This document shows positions 1-64,000 of a DNA stretch of 64,000 nucleotides, in pieces (positions within the stretch are counted from its first letter, which is position 1; each line of letters begins with the position of its first letter). Origin of the DNA: a virus (taxonomy: Duplodnaviria; Caudoviricetes); the IMG/VR virus record IMGVR_UViG_2799112767_000002, positions 1,844-65,843 of that record. One strand, 5' to 3'. The translations under genes and the position numbers were made by a program. The notes beneath the pieces are model-generated. The model saw only the letters and a list, made by a program, of their open reading frames with translations. It did no database searches and had not been told where the DNA came from.

Positions 1-102
1 AGACTTGTCAAGAGCTACGTCTTGATAAGTCGTATTGTCAGACAAAACGAGCCTCATGTTGGCCTTCTTCCGCGTATCAATTCTTGCTAACAAATAATCC
101 AT
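1..102 (-). CDS. kwaB: KwaB-like (DUF4868-type) protein, 5' part only; runs off the left edge
   Basis: ATG at 102, 2 nt after the stop of the KwaA-like gene. Reads MDYLLARIDTRKKANMRLVLSDNTTYQDVALDKS, open to the edge. Resembles KwaB N-termini from memory; the position also fits. Confidence 0.55.
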   Translation of the reverse strand, partial: MDYLLARIDTRKKANMRLVLSDNTTYQDVALDKS

Positions 103-104
103 AA

Positions 105-725
105 TTAATCTATAAATGTGAACTCATTTAGTTTATATAATTGCGTAAATTCTACATTATCTCCATAGGCGAATTTTTCCTTAGACATAAGCAGACATTT
201 CTTCCCACTCTTGAAAGTGATATAATAAAACTTGTATTGGGTAATACTAAATAGTGGATTGAACATATACACATTCGAGAACAGTAAACAAACGAACAAC
301 AGTATAAATGTTATCATCAGTGCCTGGGCGTTGTTGACACTCAGTGCGAAAAAGAACAGGCCGAAGTAAGTAATCATCATACCATCACTTGCAGGTTCTA
401 TTGATGTAATGTTTCCTTTTGGCATATCAATGTTCGGCAGAAACTTTGATGCACATTGAAGCAAAAATGCTAATCCTATTAGTATAGAGACATACAAAAT
501 ATATGAGCAATAACTTGGTATGTTTGTTTCCAGCCATTGTGAAAAGCATGTCCATTCAAATTTTCTTGCCACGCTATCAAGTGTAAGATCATTATTTACG
601 GCATATGTAAAAAAGACCAGACTTAAGGCCAGCAATGTATATAATGGCTTGAAAAAAACATAAGTCAGCTTTTTAAAATACTTACCAAAAAACTTTTTCA
701 TTTTATCTAAAACCTCCTTTTTCAT
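105..725 (-). CDS. kwaA: KwaA-like 4-TM membrane protein (Kiwa defence)
   Basis: 206 aa, four hydrophobic segments. The pattern IEP..D....YFG.FF.ALS...FNP.F....Y.FY.I....G...LL.S matches KwaA-type proteins. Confidence 0.6.
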   Translation of the reverse strand: MKKEVLDKMKKFFGKYFKKLTYVFFKPLYTLLALSLVFFTYAVNNDLTLDSVARKFEWTCFSQWLETNIPSYCSYILYVSILIGLAFLLQCASKFLPNIDMPKGNITSIEPASDGMMITYFGLFFFALSVNNAQALMITFILLFVCLLFSNVYMFNPLFSITQYKFYYITFKSGKKCLLMSKEKFAYGDNVEFTQLYKLNEFTFID

Positions 726-1420
726 TTCTTTTCTAGTAATAATCTGGGGTATTCGAGTTCCTCTACCAACTTATCTACCATTGTGCAAGGCTTATGGGCT
801 GCATAGTCGGTGCCTGTATAAAGTCCACGTAGCTGCTGGGCAAAGCGCTTGGCAAGATCCTCACGGCCATAGTGCTGAAGCAGGCTGTATATATCGGGGT
901 TGCCTTTCTTGTATTTAAAGCTATTGTCACCCATATTCTTCCTGAAAACTTCTTCCAGCTTTTTTATGTAATCTGCGCGGCCAATACCTGTATCAAGATA
1001 CTCAAAGTGTAAGTAGTACCATAGTTCGAATGCTTCATTCGTCCATGCACTTTGGAAGCCCAACTTGTGGGCTTTTTTGATGGCATCGTTGAAATCGTCG
1101 AAGTCATCCTTGTCAAAGACGACCCACACACGATCAAAAGACATGGCATTTTTACGCTCCAGTTCTGTCTTGATTTCCTGTGTTCTGTCAACTAAAGCTA
1201 CCGTAGCCCTGCCTTCGCCCTCAATCGTCACCTCGCGAACGGCTGAGATGTAATTATTTATAAGAGCCTCGAAGTAGTGCGGCTCTGTCTTCGTACCTTC
1301 ACAGACTATGAGGAAACGCACGAGTTTTTCGCGAATGTTCTCCTTGCGTTTCTTGGCAGCTTTGGCTTCTTTGCGTTCCCGCCTCAGCTTTGCGATTTCT
1401 TCTTTTCTTGAATATCCCAT
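722..1420 (-). CDS. rloB: RloB family (TOPRIM-like) protein
   Basis: Motifs LIVCEGTKTEPHYF, VVFDKDD and NEAFELWYYLHF; directly downstream of an AAA ATPase. Confidence 0.85.
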   Translation of the reverse strand: MGYSRKEEIAKLRRERKEAKAAKKRKENIREKLVRFLIVCEGTKTEPHYFEALINNYISAVREVTIEGEGRATVALVDRTQEIKTELERKNAMSFDRVWVVFDKDDFDDFNDAIKKAHKLGFQSAWTNEAFELWYYLHFEYLDTGIGRADYIKKLEEVFRKNMGDNSFKYKKGNPDIYSLLQHYGREDLAKRFAQQLRGLYTGTDYAAHKPCTMVDKLVEELEYPRLLLEKK

Positions 1421-1429
1421 AGCAACCCT

Positions 1430-2707
1430 TTATTTACCGATGAAAGGTATAGCACCATAGCGTCCGCGAATATAATCGCGCTTGATATCACGGTCATTGC
1501 GGACTTTCTTTCCCTCCTCATCCTTGAATTCCACAAGTGAGTAGATGTCAGTAGATTCCACCTTGTCTTTCTCGGCAAACCAAATCTGGTCGCGACGAAC
1601 AATATCTAAATCGAGCAGATTGGTGTCATGAGTGGCAAAGATAAGCTGTGCTCCATGCTTGTTCTTCTCTGGATCCATAAACAGAAGCACAATATTGCGA
1701 GTAAGAAGCGGATGCAGTTTTGCATCCAGTTCATCCACAATCAGTGTCTTGCCCTCGTTCAATGTGTCGAAAATCGGCCCGGAAATTTCTATCACTTTCT
1801 TTGTTCCCTCTGACTCCATCTGGTTCTTATGGAAATTACGCTCACCAATCACAAGTCCATTCTCATCATAGATATTATGAGTAGTTATCGGTTCAACGAA
1901 ACTACCCGTGGCTATGTCTTTTTCCAATTGTGACCTTATCGACTTGGGGGCACTTTCCAAGGCTTCTTTGGGAATATCAACCTTCTTGACCGAAAAACGG
2001 GTAAAGCCCAGTTGCAAGGTCTTGAAGAACTCCTGAGCCTGGTCAGCACCATTCAGATGTTCCAAAAACATTCTAAGTGTAAATGCCTCGTAGCCCTCGC
2101 TGTCGATTCCCGAAAGTACATTACATTCTCCAAACCAACCTAATATGGAATTGGACTTCTCGCCCTTCAGCTGAGCCACAAGCGACAGGAAGAGACGATT
2201 CGAGTTGGTCAAATCTTCTTTTCCGTGACCTTCAGGGAATCTTTTCGCAGACACTTCAATGATGTCTCGCGAGCGCATAAAGGAGCGCATAAAGAGCTCG
2301 TACTCTTTCTCGCCAAACCGCTTCTCATAAAGCCACTCAGAGATGATGTCGGTTTTGTTGTATTCAAAACCATAACGATAAAGCACCTCGTCTTTTATAA
2401 ACTGTATCTCAAACAACGTAGCTTGCGAGTCAGAGTTTTCATCCAATGCAAAAGGATCGTAAGGTAGCGCATCACCCTCATTCAGACGCACAGAACGTCT
2501 GACCATGCTTCGCATAGTAGATATGGCCTGAATCAAATTACTCTTACCACCTGAGTTAGCACCATAAAAAACAGCCAGTGGGAGCAGGCTATACTTGCCC
2601 TTATTGATGACAGACTCTTTATGTTCCTTAATGGAACTTGCCTCCATACTGAACGTACGCTCCTGCTTAAATGACCGATAGTTCTTGACTGTAAAATTTG
2701 TAATCAT
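1430..2707 (-). CDS. AAA_21-type ABC/AAA ATPase (RloA/AbiLi-like)
   Basis: NFTVKNYRSFK start, Walker A GANSGGKS, signature ESEGTKK, Walker B LIVDELD, IFATHD. Confidence 0.88.
   Translation of the reverse strand: MITNFTVKNYRSFKQERTFSMEASSIKEHKESVINKGKYSLLPLAVFYGANSGGKSNLIQAISTMRSMVRRSVRLNEGDALPYDPFALDENSDSQATLFEIQFIKDEVLYRYGFEYNKTDIISEWLYEKRFGEKEYELFMRSFMRSRDIIEVSAKRFPEGHGKEDLTNSNRLFLSLVAQLKGEKSNSILGWFGECNVLSGIDSEGYEAFTLRMFLEHLNGADQAQEFFKTLQLGFTRFSVKKVDIPKEALESAPKSIRSQLEKDIATGSFVEPITTHNIYDENGLVIGERNFHKNQMESEGTKKVIEISGPIFDTLNEGKTLIVDELDAKLHPLLTRNIVLLFMDPEKNKHGAQLIFATHDTNLLDLDIVRRDQIWFAEKDKVESTDIYSLVEFKDEEGKKVRNDRDIKRDYIRGRYGAIPFIGK
2271..2294. repeat. 12-bp perfect tandem duplication inside the ATPase gene (in frame, FMRS-FMRS)
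   Basis: GAGCGCATAAAG occurs twice, at 2271 and 2283. Confidence 0.85.
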
Positions 2708-3020
2708 ATCTCAAATTTTTGACAAAGATACATAATTTGTTAGATATAGCCAATAAAAATTGAGAAATAATCTCATAATTGACAATGTTTAGCATATATA
2801 TTGTGTGATAAATTGTATCCTGCAATTATTCTCCTCGTTGAAAATACCTTTGGTATAGTCGGTTACTCCACTTGGCAGAATGTTTTCCATAATGCACAAA
2901 TGCACCTATTTTGAGGTTTACAAAAGTTAAATACATTAAATAATCATCTTTATCAGTATTTAAAGAATTCGCGCAATCACTTTTCTGCCGTTTAGCAGGA
3001 AATAAATTGAAATACAATAA

Positions 3021-3583
3021 CTTGCAAATACAATTCTTGAAATAACTATAACTCAGGCGAACGAAGATTCTAAAAAAATTATAATAAAAAGACTTCAATC
3101 ATATTATCCACATATAGAAAATCTTTTAAATAAAGATGACAAATTAATCTGTTCTCTACCATATCAATCTCGTAATGACCTTAATGATTTACGCATTGAG
3201 CTTGGATACGCACTTAATGGCATCAGAAATGGTATTGAGGATGAAATTGAAGAAGGCATAGATGAAGAGGATTTTGAGAACCAAGAGAAATTTGATGCAA
3301 TAAATTTCAGTTATGGCTTACGTGCTGTAAAAGATGGGAGGATCGCTTTTTAACCACACTTAACCCCGAGTCTCTTCTTGAGTTGGATGATGAAGCATTC
3401 GCTGGTTGCACCAATCTTGAGCAAGTACGATTCTTGGGCAGTTCTCTGGAGATGTTTGGCAATGATGTTTTTACTGGTTGCCCAATAAAGGAAGTTATCG
3501 TTTCCGAAGGCTGTCGAGAGTTTTATGAGCGTATTTTACCAAACAGCTTGGCATCTATGATTGTTGAGGATGTTGAATTTTAA
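3021..3583 (+). pseudogene. Frameshifted gene with a C-terminal BspA-type leucine-rich repeat
   Basis: An open frame ends at ...IAF* (TAA 3351-3353) in a T5 run. One extra T joins it to LTTLNPESLLELDDEAFAGCTNLEQVRF (BspA-like LRR). No clear start codon. Confidence 0.55.
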
Positions 3584-3773
3584 TTATACTAACATGACTA
3601 AGAAAAAGAATTTTGGCATTGACTCGGTCAAGGACCTTGTTAATGCACGCAAGGAGTCGACGACACATGCACAAGTGAGAACAATCGTTTTGCTCGCTGC
3701 AGCAACTTGTGTGGCGAAACTAGTTAAGAACATTTTTAAAAAACAAGATTATGGCACTGTTTGGAATTCCTAA
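3561..3773 (+). CDS. Small hypothetical protein
   Basis: 70-aa ORF, tightly packed with its neighbours. Confidence 0.4.
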   Translation: MLRMLNFNYTNMTKKKNFGIDSVKDLVNARKESTTHAQVRTIVLLAAATCVAKLVKNIFKKQDYGTVWNS

Positions 3774-4065
3774 AGATCTCAAAGATTTGATGAATAGCAA
3801 AAAATCAGGAGTGGCTCTTGCACTTCTTGCAGCTGGCACCTTAATATATCATGGCATTAAGGCGGGATGCAGGTCATTGGGCAACTATATCGAAGAGAGA
3901 GCTAAAAGAAAGACCAACCGAATGCAGGCTGATAGTATGACTGAGTTTGAGAACCTCAAATTTGAGCATCGTAAAGCTGAGCGTGCTGAGAAGGAGGAGT
4001 ATGCAAGGCGTATACGTCAAGAGTCTAAATCAAGCCAGGAGACGAATACGACTCCAGAATGTTGA
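3751..4065 (+). CDS. Hypothetical protein with an N-terminal hydrophobic segment and a coiled coil
   Basis: 104-aa ORF. Confidence 0.4.
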   Translation: MALFGIPKDLKDLMNSKKSGVALALLAAGTLIYHGIKAGCRSLGNYIEERAKRKTNRMQADSMTEFENLKFEHRKAERAEKEEYARRIRQESKSSQETNTTPEC

Positions 4066-4191
4066 CTTGCCAATCTTTTCCTTGCCAAGCAGAACAATAA
4101 AGCCACCTAACTCGATTAGACCTTCCACCAAACATTTCAATCTAGCACCAACATTTCTGAGCTGATTATCCAACGACCTCCCTTTGGGTGT

Positions 4192-5102
4192 GTGAACTTC
4201 CTCATGATGCAATTGGCGATTGATATAGCAAAAGGTGCATACTTCGAATTTATTTCTCAGAATGAACAGAAAAATCATTCTCCACTTAAAGTACTCTATA
4301 TAGACCTTGAGATGAAGATAAGAGAGTTAAAAGAGCGCTTAAAAAACATAGATATTCCAACCAATTTGCTATGGGAGTCAGAAATAAACAGTATAGGTTC
4401 TCTCATTAGCTATATTCGTGAGAACATTAAAGGCGGCACTGAATGCGTAGTTATTCTTGACAATTTGAAGAAAATGGCGGAAAGATCCACTAACCACCAT
4501 GAGGTGAATGATATCTTCAGAGCACTCAAAAAACTGCAAAAAGAGTTGAGTCAGGAAGGCATAACCCTTACAATAATCGTAGCGAACCACACTGTGAAAG
4601 GCTACAATCCATACAAACCGATCTCAACTTCAGATGCCGCTAGTTCGGTCGAGATTTCTCAATTCTCAACAGGTGTAATTGCTTTGGCTCCAGCTAAAGA
4701 CGGTAAGACCATGATTAAGAAAGTGTCCTCACGCAATTTTCCAACCGACGATACCGTGTTGGTTGTCAAGATGGTTAAAGAGCCCTATCAACACTTCAAG
4801 TACGTAAAACCTGTAGCGAGGCTGAGGCTTTGCCAATCGAGACTAAGGCAAGTAAAGCTTCTACTCCAGGTAAGACTGACGATGTTGGACAGTTTGAGAA
4901 AAGAATGAAAGCAGCTGGTCTAAATGAGACACAGATTAAACATGTTTTGGAACTTGACGACGAAATCGACAGAATAAAGCTGCTGCTCTCTTTCAACCCC
5001 AATCCCAAACTCACACAAGAGGAAATTGGAGAGATCATGGGTTGTCGCCGAGAAACAATCAACCGGAAGCTCAAAGAAGACAGAATGAAGCGAAGAAGCT
5101 AA
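4192..5102 (+). pseudogene. Degenerate AAA_25/RepA-like ATPase with a frameshifted C-terminal HTH
   Basis: QLAIDIAKG...KVLYIDLEM...VILDNL...NHTVK motifs, but no intact Walker A. The HTH (LTQEEIGEIMGCRRETINRKL) lies in another frame (4830-5102). Confidence 0.55.
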
Positions 5103-5160
5103 GCAACACAAACTGAAGGCAAAATTTCTAAATGAATTTAGAACTGAATCTTAATGATGA

Positions 5161-5199
5161 GATAGGGTTGGTCATACGTGACTGACCCTATCTTTTTTT
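5161..5199 (+). terminator. Rho-independent terminator
   Basis: GATAGGGTTGGTCA-tacg-TGACTGACCCTATC followed by T7. Confidence 0.8.
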
Positions 5200-5487
5200 G
5201 TGCTTACTGGTTATAACTGCAACATCTTTAATTGTGCTCTTCCGCTGATTATAGACTATTTTTTATGCTATTTTCAGGGGAAACACAATAAAATACATGC
5301 ATTTCCGCTGATTATAGGCCTCTGATAGAGGCCCCTTCTCCACAATACAAAAAAATATAGACTATCTGGCAGAAACCAATAGTTCGTTCGCAAGGGAAAA
5401 GGAGAAGTTGTCACCTATGCAGGTGTTGGAGCAAATGAACTTGTTAGAACGTCCTGTTGAACAAACTGGATCAAGAATGTCGCACTA

Positions 5488-5890
5488 ATGATGTTTTCAT
5501 ATCATCCAGAAAAATTCTTCCCTGGTACTTAGATAGACATCGTATTCTACTCTCAAGGAAAGGATGGTGCCTCTACAACTTTATTGAAATAGAGCCATAC
5601 CGCGATCCAGTGCATCTTACACTTAGAAAAGCATTGTACTATCTGAAGTATATTGTAGTCAGAAAAACATCCACAATCCCAAAGACGATGAACACTCTAT
5701 TGTAGTTTATAACTACATATATCAGGCTCTGGAATAGAGTCTTGTGAATGCATACTATCGCCATCAGTATGATGAGTATCACCCCGTGGAGGTTAACATT
5801 ATGCCTGACATGATTGAGATTATCAGTTATGGAGGTGCAAAACGTAGTATTAAACTGGACGATCTTCGAGCTGGTATGAGAGTCAACTAA
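5488..5890 (+). pseudogene. Remnant of an AlbA_2/HATPase_c_4 (RecG-like C-terminal) ATP-binding protein gene
   Basis: Across frames it reads MF..PEKFFPGT*IDIV...YQALE*SLVNAYYRHQYDEYHPVEVNIMPDMIEIISYGG..RSIKLDDLRAG, with several stops and frameshifts. Confidence 0.7.
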
Positions 5891-6007
5891 GGTTGCTTTC
5901 AAGAACAATAGGAGACAACTTATAGGCATATCATTGTGATACCAGTAACGATATGGCTAATCGTCATCTGCAGAAACACAAACAAAGCTGTTCAACTACC
6001 AAGTATG

Positions 6008-8224
6008 CTAATATAGAGTCAGTACCACGCAACTCATACCAGCAGGAGCCACCAGCACCTCCAATATTGGCTTTGTCACACCTTTAGCCATCATTTCCTC
6101 CGCTTTTTTATCAAACTCTTCATAATCGGTTTCACTAAAGTCGTTAGGGCCATTAGGATGCGAATGCCACTCGCCCACATATCCGAACGTAGCTCCGGAA
6201 CGACGCTCAACATGCGACAGCTTCTTCTTTACGCCCTTTTTCCCTAAGACCAAATAGTCTCCTCTATGTATCGTATCTTCTGGCGCCTCAATAGTGTCTA
6301 TGACATGTATCGTCTTTGTCTTAAGATTGCATTGTCCTAAAAGGTATCCGCCTGTTTCATATCCGCCAGCCGCCTCGGTCTGCTCCTCTATATCCTTAAA
6401 TGCATGCTCACCTATACGAACCTTCCAGGGGCTTGCATCAAAACTATAGTATGGAGATTCTTCTATTCTTTGAACTGTCAGGCTTCCGTCTTCGTCACAT
6501 TTATATATCCAACAGCCGCCATCAGGATATTTACCCGCAAAGACATCCTTAATCGTAATACTCATCGCTGAAGCATACAATGAGATGACATCGTCCGCCA
6601 GTATGAATGTTTCCGAATTACAGCCAAGCCCCACATTTAATAATGCTGACGGTTCCTGCGACACCGCCTTCTCCCTCATTAGATAATTGCAAACAAAATC
6701 ATCGGTCTTGTATTGGGCATAGAATGTCGCCATTAAGTCATCCAGTCTTGCCCCGTCACCTTTACCTTCGCACAACAACAAACCGAAACTCCCATTATCA
6801 TATATAGCCGCACTAATGGCTGTCGGTCTGTTCTCTATATTCACCAACTGATTGTTAACCACCTTCGAGGCTGTAAAATCAAGGAGGTAGTCGGGCTTTC
6901 GCTGACTCATGATGTCCGCGTCCTCTAAGACTGACTTGATGCCCTTACGGGAAGAGCCTGCCTTTATCCCTTCAAGGCAGTACATAAGGTCAGTAACTCT
7001 TTCCAATTCGCTGGCCTTATTCTTATTCACCGAATCATCGAAGAGCACATGACGGCTCAGATTATGCTCACTCAACGTATCTGGATCCGAAAACAGGATA
7101 TTGGTGATACCGGCACGAACCAAGTGCATCGCGATTTTTGAGCCAAGGGCTCCGCAACCTGCAATGATTAAGGATGGGTTTATTCCCATATCCAAGTTTG
7201 ATATCTCGTGCGCCTTCCTGTTTGTGAATGGTGATTCATGCATGTGGGATTGCACCTTCGATGTGGGTGTCACCACATATTTCCCTTTATTATCAGTGTC
7301 ACACATTATTTCAAAATTCACAAATTGGTAGAAAGAATTCACACCTATCAGCTTCTTGCTTCTTCTTATCGCCAGGATAATAATAACGCTCGCACTATCG
7401 CCATTCGTTCTACCTATAGTTCCATTAACCGCATCCTCTATTTCCACGCCATGCTTGCTGGCATAGTTCTGGAGTTCCAAATACGTCTTTGGCATTACAA
7501 CATCATATCCGTCACAACTCTTTTTACTGCCATCCCAGCATACCGAACCGGGAATTATATCATTTTTAGCCAGTCCGGGCAATTTCAAAAGCCAGAAGTT
7601 AGCACTTGTCAGTCTGATTAATTTCTTTTCCGACAGCTTACAAACAGCTATAAAGATATCTTTCTGCTGGCCGTCAGCCTTGCCTATCTCGTCCGATAGT
7701 TGCTCATAGTCATATATGATGGTTGCAGTATACCCCTCAAGTCTCAATGGCTCAAACTCTCCGCCGTTTTCTATATTAACTCCTGATGCCAAATCATCAT
7801 ACCACGACCGTAGATGCTTGACAAAGTCTTCTATCTCCATATTGGCAAACCACTCGTCGCCGTTACCTCGAAACAGGCAAATGGGCCTGAGTCCGTTCCT
7901 GTCACAATAGATATGAGGGGCATGGGCAAAATCAAAATCGTTACGGCCAATATACGCACGTGGCACTCTGTCTGGATAATCAGAAGTAAACTCCACAAAC
8001 ACAGGCTCCACGGCTCGCACCAATGCCGTAGCCTCATCATACCTTGTCGGTAGGTCTAGCGTCAAATCCAACCTGACTACAACAGAGCTATGATAACGGT
8101 AATAGACATTATCAAAAGAGACGCCATGCATTCTGGCGACTCTTTTGACATCTTTTTGTACACATTGCGGGACTTCCCTCATCGTACACTCATTGAATTG
8201 CGGATAATCGTTACTTACTGCCAT
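6008..8224 (-). CDS. E2-E1(ThiF)-JAB fusion protein (Cap2/Cap3-like, 6A-MBL type), 738 aa
   Basis: E2-like PHIY...PICLF; ThiF GCGALGS and NLSRH with Cys in GLGCNSETF; JAB ETGGYLLG...GEWHSHP...SETD. The likely start is ATG 8224, overlapping the end of the MBL gene. Confidence 0.88.
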   Translation of the reverse strand: MAVSNDYPQFNECTMREVPQCVQKDVKRVARMHGVSFDNVYYRYHSSVVVRLDLTLDLPTRYDEATALVRAVEPVFVEFTSDYPDRVPRAYIGRNDFDFAHAPHIYCDRNGLRPICLFRGNGDEWFANMEIEDFVKHLRSWYDDLASGVNIENGGEFEPLRLEGYTATIIYDYEQLSDEIGKADGQQKDIFIAVCKLSEKKLIRLTSANFWLLKLPGLAKNDIIPGSVCWDGSKKSCDGYDVVMPKTYLELQNYASKHGVEIEDAVNGTIGRTNGDSASVIIILAIRRSKKLIGVNSFYQFVNFEIMCDTDNKGKYVVTPTSKVQSHMHESPFTNRKAHEISNLDMGINPSLIIAGCGALGSKIAMHLVRAGITNILFSDPDTLSEHNLSRHVLFDDSVNKNKASELERVTDLMYCLEGIKAGSSRKGIKSVLEDADIMSQRKPDYLLDFTASKVVNNQLVNIENRPTAISAAIYDNGSFGLLLCEGKGDGARLDDLMATFYAQYKTDDFVCNYLMREKAVSQEPSALLNVGLGCNSETFILADDVISLYASAMSITIKDVFAGKYPDGGCWIYKCDEDGSLTVQRIEESPYYSFDASPWKVRIGEHAFKDIEEQTEAAGGYETGGYLLGQCNLKTKTIHVIDTIEAPEDTIHRGDYLVLGKKGVKKKLSHVERRSGATFGYVGEWHSHPNGPNDFSETDYEEFDKKAEEMMAKGVTKPILEVLVAPAGMSCVVLTLY

Positions 8225-9362
8225 AGGTTGATTTTCTTCCCGTTGTTCCACTGCTGCCGACGGCGGCTCCTGCCGAACCTGTCTGCTGATTCTTGTCCTT
8301 TCTCTGAAAACCGCTGGACGTGACCTCGTACACCACTGGCTTGGGGTTCTTCGAGTCCGGTTCCTCAGCCAAAGAGACAAACTTGTCCGAACCTATCAGT
8401 TTTACATATTCCTTTTTGGCAGGATAATGAGGCGGATTGTCATCGTCATCCTTAATCTGCTTCGACGATGCAATAATTACCGCCCCACTTGTTTTGTGGT
8501 CTTTAATCAGATTCTTTGACGAGTCTACAGGTTCATCCGTCTCTCCCTTCTTATAAGGCACATCGTTGAAGTATGTCCAAGAACAGTGATGGGGTGCCAA
8601 GAAAATATCAAAGTCTAATTTGTCTTTATTGCTATGGGAAGAACTTTGGTTCTGAATCTCCTCCCATATATAGTGATCGGCATCTCCACCAAACAGGTAC
8701 AACGCGGATGGCTCAGTATTCGTTCTGACATATTTGAACCTTGCTTGCATCACGATGGATGTCACATTCTTGTCCGACTCTGCCCGTCCATCAACCAGAC
8801 TATCCTTGAATGGAGAATGAACAAAGAATTCCAGTAATGGCATGGTCTTGCCATTCACCTTCTTTATCGTCTCCCCTGGTATATAAGAAGGCACTTTTTC
8901 ATACTTCTTGTCTCCATCATATCCGATGATGACAAGTCGGTTGCCTGCCTTGTTTTTGTCTGGAGAATCCTCATCCCACAACTTACGACGTCTGTTGGCC
9001 TCCTTCTTCAATGCCTTTGCTGGCGTGCTGGTAGCATCAGAGAAAAGCATTGGTGTCACCATCAACTCATCAATAATAACGAGGTCATCCTCCAAGTCAT
9101 CATCAGAGTAATCATCTGGATTACCTAAATAGTAATTGGTGTCAATACCCCTACAGTGGTCCTCGTCGGGGTGCGTCAGCATAAACAAGTCCAGATGGTA
9201 CCTGCCTTCGCTGTCAGTTGTCAACTCGTTCAACAAATCTTCCATAACATCATAACAATCATCATTATTTCTGATGTTTGCGTCAATCTGAATGGTAGTC
9301 TTATCGACCTTAATTAAAACGGTATCACCATTATCTACCGGATAAAACTTAATCTTACTCAT
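8211..9362 (-). CDS. Metallo-beta-lactamase-fold (ComEC/Rec2-like) hydrolase of the 6A-MBL-type system
   Basis: FYPVDNGD, THPDEDHCRG, LFGGDA, APHHCSW. Confidence 0.85.
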   Translation of the reverse strand: MSKIKFYPVDNGDTVLIKVDKTTIQIDANIRNNDDCYDVMEDLLNELTTDSEGRYHLDLFMLTHPDEDHCRGIDTNYYLGNPDDYSDDDLEDDLVIIDELMVTPMLFSDATSTPAKALKKEANRRRKLWDEDSPDKNKAGNRLVIIGYDGDKKYEKVPSYIPGETIKKVNGKTMPLLEFFVHSPFKDSLVDGRAESDKNVTSIVMQARFKYVRTNTEPSALYLFGGDADHYIWEEIQNQSSSHSNKDKLDFDIFLAPHHCSWTYFNDVPYKKGETDEPVDSSKNLIKDHKTSGAVIIASSKQIKDDDDNPPHYPAKKEYVKLIGSDKFVSLAEEPDSKNPKPVVYEVTSSGFQRKDKNQQTGSAGAAVGSSGTTGRKSTYGSK

Positions 9363-9371
9363 ATTCTTTTT

Positions 9372-10115
9372 CTAAAAATAGTTATTTTCATTATCATCTA
9401 AGTTCATAAACACATCATACATTCTCTTGGCAAATGTTCTTCCGTTACAATATGCCACCCATGCTACCGGTATCGTAAGTATCAATATCAGCAGGCCTAT
9501 CCCTGCAAGATGCTCTCCAAGAGGCAGCTCATAATACCATTTGTTAATTGCGGCCATTACAAATACCAGTATGGCATCAACCAACAACGCAGCCGTTAGG
9601 TTTCGCCAGAATCCATACAGATAATTCTGCTCGAATCGTATATCATCAAACCTCGTTACATCAAGCAGCCACATTACGGCTTCATCAATACGCTTCACGT
9701 ACTTTTTGTTTTTATAGGTCTTGGGCTTGTATTTCTGGAGATCTATTTTCTTATGGATCATTATCTTTCCTCTTATTTCAGTCCTCTGCTCCTCAGTATA
9801 AGTGTTGTCATTGCTATAAAGAATGCGTGTTGTTGGTTTCAATCGATCACAGAAAAGAATTCGTTCAGGATAAAACTTAGCAATTGATTGGAGCATAAAC
9901 TTAAGCAAAAACAGCAAGGCTGCACTGATGGCAGAAATTGACAAAAGGTAAGTAAGGGCTTTTAACCACACATTTACCCCCATCATATCATTAACTCCCA
10001 TAGCCACACCTAAGATAATAGGTACAGCCAAGCTCAAATACGCAGGGTACTTTCTGGCTTTCATGTTATACTCTTTATTTCTTTTCTCTTTTGTTTCTCT
10101 GTCAATTTGTATCAT
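9372..10115 (-). CDS. 4-TM membrane protein, putative defence effector
   Basis: Two N-terminal and two C-terminal TM segments around a soluble core with PTTR and YGFWRN. First gene of the MBL operon, 9-nt gap. Confidence 0.6.
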   Translation of the reverse strand: MIQIDRETKEKRNKEYNMKARKYPAYLSLAVPIILGVAMGVNDMMGVNVWLKALTYLLSISAISAALLFLLKFMLQSIAKFYPERILFCDRLKPTTRILYSNDNTYTEEQRTEIRGKIMIHKKIDLQKYKPKTYKNKKYVKRIDEAVMWLLDVTRFDDIRFEQNYLYGFWRNLTAALLVDAILVFVMAAINKWYYELPLGEHLAGIGLLILILTIPVAWVAYCNGRTFAKRMYDVFMNLDDNENNYF

Positions 10116-10310
10116 ACATATATTTTAATTTAAATTTTCGCCTGCAAAATTACAACTTATACACAAATTCACAAAATATTTTGCTGGCAAAATGTGAAAA
10201 TATCACATTTCGCATCCTCCATATAAAATGTTCCCCACCATTTTCTTGCTTAAATGAGATTAATTCGTTACCTTTGCAACCATGTTTAATAATAATTGTA
10301 TATTATATAT

Positions 10311-11687
10311 ATGTTACAGCAATTCACGGCAGTTAATTTTCTGTCTTTCAAGGGTCAAGAGGTTTTCAAACTGAAACCCAGCAGGGGCACATTAAAAAGT
10401 CATCACAAGGTAGAACCAGTTAAAGGATTTACTGTTTTGAAGACAGCTATTATGTTTGGTGCCAACGCCAGCGGAAAGAGCAATTTTGTCAAGGGCATCG
10501 ATCTTGGGAAAAGACTTGTGCTCGAAGGAACCCCAATAGGTAATCCCATGGAATATCACCCCTTCCGCTTACATGCTGAAAACAAGAAAAAAGACACCAC
10601 TTTCATCTACGTGATTTTGTGTAACAACAAAAAATACGAATACGGCTTTAGTTACAATGCAGAGCGAGTTTCAAAAGAATGGCTAAAGCAAATCACAAAA
10701 AAAACAGAATACTCTATTTTCGAAAGAAACATAAACGCAGATAATTCTTTCGACATTTCATATCTTCTCAAACTCAATAAGAAAGAAAGCGAAAAACAGT
10801 TCCTGACAGTATTTGCCAAGGCCACTCCCCCAAAATCATTATTCCTCCATGAAGTTTTAAGCCGCAATGTTCATGATAATGTATCGAACATTGAAGACCT
10901 TGAAAACATTCTGGCTTGGTTCATCAATACACTTAAGACCATTTTCCCTGCAACTCCTTATAAACAGGGTAGTATGCTAAAAGCAGTTGACGACAACAAA
11001 CTAAAGGAAGGTTTTGGTGCAATACTGCGCTTTTTTGATACAGGCATTGCATCAATCGACTTGGAAAAAGTAGATTTCAATAAATTGGGAATCCCGCAGG
11101 ATTTGAAAAACTTAATACAAACAGATTTATCCAAATCAAACACAAACGAAGCCTTTGGTTCACTCCGTTTCGAAGATAATCTCTATTTGATAACTATATC
11201 AGATGGAGATATTGTCGCAAAGAAACTAATGATTATTCATAAACGCATTGATGTTGATGATTATGAATTATTCTCCATCGGTGAAGAAAGCGATGGCACA
11301 CAACGACTATTCGATTTTATTCCCCTAATATTAGATTTCATACAAGGCGACAAAGTTTTTATAATCGACGAAATGGAACGCAGTTTACATCCTGCATTAA
11401 TGATAAAATTGATAGAACTTTATTATAAGTATTCAGAAGAGATATCAACTCAACTGATATTCACGACTCACAATAGTTCACTAATGAGTTATGAATTGTT
11501 GCGTAGCGATGAAATATGGATTGTCAACAAATCATCTAGTGGTATAAGTTCTTTGAGTCGATTCGACGAATCCTATAATCCACGGTTTGACAAGATACTA
11601 CAACCACAGTATCTTAAAGGTGAATATGATGGCATTCCAAGATTTGATGAAGAAGAGTTGCTAAAACTCATCAGACTCCTAAGATAA
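10311..11687 (+). CDS. Orphan AAA_21-type ATPase (RloA/AbiLi-like)
   Basis: NFLSFK, GANASGKS, ESDGTQR, FIIDEME, FTTHN. Likely start ATG 10311. No intact partner gene downstream. Confidence 0.85.
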   Translation: MLQQFTAVNFLSFKGQEVFKLKPSRGTLKSHHKVEPVKGFTVLKTAIMFGANASGKSNFVKGIDLGKRLVLEGTPIGNPMEYHPFRLHAENKKKDTTFIYVILCNNKKYEYGFSYNAERVSKEWLKQITKKTEYSIFERNINADNSFDISYLLKLNKKESEKQFLTVFAKATPPKSLFLHEVLSRNVHDNVSNIEDLENILAWFINTLKTIFPATPYKQGSMLKAVDDNKLKEGFGAILRFFDTGIASIDLEKVDFNKLGIPQDLKNLIQTDLSKSNTNEAFGSLRFEDNLYLITISDGDIVAKKLMIIHKRIDVDDYELFSIGEESDGTQRLFDFIPLILDFIQGDKVFIIDEMERSLHPALMIKLIELYYKYSEEISTQLIFTTHNSSLMSYELLRSDEIWIVNKSSSGISSLSRFDESYNPRFDKILQPQYLKGEYDGIPRFDEEELLKLIRLLR

Positions 11688-12471
11688 ACACCCATACAAA
11701 CATCTTTAGCCACACACAAATATGGCATATATCACACTAAAATAGACAATTTTAGACGAATTTAATCATTTAAAGTGCAAAAACAAATTAGCAATGTTTA
11801 TGTGAATGTTGAACTAGAGAAATCTTAAAGATTGGTGTGATGAGAGAATTATAAGTATAGAAGTATAGAAAATGAAATACTTTCAATCAATAAAGAAATT
11901 AAAGAACTTAAGAAACAAGAGCGTCAAGTTTTTTACTTGCATCTAATTCTAGAGTTAAGTTCTTTTATTTCAGCACGAAATAATGCATTAAACAAAAAGC
12001 TAGATGAAAATGAAGAAAAAGATAAGAAGCGTGAAGAATTTTAATCTTTACTAAACACCATTAATTCATACAAACAAATCTTTATGATGAAATGGGTATT
12101 AGTATAATACTAACATTTAAATTGAAGGATGAGGCCTCATTATTAGACTTTTATTTGAATAGAAACCGCCATTAGGCGTTTTTTTGTTATAGGTATGGTG
12201 CTGCACCATGCTTTTGTTTTTAGCTGGACTTTCCGCAGACTCTGCTTAAGAATTATATGTGATGTGGCCATAATAATTTTATGAAAGTTATCATTGCCGT
12301 ACTGCTGTCAACAGAATCTTTTAAATTATAAAACGGTTGGTTTACATTTGTATTGAAAATCAACCGCTTTTTTATGATACTGACAATTAATGGACAACAG
12401 GTTGTGCTGAAGAAGGACGCATAGATAAAAAAAGAAAAGCGACATCAAAATCGCTCTTCTCTTGTTGTGGT

Positions 12472-12711
12472 TTAGAAGTAGTTGAAATTACCTCTTTCCC
12501 TCCATTTTAATCGTTTAATGACTCTTATTGTCTTGGCTTTGGGAAATTTTCTCTTAGCCTTGATGTAAGCAGTTATTTTGTTAGTGCTCTCAATGTACAC
12601 CTTATTCCCATCAACCTTAACAATCCAAATGCTGGGTGTCGGGACGGTAGGTGTAGGAAGGCTTACAATAATTAGCCATTCCATTAGTTTCTCTAATAGT
12701 TTTTTCTTCAT
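12472..12711 (-). CDS. Small hypothetical protein
   Basis: 79-aa ORF overlapping the resolvase stop, followed by a hairpin and T-run (about 12426-12460). Confidence 0.5.
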   Translation of the reverse strand: MKKKLLEKLMEWLIIVSLPTPTVPTPSIWIVKVDGNKVYIESTNKITAYIKAKRKFPKAKTIRVIKRLKWRERGNFNYF

Positions 12712-12937
12712 AATTTAAACTGTTTTTTGATTCGTTGGATTGTTGATATTGAGGTGCTGGTAAGTTTCGCTGTGTTCCTGATTGAGTAACCACGTTTCAG
12801 CAGCGATATGACCTCCTTGTACTCCTCACGTTTTTTATCCTCGCTCTTGATGCTCCCAGTCTTGCGTCCCAACTTGCCACCATTTCTCACATATTGGGCC
12901 CGTCCTGAATTCAAGCGGTACTGGATATTACTCCTCT
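12708..12937 (-). pseudogene. 3' half (HTH) of a serine resolvase gene interrupted by the prophage
   Basis: SNIQYRLNSGR...GGKLGRKTGS...LLKRGYSIRNTAKL is the C-terminus of Bacteroidetes resolvases. It joins in frame to 54114-54533. Confidence 0.9.
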
Positions 12938-12943
12938 ATGGGG

Positions 12944-13052
12944 CACAGAACGAAGCGTATAATGTAGAGAGGGGACGAAAAACACCGAAAGCCGTTTATT
13001 TACAAAGAGTTGCGAGGGTTGAGGCTATGAGGTCGGCACAAAACGAAACGTT
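12944..13052 (+). repeat. Left-end putative transposase-binding sites
   Basis: CACAGAACGAAGCGTA (12944) and CACAAAACGAAACGTT (13037) match the inverted right-end CGCAAAACGAAATGTT copies. Confidence 0.75.
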
Positions 13053-13317
13053 TACATAGGCTTACGTTTGCTTTACGTTTGAGGCAAATTCGTTTACGTC
13101 CGTGGGACGATAGATTTACGCACAGAGGGCTGCACGTTTACGCGTGTGGCCTTTTTTGTTTGCGTGTGGGTAAATCCTTTGTATGTGGGCGTTTAGCGCG
13201 TCTGTGGGCTTTATATTGCGTCCACGTTTGAACGGTGTTCTGATGGCATTAGAAGGCGGTGGGTCTGGAAAAGTCCGTGTTCCGGTCCCAGAGGGCGAAA
13301 TTGGCGAAAAATGAGGG

Positions 13318-13375
13318 GTGGGGTTACAGGTGGGGTTACAAAGTGGGGTTACATTTTCGGAAAACTGGGGTTACA
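13318..13375 (+). repeat. Four direct repeats of TGGGGTTACA in the left non-coding arm
   Basis: Copies start at 13319, 13331, 13344 and 13366. Confidence 0.85.
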
Positions 13376-13571
13376 AAACTCTTGCCCACGCATACCGTGT
13401 GAGGGGGGGGCAACGAGCCAAAAAACGGAGTAAAGTGTAGGAAACTGACCCTTTTCGTGCAACTTTTTCGGGGGTGTAATCTGGCGTAAAGCCCCATAAA
13501 TAGGGGATTTCTTATGTTCCGACCATGTGTTTAGGTGGGGGGAACACCCCTCACGGGGTATCAGGGGTACC

Positions 13572-14216
13572 CTACTCCAGTCGGATAATGCCAATGACGA
13601 GGGCTACGGCATAGATGTCCTCGTATGGTAGTTCAAACGGATCATATTCTTTGTTGTCGGAAACGATGAGGACGTGCTGCTTGTCAGATCCGGGCTTTAT
13701 GCGCTTGATAATTGCACCCTGCGCCGTGTCAAGGACGTAGGGTTTGTTCCATTGGAAGAATAAGCCAGACATAGGGACACGTTGGCAAGCCACGATGTCA
13801 CCAGAGATATATGTAGGCATCATGCTGTTTCCTTTTACTGGCATCAGGAAGTCGGCACCGCTGAAAGCCGGTACCACATAACGCTCACATTCATACTCAA
13901 AAACAGATTGCTCCCCCGTCAGGGCACCAGCCATTGCACTGAATGGTATGAGTGGGATGCCTTCTTTGGGGTTTTCTGTGAATTTTGCTTTTTGTGGTAT
14001 GCTCTCACGAAGCATATTCCCTTCCCCTGTTACCAACCATATAGGCGAAAGTTCTGGATATACACTTAGGATATTTTCTAATTTATCCGTACCGATGGCC
14101 CCACCACTCTTTAAGGACTTTCCAAATGAGGCATTGGACATTCCTATGCTCTTTTCGAAGGCACTGACTGCAATGCCTTTCGAGTCGATAAATTGCTTTA
14201 TTCTGTCTAAAATCAT
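13572..14216 (-). CDS. CI/LexA-type repressor (HTH + S24 peptidase)
   Basis: N-terminal HTH, AMAG cleavage-type site, GNSM Ser and IIKR Lys. Likely start ATG 14216; divergent from the early genes. Confidence 0.9.
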   Translation of the reverse strand: MILDRIKQFIDSKGIAVSAFEKSIGMSNASFGKSLKSGGAIGTDKLENILSVYPELSPIWLVTGEGNMLRESIPQKAKFTENPKEGIPLIPFSAMAGALTGEQSVFEYECERYVVPAFSGADFLMPVKGNSMMPTYISGDIVACQRVPMSGLFFQWNKPYVLDTAQGAIIKRIKPGSDKQHVLIVSDNKEYDPFELPYEDIYAVALVIGIIRLE

Positions 14217-14243
14217 AGTCAAAACCAAAAAAAATCGCCCTAA

Positions 14244-14347
14244 TTGAGAAAAAATCCTCAAAAAGTTTTTGTATTTAGGAAATTTCCTATATCTTTGCAG
14301 CGTCATTCATTATTGAACGGCGCGCCAAAGGTACGAAAATTTGGCGA
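14244..14347. promoter_or_regulatory. Lysis-lysogeny switch: face-to-face promoters and an operator candidate
   Basis: Plus-strand TATCTTTG (14290-14297), minus-strand TACCTTTG (14326-14333), and the perfect palindrome TAGGAAATTTCCTA (14276-14289). Confidence 0.65.
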
Positions 14348-14381
14348 GATAGACGAATTTTAACAGTTAAAACTTAAAAAT

Positions 14382-14786
14382 ATGACACGAAAAGAGTTTG
14401 AAGATCGCACTGGCTTAGAGGTCACTGCACTGGAATTTAGCAAGGTGCATGACATCTACATGGCAGCGGGTGAAATGGATAAGGACACTTTCTGTAAGGA
14501 ATGGAAGCAACACGGAGAAAGCAAGTTGCTTGCAGAGTTGTGGAATACAGTAAAGCGTGAGCACGACATGGGCATGGAGAAAAAAGAGGAATGCGATAAA
14601 CTGCACCAAGAGCGGTGGGAACTTGTGGACTTTCTGCTGGAACGTGCCCAGAAGTTCGGTGACGAAGAACTGCTTATTAAGGCCATTGACATGGTAGGCC
14701 ATGCAGATGTGATACGCAGGAAACTGACATTGGAAATGCCCTTGTGGGAGCGTGACCGTGAGTACATTAAACACAACCTTAAATAA
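14382..14786 (+). CDS. Phage early hypothetical protein
   Basis: 134-aa ORF, first gene of the early operon. Confidence 0.7.
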   Translation: MTRKEFEDRTGLEVTALEFSKVHDIYMAAGEMDKDTFCKEWKQHGESKLLAELWNTVKREHDMGMEKKEECDKLHQERWELVDFLLERAQKFGDEELLIKAIDMVGHADVIRRKLTLEMPLWERDREYIKHNLK

Positions 14787-14793
14787 GTAGAGT

Positions 14794-15012
14794 ATGAAAG
14801 TAGCAGTAGTAAGGGTCAACAAGACCGAGAAAGATAAGTTCGCTGCGTTTATTGACGAAGTGAACGAGTGCCCGGACACGGCGGCAATCCTTAAAGAGGG
14901 CTATTATGAGGACACCTTGACGATAGCAGCTGTTGGAACTCTGGCTATGGAGTACACTTTGCGCAAGGTGGAATGTACGTTCAATGATTATTCAATAACA
15001 ACAATAAAATAA
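14794..15012 (+). CDS. Phage early hypothetical protein
   Basis: 72-aa ORF in the operon. Confidence 0.6.
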   Translation: MKVAVVRVNKTEKDKFAAFIDEVNECPDTAAILKEGYYEDTLTIAAVGTLAMEYTLRKVECTFNDYSITTIK

Positions 15013-15411
15013 ATGATTATGGCAAAGACAAGAAGTGCGAGAACCATCAAGGTCTCGAAAGAAAACAAGGCGAAACTCGCCAAGATGTTCGACTGCACCG
15101 ATCGTATGGTGTACAAGGCCCTGTGCTTTGAGTGCCAGACATTGCTGGCAAGGAAGATCCAGTACGTCGCCCGTAAGGAAATGGGCGGCTGGGTTGAGGC
15201 TGCCGTTCCTGAAGACGAGATCTTCTACGACACAATGGACAGCGGTGAGCGTTTCATGCGCCAGTATTTCAACAACGGTGCCGTTCTGGAGATCAGCATG
15301 ACCACGGGCGAGGGTGTTGTACGTTTCAAAGGTTCGCCCAGGTATCGCTATGAAGAGGTGCTTGTGAGTGACATCCCTACCATTCAGAACTACGCAAGGA
15401 ACTTGAAGTAA
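15013..15411 (+). CDS. Putative Ner/Cro-like DNA-binding protein
   Basis: HTH-like KAKLAKMFDCTDRMVYKAL, directly upstream of the transposase. Confidence 0.55.
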   Translation: MIMAKTRSARTIKVSKENKAKLAKMFDCTDRMVYKALCFECQTLLARKIQYVARKEMGGWVEAAVPEDEIFYDTMDSGERFMRQYFNNGAVLEISMTTGEGVVRFKGSPRYRYEEVLVSDIPTIQNYARNLK

Positions 15412-15421
15412 GGAGGGGAAG

Positions 15422-17410
15422 ATGGAGTATTACGGAAACAGGCTTTGCATAAGTGCCCGTGAACTTGTAGATGGCGGTGTGATGAGCATCCCTAACTACA
15501 AGGCGATGGCGAGCCGTGGACGCATCGACGTGGTGCGTCGTGGCGGTGGTGCAGCCGGTCAGTATGCCCTTGTTGCCGTTGAAAGTCTTCCACGCGATTA
15601 CAGAGCCAAGGTTCAAGCCCTCTATCCCGATGGCGACCTTACTCACCTGAAGGGTTGGGTGTGCAGCAACTACGAGATTGACCAGGCTGCGGTGGCGTTT
15701 TTCCACAGCAGGGAGCAAGCAGGTCTTGACCTGCCCCCTGAGAAGATTAAGGAGTATGTGGTGAACGCCAGTGTACTGAACTGCTGCATCCGCTTGTATG
15801 AGCGTGCGGCAACAGCCCAAAAGCTGTTTGGCGGCAAATACAACTGGGAGCAGATGGCGAATGCCATTACAGCCCTACGTGAAGAGTACGGACATACGCT
15901 CCCCACGAGTACGCTTCGCTTTCGGAAGAAAGTAAACGAGTACAAGAAGGAAGGCTACGGCTGTCTTATCAGCGGCAAGTTCGGCAACCAAAGTGCAAGA
16001 AAGGTTGACGTGAAGACAGAGCACTTGATTCTCGGTCTGGCGGTACTACCCAACAAGCCATTTAACACGAACATTGCGGAAATGTACAATATGTTCGTGT
16101 GCGGAGAACTGGGTGAAGTTTACGACCCGAAGACAGGCGAACTGATGAATCCCGACGACTTCGTGGATAAGAATGGTGATCCAAAATCTCTGAGCGAGAG
16201 TACCATCTGCAACGTCCTAAATAAGCCCAGCAACAAGTTACTGATTGACCAGAAACTGATGAGTTGGACGACGTTCATGCACGAGGCAATGCCACACGTT
16301 CACCGTCACGGCGGTGACTTCTCTTTGTCACAGATAACGATGGATGACGTTGACCTGACGAGAAAACTGAAGGACACCAAGCAGCGCGTCCATGCCTACT
16401 ATGCCTACGACGTAGTGAGCCAGTGCGTGGTCGGTGCCAGTTACGCCCGTAAAAAGGACGAAGGTCTGGTGGTAGATTGCTTCCGCGACATGTTCCGGCT
16501 GATTGAGAAGCAGGGCTGGGGAATGCCTGCAGGTATCGAGGTGGAGAACCACTTGATGACCCAATACAAAGACGGCTTCCTGCAAGCCGGTGTCGCTTTC
16601 CCATTCGTTCACTTCTGCGCCCCCCAGAACTCACAGGAAAAGTATGCTGAGCCTCTGAACGGTGCGAAGAAGCGCAGCGTGATCCACAAGAACCACGAGG
16701 GCATTGGCCGTTTCTACGGCAAGGGCAAGTGGCGTCAGGAGTACAAGAAAGTGAGCGACGAGACCAACGAACTCTATGAGGACAAGGAATACTTCAGTTG
16801 GGACCAGTTGGTGGCAGAAGACCGACGTGACAGTTATGAGTGGAACCACCAACTGCACCCCAACCAGAAGAAGTTCCCCGGCATGACAAGGTGGGACGTT
16901 CTCTGTGAGCGCATCAATCCGACCCTGCAGCCACTCGACAAACTGACGCTGGCTCGCTACATCGGTGAGCGTGTGGAAACAAGTATCAGGAGGAACTCGA
17001 CGGTGCGTGTGGCACATGAAGACTGGTGGCTGAGTGACACCAGCGTTCTGGAGAAACTTCGCCCGAATGACTATCAGGTGACCGCCTACTATATGCCAGA
17101 CGAGGAAGGCAAACCAACGGAAGTTTACATCTTCCAAGGTGACAAGTACATCGACCACGTGGAGAAAGTACAGACTTACAACCGTGTGATGGCAGAGCAA
17201 ACCGAAGAGGACACCGTGAACTATATCGAGCAGCGCAAGAAGATTGCGAAGTTCAGCAAGTATGTAAAAGACCACGCTATCGACGAGGTGGGCATATTGA
17301 AGCCATCGGCAACGCCACAACAGGCAGAAGCCGTGGCACTGGAGCCCCAGATTAAGGAGGAGCAGCCAGTCAGAAGCCAATGGAAGCCCGACCCGATAGC
17401 CGATATTTAG
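15422..17410 (+). CDS. Mu-like DDE transposase (MuA analogue)
   Basis: 662 aa; integrase-core acidic motifs MDDVD, IEVEN, EKYAE; followed by an AAA ATPase. Confidence 0.88.
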   Translation: MEYYGNRLCISARELVDGGVMSIPNYKAMASRGRIDVVRRGGGAAGQYALVAVESLPRDYRAKVQALYPDGDLTHLKGWVCSNYEIDQAAVAFFHSREQAGLDLPPEKIKEYVVNASVLNCCIRLYERAATAQKLFGGKYNWEQMANAITALREEYGHTLPTSTLRFRKKVNEYKKEGYGCLISGKFGNQSARKVDVKTEHLILGLAVLPNKPFNTNIAEMYNMFVCGELGEVYDPKTGELMNPDDFVDKNGDPKSLSESTICNVLNKPSNKLLIDQKLMSWTTFMHEAMPHVHRHGGDFSLSQITMDDVDLTRKLKDTKQRVHAYYAYDVVSQCVVGASYARKKDEGLVVDCFRDMFRLIEKQGWGMPAGIEVENHLMTQYKDGFLQAGVAFPFVHFCAPQNSQEKYAEPLNGAKKRSVIHKNHEGIGRFYGKGKWRQEYKKVSDETNELYEDKEYFSWDQLVAEDRRDSYEWNHQLHPNQKKFPGMTRWDVLCERINPTLQPLDKLTLARYIGERVETSIRRNSTVRVAHEDWWLSDTSVLEKLRPNDYQVTAYYMPDEEGKPTEVYIFQGDKYIDHVEKVQTYNRVMAEQTEEDTVNYIEQRKKIAKFSKYVKDHAIDEVGILKPSATPQQAEAVALEPQIKEEQPVRSQWKPDPIADI

Positions 17411-17435
17411 AAACCCATTAAAACGCCGTTAGAAT

Positions 17436-18311
17436 ATGATTACAACAGCGAACAAACAGCGGATTCTGGAGGCGATAGCCACCAACCGCGCAAACTACCC
17501 CAGCGATGCCAAGCACGCTGCCGCGCTGGGAATTTCTGCAAGCGTGTACAACAGTCTGAAGAAGGGTCAGACGGATAAGGCTCTGAGTGATGCCAACTGG
17601 GTGAACATTGCCCGCCGTCTGGACGTGAACCTGCGCGACTCTATCGAGTGGAAGGGCGCAAGGACCGCGACCTTCGACTATATCACCACACAGTTAGAGG
17701 CTTGCCAGGAGCGTAGCCTGAGCGTGATATTGTGCGACCTTCCGAACATTGGCAAGACGTACACCGCTCGATGGTATGTGAATGAGCACCGCAACGCCGT
17801 GTATATCGACTGCAGCCAGGTGAAGACAAAACGCGCCCTGGTTAAGAAAATAGCCAACGAGTTCGGCGTGGGTGCCACGGGCAAGTACCAGGACACCTAT
17901 GAGGATTTGGTTTACTATCTGCGCTCGATGGAGCGCCCTCTGGTGGTGCTTGACGAAGCCGGCGACCTTGCATACGAGGCTTTTCTTGAACTCAAAGCCC
18001 TTTGGAACGCCACCGAAATGTGCTGCGGCTGGTATATGATGGGAGCCGACGGACTGGCAGCCAAGATCAACCGCAACGTGGAAGGCAAGAAGGTGGGTTA
18101 CGCTGAGATCTTCTCACGTTACGGCGGCAAGTACAGCCGTGTCACTCCGGACCAGGAAGACGACCGCAAGGCGTTCTTGATGGAGCAGGCGCGAGTTGTG
18201 GCCAGCGTGAACGCCCCGGAGGGAACCGATATCGGTCAGATCGTGCGCAAGAGCCAGGGCGGTCTGAGACGAGTCTATACAGAAATTGAAAAACTAAAGA
18301 AAGGAGCCTGA
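17436..18311 (+). CDS. MuB-like AAA_22 transposition ATPase
   Basis: N-terminal HTH, Walker A PNIGKT, Walker B VLDEAG, LRR arginine motif. Confidence 0.88.
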   Translation: MITTANKQRILEAIATNRANYPSDAKHAAALGISASVYNSLKKGQTDKALSDANWVNIARRLDVNLRDSIEWKGARTATFDYITTQLEACQERSLSVILCDLPNIGKTYTARWYVNEHRNAVYIDCSQVKTKRALVKKIANEFGVGATGKYQDTYEDLVYYLRSMERPLVVLDEAGDLAYEAFLELKALWNATEMCCGWYMMGADGLAAKINRNVEGKKVGYAEIFSRYGGKYSRVTPDQEDDRKAFLMEQARVVASVNAPEGTDIGQIVRKSQGGLRRVYTEIEKLKKGA

Positions 18312-18312
18312 T

Positions 18313-18555
18313 ATGATAACAAGAATAAACTTAGAAGATGTTGGGCAGGACCTTCTCTGGTTACGGGTGAACGAAGGAGGGCTTGTCGAGGAAGCCGGTC
18401 CGTTTCAAAATGAAATATGGAAGGATGCCTATATTCCGCTTTGGCTGGTTGAGGTAGGGAGCCCCTGCCCAATACACAAATATCCCAATATCATTCGGGG
18501 CTTTTTGAAGTACAAAGTTGTATCTATCAGAAAAGAAAAGGAGCCAAAGAAATGA
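18313..18555 (+). CDS. Phage hypothetical protein
   Basis: 80-aa ORF coupled to its neighbours. Confidence 0.6.
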   Translation: MITRINLEDVGQDLLWLRVNEGGLVEEAGPFQNEIWKDAYIPLWLVEVGSPCPIHKYPNIIRGFLKYKVVSIRKEKEPKK

Positions 18556-19172
18556 AACGAGCCTACAGCCCGAAAGAAATAGCCAAGAAGACCTACAAGA
18601 CGCTGCCGTGGGGTGGCAGGTGGGAAGAATCCTTCGGTTTGCCGGAGGAGAACTCCACCTGGTTCATCAGCGGCGCGTCTGCCAGCGGCAAGAGTTCTTT
18701 CGTGATGCAACTGGCCTACGAACTGACCCACTACGGGCAGGTGCTCTACCTGAGTTATGAGGAGGGGCTGAACCAAAGTTTCCAAGAGCGTATGCTGCGG
18801 TTTGACCTTGACAAGAAGCAGGGCTGGTTCCGAGTGGTGACCAGTGACACCGTGGAAGACCTGACAGAGCGTCTGAAGAAGCGACACAGCGCGAAGTTCA
18901 TCATCGTTGACTCGTTCCAGGACGCAGGCTGGGAATGGCCGGAAACGAAAGCCCTGCTTGAAGCCTTCCCGAAGAAGAGTTTCATCTTCATCAGTCAGGA
19001 AGCCAAAGGGCAACCGTTGGGGAAACCAGCCGTCAGGCTTCGCTACCGTGCCGGTGTGAAAGTAAGGGTCGTAGGTTTCCGAGCCTATTGCCAAGGGCGT
19101 TTCAATCCCGATGCCGGCAACAGTTTCGTAGTGTGGGAAGAAGGCGTGTTAAGAACAACCAATAACGTATGA
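18552..19172 (+). CDS. RecA/Sms-like P-loop ATPase
   Basis: GASASGKS, LYLSYEEG, IIVDS, FISQE. Confidence 0.8.
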   Translation: MKRAYSPKEIAKKTYKTLPWGGRWEESFGLPEENSTWFISGASASGKSSFVMQLAYELTHYGQVLYLSYEEGLNQSFQERMLRFDLDKKQGWFRVVTSDTVEDLTERLKKRHSAKFIIVDSFQDAGWEWPETKALLEAFPKKSFIFISQEAKGQPLGKPAVRLRYRAGVKVRVVGFRAYCQGRFNPDAGNSFVVWEEGVLRTTNNV

Positions 19173-19176
19173 GGCT

Positions 19177-19380
19177 ATGGATAAGTACCAGTTATTAGTG
19201 AAAGGCGACAATGTCGGGATGGTGATTGACGACTGGATGTACAGCGGCAAGTGCGACCTCACCCTACGGATGGCCAAGACCAAGGGCTGCCGTGTGATAG
19301 AGACCACCGACCCCCTGTATGCAGCGAGAATACTAAACTATCTTCGAGCCGCCGAGAAAGTGAACATAGTAAAACAATAA
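19177..19380 (+). CDS. Phage hypothetical protein
   Basis: 67-aa ORF in the operon. Confidence 0.6.
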   Translation: MDKYQLLVKGDNVGMVIDDWMYSGKCDLTLRMAKTKGCRVIETTDPLYAARILNYLRAAEKVNIVKQ

Positions 19381-19392
19381 AATAGCGAGACA

Positions 19393-19857
19393 ATGAGCAA
19401 GAAAGTTTACATCAGCGGTGCGATAGCGCACTATGATCTGGAGGAGCGCAAGGCAGCATTCAGTGCAGCAGCGACCCACCTCCGTGCACAAGGCTACGAG
19501 CCTATGAACCCTTTCGAGAACGGACTGCCTCAGCCAGGCGACTGGAGAGAGCACATGAGAGTTGACATTGACATGCTGCTGGAGTGCCAGTACATCTACA
19601 TGCTGAAGGGCTGGTGGGTGAGCAAGGGTGCGAAGCTGGAATTGGACGTGGCGACGAGTTGCGGTCTGAAGCCTATGTTTGAGGAAGACGACGTACACAA
19701 CGAGGAACACAAGTGCTGCATCTGCGGCAAGACCTTCTACGGCTACGGCAATGACCCCTACCCAGTGAAAGAGGAAGGCGAGTGTTGCGAATCCTGCCAT
19801 TGGGACGTTGTGCTGAAGGAACGATTCAGACTGGCAAAGGAAAAGAATCAAGTTTAA
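19393..19857 (+). CDS. DUF4406 (nucleoside deoxyribosyltransferase-like) protein with a C-terminal Zn finger
   Basis: KVYISG...NPF...D..ML..C..IYML.GW..SKGA.LE; CCICG...CCESC. Confidence 0.8.
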   Translation: MSKKVYISGAIAHYDLEERKAAFSAAATHLRAQGYEPMNPFENGLPQPGDWREHMRVDIDMLLECQYIYMLKGWWVSKGAKLELDVATSCGLKPMFEEDDVHNEEHKCCICGKTFYGYGNDPYPVKEEGECCESCHWDVVLKERFRLAKEKNQV

Positions 19858-19875
19858 TTTTAACCAGATAGCAAT

Positions 19876-20055
19876 ATGAAAGTTTACATTGAGAAAGCCA
19901 TCCGCCCTAAGTGGTGGAACCCAATTTTCTGGGTGCTGGTAGCAATTACCATTTGTGTCGGCATTGCCATTGGTTGTGTGTGGGCAATAGTCGGTTTCGG
20001 TGCCGGTGTCATTGAAGGAACCAAAGAATTCGGGAGAGTCGTTTGGAAACACTGA
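19876..20055 (+). CDS. Small membrane protein (59 aa; below the ORF-track cutoff)
   Basis: MKVYIEKAIRPKWWNPIFWVLVAITICVGIAIGCVWAIVGFGAGVIEGTKEFGRVVWKH fills the gap exactly. Confidence 0.65.
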   Translation: MKVYIEKAIRPKWWNPIFWVLVAITICVGIAIGCVWAIVGFGAGVIEGTKEFGRVVWKH

Positions 20056-20056
20056 T

Positions 20057-20374
20057 ATGGAGATTATGGCAACAAAACGAAAGAAACCGACTACCATTCC
20101 CTGCTGTGTGGGAGTGGTGACTGTGACCACTGTGGTGTCACAACCTGGCATCCGAACCACTTACAAGAGCAGCATCGGCTTCGCCAGTGCTGACGTAACC
20201 CCAAAGCGGCGTAAGGACATTGCAAATGAAATGAAGGCCTCAATCAGAGAGTATGTACTGAAGAACCGCGATGCCTACGGCATAAAGAGCCAGGCCGATG
20301 TCAAGTTCTATGCCGGTGTGAAGATACTGGAGTGTGACGGACTAACAGGTTTCAGAAATGGGAAAGATAAGTAA
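20057..20374 (+). CDS. Phage hypothetical protein
   Basis: Likely start ATG 20057 or 20066. Confidence 0.55.
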   Translation: MEIMATKRKKPTTIPCCVGVVTVTTVVSQPGIRTTYKSSIGFASADVTPKRRKDIANEMKASIREYVLKNRDAYGIKSQADVKFYAGVKILECDGLTGFRNGKDK

Positions 20375-20840
20375 CTACCACCGCTTCTATGCCTCACTGA
20401 ACCGTCTGCCAGGCGGTAATACCGAGGATATGAAAGAGACCCTTGTGTCGAGTTTCACGGACGGTCGGACTACGAGCCTGAAGGAAATGACGCAGAAAGA
20501 GTACAACGCTATGTGCGCCTCGCTGGAGGAACGCACCGGCTGGAAGGAGCAACTGAAGAAGAAGCGCAGCCTGTGCCTGAAGCTGATGCAGAAGGCAGGT
20601 ATCGACACCACCGACTGGCAGCGCATCAACGACTTCTGCAGGAACCCGAAGATTGCCGGCAAGGAGTTCGCCCAGTTGGGCGTGAAAGACCTCGACGCGC
20701 TGCAGGTGAAGTTGCGTGCCATTATGAGCAAGGGCGGTTTGAGACCAGCCAAGGCTCAGGAGGCAGCGACAGAGTCGCAGCATACCAGACAAGAAGTAAC
20801 CTATATCGCCGTGCCTTTGGTGGGTATGGGTCAAGCATAA
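20358..20840 (+). CDS. Mu gp16/GemA-like (DUF1018-type) regulatory protein
   Basis: G.TTSLKEMT..EY..M and L..L..KLRAI patterns; Mu-like early-gene position. Confidence 0.55.
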   Translation: MGKISNYHRFYASLNRLPGGNTEDMKETLVSSFTDGRTTSLKEMTQKEYNAMCASLEERTGWKEQLKKKRSLCLKLMQKAGIDTTDWQRINDFCRNPKIAGKEFAQLGVKDLDALQVKLRAIMSKGGLRPAKAQEAATESQHTRQEVTYIAVPLVGMGQA

Positions 20841-20882
20841 ATTAAGTTCACCCTAATAATAACAATCAAAAAACAAGAGACA

Positions 20883-21443
20883 ATGGCAAGACAGAAAAAG
20901 ACCATTATCACCGGCGTGTCCCGCGAGGCCGCTGATGAAGCATTCGCAACCTATGCGAAGAGTGACGCACAGATTCAGAAAATCAATGCAGAGATAGAAC
21001 TGCAGTGCGCCAAGATCCGTGAGAAGTACGCCGACAAGTTGGCCACCCTGGGCGCTGAGAAGGACAAAGCCTTTGACGTGCTCCAGAGCTTCGCCACCGA
21101 GAACCAGGCAGAGTTGTTCACCAAGAGGAAGAGCCTCGACATGGCTCACGGCACCATCGGCTTCCGCACCGGCACACCGAAATTGAAGACCCTGAAGGGC
21201 TTTACCTGGGCGAGTGCGCTGACGCTGGTAAAGAAGTTCATGCCTGGCTATGTGCGCACCAGCGAGGAAATCGCCAAGGACAAACTGCTGGCTGACCGCG
21301 AACTGGAGGCTGTTGAGTTCATTGAGAACGACATCACCAAGAAACAGATACCGATGGGTACTGCTATGGCCGAGTGCGGTATCATGGTGACTCAGGACGA
21401 GACCTTCTATGTAGAACCCAAGAAAGAGGAGACCACCGTATGA
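20883..21443 (+). CDS. Gam-like host-nuclease inhibitor (DUF3164)
   Basis: Long helix, then HGTIGFRTGTPKL...EEIAKDKLL...QDETFYVEP. Confidence 0.85.
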   Translation: MARQKKTIITGVSREAADEAFATYAKSDAQIQKINAEIELQCAKIREKYADKLATLGAEKDKAFDVLQSFATENQAELFTKRKSLDMAHGTIGFRTGTPKLKTLKGFTWASALTLVKKFMPGYVRTSEEIAKDKLLADRELEAVEFIENDITKKQIPMGTAMAECGIMVTQDETFYVEPKKEETTV

Positions 21444-21616
21444 TCAAGGAAGTGACCAAACCGGAGAAAGTTGCCTTGTGCCGTGAATGCCACGGCACGG
21501 GCAAGGTCACTAAGTTGGGCTTTTCGAGAAAATGCCCTAACTGTGACGGCAGCGGCAGAGTGCTTGTGAGTTGCGAAATGAAACTCCACATCCGCCCGTA
21601 TAAAGAAAGTAAGTAA
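21440..21616 (+). CDS. Small DnaJ-like Zn-finger protein
   Basis: CRECHGTG...CPNCDGSG; ATG 21440 overlaps the Gam stop. Confidence 0.7.
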   Translation: MIKEVTKPEKVALCRECHGTGKVTKLGFSRKCPNCDGSGRVLVSCEMKLHIRPYKESK

Positions 21617-21640
21617 CCCCGATATGTCTAATCAAGCTGC

Positions 21641-21931
21641 ATGGGACCCAAGAAGCGAAAAGGAAAAAGTTATGCGAAACGAGTAGCCGACATCAATCAG
21701 ATTTACGACACCTACGTCAGAACAGGCCTCCCGAACAGGGAGATATGGAAGCGTTACGTTTATCCGAAATACGGCATTTGTGAACGCACCTTTTATAATC
21801 TGCTGAAGGCATCGTCCAATCCTCAATTTGAGGAGCGGGCGGCGCTTTCAGCAGAGGGCTTTTTGTTCCCTGAGCTATTATTCCCCGAAGATGAAGTCAG
21901 AGACCCAGGCTATTTTAAGAAGAATCCTTAA
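21641..21931 (+). CDS. Putative HTH transcriptional regulator (possible late-gene activator)
   Basis: NREIWKRYVYPKYGICERTFYNLL HTH-like segment. Confidence 0.5.
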   Translation: MGPKKRKGKSYAKRVADINQIYDTYVRTGLPNREIWKRYVYPKYGICERTFYNLLKASSNPQFEERAALSAEGFLFPELLFPEDEVRDPGYFKKNP

Positions 21932-22454
21932 GGACATACAAGTGGAGATGTCCGACGAGTTCGACCAGAACTTTGAGCGTGAGGCATTCTTTAGCGAGGT
22001 ATGGCAGCGCAGGCGTAGCCCGATGCGTCCAGACGGTCATATCCTCGTCGATACAGGTCAGTTGCGCCGTAGCATCCAGAGCCGGACTACCGAGAACAGC
22101 ATCACGTTCTACACCGACCTGCCCTACGCAGCCATTCACAATGAGGGTGGCGAGATAGTAGTTACCCCAAGGATGAAGAAATACTTCTGGCACAAATACT
22201 ACGAGGCGACCGGCTCCTTTGGGCGCAAGAAAGACGGCAGCCGGAGGAATGACAAGCGCACGGTGCAACTGAGTGACGAAGCCGAGTTCTGGAAGTTTAT
22301 GGCACTAAAGAAAGCCGGTACCACCATCAAGATTCCGCGCCGTCGTTTCCTCGGTACCAGTCCGGAGGTGGAGCAAGCGGTGCGGACTATCATCGAGGAG
22401 AACCTGAGCGGATATATCGAAGAAGCCATCAATTTTGAAATACACGAGAAATGA
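21891..22454 (+). CDS. Virion morphogenesis protein (Mu gpG-like)
   Basis: LVDTGQLRRSI, YAAIHNEGG, IPRRRFLG. Confidence 0.85.
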   Translation: MKSETQAILRRILKDIQVEMSDEFDQNFEREAFFSEVWQRRRSPMRPDGHILVDTGQLRRSIQSRTTENSITFYTDLPYAAIHNEGGEIVVTPRMKKYFWHKYYEATGSFGRKKDGSRRNDKRTVQLSDEAEFWKFMALKKAGTTIKIPRRRFLGTSPEVEQAVRTIIEENLSGYIEEAINFEIHEK

Positions 22455-22954
22455 GAAAAGAAGTATATCAGATGCTCATAGAGCAACTTTCCAAACTATA
22501 TGTGACGCCGGAAGGTGACTACGGAGTAGCACAAACTGAAGACGATGCTCCTGAAGGCTGGGAACGCGCCATCAAGCACATCGACCTGTGGAACCACAAC
22601 GTGGAGTTCATCGAGCAGGAAGAGAACTGGGAGCGTCCGGCGGTGTTCGTGGAGTTCCAGCCCATCCAGTGGAACGCCATACAGTCAGGAGTGGAGTACC
22701 GTGCAGAGCCGATAGTGCACCTTCATGTGGTGACGGACTGGCAGGGCAGCAGTTCTGCAGATAGTGAGTTCCGTGAACAGAGCCTGAAGGTGTTCGACTT
22801 ACTGGAGGCGATACACCAGCAGTTGGCTTGCAGGAGAGGCAAGACGTTTCTGGAGTTTGACCTTGTAGGAAGCAGCACAAACCACAACCACGAGGAGATT
22901 ATTGAGAACATAGAAACCTACCAGTGCGTGGCGATAAAAAGCCTGGAAATGTAA
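22451..22954 (+). CDS. Putative tail completion/terminator protein
   Basis: IKHIDLWN...RPAVFVEF; follows the morphogenesis gene. Confidence 0.55.
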   Translation: MRKEVYQMLIEQLSKLYVTPEGDYGVAQTEDDAPEGWERAIKHIDLWNHNVEFIEQEENWERPAVFVEFQPIQWNAIQSGVEYRAEPIVHLHVVTDWQGSSSADSEFREQSLKVFDLLEAIHQQLACRRGKTFLEFDLVGSSTNHNHEEIIENIETYQCVAIKSLEM

Positions 22955-22973
22955 GAAAAACAGCCTTAGAATG

Positions 22974-23014
22974 AAAAAAATCCGCTACTTTTGTTGGAAG
23001 TAACGGATTTTTTT
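22974..23014. terminator. Bidirectional terminator between convergent operons
   Basis: A7-TCCGCTACTT...AAGTAACGGA-T7. Confidence 0.75.
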
Positions 23015-23027
23015 GTACCTTTGCACT

Positions 23028-23096
23028 TGCAATAAAGCACTGAGGGAATGGCACTCTGGCAATTTAGACCTAACCGCCGCCTTCGGTGTTTTATTC
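23028..23096 (+). ncRNA. Candidate small hairpin RNA, convergent with the muF 3' end
   Basis: TACCTTTG at 23016-23023. Stem AATAAAGCACTGAGG / CCTTCGGTGTTTTATT has two G-U pairs that favour the plus strand. Confidence 0.4.
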
Positions 23097-24281
23097 GTTT
23101 ATATCATTTATTGAGTAGAGATAGTATTTTATTACTATGTGTCCACTATCCCTATGCTTGACTTCCTTAGCAACATTTAACCGTACGGTTCTTCCATGCA
23201 ATTCTGCCTTATAATAGTAGAAATGTTCTATATTATCAGCTCTCGGATGCGTTAAAGCAGAATCATCAATATAGGTGCTGTTTTCAAGGAGCGCTCCCAA
23301 ATCTTTTAAGTCTTCTTTTAGCAAGACTCTTGATCTGCCGAATGTATCAGAGAAAAGGTGTTTATTCCCATAAGTAGAGAACCCGACTTTGATTGTACCC
23401 TCGTCGATGGGCTTTTCATGCCTGATTTGGAGCAACGGTTCCATTTCGTGGAGATAGTGTGTCCTTTCGATTGCAGTTGCTGACTTTTCATTATCCCCTG
23501 CACATCGATGCAGAAGTTCGCATGCAGCGCACACTTCGTTGTCAGGAACAAAAGCGAGTTTTAGTTTCCCCTTTGCAATGTCGCAGTCCCGGCACCGTTT
23601 GATGGTGTACGGATTGTAGTCCGGAATAGTTTTCTTCTCTATGCCAGGATTGAAGTGGAAGATGCCCTTAGTGTCCTTACCCGTTGCCTCCTCACCGAGT
23701 GCCATTGCCTCGTCGTGTGGTGTCACGGGGTACTTTGACCTGCGCACCTGTACGACGGTGCAGCGGCAGTTCCAGCCGTTTGGTGGGTAATACTCCTGCC
23801 AGAACGGGTCAGACATTGGGAGTGTCACACGATCGAGCGCGGCGTGTTCCGGACGCACCTTTTTGTCTCGCTGAGTGCGGTACTGCAGATTGTATCGGTC
23901 GCCGTCCTGCATGAAGCCCTCCCACTTGGCAGCCATGTCAGCCGAGGCCTGGCAGAAGTTATATTCCGCACGGAGGTAGTTCTGGTTGTAGGTGCGGTCT
24001 ATCCTCTGAACGTCATTCAAAAACTGTTCGAATGGTTTTCTATTGCCGTTCTCGTCGATGAGAGACGGGAACGCCTCGTTGAGTTCGTGGAACGTCTTCA
24101 TGCCTGAGAAGATGTAGTTCGACCGCTGAAGACGCTGGCGCATGGCATCCGACATTTTGACTTGCTGGAAGCCGGAGTTGAGCGCGTCGGCATGTGTCTC
24201 TATGAACTCCTGCATTTTCGGTGTCTCCAGTAACTCTATGCGGAACTGTGACCCCTGTTCCTTGTAGAGTGTCTTCATCAT
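23091..24281 (-). CDS. MuF (SPP1 gp7-like) head protein with an AT-rich C-terminal extension (LPD3/PBECR-like, putative toxin); true start uncertain
   Basis: LQYRTQRDKKVRPEH...YPPNGWNCRC MuF motifs. The frame stays open upstream to the end of the portal gene without an ATG. Confidence 0.85.
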   Translation of the reverse strand: MMKTLYKEQGSQFRIELLETPKMQEFIETHADALNSGFQQVKMSDAMRQRLQRSNYIFSGMKTFHELNEAFPSLIDENGNRKPFEQFLNDVQRIDRTYNQNYLRAEYNFCQASADMAAKWEGFMQDGDRYNLQYRTQRDKKVRPEHAALDRVTLPMSDPFWQEYYPPNGWNCRCTVVQVRRSKYPVTPHDEAMALGEEATGKDTKGIFHFNPGIEKKTIPDYNPYTIKRCRDCDIAKGKLKLAFVPDNEVCAACELLHRCAGDNEKSATAIERTHYLHEMEPLLQIRHEKPIDEGTIKVGFSTYGNKHLFSDTFGRSRVLLKEDLKDLGALLENSTYIDDSALTHPRADNIEHFYYYKAELHGRTVRLNVAKEVKHRDSGHIVIKYYLYSINDINE

Positions 24282-24384
24282 TCCCTCGAACAGGCGCGAG
24301 AGTTCCTGACGTATCTCGTCCTCACGGGCGAAAGTGGCGACGGGAAGACCGCCGTCCGCAAGGATTCGGGCATAGCGTTCGTGC

Positions 24385-24422
24385 AGCCCCAGGTAATCAC
24401 TGGGGCTCAGTCGAAAAAAGGG
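24385..24422 (-). promoter_or_regulatory. Candidate -1 programmed ribosomal frameshift signal (portal to MuF)
   Basis: C CCT TTT TTC slippery run, 5-nt spacer, perfect 8-bp stem AGCCCCAG-tgattac-CTGGGGCT. The -1 frame is the MuF frame. Confidence 0.65.
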
Positions 24423-25741
24423 CGCGCATTTTGTTCCTGTCGCGTCTTTTTGTCCGGCTTGGGCGTTTTATTGCCTTTGGGGTCTTCATCGTCCTGTGGC
24501 GGCTCTGGTGGCGCGACAGGCGGCAACATCTGCCTACGTTCCCCTACAGGCATGTTGTATTTCTCCTCGAAGTAGGCAGGGTCAACCTCATACTCATTGA
24601 GCACCATCGTCTCGTATGCCACCTGCTGCTCCGGCGTATAGTCCACTGAGTAGTCCCAGTCGAAGTGGATTCCTTTGAGCGGGAAGCCGTGACGGATCAT
24701 GTGCGGCAGCAGCTGATTGTTTACCATGTCACGGATGGTGTCGCAGTCCGCCTCGATGAGGTTCTGGAAGACTTCAAGGTGCGTTTCAGACTGTGAGAGG
24801 CTGGATCCGTCCTCGATGGTCATAGTCTGCCCGATGATCAGTTTGGAGAGTTCCGAGTTGGCACGATCGATGCGCTTGTCATAGACATTGAAAGCATCGC
24901 CCCGTGAAGACTCCACGACCTCGATGTTCGTACCCTCCTGGAATATGCCCCATCCCTCGGTACCCATGTCGGCCATCATCTTTTCCATCTTGGCGAGTTC
25001 CTTGTCATCGCGTGTGGTGGTCCGTGCAATGCGCATCGGCATACCGAAGATCTCGGCAAAGGTGTCCCAGAACGCCAGGGCATTTTTCTTCGGGATGGTC
25101 TGTGTTGCGGCTTTGAGGTAAAGCCCCAGACTGTCTGGCTGCCCCACCTCAATGAGCCAGTCGGCAAACGGTGTGTCGTGGTAGTCAATGCCGGTGTGCC
25201 AGTCCTGTCCGAGGTCAGGAACGACACGGTGATATTCCGGAATGACATGCTTACGCGGAATGAGGCGCACCCCGTCATAGGTCTGCCGTCCGTTTATGTC
25301 GGTGGTGATGTTGCCCAGTTCTATGAGCGAGTGCCCCCAGTAGTTAGCGTCGAGGGCGAACTTCATTAGCAGTTTGAACCAGGAGGTGTTGAAGTAGTTT
25401 GCTGCCTCCTCGTCCTCGTCACCCTTCTCGTTGACCAGTTTGAAGGAACGGGCCATGACAAAGCCCTCGCGCTGCTGTATGCAGCCGGAGAGGTGCAAAT
25501 CCACCTCCACATCGCGGTATATGTCGTATAGCCTCTGACGGTTCGGACTATCCACGTTTATTGCCAACTGCCAGGCATTTCTCCAGTCCCCGATATCCTT
25601 TCGGGTGAGCGAGTCGGTGGTGCGCTGTAGTTCCATGACCGTCTTCTTGAAGCGCTGCGCATCCTTCTTAGCCAGGCGCAATGTTCCGAACGGGGTGCGC
25701 ACCAGCAGTTTATTGTCTGTATTTTTGTTTCTCTTTCCCAT
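24407..25741 (-). CDS. Portal protein (DUF935, Mu gp29-like)
   Basis: FAEIFGMPMRIA..., ELSKLIIGQTMT..DGSSLSQSETH. Confidence 0.9.
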   Translation of the reverse strand: MGKRNKNTDNKLLVRTPFGTLRLAKKDAQRFKKTVMELQRTTDSLTRKDIGDWRNAWQLAINVDSPNRQRLYDIYRDVEVDLHLSGCIQQREGFVMARSFKLVNEKGDEDEEAANYFNTSWFKLLMKFALDANYWGHSLIELGNITTDINGRQTYDGVRLIPRKHVIPEYHRVVPDLGQDWHTGIDYHDTPFADWLIEVGQPDSLGLYLKAATQTIPKKNALAFWDTFAEIFGMPMRIARTTTRDDKELAKMEKMMADMGTEGWGIFQEGTNIEVVESSRGDAFNVYDKRIDRANSELSKLIIGQTMTIEDGSSLSQSETHLEVFQNLIEADCDTIRDMVNNQLLPHMIRHGFPLKGIHFDWDYSVDYTPEQQVAYETMVLNEYEVDPAYFEEKYNMPVGERRQMLPPVAPPEPPQDDEDPKGNKTPKPDKKTRQEQNARPFFD

Positions 25742-25746
25742 GATTG

Positions 25747-26166
25747 TTACCAGTTATGACGTAGTTTCTTCTGACAGCCGTACACCATCGGGAAGCCGAC
25801 GGGGTTTCCGTCCTCGTCGGTGGCAAGTGGCAGATCCGGCACGATTTTCCCTGCCTGAACTCCCTCCAGCCACTTGATGGCGCGTTCGTAACGTTCCTTT
25901 CGTATCTCCATGCCCATCTTCTGCGGTGCCGATGCAGCCATGTGATAGAGTGCGATGTCGCAGGTGTACATGACCACGAGCCTGTTCCGCTCCGTGCCAA
26001 CGGCACTGAAGATGGCGCTGGTGTCGTATTTGGGTCTGAGGTAGCCGCTGATTTCCTCGACGGCTTCCGTCTCGGCATTGGCCCGGTTCTCCTGGCTGAC
26101 CTGTGAGACAACCTTCAGAGCCTGGTCGCCGATGACCACCTTGTAGTCTTCATCCGTGATAAACAT
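25747..26166 (-). CDS. DUF1320 head-tail adaptor (Mu gp36-like)
   Basis: CDIALYH...RYERAIKWLEGVQAGK...L. Confidence 0.88.
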   Translation of the reverse strand: MFITDEDYKVVIGDQALKVVSQVSQENRANAETEAVEEISGYLRPKYDTSAIFSAVGTERNRLVVMYTCDIALYHMAASAPQKMGMEIRKERYERAIKWLEGVQAGKIVPDLPLATDEDGNPVGFPMVYGCQKKLRHNW

Positions 26167-26176
26167 AGCCAGAAGT

Positions 26177-26407
26177 TTAGAGTGTTATGTAAAGAGCCTT
26201 TGCTTCAAGGTCGGCAATGGTGGTACCTTTCCGGAACACCCCACCGGCTATGAACTTTTTGAGTTCCTGCTTGGAGAGGACTTCGAGGTGTTTGTTAATG
26301 ACCAGCACCATATATTTACGGTGCGTGATATGGTGAAAGCGGTCTGCTTTCTTGACGGCACGCTTGAAGCGGAAGCCGAAAATGAGGTCTTTAATGAGTT
26401 GGAACAT
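26177..26407 (-). CDS. Phage hypothetical protein
   Basis: Likely start ATG 26407 (MFQLIKDL...). Confidence 0.6.
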   Translation of the reverse strand: MFQLIKDLIFGFRFKRAVKKADRFHHITHRKYMVLVINKHLEVLSKQELKKFIAGGVFRKGTTIADLEAKALYITL

Positions 26408-26408
26408 A

Positions 26409-27971
26409 TTACCATTGGTTTTTGGAGGTCGGACGTTTGCCGAACCTCGGTGAATAAATCTGTTGTCTTGTATTTCTCTGCAGGATCCAGATGGCACCCT
26501 CGTCGGCATCAGGCGCGTCGTCGTTCCCGGACATACCCTTCTCGAATGCCAACAGCTGCTCCAGTCCGGCTTGCATGTCGGGGTCTTCCTTCTGTGCTTG
26601 GTCGTAGAACACGAAGCCACGCTCCCAGAGCGGACTGATGGCCTCGATACGCTGGAACTTGTCCGGTTTTTTGCGCGTGTCGCCCGTGATGGGGAGTTGG
26701 TAGCCACGCAGATTGCCCTCCTCCGTGAAGTCGTCGAGTATCATATCCTGCATAAATGAAGCCTCCATCGCAAAGCGTATGGCAATGCCTACTTCCTGGC
26801 TCCACTCGTAGAGGTCGTAACACCAGCGCACCAGTTCCGCTACCGATGCCTTGCGCACGAAAGCGCGGAGGTGCCAGAGCTCCGTCTTGCGCTTTGCCCA
26901 TAGTTTGGCCGCCTTGGTGTCGTTGGTCTTCTTGCTTTTCCAGGACGGGTCGATATAGAGGACAAATTCGGTAAAGTCCTTCCACGCTGGACGCTTCGCC
27001 CACTTGATCCATTCCTGCCGGAAGACGGTGCCCTCCACGATGGGGTTGTGCATCATCTCCTTGTTCCAGGCACGATAGCCCACGAACTCCATGTACTCAC
27101 GAGCCTCCTCCTTGGTCCATTTCTCTTTCCATACGGGGTTGCCCTCATTGTCAACGGCATATACCGTTGAGACGTGGACGCCCTTTGTGGCGCATATATT
27201 CGCCAGGACGGAAGTCTTGGATATGAGGTTGCCCACCATGAGGAAGCGACCGCGACCCACGTCGAGCGCTCCGAAGAGTGCCTCCTTTACCCAGTCGGTG
27301 AGTTCACGGACACGCCGTTCGTTACGGCATAGTTCGTCGTCGTCGAGGTCGTCGATGACAATGTAGTCAGGACGCGACTCACGCTTACGGAGACCACGTG
27401 GCGACTGCCCACGGCCACAAGCCAGGAAATACACCCCGTCCTTGGTGGTGAACTCACCCTCCGTCCAGTTGCCGAGCGTCATTTGTTTGCCGAAATCAGC
27501 AATGATGCGTTTGTTATACTGGAGCTCCGCCTGAATGTCACCCAGCAGTCGGTCGGCGGAGTCCTCGGACTTTCCGACAATCACCATGAAATTGATGAGC
27601 CGCTTCGGTTGGAACATCAACCAGAGCGGCATGAAGATGTCGAAGTGTGTGGACTTGGCGTGACCGCGTGGCCACTTGAAGACCGCCTTCAGGTTCGGCG
27701 TGTTTTTTACGAGTTTGGCTGCCGCATTGTGAAATGGGGCATTGTGGATGGTGCGTATGGCTTCGCCAGTCACCTTGTCACGGAGTGTAAGGAAATGCGG
27801 AAAGTAATACTCACAGAAAGCGGCATAGTCTTTCTGGAGGCGGCGTATGCGCTGCTCCTTCTGGGTGGCATTCTCACGTACGAGACTTTTCGTGTCGGTC
27901 AGGTTTTGGATCTGCCGGCAATGCTCCCTCCACTCCTCCTGTACTTTCTTAAATTCCGCGATAGTGGACAT
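26409..27971 (-). CDS. Terminase large subunit
   Basis: WPRGHAKST, RGLR...RPDYIVIDDLDDD, YIDPS, DDAPDA. Confidence 0.92.
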   Translation of the reverse strand: MSTIAEFKKVQEEWREHCRQIQNLTDTKSLVRENATQKEQRIRRLQKDYAAFCEYYFPHFLTLRDKVTGEAIRTIHNAPFHNAAAKLVKNTPNLKAVFKWPRGHAKSTHFDIFMPLWLMFQPKRLINFMVIVGKSEDSADRLLGDIQAELQYNKRIIADFGKQMTLGNWTEGEFTTKDGVYFLACGRGQSPRGLRKRESRPDYIVIDDLDDDELCRNERRVRELTDWVKEALFGALDVGRGRFLMVGNLISKTSVLANICATKGVHVSTVYAVDNEGNPVWKEKWTKEEAREYMEFVGYRAWNKEMMHNPIVEGTVFRQEWIKWAKRPAWKDFTEFVLYIDPSWKSKKTNDTKAAKLWAKRKTELWHLRAFVRKASVAELVRWCYDLYEWSQEVGIAIRFAMEASFMQDMILDDFTEEGNLRGYQLPITGDTRKKPDKFQRIEAISPLWERGFVFYDQAQKEDPDMQAGLEQLLAFEKGMSGNDDAPDADEGAIWILQRNTRQQIYSPRFGKRPTSKNQW

Positions 27972-27974
27972 AGT

Positions 27975-28448
27975 TTAGAGTTCTGCAGGGTGAGACATCT
28001 TTTCCATGAGGAACTTGTTCTGGTACTTGTTGATGGCCTTGATAAGTTCCGGCGTGATGTCCGGATCGTAGCAAGCCTGGTCCTGAATCCATCGATTGAA
28101 TGCCATGAAGACCTCGATGGCATCGATGACGTTTGCCTTCTTGTCGAGTTTCTCAATCGTTGACGAGAGTTTCGACAGTTTGTCGGCGAGTGCCCCGATA
28201 GCCTCTGGGTCGCCTGAATCATTGACCTGCGCAATGAGGTTGTCGATAGCGAGGAGCAACTTGTTGACCAGTTCAGGGCGTGAGATATTCTTGGCTGCAC
28301 GCGCCTCCTTCCATCCGTCGGTGCTGCACCACTTAGAGACAGACTGCCTTGACACGCCCAACTGGTCGGCAATCTCCGTCAGTTCCATGCCGGACATGTA
28401 CAGTGACCGTCCGAGCTGTTTCTTTCTTTCAATTTCTGCTTTTGTCAT
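27975..28448 (-). CDS. Terminase small subunit-like HTH protein
   Basis: EIADQLGVSRQSVSKW...WKE; upstream of terL; start ATG 28448. Confidence 0.75.
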   Translation of the reverse strand: MTKAEIERKKQLGRSLYMSGMELTEIADQLGVSRQSVSKWCSTDGWKEARAAKNISRPELVNKLLLAIDNLIAQVNDSGDPEAIGALADKLSKLSSTIEKLDKKANVIDAIEVFMAFNRWIQDQACYDPDITPELIKAINKYQNKFLMEKMSHPAEL

Positions 28449-28518
28449 AAAAACGTTTTTATTAAAGGAGTTGAAAACTGGTGCAAAGTTGGTTATTTTC
28501 AGGCAGTAGAGAAAAAAT

Positions 28519-28555
28519 GTGTGCAATGGTTTCATAGAAGTGTGCAACCGTTTCA
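28519..28555. promoter_or_regulatory. Direct repeats in the divergent late-promoter region
   Basis: GTGTGCAATGGTTTCA (28519) and GTGTGCAACCGTTTCA (28540), 21 bp apart. Confidence 0.6.
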
Positions 28556-28645
28556 CACTTTTTTTGTAGGGTCGATTAAAGGACGCAACTTTGCACAAAA
28601 AACAATCGCAGCTGTGCGTTTCCGCACAGCATAAAGAACGAAAAA

Positions 28646-29596
28646 ATGAGCAAGACAAAAAGAGTAAGAATCAGCAACGAGAGCCTGAACAGCTACGGCA
28701 CGAGGGTTCTGACGGCGGGCATGAACGTGGAGCAGTACAACCGTAACCCCGTACTATTGTATATGCACGAGCGCGGTCAGGTCATCGGCTATGTTAAGGA
28801 CTTGAAGGTGGAAGGTGACGAGGTGACCGGCGAACTGATGTTTGACGAAGCCACGGAACTGAGCCAGCGCTGCAAGAAGCAGTGGGAGTTCGGCAGTCTG
28901 AAGATGGTGAGTGCCGGTATCGACATTCTGGAACTGAGCGAAGACCCGAAGCACCTGGTGCAGGGTCAGACCAGCCCGACCATCAGCAAGAGCAAACTGC
29001 TTGAGGTGTCGCTTGTTGACATTGGCGCGAATGACGATGCCATCGTGCTGCAGAAAGACGGCAAGCGCATAGAGTTAGGCAAAGACGGCGGTGTAGAGTT
29101 GCCGCTGCTGCATAGTAATAACAACAAAAATCAAAAACCAAAGCAAATGGATCAAGAGAAGTTAGCCCTTCAATTGGGCTTGCCTAAGGATGCCGACGAA
29201 GCGACCATCAACGCGAAGCTGGCAAAGCTGCAGGCTGACGGTGCGGAGGCTGAGACCCTGCGCCAGGAACGCGACACGCTGCGTGCCGCCCGTATTGAAA
29301 CCTTGGTGAACGCTGCCATTGCCGAGAAGAAGATCGGTGAGGACAAGAAGCAGCAGTTCCTGGACCTCGGCAAGAAAATTGGTGCCGACGAGTTGAAGCA
29401 GACCTTAGACGCCATGTCGCCCCAGGTAAAGCTGAGCAACATCGTGAATGGCGGCGGTGCTCCAGCCGGTGGCCATGCCGAGTACAAGAAACTGAGCGAC
29501 GTGCCGAGCGACGAGTTGTCGAAGATGCGTGAGCAGAACCCGGCGCAGTACAAGAAACTGTACAAGGCCGAGTACGGCATTGAATGTGAAATCTGA
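28646..29596 (+). CDS. Prohead protease with a C-terminal scaffold (Mu gpI/gpZ-like)
   Basis: NPVLLYMH, VSAG, EVSLVDIGAN. An in-frame ATG at 29147 follows an A-rich tract. Confidence 0.85.
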   Translation: MSKTKRVRISNESLNSYGTRVLTAGMNVEQYNRNPVLLYMHERGQVIGYVKDLKVEGDEVTGELMFDEATELSQRCKKQWEFGSLKMVSAGIDILELSEDPKHLVQGQTSPTISKSKLLEVSLVDIGANDDAIVLQKDGKRIELGKDGGVELPLLHSNNNKNQKPKQMDQEKLALQLGLPKDADEATINAKLAKLQADGAEAETLRQERDTLRAARIETLVNAAIAEKKIGEDKKQQFLDLGKKIGADELKQTLDAMSPQVKLSNIVNGGGAPAGGHAEYKKLSDVPSDELSKMREQNPAQYKKLYKAEYGIECEI

Positions 29597-29624
29597 AGTT
29601 AAACCAACAAAAAAGAAAAGAGAA

Positions 29625-30701
29625 ATGATTCGACTTTTTGCAATGATCGCTGCGGTTCTGGTGAACTGCGTGATGGGCAGCACCCTTGCTGCCGTGGTCG
29701 GCGTTGACCCCGCCGTGGGTGCCGTCGGCCTGAATGTGTTAGCCGCCACCGTGGGCAATGTCGCCCCTGCCGGTAGCCTCCGTGCCGGAGTCTATACCGA
29801 GATCTGGACCGGCGAACTGGTGAAGTACCTTCGCCGTGGCCTTGAAGCCACATGGCTTGACGGCATTCCCGACAGTTCGAGTATCGTGAACAATGACGTG
29901 ATTCACCTTGTGGAGGTAGGCGTTGACCCTGACGTGCTGATCAACAACACGACCTATCCTATCCCCTTGCAGGCACTCAATGACGCAGACATCGCCATTC
30001 AGCTTGACAAGTTCCAGACGAAGGTGACCCCTGTGACCGATGACGAACTCTACGCCATCAGTTACGACAAGATGTCGCGCGTGAAGGAGAGCCACGGTAA
30101 TGCCATCAATGACTCGAAGTTTGCGAAGGCAGCCCATGCGCTGTGTGCGCAGAAGAATACAGCCACCACCCCGGTACTGACTACTACTGGTGCGCGTGAT
30201 GCCGACACAGGCCGACTGAAGTTGTGCGTCCAGGACATTATCAACCTGAAGCGTGCGCTTGACAAGTTGAAGGTTCCTGCCGACAACCGCCGTCTGGTAT
30301 TGTGCACCGACCATGTGAACGACCTGCTGGAGACCAGCCAGGTGTTCAAGGAGCAGTACAACATCAACCGCAATGACGGTACCGTAGGCAAACTGTTCGG
30401 CTTCAACATCTACGAGTTCGCCAACAATCCGCTGTACACCACCGCAGGTCAGAAGAAAGCCGTCGGTGCTACCGCTGAGACTGGCGAGTTCCAGTGCTCC
30501 TTTGCGTTCTACGTTCCCCGTGTGTTCAAGGCCACCGGTTCTACGAAGATGTACTACAGCGAGGCAAGCACCGACCCGGAGTACCAGCGCAACAAGATCA
30601 ACTTCCGCCACTACTTCGTTTGTCTGCCTAAGAAGGCCGATGCCGGCGGCGTGATCATGAGCGGCTATCAGGCTACTGCAGCAGCTATTCCTGAAGGATA
30701 A
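29625..30701 (+). CDS. Major capsid protein
   Basis: Follows the protease; EIWTGEL..., LDKFQT, AHAL patterns; likely start ATG 29625. Confidence 0.8.
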   Translation: MIRLFAMIAAVLVNCVMGSTLAAVVGVDPAVGAVGLNVLAATVGNVAPAGSLRAGVYTEIWTGELVKYLRRGLEATWLDGIPDSSSIVNNDVIHLVEVGVDPDVLINNTTYPIPLQALNDADIAIQLDKFQTKVTPVTDDELYAISYDKMSRVKESHGNAINDSKFAKAAHALCAQKNTATTPVLTTTGARDADTGRLKLCVQDIINLKRALDKLKVPADNRRLVLCTDHVNDLLETSQVFKEQYNINRNDGTVGKLFGFNIYEFANNPLYTTAGQKKAVGATAETGEFQCSFAFYVPRVFKATGSTKMYYSEASTDPEYQRNKINFRHYFVCLPKKADAGGVIMSGYQATAAAIPEG

Positions 30702-30736
30702 GTAACCCCAAGTTAAAACCGTAAAAACAGAAAGAA

Positions 30737-31009
30737 ATGAAACTGATTGTAAAGAACGTATTTCGTGACAAGACCGACCATGTGACGGTCTATGAGCCAG
30801 AGACCATTCTGGAAGTGAAGGACAAGGAACGTGCTGCCGACCTCGTTAAGCGTGGTCTGTGCGCCGAGTATAAGGGCAAGAAGGATGCCGCCGTGACCCT
30901 TGGCGAGGAAACCCCTGAGGCTCCTGCGGAGGGATCACCAGAGACCCCTGCGGAGGAATCACCAGAGACCCCTGCGGAAGGTGAGAAGCCTAAAAGCGAG
31001 AAGCAATGA
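30737..31009 (+). CDS. Small capsid-associated hypothetical protein with 24-bp (PAEGSPET-type) tandem repeats
   Basis: 90-aa ORF; repeats at about 30918-30980. Confidence 0.6.
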   Translation: MKLIVKNVFRDKTDHVTVYEPETILEVKDKERAADLVKRGLCAEYKGKKDAAVTLGEETPEAPAEGSPETPAEESPETPAEGEKPKSEKQ

Positions 31010-31473
31010 GTAAGCCCCTGCAATATCTTGTAATCCACTGCACAGCCACGCGCGAAGGCCGTGAGGTGAAAAGCAGTGAAATTCGCCACTGGCACACAGA
31101 CCCTGTGTCGAAGGGTGGTCGTGGCTGGAAGCAGGTGGGTTACACAGATATGATACACTTGGACGGCAAGGTGGAGCGTCTGGTGAAGAACAACGAGGAT
31201 GCCTTAGTGGACCCTTGGGAAATCACCAACGGAGCAGTGGGCTACAATGCCATCAGCCGCCACGTGGTGTATGTCGGAGGTCTGGCCGTTGACGGTCAGA
31301 CTCCGAAAGACACCCGGACTGCGGCACAGAAAGCGGCATTGAAAGCCTATGTGCTGGACTTCCACAAACGTTTCCCGAAAGTGAAGATCATCGGCCACAG
31401 GGAGGTCGCTAACAAGGCCTGTCCGAGTTTCGACGTTCAAAAGTGGCTCAAAGAAATAGGAATCAATCAATAG
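31006..31473 (+). CDS. Endolysin, N-acetylmuramoyl-L-alanine amidase (Amidase_2)
   Basis: LVIHCTAT, GY, VVYVGG, GHREVANKACPSF. Confidence 0.92.
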   Translation: MSKPLQYLVIHCTATREGREVKSSEIRHWHTDPVSKGGRGWKQVGYTDMIHLDGKVERLVKNNEDALVDPWEITNGAVGYNAISRHVVYVGGLAVDGQTPKDTRTAAQKAALKAYVLDFHKRFPKVKIIGHREVANKACPSFDVQKWLKEIGINQ

Positions 31474-31480
31474 TTGATAT

Positions 31481-31996
31481 ATGGAAATGGACCTCAGTCA
31501 AATCCTCAACGTGATATTAGGCGGTAGCCTGGTCGGTGCCATTATCTCCATCGTGACCATCCGGAGTGCCTTGAAGAAGGCGCGTGCGGAGGCAGAGAAG
31601 GCTCTGGCCGAAAGCGACACGGTGAAGATAACAAACACTGAGCAAGCCACCCGTATATTGGTTGAGAACATTGTAGAACCCTTAAAACAAGAGTTGAATG
31701 AGACACGGAAAGACCTTGGCTCGACGAAACGCGAGATGGCCCGGCTCAGGAAAGCTATTGACGATGCCAACAGTTGCCGCTATAGTGCTGAGTGTCCTGT
31801 TCTTGACAGGATGCGCCGCACATCGAAAGAGCGTGACGAAGGCAAAGGAAGAGCAGTTGTCGGAAACCATCCGCACGGACAGCGTGATTCGCCTGGCTAT
31901 AGACAGCGTAAGCGAACTGGTAGAAATCCGGACGGAGCCAGTGAAGGTGCCGATGTCGGCGGTGACGTTGACGATAGCGACGGACAGCCTCCGTAG
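31481..31996 (+). CDS. Holin- or i-spanin-like protein (single TM + coiled coil)
   Basis: N-terminal TM followed by a coiled coil; follows the endolysin. Confidence 0.55.
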   Translation: MEMDLSQILNVILGGSLVGAIISIVTIRSALKKARAEAEKALAESDTVKITNTEQATRILVENIVEPLKQELNETRKDLGSTKREMARLRKAIDDANSCRYSAECPVLDRMRRTSKERDEGKGRAVVGNHPHGQRDSPGYRQRKRTGRNPDGASEGADVGGDVDDSDGQPP

Positions 31997-32342
31997 CCTC
32001 CCTGCCGGAGCAAGCTATTCAGAGCGCAGCGGTCAGGCGAGCGTGAAGGTATCACGCAAGGCAGCTACTGCCACCGAGCCCGAGTACATCTATGTGTATG
32101 CCTCGTGCGACAGTCTGCAGCTGCAGTGCGAGCGTTACGAGCGCCAGATACGGAACCTTCACAGCCAGTACGATGAGCGCCTGAACGAGATGCAAAACCG
32201 CTTGGCAGCCACGTCGCATGAACTGGAGGAGGTGAAGGAAAAGCCCCCTAATGCTATTGGAACGGCATTGAAATGGTATTTTTACGGACTATTGTCCGGT
32301 ATATTAGCAACAATCATCATCTTTATAAAACTGAAAAAATGA
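31764..32342 (+). CDS. Lipoprotein with a C-terminal TM (u-spanin candidate)
   Basis: Signal peptide MPTVAAIVLSVLFLTG-C; C-terminal hydrophobic WYFYGLLSGILATIIIFI. Confidence 0.6.
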   Translation: MPTVAAIVLSVLFLTGCAAHRKSVTKAKEEQLSETIRTDSVIRLAIDSVSELVEIRTEPVKVPMSAVTLTIATDSLRSLPAGASYSERSGQASVKVSRKAATATEPEYIYVYASCDSLQLQCERYERQIRNLHSQYDERLNEMQNRLAATSHELEEVKEKPPNAIGTALKWYFYGLLSGILATIIIFIKLKK

Positions 32343-32839
32343 ACAAGAATTTTATCTACGGCATAGCAGCCGTAAAGTTTGGAACCGCAGTAATCGGTTA
32401 CATTGAGAAAGGCAGTTGGGACTGGGGCGGCACGAAGCCAGAAACCACCGACGTGGAAGCCGAGCAGGTGCCTGATGCCCCGGTACTGACCTTGGTTCAG
32501 AAGAACGGTCAGATCAGCCCGACGTTCAACCTCATCCAGTTAGACTACGAGAACCTGCACAACGTGCTTGGCGGCGAGTTGGTAACTACTGGTGAGGGGC
32601 AAAATGCCACCGTTACTGGATGGAAAGCCCCGACGAGCCTTGTGGAGAAGAGCGGCCAGTGGACCATTGACTTCGTGAGCGGTCAGACGATGACCATCCC
32701 GAACGGTACTATCCTGGCGAACCTTGGCGGCAAGTTGACCTTGACCGAGGTGTCGAAGGTAGAGTGCCAGTTGAAGGTGAACAAGCCCGCCGCTGGTGGT
32801 GCTCCATACGAAATCAACAACACCCCTGCTGAAGGCTGA
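32339..32839 (+). CDS. Major tail (tube) protein
   Basis: Beta-rich ~166 aa upstream of the chaperone and tape-measure genes; start ATG 32339. Confidence 0.7.
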   Translation: MNKNFIYGIAAVKFGTAVIGYIEKGSWDWGGTKPETTDVEAEQVPDAPVLTLVQKNGQISPTFNLIQLDYENLHNVLGGELVTTGEGQNATVTGWKAPTSLVEKSGQWTIDFVSGQTMTIPNGTILANLGGKLTLTEVSKVECQLKVNKPAAGGAPYEINNTPAEG

Positions 32840-33318
32840 TGGACGCGCATATCATCCAAGAGATCCAGAGAGAGGGAGCGGAAGCCTTGCTGAACGTGGG
32901 CGTTTCCCTCCCTCTCAAGGATTTTAAGGTGCCGTTCCGGAAGGAACCGCTGCACCTGAGGCTTACAATGAAGCGCCCGACGATGGCCCGACAGATACAG
33001 ATAGCGCGGACGTGGCTGAGTGTAGGCATGACGTTGGCTGAGTTCGAAGCATTGGACTATGACGGTCAGATGGCGTTCCTGGCGAAGCACGGCAAGAAGT
33101 TGAGCCGCATGATAGCCCTGACGATGCCCCACTGGTGGCTGCCGACGTGCGTATTGTCGTGGTTTATCCGCCACCGCATGAAGTGGGAGTACCAGAAAGC
33201 GGCGTTTGAGAAGTTCGTGACCCTGATGGGCACAAGCCCTTTTATGCCTATTATCAGATCAGCAGAGATGGCGAATCCGATGAAGCTGAGACTGAGCCAG
33301 GGAAGGAAGGGGAGTTAA
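32839..33318 (+). CDS. Tail assembly chaperone (gpG-like)
   Basis: Lies between the tail tube and tape measure; ends GRKGS*. Confidence 0.7.
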   Translation: MDAHIIQEIQREGAEALLNVGVSLPLKDFKVPFRKEPLHLRLTMKRPTMARQIQIARTWLSVGMTLAEFEALDYDGQMAFLAKHGKKLSRMIALTMPHWWLPTCVLSWFIRHRMKWEYQKAAFEKFVTLMGTSPFMPIIRSAEMANPMKLRLSQGRKGS

Positions 33319-33545
33319 AGAGCCGTTGGGAAGGCTCCCATAGCCCCTTCGGATTTATATGGTCGATAGCGAATGCTACAGGCTGGAGTGTTGACTACAT
33401 TCTGAATGGTGTAAACTACCAGACGCTGATTATGATGATTGCCGACGCACCGCGCTATGTGGATGTGAAGAAAAAGAAAGAGAACCAGAGTGCCGAGGAC
33501 GAAGCTGCAGGTATTGTCGGCTTTTACCAAAGCCAGTTGAAGTAA
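33312..33545 (+). CDS. gpT-like frameshift extension of the tail chaperone (-1 frame)
   Basis: ELKSRWEGSHSPFGFIWSIANATGWSVDYIL...YQSQLK*, with no start codon of its own before the internal MM. Confidence 0.65.
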   Translation, partial: ELKSRWEGSHSPFGFIWSIANATGWSVDYILNGVNYQTLIMMIADAPRYVDVKKKKENQSAEDEAAGIVGFYQSQLK

Positions 33546-33549
33546 CGAG

Positions 33550-33568
33550 GTTGCGATGCCATCGCAAC
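33550..33568. repeat. 19-bp palindrome upstream of the tape-measure gene
   Basis: GTTGCGATG-C-CATCGCAAC. Confidence 0.6.
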
Positions 33569-33584
33569 AAACAAAACAAGAAGC

Positions 33585-36500
33585 ATGAAACCAGTAGAGA
33601 TAGAGTTCCTGATGAAGGACGGCTTGTCGAAAGGAGTAGATAAGAGCCGTGCAGGTATCGAGCAGTTGCTTGATGCCTCTCGTCGTTTAGGCGAAGTTCT
33701 GAGCCAAAGCGGTGAGGAAGGAGCAAGGGCTTCAGACAAATACAACAGCAAACTTGTCGGTTTGCGTCAAGGGGTGGAAAAGATGTCCGCCTCCCTGAAG
33801 GCTATGGGTGTGTCTGAAAAAGAGACAGCCGGTGTGCTGATGAAGTCGAGCGAGCAGAACGTGAAGTTTGTCGAGGCACAAGCCGGACGGCTCCGTTCTA
33901 TGGAAGATACACTGCGCTCTGCCCTGGAGAGTGGAAATACTGCATTGGCTGAAACGACCAAGCAAGAAATGGAACAGGTGGAGACCTGGATGAACGAAGC
34001 ACTTGATGCTATACAGAAAAATGCAGAACTGATACCCACTATCGTCAAGAATGCCTCCTCTACAGTTCCAGATCAGCAGACCGAGAGTATGAGAGCGCAA
34101 CTTAGACTGCTGACCAATGAGATTGCCAGTACCACCGTTGAATATCGCCGAATGACTGATGCGGAGAGAAACTCCGCTGCTGGTATGGAACTGAAGCGTA
34201 AGTTGGAGGACCTGATAAAGAAAGCCGGAGAGTTGCGTGATGCGATGGACGATGCCAACACCCAAATTCGTGGAGAGGCTTCCGACACAAAGCACTTGGA
34301 TGGTATTGCGCAAGGCTTGAATGTCGTTACATCCTCTGCAGGTGCCGCTGTGAGTGTTTTCCAGATGTTCGGTGCAAGCCAGGAAGATTTGATAAACATT
34401 CAAACTAAACTCCAGGCAACACTCGCCATCAGCAATGCCCTGACTGTTATTCAGAACAACCTCCAGAAAGAGAGTTCCCTTATGATGGGAATCCGTACCG
34501 TTCAGGAGAAAGCACATGCGGCAGCAATCTCTATACGAACAGCAGCCGAAGGAAGAGGTATAATTGTGACCAAGGCTGCCACCATAGCGCAGGCTGCTTT
34601 CAATCTTGTGGCTAAAGCAAATCCTTATGTACTCTTGGCGACAGCCATCCTGACTGTGGTAGGCGCGTTGGTGGCCTTCACGGTAGGCTCTAAAGAAGCA
34701 ACAGCAGCCGAGAAACGTCAGCGAGAGGAAAGTGAGCGTCTGAGGAAGCAACAGGAAGACATGTCCCGTGCCCTTGGTCAGGCGGCAGGTAACGTGGAGG
34801 CTAAATATCGTTCCCTGCAACAGCAATGGAGCCGCTTGAAGACAGAGAGCGAGAAGAACAAGTGGATCAAGGAAAACGCCAACAAGTTTCATGAGTTAGG
34901 ATTGAATGTAAACTCCGTGACCGATGCGGAACAAGTGTTGGTGAATATGGCTCCGCAAGTCATAGCTGCATTAAAAGCCGTAGCAGAGGCTGAGGCGTAT
35001 AGTGATCTCTATAAACAGGCTATCAAGGAACGTGCGGAAAAGTGGGAGCACCGTGTGAAAAGCCGTGCGACTGGAGATTACTATACGACAGCCAAACAAG
35101 GTGAGAAGATTTCTGATGATGAATATAGGGCTGCAGGACTGACGGCTGGGGACATCAACTACAGTACAATGTATTCCCCCAGTGCCGGAATATCCTACAC
35201 ACAGAACCTTGGCTTAACTAAATCGGGCGTGGATAAGGTGAATGCCTATCGTAGAGAACAAGCCAGAGAAACGAACAGGCAACTCCAGGCTGGTCTTAAC
35301 GAAACAGTGGATTTCTACGCAGACAAATGGGAACAGGCAGAACAGAAGGCTGCTGAAGCCAAATCAAAAATACCAGCTCATCTCCGTTACAATGGTGGCG
35401 GCGATTCCGGAGGCTCTGGAGGTTCTGGAAGAAATGGTGGTGGCGGCAATGGTGGCGGCAATGACCTTAAAGAAGAGGAAGACCGTGCCGAGGCACTTAC
35501 AGAACTACAGGCAAAGAACCGTCAAGCTGAGATAGACCTGATGGCGGAGGGGGCGGAAAAAAAACGTGCCCAGTTGCGTCTGGACTATGACAAAGAGATA
35601 GCGGAACTTGCTGCTCTTGAAAAGGAATGGCGCGATGCGCAGAAGGGAGAACTGACTAAGGACCAAAAGGACGCATTAGATGCTGCCCGTACCTTGGCAA
35701 AATCAAAACTTGCCGCAGGAGAGGCTGAAATAGCAGATGAGGAAGCGGAACGGGAAAGAGTACGCCGTAAGGCACAACTACAGTCGATGCGCCAGTACCT
35801 GAAGGAATATGGCGATGAATTACAACAAGAGTTGGCTATCACGGAGGACTATCGGGATCAGATTGCAGAAGCGCGTGCCAATGGTGACGAGGGAAAAGCG
35901 TTGCTCCTTGAACGGAAGCTACAGGAGGAATTGAGCAATAAGAGACTGACCAACTTGCGCAACTCGCAAGAGTACATTCGCGCGTTTGAGAATTTGGGCA
36001 ATACCTCAACCCAAACATTGCAGTCACTCATAAAGAAGTTCGAGGATGCCAAGGAAGCAGCAGCCAAGAGCCTTGACCCCTATCAACTGAGGGAGTACAC
36101 AGAGACTCTTCAGCAGATGTATGATGAACTTGATAACCGAAACCCATTTGAGGCTCTGACTAAGGCATTGAAAGACCTTGCAGACGCTCAGAAAGAAGTT
36201 AAAGATGCGCAGGACATCTATGACAAAGTAAAGGGAGGCCATACCGTTATCAATGCTTCAACAGGCAGCACCTATACGGAAGCAGAGGCAAGCCGACTGC
36301 TCGCCGCAGCCAAAGACAAAGAGTCGAAGGCTTATACCAAGCTGATTAAAGCATCAACGGATTGTGCGAAAAGACTTAATCAGTTTGCTGACACATTGAA
36401 CCAACTCGGTGAGATGGTCGGCGGGAAACTTGGTGACTCTCTTGGTGCCCTCGGCAATATACTTGGCTCTGTTGGTGGTGCCTTTGAGAACATCAAGAAT

Positions 36501-38009
36501 ATCAACGTCAATGCAACAGGCTTCGAGAAGGCGCTTGGGCAGTTCTCAGCCGTGGCAGGTACTGTGTCCGCAATGGTTGATATGAACCTGGCACTCGACA
36601 AACTGCTGCCGGATGCGGAGTCGCTGTACGAGCACTATGCTGCCAAGCAACGTGAGCTTAACGAGAAGCGAATGCGTATGATTGAGTTGGAGATTGAGCA
36701 GTTGGAACAGCGACTCACCAGCGAGTCATGGTTCTACGAGAACGGATTGACTCAACTAAAGAAGAACGCAGAACTGAACGCACAATACGCAAAGGCTTAT
36801 GGTGAGGTAGCTGCGATGCCGCAAGAAATCTATAGGAATGCCAGTAGCGGTTTCTCAAAATGGGCGCCAGCCATCTTGGGAGCGATTATAGGTATAGTTG
36901 CAGGTATCCTGACATTCGGTGCAGGGGCAGGTCCAGGAGCAGCCCTTGGTGCAGCCATCGGTTCTGCGATTGGAGGAACGGCCATCGGTGCCGCCCTTGG
37001 TGCGACCGTTGTGGCCGCCATCGGCACAGCCATCTTCTCAGGCGTCGGAGCCGCATTGGGTAATGCTGTCAGAGCCGGTATTGACGGTCTGACCTATAAG
37101 GAAGGTCAGACTGCCGCCATCAACAACATGCGTGTGCAGACAAGGCATAAAACATTCTTCCGATCAGAAAAGACGCAAGACTTGCAGTCGTGGGTGAAAG
37201 AGAATTGGGGACAAGACTTGTTCGAGGAAGTCAAAGGTGTGCAACTCATCGACCCAGAGGTGGCAAAGAAAATCTTGGAAAAAGGTCCGACTTTGGTTGG
37301 CGAGACGCGTGAGACTCTTGAACAACTGCTTGAATACAGCGAAAAGATACGGGAATTTATCGACGAGGTGCATGAATATGTGTCCGAAGCATTCTCCCCC
37401 CTCGTTGATAATCTCACGGATGCTTTGTGGGATTGGCTTTCCAATGGTGAAGATGTCATGGATAAGTTCAGAGAGTATGCCGCTGATACGTTCAAAAACA
37501 TAGCGCAGGACGCTCTGAAAGCCATGATAACGAAGAATATCTTCGAACCGTTCCAAGAGCAGCTTGAAGATTTGACCATCGCCTACTCGACAGGTCAGAT
37601 TGACGAGACTGCCTATATGGCCGCTGTTGCTGAGTTCGCCAAGCAAGCCTCCGCTGCTATTGAAGCCCAGTTGCCAGTCCTGCAAAACGCTGCACAGGTA
37701 ATGGAGATGGCTATGGAGGGTGCAGGTATCGACATTGTTGGTAATGACACCGTTCAGCAGAGCGGCAAGGCCGGAGCCTTCACGACGATGAGCCAGGATC
37801 AGGCAGGCAAACTGGAGGGGCTGTTCGTAAGCGGACAGATGCACTGGGCGAGCATGGACGACAGGCTGGAGGACGTAGCCAGCCGTATGAGTTCGGTGCA
37901 GGACCACCTGCGCCAGATAGCAACGAACACGGGCAGCAGCGCTCAGTCGCTGGGTGAGATTAAGGAAGACATCAAGAAAATGATACGTGACGGACTGAAA
38001 GTGAAATAG
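33585..38009 (+). CDS. Tape measure protein
   Basis: 1474 aa, helical and Ala-rich, canonical position. Confidence 0.88.
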   Translation: MKPVEIEFLMKDGLSKGVDKSRAGIEQLLDASRRLGEVLSQSGEEGARASDKYNSKLVGLRQGVEKMSASLKAMGVSEKETAGVLMKSSEQNVKFVEAQAGRLRSMEDTLRSALESGNTALAETTKQEMEQVETWMNEALDAIQKNAELIPTIVKNASSTVPDQQTESMRAQLRLLTNEIASTTVEYRRMTDAERNSAAGMELKRKLEDLIKKAGELRDAMDDANTQIRGEASDTKHLDGIAQGLNVVTSSAGAAVSVFQMFGASQEDLINIQTKLQATLAISNALTVIQNNLQKESSLMMGIRTVQEKAHAAAISIRTAAEGRGIIVTKAATIAQAAFNLVAKANPYVLLATAILTVVGALVAFTVGSKEATAAEKRQREESERLRKQQEDMSRALGQAAGNVEAKYRSLQQQWSRLKTESEKNKWIKENANKFHELGLNVNSVTDAEQVLVNMAPQVIAALKAVAEAEAYSDLYKQAIKERAEKWEHRVKSRATGDYYTTAKQGEKISDDEYRAAGLTAGDINYSTMYSPSAGISYTQNLGLTKSGVDKVNAYRREQARETNRQLQAGLNETVDFYADKWEQAEQKAAEAKSKIPAHLRYNGGGDSGGSGGSGRNGGGGNGGGNDLKEEEDRAEALTELQAKNRQAEIDLMAEGAEKKRAQLRLDYDKEIAELAALEKEWRDAQKGELTKDQKDALDAARTLAKSKLAAGEAEIADEEAERERVRRKAQLQSMRQYLKEYGDELQQELAITEDYRDQIAEARANGDEGKALLLERKLQEELSNKRLTNLRNSQEYIRAFENLGNTSTQTLQSLIKKFEDAKEAAAKSLDPYQLREYTETLQQMYDELDNRNPFEALTKALKDLADAQKEVKDAQDIYDKVKGGHTVINASTGSTYTEAEASRLLAAAKDKESKAYTKLIKASTDCAKRLNQFADTLNQLGEMVGGKLGDSLGALGNILGSVGGAFENIKNINVNATGFEKALGQFSAVAGTVSAMVDMNLALDKLLPDAESLYEHYAAKQRELNEKRMRMIELEIEQLEQRLTSESWFYENGLTQLKKNAELNAQYAKAYGEVAAMPQEIYRNASSGFSKWAPAILGAIIGIVAGILTFGAGAGPGAALGAAIGSAIGGTAIGAALGATVVAAIGTAIFSGVGAALGNAVRAGIDGLTYKEGQTAAINNMRVQTRHKTFFRSEKTQDLQSWVKENWGQDLFEEVKGVQLIDPEVAKKILEKGPTLVGETRETLEQLLEYSEKIREFIDEVHEYVSEAFSPLVDNLTDALWDWLSNGEDVMDKFREYAADTFKNIAQDALKAMITKNIFEPFQEQLEDLTIAYSTGQIDETAYMAAVAEFAKQASAAIEAQLPVLQNAAQVMEMAMEGAGIDIVGNDTVQQSGKAGAFTTMSQDQAGKLEGLFVSGQMHWASMDDRLEDVASRMSSVQDHLRQIATNTGSSAQSLGEIKEDIKKMIRDGLKVK

Positions 38010-38012
38010 ATT

Positions 38013-38477
38013 ATGGCACATATACTATCAGGACAGGTGCTGATTAACGGCACCGACATCTGGCAGGAGTACGGCGTGTTCCTGACGGAGGAGAAGAAAG
38101 GCGGCAGGGATAACCTGAACGCCATCCTCACGCCGAGCAAGACGAAGACGCACGTAGGTGTTGACATCAGGGAGGCTAACGGCAAGAAATACTCCCGGAC
38201 GCTGACGGTGGCGAACCAGGAGCGCGAGGTGACGCTTCACTTTGCCCAATATGCGCAGACGAGGACGGAGTGGCTGCAGAAGTACCAGGCGTTCATCCAG
38301 TTCCTGAAGACGGGCGAGAACGGCTGGCTGACGGTGCGTTTCCCCTCCCTCGGACTGACCCTGCGCATGTATTATTCGTCGAGCACCCAGTTCCGGAGCC
38401 TGACCTATCTGTGGAAGGAGGGTGTGCAGGCAGGACGTTACAAGGTGACGTTCAAGGAACCCGAACCCATTATATAA
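38013..38477 (+). CDS. Distal tail (Dit-like) protein
   Basis: LINGTDIWQEYGV...F.EPEP; follows the tape measure. Confidence 0.65.
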   Translation: MAHILSGQVLINGTDIWQEYGVFLTEEKKGGRDNLNAILTPSKTKTHVGVDIREANGKKYSRTLTVANQEREVTLHFAQYAQTRTEWLQKYQAFIQFLKTGENGWLTVRFPSLGLTLRMYYSSSTQFRSLTYLWKEGVQAGRYKVTFKEPEPII

Positions 38478-38501
38478 ACGATATTAAAACGTCATTAGAA
38501 T

Positions 38502-41500
38502 ATGCTTCTAACACTATATGACCAGTACGGCAATGAGAAAGCGGAACTGCAAGCCAACGACAGCAGTACGCAGGACAAGGAGGTTCAGGCAGACAATGTG
38601 CTGAGCCTGGGCTTCACGCTGTATGAGCATGTGGCCATCGACGTGAATGACTACGTGGACTTCGGCGGTGAGCGTTACTGGGCCGTGGAGAAATACGAGC
38701 CTGCGGAAAAGAGCAGCGTGGAATGGGAGTACAGTCTGAAGCTGTACGGCATAGAGAGCCTTATCAAGCGTTTTCTGGTACTGAACAACACGGACGGCGA
38801 TAACGAGGCAGTGTTCACGCTGACCGCCCGTCCCGTGGATCATGTGCGCCTGATAGTGAAGTGCATCAACGACGGCATGGACCAGACAACGAACTTCAAG
38901 GTGGGCAGCGTGGAAGGCACCGATAACGTGGTGATCAACTACGAAGGCAAATACTGCGATGAAGCCCTGAAAGAACTTGCCGAGACGGTAGGCGTGGAAT
39001 GGTGGTTTGACGGCGAGACGCTGAACCTGAGCCGCTGTGAGTGGGGCAGCGCGGTTGTGCTTGGCTACGGCGAGGGGCTGACCAGCCTGGAGCAGGACAA
39101 GGCCGACAACGTGAAGTTCTACACGCGGCTGTTCCCGATAGGCAGCAGCCGGAACATCGACAGGGAGCGCTATGGCGCAAGCCGACTGCAGTTGCCCGGC
39201 GGTGCGAAGTATGTGGACATGGGCGACCTTGTGCAGAAATACGGTGTCATACACCACTATGAGCAGGAAGCCTTCAGCGGCATCTATCCACGGCGGGTCG
39301 GTGTGGTGAGCAGCGTGCGCTCGAGAGAGGTGCAGGACAGCGACGGCAAGCCCTATACCATCTACTACTTCAAGGACAACGGCCTGACGTTTGACCCGAA
39401 CGCCTACGAGATAGGCGGTCTGGTGAAACACGTGAGTTTTCAGGAGGGCTCAGAACTTGCCGGACTGGGGACGGACAATGACCACTACTTTGAGGTGAAC
39501 TTCGACAGCGAGACACGCGAGTTTGAGATCATCACGATATGGCCCTACGATGACGACCGGCAGTTGCCCGGCGACACGTTGGTACCGAAGCCCGGTGACA
39601 AGTATATTCTGTGGAACATCCGGATGCCGGACGAGTATTACACGCTTGCCGAGACCGAGTTCCAGAGCGCTGTGGAGGAATACAACCGCAAGCACACCCA
39701 GGACGTGAGCCGCTACAAGGCGCCGACCGACCATGTGTGGATAGAGGACACCGGCACGGAACTGGAGGTCGGGCGACGTGTGCGCCTGAAGAGTCAGGAG
39801 TATTTTCCGAGGCTGGGCTACAGAGAGAGCCGAATCACACGCATAAGCCGGAGCGTGAACCTACCAAGCCAGATGGACTTGGAGATTAGCGACGCACTGA
39901 GTAGCGGAACACTGGATAAGATAGACGATGCCATCAGCGACGCGAAGAGTTATGCCGGCAGCATACTGGGTGCGGTGAACGTCCCCGACCTTATCAGGAG
40001 TTGGGACGAGACAAAGCCGACGGACAACAACATCTACAGCGCGCGGCGGACGCACAAGGAGTTCCTGAGCAAGAACACTGCAGACAGGGCCAAGAAAAAG
40101 ATCATCTTCGACGAGGGCATCGAGGCTGGCGACTTTGAAGCCGGTTCACGAGGCGGCCATATCGACGGCCAGGGCAATGCCGAACTGCTGACGCTGGTGG
40201 TGCGCCAACTGCTGCGCAGCGCGAGGTTCGTGGACGGCTTCGGCGGTGAGGGATGGCAGTTGTGGATAGATGAGCAGGAACTGGCTAACCTGACCATCGA
40301 CAAACTGACGGTGCGCCAGGTGATGACCGTGTTTGAACTGCTGGTAGAGAAAATCCGTAGCGTTGGCGGTCAGATTGTGGTGAGTGCCGCCAATGGAAAA
40401 ATAAAGACCGTGGAGGAGGTGGACGGCTACTACAAGATCACCTTCGAGCAAGAGAATACCTTCCAGGCACACGATTTGATGCGCAGCCAGACCTTCACAG
40501 GCGGCAACCTGAAATCGTACTGGGTGGAGGTGGCTGCAGTTGACGGCAATTCGGTACTGGTAGAAACGAGTGAGTTTGACGCCAGTCTTCCGGCTGAAGC
40601 CGACGAGGTGGTGCTGATGGGCAACACCGAGAACGCGCTGCGCCAGAACCTGATACTTATATCAGCCACCGAGGACGGCCAGCCTCGCATAGACGTGATG
40701 GACGGTGTGAAGGCGAAGAACTTCACGGACTGCCTGCGTGCGCGTCTGGGCAACCTGGACGGCATCAAGGATGACTGGTTCCCGGCAGACAACCAGCCCC
40801 ACGGCAACGGCCTGTACAGCGACAACGCCTACCTGCGCGGCACGTTCCTGTTGGTAACGGGCGAAGACATCAAGACAAAGTTTGAGATAACTGAGGGCAA
40901 GATAGCAAGTAGCGTGAGTGCGCTGCGCCAGGACTTTGCCATTGACAGAGGCTACCTGAACAACCCCAGTTTTGACGAGGGGCTGAGCAAGTGGCTGACG
41001 GAGAACGAGACAGTGTTCTGGCTGGTTGGTAACAAATGGATCTGGGCCAACGAGAACGTGCTGACCAAGAAAGGCGACGGTGCAAGCGTGACGAAAGACG
41101 ACGGTCGTGTGGTGGTCAGGATCAAGAACAAGTATATCACCCAGAAGAACGCGAACCTGCGCAGCAAGCCGACGATGGAGACGAACCCGACGACGGGACA
41201 GAAGGAGGCGAAGCCGGTATATCTGAGTTTCCTGTACCGCTGCGCGGAGGCTGGCACGCTGAAGGTGCGTTTCGAGGGTGTTGACAAGGCTGGCTTCGAG
41301 AACTTCAACTCTATGGACGTGGAGGAAGAACTGGCAGTGACCGACGGCTACAAGCAGTACACCTGCAACGGGCTGTGGAACGGCACAGGCGACTTCAAAC
41401 TGAGTTTCACTGGCGACATCTACCTGTATATGCTCATACTGAGCACAGACAAGATTGAGAGCCTGACGTATAAGTACCGGACGCTGTTCGAGCAGAGTGA

Positions 41501-42464
41501 GAAGCTGGTGAAGATAGCCGCCCAGAACTTCGACCAGAACGGCAACGTGCTTGCTGAGAGCGGCATTATGGTGAAAGCCGAGGGCACCGGCATCTATGCC
41601 CAGGGTCCCGACGGGAAACTGGCACTGATAGGCGTTGGCGTGGAGGAAAGTTACACCGACGAGGAGGGTCAGGAACAGACGCGGACGGTGATTAAGCTGA
41701 CCGCTGACAACATCAAACTGGAGGGACTGGTGACAGCAAACCAGAATTTCAAGATTAAGGAAGACGGCAGCATCGAGGCTGTGAATGGTAAGTTCACAGG
41801 AGAAATCAATGCCAGCAGTGGAACGATAGGCGGTTTCGCCATAAGTTCTCATTCTCTGGTATCGCAAGACTACGATGGCAGTGAAATGTATCTTAGCAGC
41901 GATCTGTTGCGTTTCACGGACACTAACGGCACGAACAATAGTGTCTATATAGGAGCCGATACCGTCCCCCCATCTTCCGGCGGCTCTTGGTCGTGCCCGA
42001 TGCGTGTTAGCGTGGAGCGTGACGATGGTGATGACGGTATCAAAATATACTCAAATATAGGAATCCATATCAGCGCGACTGGTGCAAAAAGTTGGGATGA
42101 CATGCCCTTCACCGGCAATCATGCCCTGTATATTGCCGACGGTGACATTTGCGGTTTCCGTCTTCGCACCCGTCGAGTAAGCAAGAACCAGACGCTGAGC
42201 GACTATGACGGCGTGATACTGACAGTAGGCAGCGAGAATATTACCCTGACCCTTCCTGCTAACCCGAAAGAAGGTCAGATTTATATGTTCAAGCAGATGT
42301 CTTCGGGCAGTTATACCCTACAGGTTGGCGACTCCAGCCATAATATCAATGACGGGCGAACAAACAGGAAACAGTCTTGGACTGTAAATTCTGGATGTTT
42401 TGTGATTCTCGTCTGGGACAGAGTGAACAAACTCTGGTGTGCAGGATATACGAACAACAACTAA
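38502..42464 (+). CDS. Tail tip/baseplate hub protein
   Basis: 1320 aa; TRLFPIGSSRNI, GIYPRR, ITRISR; C-terminal fibre-like segment. Confidence 0.7.
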   Translation: MLLTLYDQYGNEKAELQANDSSTQDKEVQADNVLSLGFTLYEHVAIDVNDYVDFGGERYWAVEKYEPAEKSSVEWEYSLKLYGIESLIKRFLVLNNTDGDNEAVFTLTARPVDHVRLIVKCINDGMDQTTNFKVGSVEGTDNVVINYEGKYCDEALKELAETVGVEWWFDGETLNLSRCEWGSAVVLGYGEGLTSLEQDKADNVKFYTRLFPIGSSRNIDRERYGASRLQLPGGAKYVDMGDLVQKYGVIHHYEQEAFSGIYPRRVGVVSSVRSREVQDSDGKPYTIYYFKDNGLTFDPNAYEIGGLVKHVSFQEGSELAGLGTDNDHYFEVNFDSETREFEIITIWPYDDDRQLPGDTLVPKPGDKYILWNIRMPDEYYTLAETEFQSAVEEYNRKHTQDVSRYKAPTDHVWIEDTGTELEVGRRVRLKSQEYFPRLGYRESRITRISRSVNLPSQMDLEISDALSSGTLDKIDDAISDAKSYAGSILGAVNVPDLIRSWDETKPTDNNIYSARRTHKEFLSKNTADRAKKKIIFDEGIEAGDFEAGSRGGHIDGQGNAELLTLVVRQLLRSARFVDGFGGEGWQLWIDEQELANLTIDKLTVRQVMTVFELLVEKIRSVGGQIVVSAANGKIKTVEEVDGYYKITFEQENTFQAHDLMRSQTFTGGNLKSYWVEVAAVDGNSVLVETSEFDASLPAEADEVVLMGNTENALRQNLILISATEDGQPRIDVMDGVKAKNFTDCLRARLGNLDGIKDDWFPADNQPHGNGLYSDNAYLRGTFLLVTGEDIKTKFEITEGKIASSVSALRQDFAIDRGYLNNPSFDEGLSKWLTENETVFWLVGNKWIWANENVLTKKGDGASVTKDDGRVVVRIKNKYITQKNANLRSKPTMETNPTTGQKEAKPVYLSFLYRCAEAGTLKVRFEGVDKAGFENFNSMDVEEELAVTDGYKQYTCNGLWNGTGDFKLSFTGDIYLYMLILSTDKIESLTYKYRTLFEQSEKLVKIAAQNFDQNGNVLAESGIMVKAEGTGIYAQGPDGKLALIGVGVEESYTDEEGQEQTRTVIKLTADNIKLEGLVTANQNFKIKEDGSIEAVNGKFTGEINASSGTIGGFAISSHSLVSQDYDGSEMYLSSDLLRFTDTNGTNNSVYIGADTVPPSSGGSWSCPMRVSVERDDGDDGIKIYSNIGIHISATGAKSWDDMPFTGNHALYIADGDICGFRLRTRRVSKNQTLSDYDGVILTVGSENITLTLPANPKEGQIYMFKQMSSGSYTLQVGDSSHNINDGRTNRKQSWTVNSGCFVILVWDRVNKLWCAGYTNNN

Positions 42465-42476
42465 AAATACACAGCA

Positions 42477-42758
42477 ATGGCAAAAATCAATTTTCAGCAA
42501 TTTGAGATGTGGGACGGCATCGCCCACAGACAAAAAACGACTGTAGATGCCCGTGAAGGTATTGCAGACCTCATATATCGCAATACCATAGGAATGCGTG
42601 GTCATTCGCTTGCCCATAAAGTGTATGAGAGCGAAGGTGCCATTGACTACACAGAAGAGGAAGTCCGTACGCTATGTGGAATAGTGGAGCGTCTTGGCAC
42701 GGGTCCCGCTATCGACGGACTTCACGAGCAGTTGAACCTGAACAATAAGGAGGATTAA
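42477..42758 (+). CDS. Phage hypothetical protein
   Basis: 93-aa ORF in the operon. Confidence 0.65.
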   Translation: MAKINFQQFEMWDGIAHRQKTTVDAREGIADLIYRNTIGMRGHSLAHKVYESEGAIDYTEEEVRTLCGIVERLGTGPAIDGLHEQLNLNNKED

Positions 42759-42760
42759 CT

Positions 42761-45700
42761 ATGACAGAGCAAGAGAAACAAGAAATCAAGCAGGAAGTGC
42801 TGAACGCCATCAAGAGCGAGAGCCAGGGCGTGACGGAACTGGAGGAAGTGTCGAGCCTTGACGGGGTGAAGACCCTGCCCGCGCTTCGCGGCACGGAACT
42901 GGTGAGTGCGCCTGTAAGTCTGCTGGGCAAGCCGGCTACCGATGCGGCAGCGCAGGCACTGGCAGCGAAAGCAGCGGCAGAAGGAGCAGCCGGAACCGCC
43001 AACACCGCCGCGGGCAATGCCGACGCAAAGGCTCAGGCGGCACAGACGGCGGCACAAGCGGCCACGGATGCGAAAGAAGCGACGGAGCAAGCCACACAAG
43101 CAGCCGAAGCCGTGGTGGAACAATATGAGGACGTGGCAGTGTTGGCTCGGAACGGTGCCACAGCCCGTTTTGCCGGCATATTGGATGACGTGACGCTGGC
43201 GGAGCAGAGCTTCACCAGTGTGGATGCCATCTACTATGTGACGGCGAAGAAACTGTTTGTCGGCAAGAATGGCACAAGATACAGCATGTCTTGGAAAGGT
43301 TGTGAAATGTACAACGACCTGACCGCTGACCCGATAGGCATCAGGAAGGACAAACTCTACCTGCAGGGCGACACACTCTATGCCTGGAGCGACGAAGATA
43401 ATGCCCTTGTGGAGGCCAGCGGCACCGGCGGCGGCAATACCATCAACGTGACGGAGACCTATCCGCTGGACAATGGCTTTTACACCCTTGCCACCGCCAT
43501 CAGAGCCGTGGAGGAGAAGAAGCGCGTGAAAGGCGCATGTGTGACCTTCGAGGTGAGCCAGGGCAAGTGGCAGACGAAGCAGTTTGTGGGTACCAGCCTG
43601 ACCAGTTGGGAGAGCGAGAGCAGCTGGGACGACTTCGGCGGTGGCGGCACGGTGAAGAGCGTGACGCTGAACGGTCAGAAGAAGACCCCCGACGCCCAAG
43701 GCAACATAGACCTGACGGTGGACGAGTTGACGGTGGATGCGAGCCTGGATGCCCAGAGCACGAACCCTGTGGAGAACCGCGCCGTTGCTGGCAAGTTCAA
43801 CGAGATAGAGAGTGCGACCCTGTTTGACAGCGACGTGGAGGAAGGCGACGACGGCACCCAGACGGTGACGCTGAAGAACAAGAGCGGTGCGGCCATTACC
43901 CAGTTCACGCTGGCAGCCGGCGGTGGCGGTGGCGGCGGCGACACCCAGGCGACGAAGATTGTGCTGGGCGCAAGCGTGAACCAGGGCATCATCAAAGAAG
44001 GCGGGAACTGCGTGCTGACGTGGAGCTATGACCATCAATATACCAGCGGCGATGATGCAGGCCAGACAACAGGGCAGAAGGCAACGGTGGAGATAAGGGT
44101 GCTTCGAGGCTCCATCCTTGCCTACAGCGTCACGACGGAAGACGTGAGCAAAGGCACCTACACGCTGGATGTGAGCAAATACCTGCAGGTGGGCACGACC
44201 GACATCTACGTGAAGGCGACGACCACCGACCCGACTACGGGCAAGACACAGACGAAGCAGGCGTATGCGAACGTGAAGGTGGTGAACCTGAGCCTGCAGA
44301 GCAGTTACAGCCTGAGCAGCGGTCTGAGCACCGGCGGCTACGGCTCGACGGAAAGCGCGGTCATCCCCTACACCGTGCAGGGCACCGGCACGAAGGTCGT
44401 CACCCTGTATGTGGACGGGAGCCAGTACGAGACTGCGACCGTGACCAGGAGCGGCGCGACTAACGGCAGTTTCACGATACCGATGAGCGGACTGACCATA
44501 GGCCGTCACACGGTGCAGATGGTGGCCGAGATGGATGCCAGCGCCGACCTGACGCTGAGGAGCGAGAGCATCTACATGGACATCTTCAAGGCCGGCAGCA
44601 GTGCCCCGCTGATCGGCACGAAGCACACGTTCCAGGACGGACGCATCTTCACGACAGACCACCGCACCCCACGTCTGGCAGCCGGACAGTATGAGCAGCT
44701 GACCTTCGAGTATGCCGTGTATGACGCAGGCGTTACCCCTGCCCCGATGAGTGTGTGGCAGAACGGGGAGAAGGTGCAGGACGTGTCGGTTCCCCGTAGC
44801 ACCCAGACCTACGCCAACCGCTTCACGGAGCAGGGCGCACAGACCATGAAACTGGTGAGCGGCGCGACGGAATACCCGTTCTATATCGACGTGAGCAAGA
44901 GCAGCATCGACGTGGAGGAAGCGACCCTTGACCTGCGGCTGAAGCTGAGCGCCGCCGGCAGGAGCAACGGCGAGAGCGACCCCGTGCACTGGGAGCACGG
45001 CGAGGTGAAGACCACCTTCGAGAACGTGGACTGGCAGACGAGCGGGTGGACCGGCGAGTCGCTGAAGCTGATGAACGGCGCGAAAGCCTACATCGACTTC
45101 AAGCCCTTCACGCAGGATGCCGCCACGACGGGCCGCACGTTTGAGGTGGAACTGAAGGTGAGCAACATCACGGACAAGGAGAGCGACGTGGTGAGTTGCC
45201 TGGACGGAGTGAAGGGCTTCCAGATCACGGCAGACAAGGCCATGATGTACACCGGCTCGACGAAGGAGGTGGAGGACGAGGACGGCAACAAGACCACCCA
45301 GCCCGTGGGCGTTGGCCGCCAGTACGGTCAGGATATGTGGGTGAAGATTGCTTTCGTGATTGGCAAGCGCTCAGAAGGGCGCCTGATGGAACTCTACGTG
45401 AACGGTACGCGCTGCGCTGCCGACATCTACGGTGACAGCGACAACTTCATGCAGGACACGCCGAAGGGAATCACGCTGGACAGCACGGGTGCAGACGTGG
45501 AGGTGCGGACGGTGCATGTGTATGACCGTGCGCTGAGCGACGACGAGGAAATGGACAACCACATCGTGAACCGCCAGACGCTGGACGAGATGGCCGCCCT
45601 GTTTGAAGAGAACGACGTGCTGGGCGAGGACGGACGGAGCATCGACTTCCAGAAACTGCGTAACAAGGGCAAGGGCATCATGCTCGTGGTGCGCCAGGGC

Positions 45701-48700
45701 GGACTGGACCCTGTGAACGCCGAGAACAACAAGAAGACCGACTTCCTTGCCGACGTGCACCTGTGGCTTCCGGACGGACGGTACATCTACCTGCACAACG
45801 TATATATCAGAATCCAGGGCACGAGCTCGACGAAATACCCGACGAAGAACTACCGCATCTACTGCGCGAAGGGAGAGAATCCGGAGATGTATATCAACGG
45901 CGTGAAGCAGACGGAACTGAAGATCGCCCTGCGCGTGGGACAGAAGAAAGTGAAGATCCTTTGTGCCAAGGCTGACTACTCAGACTCGTCAATGGCTCAG
46001 AACACCGGCGGCGCGAAGCTGTGGAACAACCTGATGAAGTCGCTGGGGTTCCTGACCCCGCCTCAGCAGGTGGACAGCAACGTGAGGACAGCCGTGGACG
46101 GTTTTCCTATCGACGTGTTCTCGGCAGAGAGCCTGGAGGACACGCCGACCTACTACGGCCAGTACAACCTGAACCACGACAAGAGCGACTGGCAGGCTAT
46201 CATCGGCATGGAAGGCGTGGATGGTTTCACGCCGACAGAACCCATCGCCTTCGAGTTCCTGAACAACACGCAGCCGCTGTGCCTGTTCCAGGGACAGAGC
46301 GACCTGGACGCGCAGGCGGCAGCGGAGTTTGACAACGCCCTGGAGTTCAACTACCCGGCGAAGACGGGTGGCGAGGATACGAAGTGGGCCAATGCGCCGA
46401 CGGCGAAGAAAAACGCCTTCAAGCGTCTGTGGGGCTGGATTAGGGACTGTGTGCCGGCAGGCGCGACACCGAGCGACGTGAGCACGTTTGTCTCGAGCGA
46501 GTTCAAAACGGAGGTGAGCCAGTACCTGAACCTGAACTTCCTGCTGTGCTGGTGGCTGTTCACGGATTACTTCGCCAACGTGGACCAGCGGGCGAAGAAC
46601 ATGATAGCCGCGACGTGGGATGCGCTGGTGTGGTATCTGCTGTATTACGACGGCGACACCCAGATTGGCGACCGCAACGACTCGATGCTGGCATACCTGT
46701 ACAACGTGACGCGAGAGACGTGGGACAGCGACAAGAACAAATACGCCTTTGAGGGCCACGACTCGTGGCTGTGGTGCCTGGTTCTCGCCAACTTCAAGGA
46801 TGAGATCAAGGCGATGGCCACGACGATGAGAGAGAAACTGACCGAGGAACTGGTGAACCAGATGTTCGACGAGGAGCAGCAGGGGAACTGGTGCGGCAGA
46901 GCCTACAACAAGAGCGGCGAAATCAAGTACATCAAGCCCCAGACCGAGGGTGTGCAGACGAAGACCGGCATCGTGAAGTACCCGTATATCTACGCCCTGA
47001 AGGGTGACAAGCAGGCATTCAGGCACTGGTTCATCCAGAACCGCTTCGCCCTGCTCGACGCGAAGTATGAGACGGGCAACTATCTCTCTGACAACATAGA
47101 CATGTATATGAGCCGCCAGGCGACGGAGGCGGCCAACACCATCGTGGTGAAGGCGAGCGAACTCTACTACTTCGGCTACGGCACGAACAACGCCCCCCAC
47201 CTGCAGCCGAGCGAGGAGGCCAAGAAAGGCGGCACGGTGACGCTGGTGTTCAGCAACGCCTTCACGGTGAACGACCCGATAAGAATCTACGGCGCGAGCC
47301 GCATTGCCGAACTGAACATGGAGGGAGCGGCGAACAACCTGACGGGTGACCTGAACCTGAACAAGTGCAAGGTGCTGCGTGTGCTTGACCTGCAGACGAA
47401 CGGGAGCGGCAGCACCGGCTGGTGTCTGGTACTGGACCAGTGCCGCCAGTTGACCGACGTGAACCTGTACGGTCAGGCGAGTGCGAAGACCGGCACGCTG
47501 AGCAGCACGGAACTGGACTTCAGGAACCAGACGCGACTGAAGACGCTGGACGCTCGCGGCGTGAACGTCCAAGCGGTGCTGTTTGCTCAGGGCTGTCCTC
47601 TGACGACCGCCAAACTGGGCAGCAACATCCAGACGCTGAGACTGGAGTATCTGCCCGACCTGAAGGAGAGCGGACTGACGCTGCAGAACTGGCGGACGGT
47701 GAAGACGCTGCGCTATGCCGGTTGCCCGAACATCAGCTGGCAGTCGATGATCAGCAAGTGCGTGAACGTGGAACGTGTGCGCATCGAGGGCATCAGCGTG
47801 GAAGACGACGGAACCCTGCTGAACCGCTACAAGAACCTGAAGGGCGTGGACGCGAGCGGCAACGCCGTGGACTACTGCGCCCTTGTGGGCACGGTGCAGC
47901 TGACGAGCTACATGGACGACGAGGACTATGCCGCCATGCAAGCGAGATACCCGGAGCTGACGATCCTGCAGCCCGACTACTCGATGCTGGAGTTTGACGA
48001 CACGGTGAGCGACGACGCCAACGTGAGCAACCTGGACAACGGGACGGGCTACAAGTTCGGCACGGACTATGTGGCGAGCGGCCATGTGCTGGCACTGCTG
48101 AAGAGGCGCTACCGCTGCCTGGCGAAGGTGACGAAGAAGCCGACCTCGCGGAACATCACCCATGCAGGCGTGGCGACGACGCAGAACAATGGGGATGGCG
48201 AGGCGACCATCTATCCGCTCCATGCAGAGAACTCGAACTACTACGCCGATGCCCAGGAACTGAAGAACTGCTCGGCGGCTAAGCTGGACAGCACGGAGGG
48301 CGACTGGATGATGTATGAGCCCCACCGCTGGTTCAAGGGTGTGAACGACTACCTGAACGGCAAGCACTATGCTTGCTGGAGCAGCAACGAGCGTATGCCG
48401 AAGAAGCCGGACTGCGACATTGTGACCCTGGACGAGATCAAGGATGCCGGTGACTACCGGAATAACTACAAGATCATGAGCGGCAAGGAGACGCTGGCGC
48501 AGAGCTACACGGCAGACAACAGCTACGCCGTCTGCAGGGTGGGCGTGAGCGGCTACAAGAAAGTGCGCTTCCCAAGTGTGCCAGGCACGAACCTTGTGTG
48601 TGCCGTGTTCACGGACTCAGCTGGTCTCGTAGTGGGCACGGTAGTGGTGAGCACGCTCGGCTCGAAGTTCGTTGCCGGCATGTACCTGATAGCCGACGTT

Positions 48701-49642
48701 CCGGCAAATGCCGTTGCCCTGAACTTCTCGATTCTGAAGACTGCGGAGTTTGACATGGTGGTGCTGAGCAACAGCACGAAGATAGAGGACATGGAACCCG
48801 ACTGGGTGGAGGTGGAGCCCTACCTGTGCGCCGTAGTGGGCAGCAGCGTGGTCGGGGACAAACTGAGAGCCTGTATCACCGGCGGCTCGACAGCAGCGAG
48901 CATGACGTGGACTGACTTCCACTTCTACTCTGCCCAAAGAGGTATGCAGCAGATAGACGGCCTGATGCACAACGACATCGCCAACCTGTTCTTTGCCAAG
49001 TACGGGCGGCGAGACAGCCAGATGCAGTGCGGCGCGGGACAAAACTCAAACACCAGAACCACCGGCGGCACTGCGAAGATAGGCATGCAGGACACGGTGA
49101 ACACGAACGGCACGACCGTGGGCGGCGTGGAAGGCAACGGTAAGGCCTTCTACAAGGAGACGAACACGGACGGCGAGACGGTGTTCTACCAGTTGAACAA
49201 CACGAACTGCCTCGGCTACGAGGACATCTACGGCCATAAATATGATATGATGGACTGCGTGGACGTTCCGAACGACAGCGGTAACGGCGGCAAGTGGCGA
49301 TACCTGATGCCTGACGGAACATACCGACGGGTAAAGGGCGTGGAGGCCACCGGCTGGATCAACGGCGTGACACACGGAAAATATATGGACGTGGTGCCAG
49401 CAGCCGCTTCGGGCAGCAGCACGACATACTATTGTGACTACTATTACTACAGTGGTTCCACAGGCCGTGTGGTCTATCGCGGCAACAACCACGCGTATGC
49501 GAATGGCGGTGTGTCGTGCGCGTATGCGTTTAGCGATGCGTCGAGCTCGCATGCGTATGTCGGGTCGCGTCTGGCCTTCCGCGGCAAAATCGTGGTGGCG
49601 GAGAGCGTGGCCGCGTACAAGGCGGCAGTCGAGGTAGCGTAA
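42761..49642 (+). CDS. Giant tail fibre/adhesin and DGR target (LamG-like, CotH-like, LRR and C-type-lectin-fold C-terminus)
   Basis: 2293 aa; VR at the 3' end (GRVVYRG...VGSRLAFRG); domain motifs are listed in the findings. Confidence 0.8.
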   Translation: MTEQEKQEIKQEVLNAIKSESQGVTELEEVSSLDGVKTLPALRGTELVSAPVSLLGKPATDAAAQALAAKAAAEGAAGTANTAAGNADAKAQAAQTAAQAATDAKEATEQATQAAEAVVEQYEDVAVLARNGATARFAGILDDVTLAEQSFTSVDAIYYVTAKKLFVGKNGTRYSMSWKGCEMYNDLTADPIGIRKDKLYLQGDTLYAWSDEDNALVEASGTGGGNTINVTETYPLDNGFYTLATAIRAVEEKKRVKGACVTFEVSQGKWQTKQFVGTSLTSWESESSWDDFGGGGTVKSVTLNGQKKTPDAQGNIDLTVDELTVDASLDAQSTNPVENRAVAGKFNEIESATLFDSDVEEGDDGTQTVTLKNKSGAAITQFTLAAGGGGGGGDTQATKIVLGASVNQGIIKEGGNCVLTWSYDHQYTSGDDAGQTTGQKATVEIRVLRGSILAYSVTTEDVSKGTYTLDVSKYLQVGTTDIYVKATTTDPTTGKTQTKQAYANVKVVNLSLQSSYSLSSGLSTGGYGSTESAVIPYTVQGTGTKVVTLYVDGSQYETATVTRSGATNGSFTIPMSGLTIGRHTVQMVAEMDASADLTLRSESIYMDIFKAGSSAPLIGTKHTFQDGRIFTTDHRTPRLAAGQYEQLTFEYAVYDAGVTPAPMSVWQNGEKVQDVSVPRSTQTYANRFTEQGAQTMKLVSGATEYPFYIDVSKSSIDVEEATLDLRLKLSAAGRSNGESDPVHWEHGEVKTTFENVDWQTSGWTGESLKLMNGAKAYIDFKPFTQDAATTGRTFEVELKVSNITDKESDVVSCLDGVKGFQITADKAMMYTGSTKEVEDEDGNKTTQPVGVGRQYGQDMWVKIAFVIGKRSEGRLMELYVNGTRCAADIYGDSDNFMQDTPKGITLDSTGADVEVRTVHVYDRALSDDEEMDNHIVNRQTLDEMAALFEENDVLGEDGRSIDFQKLRNKGKGIMLVVRQGGLDPVNAENNKKTDFLADVHLWLPDGRYIYLHNVYIRIQGTSSTKYPTKNYRIYCAKGENPEMYINGVKQTELKIALRVGQKKVKILCAKADYSDSSMAQNTGGAKLWNNLMKSLGFLTPPQQVDSNVRTAVDGFPIDVFSAESLEDTPTYYGQYNLNHDKSDWQAIIGMEGVDGFTPTEPIAFEFLNNTQPLCLFQGQSDLDAQAAAEFDNALEFNYPAKTGGEDTKWANAPTAKKNAFKRLWGWIRDCVPAGATPSDVSTFVSSEFKTEVSQYLNLNFLLCWWLFTDYFANVDQRAKNMIAATWDALVWYLLYYDGDTQIGDRNDSMLAYLYNVTRETWDSDKNKYAFEGHDSWLWCLVLANFKDEIKAMATTMREKLTEELVNQMFDEEQQGNWCGRAYNKSGEIKYIKPQTEGVQTKTGIVKYPYIYALKGDKQAFRHWFIQNRFALLDAKYETGNYLSDNIDMYMSRQATEAANTIVVKASELYYFGYGTNNAPHLQPSEEAKKGGTVTLVFSNAFTVNDPIRIYGASRIAELNMEGAANNLTGDLNLNKCKVLRVLDLQTNGSGSTGWCLVLDQCRQLTDVNLYGQASAKTGTLSSTELDFRNQTRLKTLDARGVNVQAVLFAQGCPLTTAKLGSNIQTLRLEYLPDLKESGLTLQNWRTVKTLRYAGCPNISWQSMISKCVNVERVRIEGISVEDDGTLLNRYKNLKGVDASGNAVDYCALVGTVQLTSYMDDEDYAAMQARYPELTILQPDYSMLEFDDTVSDDANVSNLDNGTGYKFGTDYVASGHVLALLKRRYRCLAKVTKKPTSRNITHAGVATTQNNGDGEATIYPLHAENSNYYADAQELKNCSAAKLDSTEGDWMMYEPHRWFKGVNDYLNGKHYACWSSNERMPKKPDCDIVTLDEIKDAGDYRNNYKIMSGKETLAQSYTADNSYAVCRVGVSGYKKVRFPSVPGTNLVCAVFTDSAGLVVGTVVVSTLGSKFVAGMYLIADVPANAVALNFSILKTAEFDMVVLSNSTKIEDMEPDWVEVEPYLCAVVGSSVVGDKLRACITGGSTAASMTWTDFHFYSAQRGMQQIDGLMHNDIANLFFAKYGRRDSQMQCGAGQNSNTRTTGGTAKIGMQDTVNTNGTTVGGVEGNGKAFYKETNTDGETVFYQLNNTNCLGYEDIYGHKYDMMDCVDVPNDSGNGGKWRYLMPDGTYRRVKGVEATGWINGVTHGKYMDVVPAAASGSSTTYYCDYYYYSGSTGRVVYRGNNHAYANGGVSCAYAFSDASSSHAYVGSRLAFRGKIVVAESVAAYKAAVEVA
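49462..49574 (+). repeat. DGR variable repeat (VR)
   Basis: 113 bp identical to the TR except for 10 substitutions, all at TR adenines. Confidence 0.97.
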
Positions 49643-49686
49643 GCGGAAAAGCGAAAACGGGAGCGAAGCGACAAAGCGTAAAGCGT

Positions 49687-49732
49687 GATGTCTGAGGTAC
49701 GAAGACATCAAGAAATACGGGCGTAAGCCCGT
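49687..49732 (+). promoter_or_regulatory. Hairpins downstream of the VR (candidate DGR target-recognition cruciform)
   Basis: GATGTCT...AGACATC and ACGGGC-GTAA-GCCCGT. Confidence 0.65.
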
Positions 49733-49757
49733 CGAAGTTGGTGGAATTTTCGGTAGC

Positions 49758-49781
49758 CTCGCTGAAAATGAGTACCTTTGC
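49758..49781 (+). promoter_or_regulatory. Promoter for the TR-RT transcript
   Basis: TACCTTTG -7 element at 49773-49780. Confidence 0.65.
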
Positions 49782-49827
49782 AGTCGGAAAGCTGACAATA
49801 TGCACTTTTCAGGGTGGAAGCTCCCAT

Positions 49828-49940
49828 AGGCCGTGTGGTCTATCGCGGCAACAACAACGCGAATGCGAATGGCGGTGTGTCGTACGCGAATGCGAATAAC
49901 GATGCGTCGAACTCGAATGCGAATGTCGGGTCGCGTCTGG
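49828..49940 (+). repeat. DGR template repeat (TR)
   Basis: 11 AAC/AAT codons in the VR frame; located upstream of the RT. Confidence 0.97.
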
Positions 49941-50160
49941 ACAACAACCAAAGAAACTGAAATCGGCGTACAGCGACGGGGACGTGTCCCCAGTGCGGTG
50001 CCGAGGGAGCCGAGCCCCACCAACAGCGGCTTAACCTCTATAAAGAGGACATGACACCGCTCATGTGCCGGAAAGGTGAAAAACGGAGTGACGGGTAGAG
50101 TTTGGTAGGTCGGTAACGGCTCGAAGAACTTGGACCCACGGAAGGAAGGCTTCGGCCTTC
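49941..50160 (+). ncRNA. Structured spacer of the DGR RNA (TR 3' region)
   Basis: Hairpins GGGGAC-gt-GTCCCC and GAAGGC-TTCG-GCCTTC (50145-50160). Confidence 0.5.
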
Positions 50161-50181
50161 GCAAACAACAATTTTTGAACT

Positions 50182-51486
50182 ATGCGCAGAGAAGGTTACA
50201 TCATTGAGGAAATCGTTGAGTACGGCAATATGTCGGACTCCTTCGATACGGTGCTCCGAGGCACGAAGCGGAAACGCTCACGCCAGGGGCGCTGGCTCCT
50301 TGCGCATAGGGACGAGGTGATACGGGACCTGACGGAGCGTATAGCGTCCGGCACGTTCACCGTGAAGGACTACAGGGAGCGCGAGATCGTGGAAGGCGGC
50401 AAGCTGCGCAAGATACAGGTGCTCTCCATGTATGACCGCATCGGCGTACATGCCGTGATGAATGTCGTGGACAGGCACATGCGCAAGCGCTTTATCCGCA
50501 CCACCTCGGCCAGTATCAAGGAACGCGGGATGCACGACCTGCTGGCGTATATCCGGCGCGACCTGGAGGAAGATCCTGACGGAACGCGGTACTGCTACAA
50601 GTTCGACATCTCGAAGTTCTACGACAACGTGCAGCCGGACTTTGTGATGTACTGCGTGAAGCGGATTTTCAAGGACAAAAGGCTCATTGCCCTGCTGGAC
50701 GGCTTTGTCCGCATGATGCCGTCGGGCATCAGCATCGGGCTGCGTAGTTCGCAGGGGCTGGGCAATCTCTTATTGTCTGTATTTTTAGACCACTATTTGA
50801 AGGACAGGTACGGCGTGCGTCATTTCTACCGCTATTGTGATGACGGCGTGGTACTCGGAAAATCGAAAGCGGAATTGTGGCTCGTGCGTGACGTGGTACA
50901 CGAACTGGTGGAGCATATAGACTTGGAGGTGAAAGCCAACGAGCGCGTGTTCCCGGTAAGTGAGGGCATCGACTTCCTGGGCTATGTGATTTACAGTTCC
51001 AAGCATGTGGAACTGCGCAAGCGCATCAAGCAGAAGATGGCCCGCAAGATGCACGAGGTCAGGAGTAGGAAAAGAAGGCGTGAATTGATAGCGAGCTTCT
51101 ATGGCATGGCAAAGCACGCCAATTGTAACATGTTGTTTAATAAATTAACAGGCAAACAGATGAAATCATTCAAGGATTTGAAAGTCGCTTACAAACCGGA
51201 GGACGGCAAGAAGCGCTTCTCTGGTGCGGTGGTAAGCATCAGGGAATTGGTGAACCTGCCCATCGTAGTCAAGGACTTCGAGACAGGCATCAAGACAGAG
51301 CAGGGCGAGGACCGCTGCATCGTGGCCATCGAGCAGAACGGCGAGCCCAAGAAGTTTTTCACCAACAGCGAGGAGATGAAGAATATCCTCGCCCAGATTA
51401 GAGAAATGCCCGACGGGTTCCCCTTCGAGACCACCATCAAGACGGAGACCTTCGGCAAAGGTAGAACCAAGTACGTTTTCACTTAG
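50182..51486 (+). CDS. DGR reverse transcriptase with a ~108-aa C-terminal extension
   Basis: KFDISKFY, IGLRSSQ, YRYCDD, IDFLGY; adjacent to the TR. Confidence 0.95.
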   Translation: MRREGYIIEEIVEYGNMSDSFDTVLRGTKRKRSRQGRWLLAHRDEVIRDLTERIASGTFTVKDYREREIVEGGKLRKIQVLSMYDRIGVHAVMNVVDRHMRKRFIRTTSASIKERGMHDLLAYIRRDLEEDPDGTRYCYKFDISKFYDNVQPDFVMYCVKRIFKDKRLIALLDGFVRMMPSGISIGLRSSQGLGNLLLSVFLDHYLKDRYGVRHFYRYCDDGVVLGKSKAELWLVRDVVHELVEHIDLEVKANERVFPVSEGIDFLGYVIYSSKHVELRKRIKQKMARKMHEVRSRKRRRELIASFYGMAKHANCNMLFNKLTGKQMKSFKDLKVAYKPEDGKKRFSGAVVSIRELVNLPIVVKDFETGIKTEQGEDRCIVAIEQNGEPKKFFTNSEEMKNILAQIREMPDGFPFETTIKTETFGKGRTKYVFT

Positions 51487-51491
51487 AGACA

Positions 51492-51977
51492 ATGCAAAGG
51501 ACAGAAGGAACCGCCGGTGTAAAACTGATTGAATGCGTCAGCCCGGCAAGAAACAAGTGGCGCGTCCGCTGGGACGTGCAGGAACATGAGGACGGATCTG
51601 CCGACTACATGGAGGCGGAGTTCGCCCACAAGCCGACTGACGAGGAAATCAAGGCCGCTGTCATTGGCTGGTACAATCAGCAGACCGACCAGACCATCCT
51701 GTCCGGCTTCGAGTATGAGGGCGACCCTGTGTGGCTGTCCTCTGAGAACCAGTTCAACTACAAGGCAGCCTACGACCTCGCCGTACAGTCGAATGGTACG
51801 ACGCTACCTGTGAAGTTCAAGTTCGGTACAGACGAGCAGCCGAAGTATCGGGTGTTTGAAAGACTGGAGGAACTGGCTGACTTCTACACGAAGGCCATGC
51901 GTTTTATCCAGGACACGCTGGATGCTGGATGGCAGAAGAAAGATGCGTTCAACCCGGAAGACTATCGGGATGAATAA
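51492..51977 (+). CDS. DUF4376-like phage protein
   Basis: VWLSSENQFNYKAAYDLAVQ..G..LPV.FKFGTDE.P. Confidence 0.65.
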   Translation: MQRTEGTAGVKLIECVSPARNKWRVRWDVQEHEDGSADYMEAEFAHKPTDEEIKAAVIGWYNQQTDQTILSGFEYEGDPVWLSSENQFNYKAAYDLAVQSNGTTLPVKFKFGTDEQPKYRVFERLEELADFYTKAMRFIQDTLDAGWQKKDAFNPEDYRDE

Positions 51978-52001
51978 ACTCTGAAGGAAGCCCTTGGGGG
52001 T

Positions 52002-52140
52002 GGGCATAAAAAAGCCCCCAGCCTGTTAATATAGACGCCAATCATTTATTAACAACGCACCCATACAGGAGACAGCTGGGGGCCTATGCCCTTCACTCCC
52101 CTGTATGGGTTTTTATATGCGAAATAAATGATTGGCGGTA
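52002..52140 (-). ncRNA. Candidate ~135-nt structured RNA (nested stems plus a pseudoknot or alternative terminator pairing)
   Basis: 15-bp, 11-bp and ~19-bp complementary blocks; minus-strand TACCTTTG at 52141-52148; U6 run at 52008-52013. Confidence 0.55.
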
Positions 52141-52163
52141 CAAAGGTATAAAAAAATAATGAA

Positions 52164-52406
52164 ATGACGCTGTTTGAGATATTAAATTTCAATAAAGAGC
52201 TTATTGACAGGCTTATTTCGGTCGGTTTTAAGCCCGACGACTGCCGTTACGTGGCACTTTACGCAGATTATATGAAGATGCACGGACGTGGCGAGAAAGT
52301 GACGTATATCGTGACTCTGCTCTCTGACAAGTACAAGGTGAGCGAGCGCAAGGTGTACAACATCATCAAGAAGTTTGAGACTAACTGCACGGCTGGTGCA
52401 GTGTGA
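52164..52406 (+). CDS. Small HTH-like phage protein
   Basis: LSDKYKVSERKVYNIIKKF. Confidence 0.6.
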   Translation: MTLFEILNFNKELIDRLISVGFKPDDCRYVALYADYMKMHGRGEKVTYIVTLLSDKYKVSERKVYNIIKKFETNCTAGAV

Positions 52407-52428
52407 TTTGGCTTGAACTTTCCCTTGT

Positions 52429-52452
52429 CTCGCTGAATGACCGTACCTTTGC
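52429..52452 (+). promoter_or_regulatory. Promoter of the MTase-TS operon
   Basis: CTCGCTGAA-N5-GTACCTTTGC, the same layout as the TR promoter. Confidence 0.65.
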
Positions 52453-52473
52453 GGTGATAAAATTAGCGAGACA

Positions 52474-53304
52474 ATGAGAAAGCAATATCTATCGGCACCG
52501 CTTCCTTTCCAGGGACAGAAGCGTATGTTTGCCAAAGAGTACATTAATGTGCTCCAGCAGTTCCCTGACGGTACGACATTCGTGGACCTGTTCGGCGGCT
52601 CTGGCTTATTATCACACATAGCCAAGTGCCAGAAGCCGCATTCCAAGGTAGTATATAACGACTTTGACGGCTATCGCCAGCGGCTTGAAGCCCTGCCTGT
52701 CACCAATGCGCTGCTGGCAGAACTGAGGGAGATTGTGGATGTGCCACGCCACAAGCCCATATTGGGGGAGACAAAGGAACGTGTGCTGTCCTGCGTCCGC
52801 AAATACCTACACGACTACGGCTATATCGACTATATCACGCTGTCCTCGTCGATTATGTTCTCTATGAAGTACGCCACCGAGTTTTCGGATCTGGAGAAGG
52901 AAACACTATATAATAATATAAGGACGACCGACTATGAACCGTGCTTGGACTACCTCGACGGGCTGACCATTACCTCCTGTGACTACAGGGAGGTGTTTGA
53001 GCAGTACAAGGACGTGCCAGGTGTGGTGTTCCTGGTTGACCCTCCGTATTTGAGCACGGACAGCAAGACATACAAGATGTACTGGAAATTGTCAGACTAC
53101 CTCGATGTGCTGACGGTGCTTGCCGGACATCGCTTTATCTATTTCACCTCTAACAAGTCTTCTATCGTTGAACTGTGCGACTGGATGGGTAAGCATCCGG
53201 AACTGGGCAACCCGTTTGAGAACTGCCAGCGTCGTGAGTTCAATGCCCACATGAATTACAGCGCGTCCTACACGGACATCATGCTATATACGAAAGCCGC
53301 TTAA
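52474..53304 (+). CDS. Dam-like (D12 class) DNA amino-methyltransferase
   Basis: PFQGQKR, DLFGGSG (motif I), DPPY (motif IV). Confidence 0.85.
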   Translation: MRKQYLSAPLPFQGQKRMFAKEYINVLQQFPDGTTFVDLFGGSGLLSHIAKCQKPHSKVVYNDFDGYRQRLEALPVTNALLAELREIVDVPRHKPILGETKERVLSCVRKYLHDYGYIDYITLSSSIMFSMKYATEFSDLEKETLYNNIRTTDYEPCLDYLDGLTITSCDYREVFEQYKDVPGVVFLVDPPYLSTDSKTYKMYWKLSDYLDVLTVLAGHRFIYFTSNKSSIVELCDWMGKHPELGNPFENCQRREFNAHMNYSASYTDIMLYTKAA

Positions 53305-53329
53305 ACAACATTCTAATACCGTTTGAACG

Positions 53330-53968
53330 ATGAACAAATACTACCAGATACTGGGCAAGGTTCTGGAGAAAGGAAAGACCCAGACGAACAAGAAAGGAAA
53401 TATCCGCTACCTGCTCAATGAGCAGTTGTCATTGACCCCTGCCGACCTGCTCGATATATTCGAGAGCCACGGCATAGCCAGGAAGAAACTGAAGAATGAG
53501 TTGCAACTTTTTATGCAGGGTGAGCGGAACGTGGAACGATACCGCGACGTGGGCATCAACTGGTGGGACTATTGCGGTTCTGTCCTGGTGAACAGTTACC
53601 CGACCTACTTTGAGAAACTGCCTCCACTCATTGCGAAGATAAACCGCGAGAAGCGCAACAGCAAGAACTATGTGCTGTTCCTCGGTGAGACTGGTGCAGA
53701 GAGCAACCAAGCCCCATGCCTGAGCCTCGTGCAGTTCCAGATAGACGACGGGGAACTGGTACTGTCAGCATACCAGCGAAGCAGCGACGCGAACCTTGGC
53801 TTGCCGGCTGATATTTACCATCTCTACCTCATGGCTCGGCAGATAGATTTGCCTCTGAAAAGCATAACGCTGAACCTTGGCAACGTACACATATACGAGA
53901 ACAACCAGGAACGCACACGCCAGCTGCTTGATGGCGACGAGAATGTGAAGTTTGATTTGAACGTTTGA
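53330..53968 (+). CDS. Thymidylate synthase homolog with Asp at the Asn177 position (possibly dCMP-specific)
   Basis: APC catalytic Cys, YQRSSDANLGLPADI, NVHIYEN. Confidence 0.85.
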   Translation: MNKYYQILGKVLEKGKTQTNKKGNIRYLLNEQLSLTPADLLDIFESHGIARKKLKNELQLFMQGERNVERYRDVGINWWDYCGSVLVNSYPTYFEKLPPLIAKINREKRNSKNYVLFLGETGAESNQAPCLSLVQFQIDDGELVLSAYQRSSDANLGLPADIYHLYLMARQIDLPLKSITLNLGNVHIYENNQERTRQLLDGDENVKFDLNV

Positions 53969-53986
53969 AACAACATGGAGAAAAAG

Positions 53987-54018
53987 AAAACGCCCCAGAG
54001 AAATCTGAGGCGTTTTTT
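53987..54018. terminator. Terminator near the prophage right end
   Basis: AAAACGCCCCAGA-gaaa-TCTGAGGCGTTTTTT. Confidence 0.75.
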
Positions 54019-54045
54019 CGTTGTGGGGAAGGAACCCGAAAAAGT

Positions 54046-54106
54046 AACATTTCGTTTTGCGAAGCGGAACGCGTCGTTTAATTTTTCAGGAACATTTCGT
54101 TTTGCG
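54046..54106 (-). repeat. Right-end putative transposase-binding sites
   Basis: AACATTTCGTTTTGCG occurs twice (54046 and 54091). Confidence 0.8.
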
Positions 54107-54113
54107 GATTATA

Positions 54114-54533
54114 CCTCTCTATATTTCCCATCTCAGCCAAAACGGTAATAAGGATGGATGCAATTGGGTTGACTTCTCCATTAGGTTGCAGCGAGTATAA
54201 GCCAAGGTTCTGAATGTAGACTGAAACCTTAGCCTCATGTAGCTGCTCAAGGGATTTCAGTACTTGCAGCGTCGATCTCCCTAAGCGGCTCAGTTCAGAT
54301 AGTAGGAGGTAATCGACATGGTTCTTGGTGCAGTAGTCAAGGCACTCGGTCAGAACTTGTCGCTCCTCATTTTTCTTCGCCCCTGAAATATGCTCTTCAT
54401 AGATTTTGACAATTTCCATATCCTGGGCTTCGCTGAATTTTTGAAGGTCTGTGATTTGTCGTGATGTGTCCTGCCTGTCATTTTCAGAACTCACCCTGGC
54501 ATAAATCACGGCCCTCTTGTTTTTTGCGTTCAT
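54114..54533 (-). pseudogene. 5' half (catalytic domain, 140 codons) of the interrupted serine resolvase
   Basis: VIYARVSS...ISG...ELSRLGRS...LAEMGNIER, truncated at the prophage end. Confidence 0.92.
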
Positions 54534-54650
54534 AATAATCTTTGAATTAAAAGAATATATTGAAAGGGTGTATCCATTAGCCGTTACAGACTTTTTTGAA
54601 TACACCCATGAAATGAACACACTAATGGCTCATCGGCAGCACTAGTGTTA

Positions 54651-55004
54651 CTATCCTGTGACAATACCGTATTCCTGACAAATCCTTTCGCTGTAATTGT
54701 CAGTTTTCTCCACAGCATCATCTATCACAGAAATCAAGTCTCCAAGGAAGATGTGTTCTGTAGTTTTCACAATTCTCTCATTTTCGTCGATAAGTGAAAC
54801 CTCGAATAAATCTTCTCCTTCGTTATATGCCACCTGGGCATTTCCCTTGTGCTTAAACCCTTGCACATGAAACTTAACACCCAGATTTATCACATGTATT
54901 GAAGCCGGGTCTATTCCCCAGCTCCAAACAACAGGTAAATTGCTCTTGAAAATCTCAAAGATATACTCAGCTATTTTCAAGTTATAGTCGAAATCTCTGT
55001 CCAT
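54651..55004 (-). CDS. Hypothetical protein
   Basis: 117-aa ORF in a minus-strand gene run. Confidence 0.65.
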   Translation of the reverse strand: MDRDFDYNLKIAEYIFEIFKSNLPVVWSWGIDPASIHVINLGVKFHVQGFKHKGNAQVAYNEGEDLFEVSLIDENERIVKTTEHIFLGDLISVIDDAVEKTDNYSERICQEYGIVTG

Positions 55005-55009
55005 AATAG

Positions 55010-55312
55010 TTAATTGCCAATTTTGTTACGTTCAATTAATTCAATAATCTCACTACGTTTGAATTTTACTTTTCTGCCAATTTTATAGCATTTAATTATT
55101 CCTGCCTTTCTCCATTGATAAAGTGTACGGGTGGTTATCTGGAACATTTTTGACGCTTCATGATGGTCAATATACTCATCCTTACACAAAATCGGGTTTG
55201 TGGAAAATAGATCTTGCAAATAAGTTTTTATCTCACGTAGTTCACTCTTAACCTCTTCTAAATCATCAGGTTTAATGATGATAAGTTGATTGGTGATGTC
55301 ATCCATAGTCAT
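55010..55312 (-). CDS. HTH_17 excisionase-like DNA-binding protein
   Basis: EASKMFQITTRTLYQWRKAGII...KIGRKVKFKRSEI. Confidence 0.85.
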   Translation of the reverse strand: MTMDDITNQLIIIKPDDLEEVKSELREIKTYLQDLFSTNPILCKDEYIDHHEASKMFQITTRTLYQWRKAGIIKCYKIGRKVKFKRSEIIELIERNKIGN

Positions 55313-55488
55313 TTCTTGTTAATGTCCTTGATTAACTTTCGATTAAGTGCGTTTAAGGCTTTATAAACTCGCTGGTATGCCTTCTCGTATTCGGTTCCCT
55401 GGAGTCTCAGCCCTGCACTTACCAAATCATTTCCAGCGTTAAACACATCTTTCTGTGCCCAACGCAATTCTTGTTCACTCAGTCTCAT
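55309..55488 (-). CDS. Small hypothetical protein (59 aa; not in the ORF track)
   Basis: Overlaps both neighbours by 4 nt (ATGA coupling). Confidence 0.6.
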   Translation of the reverse strand: MRLSEQELRWAQKDVFNAGNDLVSAGLRLQGTEYEKAYQRVYKALNALNRKLIKDINKK

Positions 55489-55706
55489 CCTAGCACAATG
55501 TATTTAGTGTTAACATCTTCTTCGCTCACACCAAAAGGAAGGCCGTAGCTAATTTCTTCGCCTTTCAAGTGAGAGAAAAGGTAAAATAGCTCATGAAACG
55601 AATTGCCCTCGTCGTCGCCGGAGATTAAGATATACTTGTCTCCATTGCCTTTCGCTATCTCCTCCTTACATGCTTTAAGGAGCTGCTTTATAGTGATTGT
55701 CTCCAT
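55485..55706 (-). CDS. Hypothetical protein
   Basis: 73-aa ORF. Confidence 0.6.
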   Translation of the reverse strand: METITIKQLLKACKEEIAKGNGDKYILISGDDEGNSFHELFYLFSHLKGEEISYGLPFGVSEEDVNTKYIVLG

Positions 55707-55711
55707 AGTTG

Positions 55712-55963
55712 TTACATTAAATAGATTGTGTTGTTAATTACCGTCTTGTAAGTGCAGCCGTCCTCAGGGATTCGCACCTTCTTGAATACATACTGCCACC
55801 AATGGTCTTTTCTCAAAGGAGTCTGGTCCATTAGCATTTCAACGATTGATTTGTGAATTGGGAAGACATAGGTCAAAGCTCTACGTCGACTTCCATCACT
55901 GAGTTGTAGCCAGTACTTGATAGTCATGGCTTTCGTCTTTGCTTTAGTTTTTGTTCGTGCCAT
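55712..55963 (-). CDS. Hypothetical protein
   Basis: 83-aa ORF. Confidence 0.6.
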   Translation of the reverse strand: MARTKTKAKTKAMTIKYWLQLSDGSRRRALTYVFPIHKSIVEMLMDQTPLRKDHWWQYVFKKVRIPEDGCTYKTVINNTIYLM

Positions 55964-56194
55964 AGTCGTTAAAGTTTTTGAGTCCTGATGAGCTCCAGCC
56001 TATCGATCCCCCAGTACTCATGTTCAACTTCTTGTCTTGCTTCACTCTCTGTTCTAGCGTCGACCCAGATATTTGAACCATCTGGATCACCTGCTTGGTA
56101 GATTCTGAAATAAAATCTTGTCATGTTGATTACGTTTTATGCAGCAAGAGCCCCCATGTGATGATGAGAGCCCTTGTTGCTGGTTAATAAACTT

Positions 56195-57160
56195 CTATAG
56201 ATAGTCTCGCGTTTTCCAATATTCGATATCATCCTTCACCATGTCATAGGTTTGCTCCAACTCCAGCTTATTGATAGATGGATAGTAGTCTTTGAACACG
56301 GCCCAGATATCATTGAAACTTAGCTCGGGATGACTGGTAACTACTTCATAGATTTCATCATAGTAGTAGTCGTAGAAGCCATTATCATAAAAGGCGCTAT
56401 AGCCACCCTTATACTCGTACTCGTGTGGATATACGTCAGTGCAGTTCTCAATTATATGCTCAACTAATGCCAAGCAATTGAGCAAATCGGCCTTTACTGT
56501 ATATTCCTGGTCAGTGTGAGGTTGATAATAACCACATGACATATTACAGCAGCTTACGTTCAGTCCTTTCTCTTTCAAGGTCAAAACATCGGTCATCATT
56601 CCGCTTTCCTCTTGATAACCGAAGTCCTTGTATCCGGTTGCCTCGAGAAATTGGGTGGTACATAACTCGGTACAGCAAATATTTGTTATTATATCGCTGT
56701 TCCCACGTCTATCGCATTCTATCACGAACCTACAGTCATCGAAGAAATCCATTTTTGCTTTGCCACTGCCAACACAGCCGGTCTCCTCGCCAACGAAGAA
56801 TGCAACTTTAAGCACGTTAAATTTCTCTAGGCATTTTAAGGCAATAAAAATTCCATTTTTATCGTCTGCCCCAAGTCCTTCAAATCGCTTGTTCTTAGCG
56901 CTCCAACCAAAGATTATGTCGTTAGTTTCTATAGCTTGAAAATCTTTAGAATGTTGAGTCTGTACTTGGTCAATGTGAGCCACAATGCAGGGATAGGTTT
57001 CAGCACAATCTTTCGTTACATAGATATTGCCCACCTTTTTATCCAGTTCAATCTTGCAGTCCTTCATGTGATGTTTTATGTACCACAATAGGAACTGGAT
57101 CATCTTCTGTTCTTTACCCGACTTTGTATGTATCGAGTAGATTTTCTTTAGTAGTTTCAT
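56195..57160 (-). CDS. M20/M28-family zinc peptidase-like protein
   Basis: VAHIDQV, GADDKNG, FFVGEETG, H near GYYQPH. Confidence 0.75.
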   Translation of the reverse strand: MKLLKKIYSIHTKSGKEQKMIQFLLWYIKHHMKDCKIELDKKVGNIYVTKDCAETYPCIVAHIDQVQTQHSKDFQAIETNDIIFGWSAKNKRFEGLGADDKNGIFIALKCLEKFNVLKVAFFVGEETGCVGSGKAKMDFFDDCRFVIECDRRGNSDIITNICCTELCTTQFLEATGYKDFGYQEESGMMTDVLTLKEKGLNVSCCNMSCGYYQPHTDQEYTVKADLLNCLALVEHIIENCTDVYPHEYEYKGGYSAFYDNGFYDYYYDEIYEVVTSHPELSFNDIWAVFKDYYPSINKLELEQTYDMVKDDIEYWKTRDYL

Positions 57161-57162
57161 GT

Positions 57163-58760
57163 TTACACAGCTATTAAAGTTTCCTCCTCGACTTCTTGCT
57201 CTTGCTCTGCCTCAAAGCCAAAAGGAAGCTTGGTTAGTTCGTTAATCTGGTCGTAAATCTCGTTTCCATGCTTGTGAAGAATCTCACAGTCTACATAGAG
57301 GTCAACCACTTTCTTTCTAATGGTTTTCTCCTCATAGATACCTTCTTCCTTATTCCAAGCATGGTAGGTGGTAAGTTCATCTGCATTCTCGAAATACTCT
57401 TTATCGAAATCACAGTAGAACCAGTTCTTTTTCTTAAATTCAAGCTCTGCCTGATTCTTGCAATCGTCACAGCAGAAGTCCTGATTCAACAAATCACTGT
57501 GAGAGTGCTCGTCTCGTGGGTAATACTCAGGATCAAGAAAACGTCCAGAGCAATAAGGACAATCCAAGATATCCTCATAGTGAATCCAATCGCCATCATA
57601 GTCTTCAAAATCTCTTCAAAATCGTCTAAGTCCTCACTGTCGCAACTCATTTCAGATCCATGATAATAGACAGTAACAGTATCGGCCACATCACGATCAT
57701 GATATTCATCGTAAGCGCTCTCTTCATCCTCAATCTCGCCGTTCGTAGTGTCCAAGCGATATTGATAGTCGCAATCAGAATAATTGTAGGCTACATTATC
57801 ATCCATGTTATACCACTTGAACGAGTCCTGGTAACTGAGATAATCACCCCAGTCCAAGTCACATGAAATAGTGAATCTCTTGCAGTTAAGTGAGTTTCCT
57901 TCATTATCGACGAAACCTCTTGAATTTCCACAGTCTGCCCCGACGAACTTATATCCGTCAATCTGGTTGTCTTGAATTAAAGAATCAACAAGTGCTCTCT
58001 TAAGAATCTCGTTGGAATCTGATGAGTACTGCCTTTCACACAGCCTCCAAACTTTCCCGTCCTCGTCTTTTGCGGCAGTATAAATCACAGCTCTCGCAAT
58101 CACTTTATCGTTCTTATTGGTGAGATATGCTGCTTTTGCCTTGACTGCATCACTATAGAAAGATGAAAGTCCACGGCCGGTCATGCATGAATGAAAATCA
58201 CCTTCACATGCCTCTCTGCTATAAATCTTCTCGAAATTATCGTCAACGTGAAGGGTGTATTTGGGAAGCGACCCCTGTACATAAACCTGCCAGTCCATGC
58301 AGAACTCCTCAGCCAGGAACACTTTTACCTGTTGTGGAAGTGCTTTACCAATTGATGTTTCCTCGATAAGCTGGGTATAGAATCGACCCGCCTTCTTTTT
58401 GAAAATGTCTTACCGCTCGTGATTGTAGTAACGAACGAAGCCGATAGTCCCGTCCTCTGGCACACCTCTGTATTCATCAGTCTCACATATGCCCGAGTAA
58501 TAGACGTACTTACCTAAAACCACATCATAGGCAAGATTCTCATTCCTGCCTGCCTCAATGATTTTATTTGTAACCACTTGCTTAAGCTCGGCCATACTTG
58601 ATATTCCGAGCAAATCGTAGTCACCATGTTCTCGACACCAGCGCCATACCTCTTTCGACTTAAGTAGCGCCAGTAAGATTTTGTTCCTTCTTGTGCCGTT
58701 AGAGATTCCAAATAAACCTTGGAACTCAGTAGCATTGTTAAAACTTCTGATTTTGTTCAT
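57163..58760 (-). pseudogene. Large conserved hypothetical gene broken by an in-frame TAA and an 11-bp duplication
   Basis: The stop at 58410-58412 is in frame with the 58322 ORF. TCTTCAAAATC occurs twice (57602-57623) and shifts the frame. Confidence 0.8.
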
Positions 58761-58864
58761 TTTTCTTGTCTTTAAAATGTTGATAATTAGTTTGTTTTAA
58801 ATGAAAAAAGAGGACCCACATTTTGTTGTGAATCCTCTTCGGTTCATGGCTACATACGGCCGGC

Positions 58865-59881
58865 TTAACTAATAAACCAGCTATACCCACTGTCTTCGTT
58901 TCTTAGTCCCTGTGCTATGCCAAGACTCGTTGTAAGTGCATTCGCCTCTCTTGCCAGGAAAGTGTCTATATAGCTTCCCTTACATGCACCAGTCAATAGG
59001 TTGTAGAAATCCCACATGCTCAGCTCTCCGTTATCGTCGACGCTGAAATTTGGGTCTCTGTAGTATTGCCTTGCTACATTGTTCACCATTGAATCGGTGA
59101 TAAGCATCTGCGGTATCTCCCTCTGTATCTTAGCTGGGAGATAATTGTACAGGCGCATTTTCCCAAGAATTAATGCGAATTGAGTCTCAGACAGGTAAAG
59201 GTCTTCAAGCGATTTCAGCAGGTAGATGTGCTTTGCCATGTCGTAAGTGTCGAGCAAATGAAGCGAGTGTTGGTAGATCTCGCTTGGTGATATTGCTCTA
59301 ATCTCGTCTCGATAGCCGTCTGTCCAAATGCATTGGTTACAGCAGACGGTATTCTGGAAGCCGACAGCGAGTGAAAATTTCTGTGCTGTCAGTCTCCCGT
59401 TTAGATTGTCTCGGCCATAGGACTTAACTCCCACGACCGACAAGTTCAGCCTGTTACCATTCACGTCCTTATGAATACTAGGCACGTTTATGCAAAAGGC
59501 CATTCTCTCGTAATATTGCGTCATTTCATGTGGAAGCAGTTCAGAGCTTTTCTTGTTAATCGCTTCTGGAATTCTGCCTCGAATAATATGACTTACTCTT
59601 ACCTGGGGCTCCTCAATTTGCTCTGACCGATAATAGTCACGTATAGCTTGATATGTTGCCCCGATAAATTGTGAGTGTGATAGAACCGCCTCATTATCTT
59701 TTGCGAAATTTGGTATCACACAGACGTTCTGAAGGCTCTCTAAGGTTATAGGTATAGAGTTAGCCTCGATGAATGGGGATGGTGTTGTGGAATCATCCCC
59801 AATGGTTTGATTGTCCACCACTTCTGCAGCTACTATAGGAAGGTAGCTCGGGTGAACCATTGTAGTTGTTTGTTCTTCCAT
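58865..59881 (-). CDS. DUF3871 family protein
   Basis: PFIEAN...IP.FAKDNE..LSH..FI...YERMAF...FQN.VC.N. Confidence 0.8.
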   Translation of the reverse strand: MEEQTTTMVHPSYLPIVAAEVVDNQTIGDDSTTPSPFIEANSIPITLESLQNVCVIPNFAKDNEAVLSHSQFIGATYQAIRDYYRSEQIEEPQVRVSHIIRGRIPEAINKKSSELLPHEMTQYYERMAFCINVPSIHKDVNGNRLNLSVVGVKSYGRDNLNGRLTAQKFSLAVGFQNTVCCNQCIWTDGYRDEIRAISPSEIYQHSLHLLDTYDMAKHIYLLKSLEDLYLSETQFALILGKMRLYNYLPAKIQREIPQMLITDSMVNNVARQYYRDPNFSVDDNGELSMWDFYNLLTGACKGSYIDTFLAREANALTTSLGIAQGLRNEDSGYSWFIS

Positions 59882-60558
59882 TTTTTCCTTTCTCTTTAAA
59901 ATGGTTTGTTAATTACTTCGGCGGCGGTCTCAATTTCTGATACGCCTGCCATAATTTTTTGCTTTGTTTGATAATCGTTGCTATAGTCTCAAGCCCGATT
60001 ACAATAATGTCGATGATGTTGCCCTTGTCATTTGTCGATTTCTTCTTCGTCGCACTCTTCTTCGGGGCCATCTTCATCATCGACAGTCTCTTTCTCGTCT
60101 TTTGTTTGTTTTTGTGGTCTAAAGCGGTCCCATAACTCAACACCTAAATTCATGATGAGCATTGCCGCTGCCACAATGTTTAATGATTTAATAGTTTTCT
60201 CCATGTTTTGTCTCTCTTGTTATTGTGTTTAGTTAATAATATGTTATAATTCTCTCAATTATAAGGGGATAAGTCGAAATGAGAAAAATCAAAATCAATG
60301 CATTCTTAATCATCAAAAGTTGTAGATGTAGTGCTATAAGTCCCGAAAAAAATCGAGTTATAGCTCACTATCTCGTCTCAAAAATCCTACATTCTTCTGA
60401 AAATCACCATGTTGTATTTTTGGACTTTTATGGAATTGTATTGGGGGGAGCAGCAAGAAATTTACCACATTTCTGCACTAATCTTATAAAAAACATGCTT
60501 ATATTTTTCTGGAATCGGTATTTTTTGTATATTTGCAGAAAAAAAATAAAGCACTTTT

Positions 60559-62001
60559 ATGGGAATAATTGGTCGAGAAAAAGAGATAGCAGAACTATAT
60601 CAGTTATATGATAGCGGCAAATCAGAGTTTGTGGCAGTATATGGTCGTCGCCGTGTCGGGAAGACTTTTCTTGTTGACGAAAGTCTGAAAGGAAAAATCA
60701 CTTTTCGCCATGCGGGTCTCTCTCCTGTTGACAAAGAGAACAGTAAGAACAGTTTGAAATATCAACTTCGCCAGTTCTATATTTCTCTTCAGCAGCATGG
60801 CATGAAGAGGAGCAAGTGTCCTACCTCATGGATGGAGGCATTCTTTCTGTTGTCACAATTTCTCGAGAATCACGATACAGGTAAGAGGCAAGTGGTATTT
60901 CTTGATGAGCTGCCATGGCTCGACACTCCCAAATCGGGATTCATCACAGCTTTTGAGGGATTCTGGAACTCTTGGGCATGCCATCGCGACAACCTCATGC
61001 TTATTGTGTGTGGATCGGCAAACTCTTGGATGCTCAACAACTTAGTAAACAATCATGGTGGACTATATGGACGCATTACTTGGGAAATAAAGCTTCATCC
61101 ATTCAAACTTTCTGAATGTGAGCAGTTTTACAAGAGTCAGGACTTAAACATGACCCGTTACGACATAGTGCAGAGCTATATGATTCTTGGTGGTATTCCT
61201 TATTACATGAGATATTTAAGAAAAGAGTTCAGCCTTGCGCAGAATCTTGACGCACTGTTCTTTGCCGAAGATGCACGATTGCGTGATGAATACAATCGCT
61301 TATTTGCATCGGTGTTTTCCAATCCCGAAGAAATGAAACGGATTGTAGAACTGCTTGCCACAAGACATTCGGGTTTCACACGCAAAGAACTGATTGATTT
61401 GGGACATTTCAAAGATAGCGGATATTTCTCTAAAATGCTTATGGCACTTATTGCAAGCGACTTCATTCAGACTTATGTGCCTTTCGGGAAATCAAAACGC
61501 GATTTAATGTACAAGCTGACCGACCACTTCTGTCTCTTCTATCTGAGGTTTGTTGAGAACAGAACTGAGCTTGACCCAGAGTTCTGGATGCATAATGTGA
61601 ATGCACCGGCCATCAATAGTTGGCGTGGTATCGCTTTTGAGGAAGTCTGCTTCAATCATGTTTATCAAATCAAGGCAGCATTAAGTATACTTGGAGTGTC
61701 ATCCACACAGTCGCCATTAATAATAAAAGGTGATGGTGACAAAGAGGGCACTCAGATAGACCTCATTATTAACAGAAAGGATAATGTTGCAAGCGTGTGT
61801 GAGATGAAGTTTTACAATGCACCGTTTACAGTTAATAAGGAATATCACTTCAAGATTGTCCAACGTAATAACCAATTGGCCGAACTGCTGCCTCGACATG
61901 CTTCAATACATAACGTGCTTGTCTCAACTTATGGTATCAAAGACAATGAGTACAGCGGAGACTTTCAGTCTGTGGTATGCCTTGACGATTTATTTAGATA
62001 A
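60559..62001 (+). CDS. ATPase_2/AAA_14-type ATP-binding protein with a C-terminal PD-(D/E)XK-like domain
   Basis: GRRRVGKT, VVFLDE, QIDL...CEMKF. Confidence 0.85.
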   Translation: MGIIGREKEIAELYQLYDSGKSEFVAVYGRRRVGKTFLVDESLKGKITFRHAGLSPVDKENSKNSLKYQLRQFYISLQQHGMKRSKCPTSWMEAFFLLSQFLENHDTGKRQVVFLDELPWLDTPKSGFITAFEGFWNSWACHRDNLMLIVCGSANSWMLNNLVNNHGGLYGRITWEIKLHPFKLSECEQFYKSQDLNMTRYDIVQSYMILGGIPYYMRYLRKEFSLAQNLDALFFAEDARLRDEYNRLFASVFSNPEEMKRIVELLATRHSGFTRKELIDLGHFKDSGYFSKMLMALIASDFIQTYVPFGKSKRDLMYKLTDHFCLFYLRFVENRTELDPEFWMHNVNAPAINSWRGIAFEEVCFNHVYQIKAALSILGVSSTQSPLIIKGDGDKEGTQIDLIINRKDNVASVCEMKFYNAPFTVNKEYHFKIVQRNNQLAELLPRHASIHNVLVSTYGIKDNEYSGDFQSVVCLDDLFR

Positions 62002-62539
62002 TTGTGGAATAAAAACCGACAAAAACATGCTTATGATTTACTAGAATTGGCATTTTAACCCTGATCCCAGAAAAATATAAGCACTTCTTATTTTTCAAAA
62101 ATCAGCCATTTTCGAGATTTTTTTTGAAAACGGCTGAATTTTCCGAAGGTGCGAAAATCTTATTTGCCTCATTTACAGCAAATAGCATATCAAGCCATCA
62201 ACAAATCCACCTAAAAAATGATCCTTGTTTTAATCATGTCATCAGCGTTTAATAAAATGAAAAAAAGAAGAGCGGGCACCATGCTTCTTCAGCAATAATG
62301 TCCGCTGCTTCTTCCGAGCTCTTCCATCAAGTAGCCAGCACATTAGGCCAGCATGCAAGATGAAATGCAAGCGCTCGTGTGATGGCGGTAGCACACTTGC
62401 TCTTCGCAAATGGCTCCGTACCATCGGTAAATATATGTAGTTATTATATATTGTTACCGCCCACCGCCAGCCATAATGCCAGCAGTCCATATGGGTCGGT
62501 TATTGTCTATGTATAAGGGTTTGAGGGGGATTTTAAGAG

Positions 62540-64000
62540 TCAATTTTGTTTCCCTTCATTTAGCAACGAAAGCAACAACTCCTTCTGCTCATCGGTCATG
62601 GTTGATAATAAATTCTTGACTTCTATTTTTTCCCGTTCCATTCTCTCTTCCTTATTCTCATCACCTAAGATTTGATCAAATGGCTTGAAGATGTTTCTCA
62701 ATGCATCATCTTGAGCTACGGTATCAAATTGACCCATATAACCTTCTGTCGTTTTTAGGCTAGAGTGAGCAAGAAGTTCTTTCATCATCATAGAAGGAGT
62801 ATTTTGATCTCTTCCTAATTTCGCAAAGGAGTGACGACTCACGTGAAATGATATATGCTTGTCTATCTCAGCAAGTTTTTCTATTGTTTTGAGTTCTTTG
62901 TTTATCAATGCATTTTTAGATGATATCTGTTGATATAGTTTTTCTTTTATATCTGGCGACATTGTCTCTTTTTCTTTTTGAGTAACAGCTTTAGAATAAG
63001 AACTTCTGTTATCAAGAAAAGGAAAAATATAATCGTCAATCTTTGATTCCTTCTTTTTGTAAAGGTCTAATATCTTTGCCGTTATAGCTATGATTGGTAA
63101 ATCTTGCACTTTACCATTTTTGCTCATAACATATATAAGACGATCACCTACAATATTACGCCATCTTAATTGAAGCAAGTCTCCAATTCTAATTCCTGCA
63201 TAAAAAAGGCTAAACAAGAAACAATTGCGTACATGCCATACAACAGTCCCAGGCTCCAAGTGTAACTGAATTATTTTTACGATTTCCTCAAATTCAAGTT
63301 TTTCTTTGGTAGTCTCTTTCCAAGAAAATTTGAAATTTCTAAATGGGTCCTTCGAAGAATCTAAATAACCAAGATTTATGGCTTTGTAAGTCAGTGTACG
63401 AAGCCTTTTCATATGATTCATTATTGTGTTGTCATGTAATTTTCTTTTTTTATCTTTAACTAACTTATTCGATGCTCCTTTTAAATAAGAGTAGAAATCA
63501 TCAATAAATTTTGGAGTCAAATCTTCAAATTCAATGTCATTCATTTTTTGCTTCTTCATGAAATCTTCAAGTCTGTTTTGAAGAGACAAAAAAATCTTGT
63601 AGTAATTGTATTGACCTCCATTACGCAGGTTTTCAGTAAATCCCTTTGTAAACTCAAAAAATGATTTATCGGGGTTGGTTTGATCCTCAACTCCTCTTTT
63701 AATTTCGCTGGCGGTTAAGTATTCTTTGTTATATGCCATGTCAGAATGAATTTTCTTTACACCTGCCAATTCTTTTGCCAATGTCTCGTTTTTTATGGCT
63801 GACTCTGGATCACTTTGCCGTATCCAGTTGTCATTCCTTGGGCGTTTATTAAAGTGTTTCAGGTCAGACACTTCTACTGAAGATTTTACATAGCTTTTCT
63901 TTTTATTTTTTGTGATACGTATAAAAAGCGTATATTTGCCAAAACGATTAGGTTTGTTGTTCGCTATTATTGCAAAGGTGGTATGTGTGCCAGCAGTCAT
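62540..64000 (-). CDS. Tyrosine recombinase/integrase (Bacteroidetes ICE/IME type)
   Basis: N-terminal arm-binding region, SAM-like region, catalytic R (GIRIGD), K, HVSRH, H and Y (TEGY). Confidence 0.92.
   Translation of the reverse strand: MTAGTHTTFAIIANNKPNRFGKYTLFIRITKNKKKSYVKSSVEVSDLKHFNKRPRNDNWIRQSDPESAIKNETLAKELAGVKKIHSDMAYNKEYLTASEIKRGVEDQTNPDKSFFEFTKGFTENLRNGGQYNYYKIFLSLQNRLEDFMKKQKMNDIEFEDLTPKFIDDFYSYLKGASNKLVKDKKRKLHDNTIMNHMKRLRTLTYKAINLGYLDSSKDPFRNFKFSWKETTKEKLEFEEIVKIIQLHLEPGTVVWHVRNCFLFSLFYAGIRIGDLLQLRWRNIVGDRLIYVMSKNGKVQDLPIIAITAKILDLYKKKESKIDDYIFPFLDNRSSYSKAVTQKEKETMSPDIKEKLYQQISSKNALINKELKTIEKLAEIDKHISFHVSRHSFAKLGRDQNTPSMMMKELLAHSSLKTTEGYMGQFDTVAQDDALRNIFKPFDQILGDENKEERMEREKIEVKNLLSTMTDEQKELLLSLLNEGKQN

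Follow-up and report, generated by a model that had tools for sequence, protein, structure and literature searches.

The window analyzed here, the whole stretch of 64,000 nucleotides, is part of a Mu-like (hankyphage-like) prophage with a host of the Prevotellaceae type. Its portal and MuF genes both lie on the minus strand. The portal protein matches PF06074 (Portal_Mu) over residues 72-396 with 253 bits against a curated cut-off of 23.9 (E 4.7e-75). MuF matches both PF04233 (Phage_Mu_F; 55.6 bits against a curated cut-off of 29.6, E 1e-14) and PHROG 220, "minor head protein and DNA pilot" (E 8.7e-27). The portal reading frame ends with CGC CCT TTT TTC GAC TGA, and the protein accordingly with PFFD. 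The last ~40 residues of the portal form a low-complexity tail that varies among relatives, yet the last 15 nucleotides are nearly invariant. The features of the locus are as follows.

24407-25741, minus strand: portal gene, frame 0, 444 aa, of the Mu gp29 type
23091-24281, minus strand: MuF reading frame as a gene caller would delimit it, from ATG ATG, 396 aa
~23754-24026, minus strand: core domain of MuF (PF04233)
23094-23498, minus strand: MuF C-terminal module (variable, 135 aa), with a possible RelE/BECR-like fold
24419-24413, minus strand: slippery heptamer T TTT TTC, phased as X XXY YYZ relative to the portal frame
24422-24416, minus strand: second heptamer, C CCT TTT
24412-24408, minus strand: spacer GACTG, 5 nt, its final TG opening the portal stop codon
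24407-24385, minus strand: predicted stimulatory hairpin, stem AGCCCCAG, loop TGATTAC, stem CTGGGGCT
24282-24413, minus strand: start-less linker (RLSPSDY...FEG) in the -1 frame, 46 codons
23091-25741, minus strand: predicted trans-frame product, portal residues 1-443 followed by 440 residues of the -1 frame

A preliminary description of this DNA had proposed that the portal gene ends in a -1 frameshift signal, and the layout that it reported (T TTT TTC, a 5-nt spacer, and an 8-bp GC-rich stem at 24385-24407) is present and in phase. On T TTT TTC, tRNA-Phe reads both codons before as well as after a -1 slip. The stem contains six G-C pairs and closes a 7-nt loop; folded alone, the hairpin has a free energy of -14.1 kcal/mol, and it appears in both the minimum-free-energy and the centroid folds. 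The portal stop codon ends with the A that opens the stem. A cassette for -1 frameshifting is expected to combine a spacer of ~5-9 nt with a stable stem, and both are found here. Two measures are unremarkable when taken singly: the window contains 18 copies of the heptamer against 16 expected, and the 101-nt local fold is no outlier among shuffled sequences (z only -1.7). The significance of the junction lies in position, phase, and spacing, together with comparative conservation, rather than in the heptamer count or the 101-nt fold. Inspection of the coding strand at the junction revealed no intrinsic terminator or promoter, and no U tract follows the hairpin. An Rfam search of the junction returned no known RNA family, the sole match being a chance miRNA (E 0.23).

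For comparison, 105 related loci bearing the junction were fetched via the portal protein, independently of the signal; portal identity ranged from 65 to 100%. TTTTTTC, the 5-nt spacing, and the stem are kept in 103 of them, and all three are also present in two junctions with 48-53% portal identity. The spacer is 5 nt long in every junction of groups A, B, and C and 6 nt in the Porphyromonas gingivalis phages. Only one of the two heptamers named in the preliminary description withstands this comparison. T TTT TTC is invariant in all 60 aligned distinct junctions of group A, whereas C CCT TTT is not retained: the codon before the heptamer may be CCT, CAT, CGT, CTT, GAT, GGT, or TCT, its last base always being T.

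The stem is conserved as a structure. Over the 60 distinct sequences, 99.6% of cells are paired, and the two top pairs take three and four pair types. Pair 31-41 is distributed as UA 23, AU 22, and GC 14, and pair 32-40 as CG 31, GC 20, and AU 8. Covariation of the stem is 0.316, compared with 0.063 in shuffled alignments, and none of 500 shuffles reaches the observed value. One locus (L110) has a compensatory CG-to-UA change at a core pair. The pairing ties together amino acids encoded by the two arms: Ser AGY occurs with Leu CTG, Ser TCN with Glu GAG, Ala GCC with Ala GCG, Asp GAT with Ser TCG, and Thr ACY with Val GTG. The covariation thus forces amino-acid changes, and what is kept is the RNA pairing, not the protein. 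In six loci an in-frame insertion of 84 nt lies within the loop, and the same 8-bp stem still closes it. A conserved slippery run and a stem with compensatory changes, for which the preliminary description had looked to an alignment of related portal-MuF junctions, are both found. A search with an 18-mer finds the arrangement in at least 98 IMG/VR contigs. In a sample of 401 genomes from the whole order, two contain the 18-mer and none contains the reversed control; this specific but sparse distribution is as expected for a single prophage family.

The second line of evidence is the stretch between the slip site and the gene-caller start of MuF. The -1 frame is the MuF frame and is open from 24467 to 23091; its first ATG, GTG, or TTG is the ATG ATG at 24281, 46 codons past the slip site, in agreement with the earlier claim that no ATG precedes MMKTL. 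In 54 distinct relatives this linker spans 47-78 codons with zero stops, and all indels are in-frame. Its dN/dS is 0.18 and 0.15 in two conserved blocks (pS ~0.7), and synonymous change is lowered over the slip site and stem (pS 0.29). The linker Arg codon is CGC, AGA, or AGG, and the Leu codon after the slip site is CTG, CTA, or TTA. No start codon is conserved. In loci of the L004 and L007 types, the -1 frame has a stop two codons upstream of TTT TTT. Hence, in these relatives stops in both frames confine the frame change to about six codons. Judged by these substitution and reading-frame patterns, the linker is coding, is under purifying selection, and is reachable only via the portal frame. 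The tryptic linker peptide LSPSDYLGLHER has no start codon upstream and would be diagnostic for the trans-frame product. The computed fusion has 883 aa and 102.4 kDa, with the predicted junction ...ARPFF/RLSPSDY....

In other lineages, the same cassette is combined with other frames. Hankyphage carries it at the portal-MuF boundary; frame 0 continues for 13 codons and the -1 frame joins MuF. Loci of the hankyphage type also have an ATG or GTG overlapping the portal stop, so that MuF does not rely on the shift there. In the P. gingivalis phages ("Alisviridae"; BK068090 and others) the cassette is reversed. A natural in-frame fusion of Portal_Mu, Phage_Mu_F, and PBECR2 domains is encoded by one 852-aa reading frame in frame 0, and the -1 frame stops after 21 codons. 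In another lineage, the P0237 and P0238 loci likewise have the fusion in frame 0, the -1 frame ending after 14 or 19 codons. One group translates the bases GCCCC as Ser-Pro, and the others translate them as Ala-Pro. The T run is absent in the outgroups with a separately started MuF, namely Flavobacterium phage lotta8-2, a Winogradskyella phage, D108/Mu, and Clostridium phage Villandry. The L089 locus, considered as another natural in-frame fusion, was not used as evidence: compared with its near-twin L092 it has a single additional A within an A7 run, probably a homopolymer error. In L085, the frame is broken after the hairpin. The only virion proteomics found for a relative, that of hankyphage (PMC12135933, S6 table), detected MuF in a gel slice of 85-250 kDa, which is uninformative on a fusion because small proteins (Gam, adaptor) share that slice.

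Taken together, programmed -1 ribosomal frameshifting near the portal stop codon, yielding a portal-MuF fusion, is very probably the correct explanation. From comparative sequence analysis it is strongly supported by the conserved cassette, the covariation of the stem, the coding linker devoid of a start, the narrow window for the frame change, and the lineages with swapped frames. The main proposal of the preliminary description, that some portal chains run on into MuF through a -1 shift to give ~883 aa, is strongly supported by the same observations, by the selection on the linker, and by the in-frame fusions that keep the cassette in related lineages.

The proposed mechanism is as follows. 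Most ribosomes would read TTT TTC GAC and stop at TGA, producing the 51-kDa portal. A fraction would stall at the 8-bp GC-rich hairpin located 5 nt past the heptamer, and in these ribosomes both tRNA-Phe would slip back by one base on T TTT TTC and pair again. Reading would then continue in the -1 frame through the 46-codon linker into MuF, giving a 102-kDa portal-MuF protein. Such a fusion would bring a measured number of MuF copies, each with its variable C-terminal cargo domain, into the procapsid at the portal vertex. Later, the head protease may cleave the flexible linker, as it is reported to do with the C-terminus of the Mu portal. The ribosomal rather than transcriptional nature of the event, the minority share of the fusion, its efficiency, and its fate are what we infer from this picture. 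It is reasonable to suppose that the shift sets the stoichiometry of MuF in the virion. No shift efficiency for U UUU UUC was found in PMC4066793.

A variant of this explanation, not exclusive of it, is that two routes operate: the frameshift gives a little portal-MuF, and the conserved ATG ATG at 24281, which could also start free MuF, gives the bulk of it. We regard this variant as a real possibility that is nevertheless somewhat unlikely. The two Met codons are kept in nearly all relatives, and the hankyphage-type loci combine the cassette with a start overlapping the portal stop. On the other hand, the context of ATG ATG is unlike that of neighboring starts. The 20 nt before it are the most GC-rich among the neighboring genes (A 0.10 and A+T 0.35, against an A+T of 0.55-0.60 at the others). 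In the structure model of the extended MuF, residues 1-31 are predicted to be flexible and the two Met residues lie inside a predicted helix (31-52) that begins 16 residues upstream of them. The natural in-frame portal-MuF fusions retain Met-Met with no need of it as a start. Moreover, some relatives have an extra domain of ~190 aa between the slip site and the MuF core, and a start downstream would lose that domain.

A different way to obtain the same fusion is transcriptional slippage, in which RNA polymerase adds one U on the T run and a minority of mRNAs encode portal-MuF in one frame. The slip site is indeed a homopolymer, of six T or, in loci of the L001, L005, L006, and L081 types, seven. 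Known sites of programmed slippage have runs of ~8-9 or more, and the run here, mostly six, falls below that length. Furthermore, the T run always stands in the X XXY YYZ phase, and the covarying hairpin is held at a fixed 5-6 nt downstream, the place where a ribosomal stimulator acts. We know of no established role for a downstream hairpin in polymerase slippage. This mechanism is therefore improbable.

Even less probable is the absence of any recoding. MuF would then be translated only from its own start, either ATG ATG or a non-canonical start within the linker, and the T run and hairpin would have another role, such as mRNA processing, stability, or translational coupling. Apart from the conservation of ATG ATG, this view could draw on the group B loci, where an ATG lies 15 codons after the slip site, and on the gene callers, which place the MuF start at a TTG or GTG within the hairpin in some relatives. 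Against it stand the 46 codons before ATG ATG, uninterrupted and under purifying selection, as well as the stop that some loci have in the -1 frame two codons upstream of the slip site. The non-canonical candidates (CTG, CTA, TTA) are not conserved and, where present, are buried in the stable GC-rich stem. The mid-helix position of Met-Met, its retention in the natural fusions, and the GC-rich context of ATG ATG tell against an exclusive start here as they do against a start for the bulk of MuF. Finally, an error of assembly or sequencing, or prophage decay, by which a homopolymer indel split one portal-MuF gene, might be suggested by the single frame shared by both genes in L089 (one extra A relative to L092) and by the frame break in L085, but is rejected as extremely improbable because of the number of independent loci, the arrangement recurring in more than 100 independent assemblies or isolates (66 distinct junction sequences) and in the IMG/VR contigs mentioned above.

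The cargo that a portal-MuF fusion would carry is the most variable part of MuF. Clustering of the C-terminal 140 aa from 76 relatives gave at least 13 unrelated clusters, and most of ten representative C-termini had no match in Pfam. PBECR2 and glutamine deamidase toxin domains are found in relatives, as is a sub-threshold CdiA_C match in one locus (L016). In the window, the C-terminal module scores 22.8 bits with LPD3, below the 27-bit Pfam cut-off. Its structure model (pLDDT 90.4) resembles BrnT, YxiD, CdiA-CT, colicin D, and RelE with Z of 4.5-5.2 at best, and a Foldseek search with the whole MuF model gave no match at E <= 0.001. The model is at most suggestive of a RelE/BECR-like module, and no recognised toxin family is matched above the Pfam cut-off. 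The "toxin-like tip" of the preliminary description is at most suggested by these sub-threshold similarities. The reading frames directly downstream of MuF (22451-22954, plus strand) have no Pfam match.

A broader scenario can be offered tentatively, at somewhat less than even chances. The cassette may be an old two-way recoding switch of the transposable phages of Bacteroidales, shared by the Prevotella-type phages, hankyphage, and the P. gingivalis phages. Whichever frame encodes MuF, it would set a ratio of portal to portal-MuF. The fusion would load a measured dose of MuF with an interchangeable effector or toxin, which would be anchored on the inner side of the portal while the procapsid assembles, freed by the head protease as in Mu, and ejected with the DNA.

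These observations have several implications. We found no published report of a frameshift site in a portal gene, which would make this a new recoding site. A literature search that included papers on hankyphage and the P. gingivalis phages and a 2016 recoding review, in part available as excerpts, yielded no mention of a portal-MuF frameshift. If real, the shift would explain the controlled copy number in the capsid of proteins of the MuF/gp7 type and of their toxin-like domains, the number being written in the mRNA as frameshift efficiency. The MuF proteins of such phages would currently be annotated ~46 codons short or with a start inside the hairpin, and the ~100-kDa product would be missing from protein databases and hence from proteomics searches. 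The signal is present in abundant phages of the gut and rumen, including the globally abundant hankyphage and the P. gingivalis phages, and can be tested in culture. The versions with swapped frames provide a natural experiment in the evolution of a recoding site.

In tailed phages, the textbook examples of programmed frameshifting are the tail chaperone genes, together with a few capsid genes. The G/GT frameshift of the tail chaperone was reportedly described by Levin et al. in 1993 and by Xu, Hendrix and Duda in 2004. It operates in lambda and most long-tailed phages (PMC7302621; PMC7911831). As in G/GT, a heptamer near the end of a structural gene would extend a fixed minority of chains into a start-less next reading frame, and the position of the site is conserved across very divergent sequences. 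Unlike G/GT, a chaperone gene pair located upstream of the tape measure gene, the genes here are the portal and MuF head genes and not tail chaperones, so that the likeness is one of mechanism and not of membership. In addition, a covarying hairpin stimulator is conserved and the frames are swapped in related lineages.

Another parallel is provided by dnaX of Escherichia coli, where A AAA AAG and a hairpin yield tau and gamma; reversed arrangements occur in other bacteria (PMC5009743). Both systems combine a heptamer with a stem-loop and a long with a short product in a set ratio, and in both the long product is in frame 0 or -1 depending on the lineage (here, the P. gingivalis and Prevotella types). 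The portal site differs in its U-rich heptamer and in belonging to a phage morphogenesis gene rather than a cellular replication gene. It also has, unlike dnaX, no conserved Shine-Dalgarno-like stimulator upstream, because the upstream sequence is variable.

The order of domains, a MuF core followed by a highly variable C-terminal module, is that of the MuF polymorphic toxins of temperate phages, reportedly described by Jamet et al. in 2017, for which we know of no description of a link to the portal by recoding. In SPP1, gp7 of the MuF family is said to be bound non-covalently to the portal protein gp6 and to be present in few copies in the capsid (Stiege 2003, Vinga 2006). In both cases MuF would be targeted to the procapsid via the portal; in SPP1 this is a contact of separately translated proteins, and here recoding would join the two by a peptide bond. 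Natural in-frame portal-MuF fusions are known in Microbacterium phages of clusters EA3, EA5, EA8, and EB (PMC7302621) and, together with those of the P. gingivalis phages, demonstrate the viability of a covalently linked portal-MuF protein. Compared with these, the fusion in the window needs a change of frame, so that the portal alone is the default product.

The Mu-type portal gene of the window ends CGC CCT TTT TTC GAC TGA, and the sequence elements from which the preliminary description had proposed a −1 frameshift fusing the portal to MuF were all recovered where it had placed them:

26409-27971, minus strand: 520-aa ORF in the large-terminase position, upstream of the portal gene; no Pfam match at E <= 0.001
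25747-26166: gp36-type adaptor, upstream of the portal gene
24407-25741, minus strand: Mu-type portal, 444 aa (PF06074, E 4.7e-75)
24419-24413, minus strand: slippery heptamer T TTT TTC
24412-24408, minus strand: spacer GACTG
24407-24385, minus strand: hairpin, AGCCCCAG / loop TGATTAC / CTGGGGCT
23091-24281, minus strand: MuF ORF, 396 aa counted from ATG ATG (PF04233, E 1e-14)

The small terminase gene is also upstream of the portal gene. The hairpin appears in both the minimum-free-energy and the centroid folds and, folded alone, has −14.1 kcal/mol. The −1 frame, which is that of MuF, is open from 24467, and its first potential start codon (ATG, GTG or TTG) comes 46 codons past the heptamer, at 24281; the predicted slip product has 883 aa and a computed mass of 102.4 kDa, with the junction ...ARPFF/RLSPSDY.... 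Since the window contains 18 copies of the heptamer where 16 are expected, and the 101-nt fold is no outlier (z = −1.7), the signal in the window alone is not compelling. The Mu Gam gene (20883-21443, in the region 20883-22954) and a gpG/Neck1-type virion morphogenesis gene (PF05069, 21828-22454) are on the plus strand, converging on the TerS-TerL-adaptor-portal-MuF block; in the hankyphage, unlike the window, Neck1 lies downstream of MuF on the same strand.

Relatives were collected via the portal protein, independently of the signal, yielding 27 loci from genome assemblies (portal identity 59-97%; Prevotella, Prevotellaceae, Muribaculaceae, Phocaeicola, and other Bacteroidales) and 80 from IMG/VR (65-100%). 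A cassette of TTTTTTC, five bases, and a GC-rich stem is present in 103 of the 105 junction-containing loci, in 66 distinct 60-nt versions. It is nearly invariant, whereas the portal tail just upstream differs greatly among loci, both in sequence and in length. The codon preceding TTT TTC is variable with its last base always T, matching the requirement of the heptamer and not that of a Phe-Phe dipeptide. An 18-mer spanning the heptamer, the spacer, and the first stem bases was found in at least 98 IMG/VR contigs, and in all 67 new distinct junctions from this search the −1 ORF has at least 255 codons or reaches the contig end. The 18-mer occurs in only two of 401 whole genomes sampled across the order (reversed control, none). 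In one relative (L085:4239-4400) the MuF frame breaks soon after the hairpin, because the copy is decaying or was misassembled; in another (L089:4150-4250) an A7 run has gained an A as compared with locus L092, which puts portal and MuF in the same frame.

Covariation indicates that the stem is selected as RNA. Among 60 distinct junctions of the main aligned set, 99.6% of cells are paired, and the two loop-closing pairs are those that take several forms: pair 31-41 is UA in 23, AU in 22, and GC in 14, and pair 32-40 is CG in 31, GC in 20, AU in eight, and UG in one. The stem covariation score is 0.316 vs 0.063 for shuffled alignments (0 of 500 shuffles as high), and it collapses once the partner is shifted by one column. 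Locus L110, with 53% portal identity, has CG replaced by UA at a core pair invariant in the others, and a pattern scan revealed an additional AA/TT version. The changes in the two loop-closing pairs are costly in the MuF frame, where they are tied to the residue pairs Ser (AGY)-Leu (CTG), Ser (TCN)-Glu (GAG), Ala-Ala, Asp-Ser, and Thr-Val; base pairing is maintained to the detriment of the protein. In six loci (L022:4233-4345, L026:3261-3373, L049, L052, L087, and L097) the loop carries an 84-nt in-frame insertion that forms two sub-hairpins, with the same 8-bp stem retained at its base. The insertion makes the stimulator a three-way junction, encodes 28 aa (...SCKANAME...PKP...), and adds an ATG in the MuF frame.

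The linker between the heptamer and Met-Met is apparently translated without a start of its own. In 54 distinct versions it spans 47-78 codons, every indel is in frame, and the MuF frame has no stops, against averages of 2.8 and 2.1 in the other two frames. Two blocks, HERYARIL (dN/dS 0.18) and REDEIRQELSRLFEGMM (dN/dS 0.15), are conserved at the protein level, and synonymous change in them is saturated (pS about 0.7); the linker Arg codons vary among CGC, AGA, and AGG. Across the heptamer and stem pS falls to 0.29; synonymous change is typically depressed in this way where an RNA element overlaps the coding sequence. No start in the linker is conserved among the relatives compared: the Leu codon following the slip site is CTG, CTA, or TTA, and the TTG or GTG sometimes chosen by gene callers falls within the stem. 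None of the neighboring genes has a start context as GC-rich as the 20 nt preceding ATG ATG. In the AlphaFold model of the extended MuF, the annotated Met-Met sits in the middle of helix 31-52; low confidence at residues 1-31 suggests that these are flexible.

Of the mechanisms considered, −1 ribosomal frameshifting has the strongest support: the hairpin would hold the ribosome on the heptamer while both tRNA-Phe re-pair on U UUU UUC. In L004 and the L007 group, a −1-frame stop two codons ahead of TTT TTT and a portal stop two codons past the heptamer confine the frame change to about six codons around the T run. Polymerase slippage on that run is disfavored, as the run is short and fixed in phase and a downstream stimulator stands at a fixed place. 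As for a possible function, the portal C-terminus points to the inside of the capsid, and MuF attached to it would therefore enter the procapsid at the portal vertex, with the efficiency of the shift setting the number of MuF copies carried in. Covalent portal-MuF fusions known from Microbacterium phages (PMC7302621) show that such a protein is able to assemble. In Mu, the last 124 portal residues are absent from the virion structure, which the authors ascribed to protease I cleavage (PMC11915804); by analogy, the linker could be cut, freeing MuF. Some relatives (L016, L046, L080, L081, L102, L104; proteins P0001-P0003) carry an extra domain of ~190 aa with an HExxH motif (HELGHYIDY, HELAHMIDY), located after the frameshift site and ahead of the MuF core; it may be a metallopeptidase that could act on the fusion. 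Many close MuF homologs among P0121-P0236 (70-76% identical, 780-840 aa) contain an intein (PF14890, PF13403, PF07591).

The evidence for the toxin-like tip ascribed to MuF is suggestive. In 76 related MuFs, the last 140 residues form at least 13 unrelated clusters, and some relatives have recognized toxin domains here: a PBECR2 nuclease (E 4e-12) in the P. gingivalis phage fusion (L114:2174-4729) and a papain-fold glutamine deamidase (PF15644, E 1e-9) in the hankyphage MuF (L112:3727-5205); L016 has a weak CdiA_C match. For the window's own module the sole match is LPD3, which stays under the Pfam cut-off (22.8 vs 27 bits). Modeled alone, it gives a confident structure (pLDDT 90.4); about half of its best 50 structural neighbors are RelE/ParE-type, colicin D, CdiA-CT, BrnT, and YxiD toxins, all at Z <= 5.2. 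Foldseek with the model of the whole MuF gave no match at E <= 0.001. Conserved versions of the module are present in 670 database proteins, and among the best 120 of these all but one truncated entry have it joined to MuF. A nuclease-like effector is plausible.

The same cassette also occurs in other frame arrangements. In the hankyphage (Bacteroides phage p00, jmh72_hp; portal identity 30%), CGT TTT TTC is followed by five bases and a 6-bp GCCCCG/CGGGGC hairpin; frame 0 continues for 13 codons and the −1 frame enters MuF, which additionally has an ATG overlapping the portal stop. Ten P. gingivalis phages have one 852-aa ORF of Portal_Mu, Phage_Mu_F, and PBECR2 that keeps CGT TTT TTC, six bases, and an 8-bp hairpin at the domain boundary, and here the −1 frame closes after 21 codons. 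The lineage of proteins P0237 and P0238 (seven contigs; MuF core 62% identical to that of the window) likewise combines a frame-0 fusion with a retained cassette and a −1 frame closed after 14 or 19 codons. In every arrangement, a single locus would yield both plain portal and portal-MuF. The GCCCC bases read Ser-Pro in the Prevotella type and Ala-Pro in the other arrangements, so what is conserved is the RNA. The T run is absent from the junction in outgroups with an ordinary, separately started MuF (Flavobacterium phage lotta8-2, Winogradskyella phage Peternella, D108/Mu, and Clostridium phage Villandry).

Our literature search found no paper on recoding of a portal gene or across the boundary between portal and MuF. 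What is new is the gene pair, together with the apparent purpose and the two-way arrangement; the frameshift mechanism follows the canonical scheme. A comparable reversal of frames between lineages is described for dnaX in a review (PMC5009743).

What the first reader, a model, noticed from the sequence alone, without database searches (positions are those of the whole stretch)
52474..53968. MTase plus thymidylate-synthase homolog with the dCMP-type Asp, at the Mu mom position
Seen: the TS homolog reads YQRSSDANLGLPADI against E. coli YQRSCDVFLGLPFNI, so Asn177 is replaced by Asp; the catalytic Cys is retained. It is co-transcribed with a DPPY-type MTase from its own promoter at the prophage right end. 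Established: Asn177 gives dUMP specificity; Asp there (T4 dCMP hydroxymethylase Asp179, engineered N177D TS) favours dCMP; Mu places its anti-restriction DNA modifier mom at this end. Inference: a two-gene cytosine/adenine modification or nucleotide-pool module (for example 5-methyl- or 5-hydroxymethyl-dCMP) that is probably mis-annotated as thyA. No dNMP kinase is visible, so the route into DNA is unclear.
Basis: partly seen in the sequence, partly recalled or inferred. Interest (0 to 1): 0.72.

Follow-up and report, generated by a model that had tools for sequence, protein, structure and literature searches.

The report
Hankyphage cytosine-type ThyA paralog plus Hia5-like methylase
A very common Mu-like gut prophage (a Hankyphage relative) carries a broad-type adenine DNA methylase next to a stripped-down "thymidylate synthase" whose active site is built for cytosine rather than uracil nucleotides; this points to an untested second DNA or nucleotide-pool modification, but both enzyme types are already known in other phages.

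Summary
ORF 53330-53968 (212 aa) is a thymidylate-synthase (TS) fold protein. It keeps Cys146, Glu58, Arg166, Ser167, Asp169, His207 and Tyr209 (E. coli numbering) but has Asp at Asn177. ORF 52474-53304 is a DPPY methylase 25 nt upstream.

The window holds a Hankyphage-type Mu-like prophage with a DGR. The host has its own thyA-folA, so the phage gene is a divergent extra copy.

The TS belongs to a monophyletic short clade (about 210 aa) with invariant Asp177, Gln143, Leu/Ile147, Lys126 and Asn127, and a retained ThyA-like C-terminal tail. No characterised subfamily has this signature. I predict a dCMP C5-methylase, less likely a hydroxymethylase.

The methylase is 35% identical (E 7e-55) to Hia5, the non-specific m6A methylase that replaces mom in Haemophilus and Neisseria Mu-like prophages.

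The two genes lie side by side in 74 of 80 Bacteroidales loci, in both orders. Each also occurs without the other, and more distant members of the TS clade have no such methylase nearby.

No phage kinase or dCTPase was found, so any substitution of C in DNA would be partial.

This scan found the same pair before in other genomes. It is a new variant of known kinds, not tested experimentally, of moderate interest.

The parts
52036..52137 (+). Nested hairpin with an inner stem followed by a U-run. Probable terminator or insulator between the DGR accessory gene (DUF4376, ends 51977) and the cassette.
   Evidence: The RNA fold of 51985-52165 gives -65 kcal/mol, z -4.3, and 0 of 200 shuffles fold as well. 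The sequence was read.
52164..52406 (+). 80-aa helix-turn-helix protein (HTH80), the first gene of the cassette. It precedes TS and/or the methylase in all relatives checked.
   Evidence: PHROG_17790, E 8e-30. Pfam hits to Mor and HTH_28 are weak and below cut-off. It is found upstream of MT and/or TS in the loci.
52445..52452 (+). TACCTTTG, which matches the Bacteroidetes -7 promoter element TAnnTTTG, 22 nt before the methylase start. It is a candidate only.
   Evidence: Read from the sequence. No full TTTG-N17-23-TAnnTTTG match lies here.
52474..53304 (+). Hia5/Hin1523-family (D12/Dam-fold, alpha-class) DNA N6-adenine methyltransferase, 276 aa.
   Evidence: PF02086 E 1.6e-7, TIGR00571 region around DPPY, PHROG_56 E 9e-32. 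35% identity to Hia5 (P0335) over 272 residues, E 7e-55. 33% identity to SuMu_53, which follows com. The AF2 model (pLDDT 79) is closest to E. coli Dam, T4 Dam and DpnM. dN/dS 0.07.
53330..53968 (+). Short thymidylate-synthase-superfamily enzyme, 212 aa, with Asp at Ec-Asn177, Gln at Leu143, Leu at His147, Lys/Lys/Asn at Arg21/126/127, and a ThyA-like C-terminal tail (VKFDLNV). Predicted dCMP C5-methylase or hydroxymethylase.
   Evidence: The AF2 model has pLDDT 94 and TM 0.84-0.86 to bacterial ThyA. The clade has 100/99 support. dN/dS 0.04.
53987..54016 (.). 13-bp GC-rich hairpin flanked by A-run and T-run (a two-way intrinsic terminator) just after the TS stop codon.
   Evidence: sequence.
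54047..54113 (+). Prophage right end. It holds two direct copies of ACATTTCGTTTTGCG (54047, 54092), and the element ends at about 54113.
   Evidence: Pattern search finds 3 matches against 0.19 expected, with an inverted copy at 13037-13051. Contigs from different runs diverge from the window exactly at 54113 (table 7).

Best explanation
The last transcription unit of this Hankyphage-type transposable prophage is an accessory DNA-modification cassette with three genes: a small HTH protein, a methylase and a TS paralog. (1) The methylase belongs to the Hia5/Hin1523 family. By homology it methylates adenine N6 in DNA with little sequence specificity. It is the functional stand-in for Mu Mom, giving broad protection from restriction. 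(2) The TS paralog uses the conserved TS chemistry: Cys attack at C6 and one-carbon transfer from methylene-tetrahydrofolate to C5. It acts on dCMP rather than dUMP, because Asp replaces Asn177 and His147 is lost. I predict 5-methyl-dCMP as the most likely product. The reasons are that the acidic residue which activates water in all known hydroxymethylases is absent (Gln here, Asn in the verified Xp12 dCMP methylase), that the ThyA-type C-terminal tail which seals the folate site for hydride transfer is kept, and that the clade branches with ThyA-like proteins. Host DHFR would recycle the dihydrofolate. Inferred steps: the host Cmk and Ndk phosphorylate the product, and the host replisome incorporates it during replicative transposition. 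Because no phage dCTPase or kinase is present, C would be only partly replaced. The two enzymes act independently and are co-selected as anti-restriction cargo. What is shown: fold, residues, homology, synteny and purifying selection. What is inferred: substrate, product, entry into DNA and biological role.
For: TS fold and catalytic set are retained. Asp177 is invariant in the clade. Aligned reference enzymes reproduce the published signatures. ThyA and td have L143/N177. T4 dCH has D143/D177. SP8 dUMP hydroxymethylase has D143/N177. RB69 5-hydroxy-dCMP synthase has E143/N169/D177. Xp12 has N143/D177. The rules come from PMC6400193, PMC13326640 and PMC8670742, and Xp12 TS was verified to make 5mdC (bioRxiv 10.1101/2024.12.05.627091). 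The C-terminal heptad with Lys at -6 and a terminal Val matches ThyA (IKAPVAI against VKFDLNV) and is absent from T4 dCH, RB69 gp48 and SP8 dUH. In the tree the short clade sits with L143/D177 long forms and ThyA, apart from T4 dCH, RB69 gp48 and Xp12. Ser167 is kept, which is the deoxyribose-type state (PMC5175136). The host has its own ThyA, DHFR and Cmk. The methylase shows homology to Hia5 and to the com-linked SuMu_53, and Hia5, Hin1523 and Nme1821 were shown to be non-specific m6A enzymes (PMC3299994). TS and MT are adjacent on one strand in 74/80 genome loci. Both genes are under strong purifying selection.
Against: No biochemical or modification data exist for any member of this clade. 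Gln143 matches neither Leu (ThyA) nor Asn (Xp12) exactly. Trp83 (Cys here) and Leu143, the two residues that keep water out of the ThyA site, are both replaced, as in hydroxymethylases. Arg21, Arg126 and Arg127 of the phosphate clamp are Lys, Lys and Asn, so nucleotide binding may differ. Lys at 126 is the MilA/BcmA (ribo) state. No phage dNMP kinase, dCTPase or DHFR was found in the prophage or among recurrent neighbours of distant clade members. In the published assays a TS homolog without a promiscuous kinase gives only trace incorporation (PMC13326640). The Hankyphage papers report no modification. The methylase shares only 35% identity with Hia5, so relaxed specificity is not assured.
Confidence: 0.5

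Rival explanations
1. The TS paralog is a dCMP hydroxymethylase that makes 5-hydroxymethyl-dCMP, as T4 gp42 does, giving partly 5hmC-substituted DNA.
For: Asp177 is shared with T4 dCH. Lys replaces Arg21 as in T4 dCH (Lys28). Trp83 and Leu143, which exclude water in ThyA, are replaced by Cys and a polar Gln. The protein is short, like dCH.
Against: The signature Asp/Glu three residues before the catalytic Cys is absent, and even D145N kills T4 dCH (PMC6400193). The Ser-x-Tyr signature is not clearly present (N-S-Y-P-T-Y). A ThyA-like C-terminal tail is retained, whereas dCH lacks it. The top 50 structural matches are all ThyA. The clade is not with T4 dCH in the tree. No glycosyltransferase or kinase is present.
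Confidence: 0.2
2. The enzyme changes the nucleotide pool and does not mark DNA. For example, 5-methyl-dCMP could be deaminated by the host dCMP-deaminase-like enzyme to dTMP, a ThyA-independent thymidylate route as proposed for Xp12. Alternatively, dCMP could be drained during lytic growth.
For: No phage kinase or dCTPase exists in this phage or in the other small temperate-type phages that carry the clade. The host has a dCMP-deaminase-like gene (89.6 bits). In Xp12 the TS homolog sits beside a deaminase and DHFR, and part of the 5-methyl pool becomes thymidylate (bioRxiv 10.1101/2024.12.05.627091).
Against: The host already has ThyA and DHFR. The repeated pairing with DNA methylases of two different families points to a DNA-modification theme. 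No phage deaminase lies next to it.
Confidence: 0.15
3. It is a working thymidylate synthase (dUMP to dTMP) despite the Asp. That would make it an ordinary phage thyA-type auxiliary gene, as annotated.
For: All core catalytic residues, the TS fold and the C-terminal tail are present. Temperate phages are known to carry true TS genes (my own knowledge: phi3T thyP3).
Against: Asp177 is invariant and His147 is lost. These are the two positions most associated with cytosine modification (PMC8670742). Engineered N177D reverses specificity (cited there). The score is far below the ThyA equivalog cut-offs. The host has ThyA.
Confidence: 0.07
4. It is a MilA/MilB-like pair. The TS paralog modifies CMP or dCMP, and the prophage's DUF4406 protein (19393-19857, nucleoside 2-deoxyribosyltransferase superfamily) cleaves the product or canonical nucleotides, so that a free modified base or a depleted pool is the output.
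For: DUF4406 E 5.5e-21 and PHROG_355. The gene is conserved in Hankyphage relatives, and in many it lies within 4 kb of TS-MT. Lys at Ec-Arg126 is the MilA/BcmA state (PMC5175136).
Against: Ser167 is the deoxy-type state, not Ala. No DUF4406 homolog lies near the TS in the distant clade members. The proximity in relatives comes from a block rearrangement. No function is known for this DUF4406 protein.
Confidence: 0.05

Closest known systems
Bacteroides phage p00 (Hankyphage, BK010646) 'thymidylate synthase' DAC76694 and 'DNA methyltransferase N6' DAC76695
   Same: They are orthologues: TS 86% and methylase 64% identical. The phage type is the same (Mu-like transposase A/B, Gam, DGR, HTH80 gene upstream).
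   Different: The gene order is swapped (MT-TS here, TS-MT in p00). The window's type is the one found in Prevotellaceae genomes. Neither gene has been studied in p00.
Xanthomonas phage Xp12 deoxycytidylate methyltransferase (TS homolog QNN97214)
   Same: Asp at 177, an amide side chain at 143 (Asn against Gln), His147 lost, and Tyr94, Glu58 and Asp169 kept. It makes 5-methyl-dCMP (verified in bioRxiv 10.1101/2024.12.05.627091).
   Different: 289 aa against 212 aa. It keeps Arg21/126/127. It has a different C-terminus. It sits with a phage deaminase, DHFR and a HAD hydrolase in a lytic phage whose C is fully replaced. It is not in the same clade.
T4 gp42 dCMP hydroxymethylase
   Same: TS fold, Asp179 equivalent, Lys at the Arg21 position, short length.
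   Different: T4 has Asp145 (Gln here), lacks the ThyA C-terminal tail, keeps Arg123/124, and works with dCTPase, gp1 kinase and glucosyltransferases (PMC6400193).
Hia5 / Hin1523 / Nme1821 non-specific DNA adenine methyltransferases of Mu-like prophages (Drozdz et al. 2012, PMC3299994)
   Same: 35% identity over the full length, motifs FxGxG and DPPY in alpha-class order, about 280 aa, and a place in the last operon of a Mu-like prophage where Mu has mom.
   Different: No com gene lies upstream; an unrelated 80-aa HTH gene does. The host phylum differs. A TS paralog is added. In many relatives the block is internal. Specificity has not been tested.
Mu Mom (adenine carbamoylmethylation)
   Same: Position at the right end, a probable anti-restriction role, and a separate late transcription unit.
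   Different: No sequence or fold relation, and different chemistry (methylation by a Dam-fold enzyme).

Membership tests
Thymidylate synthase superfamily (PF00303 fold) | Significant profile match and the TS alpha/beta fold | tested here: met
   PF00303 72.9 bits against a cut-off of 24.3. The AF2 model has pLDDT 94 and TM 0.84-0.86 to ThyA structures.
Thymidylate synthase superfamily (PF00303 fold) | Catalytic Cys146 with Glu58, Arg166, Ser167, Asp169, His207 and Tyr209 | tested here: met
   All are invariant in alignments A1 and A2 and in 42 clade members.
ThyA (dUMP to dTMP) equivalog | Asn177 and His147, which read the uracil O4/N3 | tested here: not met
   Asp and Leu.
ThyA (dUMP to dTMP) equivalog | Score above the NCBIfam equivalog cut-offs | tested here: not met
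   Best score 62.9 bits against 327 (NF002497), and 58.5 against 108 (TIGR03284).
ThyA (dUMP to dTMP) equivalog | Hydrophobic Leu143 and Trp83 sealing the site; C-terminal tail | tested here: inconclusive
   Leu143 is Gln and Trp83 is Cys, but the C-terminal heptad with a terminal Val is kept.
T4-type pyrimidine hydroxymethylase (dCH/dUH/MilA) | Asp or Glu three residues before the catalytic Cys | tested here: not met
   Gln in 42/42 members. T4 has D, SP8 has D and RB69 has E in the same column. The rule is from PMC6400193 and PMC13326640.
T4-type pyrimidine hydroxymethylase (dCH/dUH/MilA) | Ser/Thr-x-Tyr water-binding motif; no C-terminal tail | tested here: inconclusive
   The motif here reads N-S-Y-P-T-Y, and the alignment gives Pro-Thr-Tyr. 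A tail is present.
5-hydroxy-dCMP synthase (RB69 gp48 type) | Asp169 replaced by Asn | tested here: not met
   Asp169 is invariant, while RB69 gp48 shows Asn in that column. The rule is from PMC13326640.
dCMP C5-methylase (Xp12 type) | Asp177 without an acidic residue at position 143 | tested here: met
   D177 and Q143, against D177 and N143 in Xp12.
dCMP C5-methylase (Xp12 type) | Same clade as, or same gene context as (deaminase, DHFR, kinase), the verified enzymes; 5mC in virion DNA | tested here: not met
   It forms a separate clade. There is no deaminase, DHFR or kinase in the phage. Virion base composition cannot be tested with these tools.
MilA/BcmA CMP hydroxymethylase | Ala at Ec-Ser167 and Lys at Ec-Arg126 | tested here: not met
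   Ser is kept (41/42) and Lys is present (42/42), so the signature is mixed and resembles the dCMP-preferring MilA A176S mutant (PMC5175136).
Hia5/Hin1523 non-specific m6A methyltransferase family | Full-length sequence homology to Hia5, with motif I FxGxG before motif IV DPPY | tested here: met
   35% identity, E 7e-55, over residues 5-272. The motifs are visible. The fold is closest to Dam, T4 Dam and DpnM.
Hia5/Hin1523 non-specific m6A methyltransferase family | Sits after com in place of mom in a Mu-like prophage | tested here: inconclusive
   It is in the last operon of a Mu-like prophage, but without com. SuMu has com followed by the homolog. The block is internal in many relatives.
Hia5/Hin1523 non-specific m6A methyltransferase family | Near sequence-independent adenine methylation | not testable with these tools
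   Needs SMRT or nanopore sequencing, or restriction-protection assays.
Mu Mom | Homology to the Mom acyltransferase-fold protein | tested here: not met
   Neither ORF hits a Mom family, and both have other clear folds.

The most novel reading that the evidence does not exclude
The short Gln143/Asp177 clade is a new functional type of TS-superfamily enzyme. With host kinases and the host replisome alone, it would let small temperate phages, including the globally abundant Hankyphage, load a C5-modified cytosine into their DNA during lytic replication. That cytosine could be methyl, hydroxymethyl or a product not yet described. Combined with near-global m6A from the Hia5-like methylase, it would give a dual-base camouflage in a kinase-less, polymerase-less transposable phage.
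Probability: 0.2. Interest if true: 0.75.

Novelty: new variant of a known kind. Interest (0 to 1): 0.5.

Why it matters
Hankyphage relatives are among the most widespread prophages of human and animal gut Bacteroidales. This methylase family has 460 relatives in species-representative genomes, and the identical TS protein lies on 762 contigs. A bioRxiv cohort study (10.64898/2026.03.05.709809) associates hin1523-type methylases with long-term persistence of gut phages.

If the 'ThyA' is in fact a cytosine-nucleotide modifier, three things follow. First, its annotation across hundreds of genomes is wrong. Second, these phages may carry a second modification that current methylome surveys would miss. 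Third, it would show that non-canonical pyrimidines can be made by small temperate phages without their own kinase or dCTPase.

The clade also offers a natural test of what decides methyl versus hydroxymethyl transfer, because residue 143 is Gln.

Tried and rejected
- **Phage megablast.** Searching 52000-54100 against phages gave no hit. The protein search was needed instead.
- **Word-indexed homolog search for the TS.** It returned only near-identical sequences and gave no view of diversity.
- **Context of three distant representatives.** The contigs were only 1.4-1.9 kb long and carried no information.
- **First viral-contig scan.** It returned only Hankyphage relatives. It was repeated with distant members placed first.
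- **Methylase against PDB sequences.** Neither the single sequence nor the profile gave a significant hit. The fold search gave the Dam family instead.
- **Full Bacteroides-type promoter upstream of the cassette.** The pattern TTTG-N17-23-TAnnTTTG was not found there. The sigma-70 scan does not apply to this host.
- **RNA-library contigs of four runs.** They cover the cassette, and one 1363-nt contig spans 52002-53364. Contigs cannot show strand, start or level, and DNA carry-over is possible, so I do not count this as evidence of transcription.
- **Rfam on 51800-54300.** Only one sub-threshold match appeared (BSnc120, 22.7 bits against 114). I rejected it.
- **DUF4406 protein against PDB sequences.** Nothing significant.
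- **Kinase, dCTPase or MazG among prophage early genes and recurrent neighbours of distant clade members.** None were found. The 206-aa P-loop protein is an ATPase of the DnaB/Sak4 type, not a nucleotide kinase.
- **Prophage left end and target-site duplication.** They could not be fixed precisely.
- **Physical TS-methylase complex.** Not tested, because nothing requires the two proteins to bind.
Full report
**What is there**

The window carries a prophage of about 41 kb, from about 13.03 kb to 54.113 kb. Its G+C content is 50-60%, against 36-45% in the flanks.

Its genes identify it as Mu-like:
- a CI-like repressor, a Mu A-type transposase and a B-type transposition protein;
- Gam, a GemA-like protein and a virion morphogenesis protein;
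- portal, terminase and head genes;
- a 2293-aa tail-fibre-like ORF followed by a reverse transcriptase and a DUF4376 protein, which together form a DGR.

A protein search against phage records identifies it as a relative of Bacteroides phage p00, the 'Hankyphage' (BK010646). The TS homolog is 86% identical and the methylase 64%. Methylases at 80% identity or more to the window's are found in Prevotellaceae genomes, so the host is probably a Prevotella-group bacterium. Its genome is 3.0 Mb in 97 contigs.

**Checking the observation**

ORF 52474-53304 (276 aa) and ORF 53330-53968 (212 aa) lie on the + strand, 25 nt apart.

The second ORF matches Pfam Thymidylat_synt at 72.9 bits. It is far below every NCBIfam ThyA equivalog cut-off; the best score is 62.9 against 327.

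HMMER alignments to E. coli ThyA structures, and three MAFFT alignments, put the catalytic Cys on Cys146 and Asp on Asn177. Also kept are Glu58, Trp80, Tyr94, Ser125, Arg166, Ser167, Asp169, His207 and Tyr209.

The changed positions are:

| E. coli residue | Residue here |
|---|---|
| Arg21 | Lys |
| Trp83 | Cys |
| Arg126 | Lys |
| Arg127 | Asn |
| Leu143 | Gln |
| His147 | Leu |

Two segments are deleted, roughly E. coli residues 95-110 and 215-255. The last seven residues (VKFDLNV) still align with the ThyA C-terminus (IKAPVAI), with Lys at -6 and a hydrophobic terminal residue.

An AlphaFold model is confident (pLDDT 94). Its 50 best PDB matches are all thymidylate synthases, with TM 0.84-0.86.

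The host has a canonical 264-aa thyA directly next to folA on another contig. The prophage gene is therefore an extra, divergent copy.

**The family**

A search of 1.8 billion cluster representatives found only 59 proteins at E below 1e-30, most of them fragments of the same protein. About a dozen were full-length relatives at 29-51% identity.

With members recovered from IMG/VR, the short proteins of about 210-230 aa form one clade with 100/99 support.

In 42 members, Asp177, Gln143, Lys126, Asn127, Cys146, Asp169, His207 and Tyr209 are invariant. Position 147 is Leu or Ile, and position 83 is mostly Cys. More distant representatives vary at 126 (Lys or Arg) and once at 143 (Phe). The tail K-[FY]-x-L-N-[VT] is almost always present.

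Pairwise dN/dS against the window gene has a median of 0.04 over 75 ungapped orthologues. The gene is therefore functional.

**What the residues predict**

I aligned enzymes of known product that I could fetch from public records: E. coli ThyA, the host ThyA, RB69 td, T4 gp42, SP8 dUMP hydroxymethylase, RB69 gp48 and the Xp12 TS homolog. They reproduce the published rules:

| Rule | Source |
|---|---|
| Asn177 reads uracil, Asp177 reads cytosine | PMC8670742, PMC13326640 |
| Asp/Glu three residues before the Cys marks hydroxymethylases; Leu marks ThyA; T4 D145N is inactive | PMC6400193 |
| Asn169 marks 5-hydroxy-dCMP synthases | PMC13326640 |
| Ser167 with Arg126 marks deoxyribo substrates; Ala with Lys marks ribo substrates | PMC5175136 |

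Xp12, whose TS homolog was verified to give 5mdC (bioRxiv 10.1101/2024.12.05.627091), has Asn143 and Asp177.

The window protein has Asp177, Gln143, Asp169, Ser167 and Lys126. This gives:
- cytosine specificity, which is strongly predicted;
- a deoxyribo substrate, which is likely;
- no hydroxymethylase signature and no hydroxylase signature;
- an amide at position 143, as in the one verified dCMP methylase;
- a retained ThyA-type tail, which in ThyA seals the folate site for hydride transfer (PMC6400193).

I therefore favour 5-methyl-dCMP. The loss of both Trp83 and Leu143 keeps hydroxymethylation open. The clade is not part of any characterised subfamily.

**The methylase**

Pfam gives a weak D12 (Dam-class) N-terminal hit, NCBIfam gives the Dam region around DPPY, and PHROG_56 gives a clear match.

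tblastn found homologs in Moraxella phages and in Haemophilus phage SuMu, which is Mu-like. There the homolog (SuMu_53) directly follows com, in the place of mom.

A homolog search with SuMu_53 returned the UniRef entry named Hia5 (P0335, 72% identical to SuMu_53). The window methylase is 35% identical to Hia5 over 272 residues, E 7e-55.

Drozdz et al. (PMC3299994) showed that Hia5, Hin1523 and Nme1821 replace mom in FluMu, Pnm1 and a related island. These enzymes make only m6A, and they methylate nearly all adenines, giving broad restriction resistance.

The model of the window methylase (pLDDT 79) is closest to E. coli Dam, T4 Dam and DpnM. These are the same neighbours reported for Hia5.

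**Is it a two-gene module?**

Within the Hankyphage lineage the genes are nearly always neighbours on one strand. This holds in 74 of 80 loci from different species' genomes: 48 as MT-TS and 26 as TS-MT. Viral contigs show the same.

The link is not obligatory:
- HTH80-MT without TS occurs (L225, L227, L243, L245).
- HTH80-TS without MT occurs (L018, L026, L052).
- In another DGR phage the TS follows an unrelated 310-aa D12 methylase (L089, L092, L093, L095, L096, L076).
- Thirty-seven more distant clade members (50-61% identity) have no homologous methylase within 8 kb. They sit in lambdoid-type replication/nin regions with an O-like initiator, a DnaB-like helicase, NinG, VRR-NUC, an exonuclease and, in six loci, a ParB-fused methylase, close to terminase genes.

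In many Hankyphage relatives the whole block RT-DUF4376-HTH80-TS-MT lies between the head genes and the early genes, not at the element's end.

I read this as two independent enzymes co-selected as anti-restriction cargo. All these loci are one lineage, so the adjacency counts are not independent events.

**Transcription unit**

A very stable nested hairpin with an inner stem and a U-run lies between the DUF4376 gene and the 80-aa HTH gene (z -4.3). A 13-bp hairpin with a T-run follows the TS stop codon.

The unit therefore looks like HTH80-MT-TS. A -7-like box (TACCTTTG) precedes the methylase, but no complete Bacteroides promoter was found. Contigs from RNA libraries cover the unit but cannot prove transcription.

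**Route into DNA**

The prophage has no recognisable dNMP kinase, dCTPase, DHFR, deaminase or glycosyltransferase. Neither do the neighbourhoods of distant clade members.

The host supplies Cmk, DHFR and a dCMP-deaminase-like protein. A Mu-like phage replicates with the host replisome; this point rests on my own knowledge.

Any substitution of C would therefore be partial, or the product may feed the pool instead (rival 2).

The early region does encode a DUF4406 protein of the nucleoside 2-deoxyribosyltransferase superfamily (19393-19857). It is the only other nucleotide-metabolism candidate in the prophage, and its role is unknown.

**Comparison and novelty**

Already known:
- the Asn177Asp switch;
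- TS homologs with Asp in modified metaviromes;
- the Xp12 methylase;
- Hia5-type methylases at the mom locus.

The Hankyphage papers held in the library do not discuss either gene beyond naming the 'methyltransferase end'.

What is new is a distinct, compact TS clade whose signature (Gln143, Lys126, Asn127, ThyA tail) fits no tested subfamily. It is carried by kinase-less temperate phages, including one of the commonest gut prophages.

Earlier agents of this scan reached the same reading on other genomes. That is repetition, not independent evidence. I re-tested the Hia5 and Xp12 comparisons here.

**Verdict**

This is a new variant of known kinds, with interest 0.5.

Noticed in passing
window 19393-19857 (+): A 154-aa early-region protein with a DUF4406 domain (E 5.5e-21) and a PHROG_355 'nucleoside 2-deoxyribosyltransferase' match, plus a Cys-rich C-terminal tail. 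It belongs to the same superfamily as MilB, BcmB and DNPH1, the N-glycosidases that partner TS-like enzymes. It is conserved in Hankyphage relatives. It may take part in nucleotide-pool manipulation.
   Followed up: partly
L042, L048, L054 (IMG/VR Hankyphage relatives), compared with window 50182-53968: In many relatives the block RT-DUF4376-HTH80-TS-MT lies between the minor-head gene and the o167/virS early-late genes, on the strand opposite to MuA/MuB. It is therefore internal and not at the Mu right end. The DGR-plus-modification block has moved within the lineage.
   Followed up: partly
L225, L227, L243, L245; L018, L026, L052; L089, L092, L093, L095, L096, L076: Natural variants exist: HTH80 plus methylase without TS, HTH80 plus TS without methylase, and TS preceded by an unrelated 310-aa D12-class methylase in a phage with a different reverse transcriptase. 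These are ready-made comparisons for modification analysis.
   Followed up: partly
window 54078-54620 (-) and prophage end at about 54113: A host ORF with a serine-recombinase (resolvase) N-terminal domain (E 7.8e-27) runs into the prophage's last 36 bases. The gene was probably disrupted by the transposition. Contigs from different runs diverge exactly at 54113.
   Followed up: partly
window 52036-52137 (+): A long nested inverted repeat (-65 kcal/mol, z -4.3) lies between the DGR accessory gene and the cassette. It holds a terminator-like inner hairpin. There is no Rfam match. Its role beyond termination is unknown.
   Followed up: partly
window 23091-27971 (-): The minor-head, portal and large-terminase genes lie on the minus strand between plus-strand early and late blocks, and AT skew flips there. 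This is an inverted head-gene block relative to the Mu order.
   Followed up: no
window 42761-51977: A DGR lies here: a 2293-aa tail-fibre-like target ORF, a reverse transcriptase (50182-51486) and a DUF4376 protein (51492-51977). It matches the Hankyphage DGR layout. The repeats were not mapped here.
   Followed up: no
window 54047-54061, 54092-54106 and 13037-13051 (-): ACATTTCGTTTTGCG occurs twice at the right end and once, inverted with 2 mismatches, at the left end (3 matches against 0.19 expected). These are probable transposase-binding end repeats.
   Followed up: partly
MT664984 (Xp12) 44377-46195, locus L164: The Xp12 TS homolog is flanked by a dCMP deaminase, a protein noted as dihydrofolate reductase, and a HAD hydrolase. 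It has Asn, not Leu or Asp, three residues before the catalytic Cys.
   Followed up: partly
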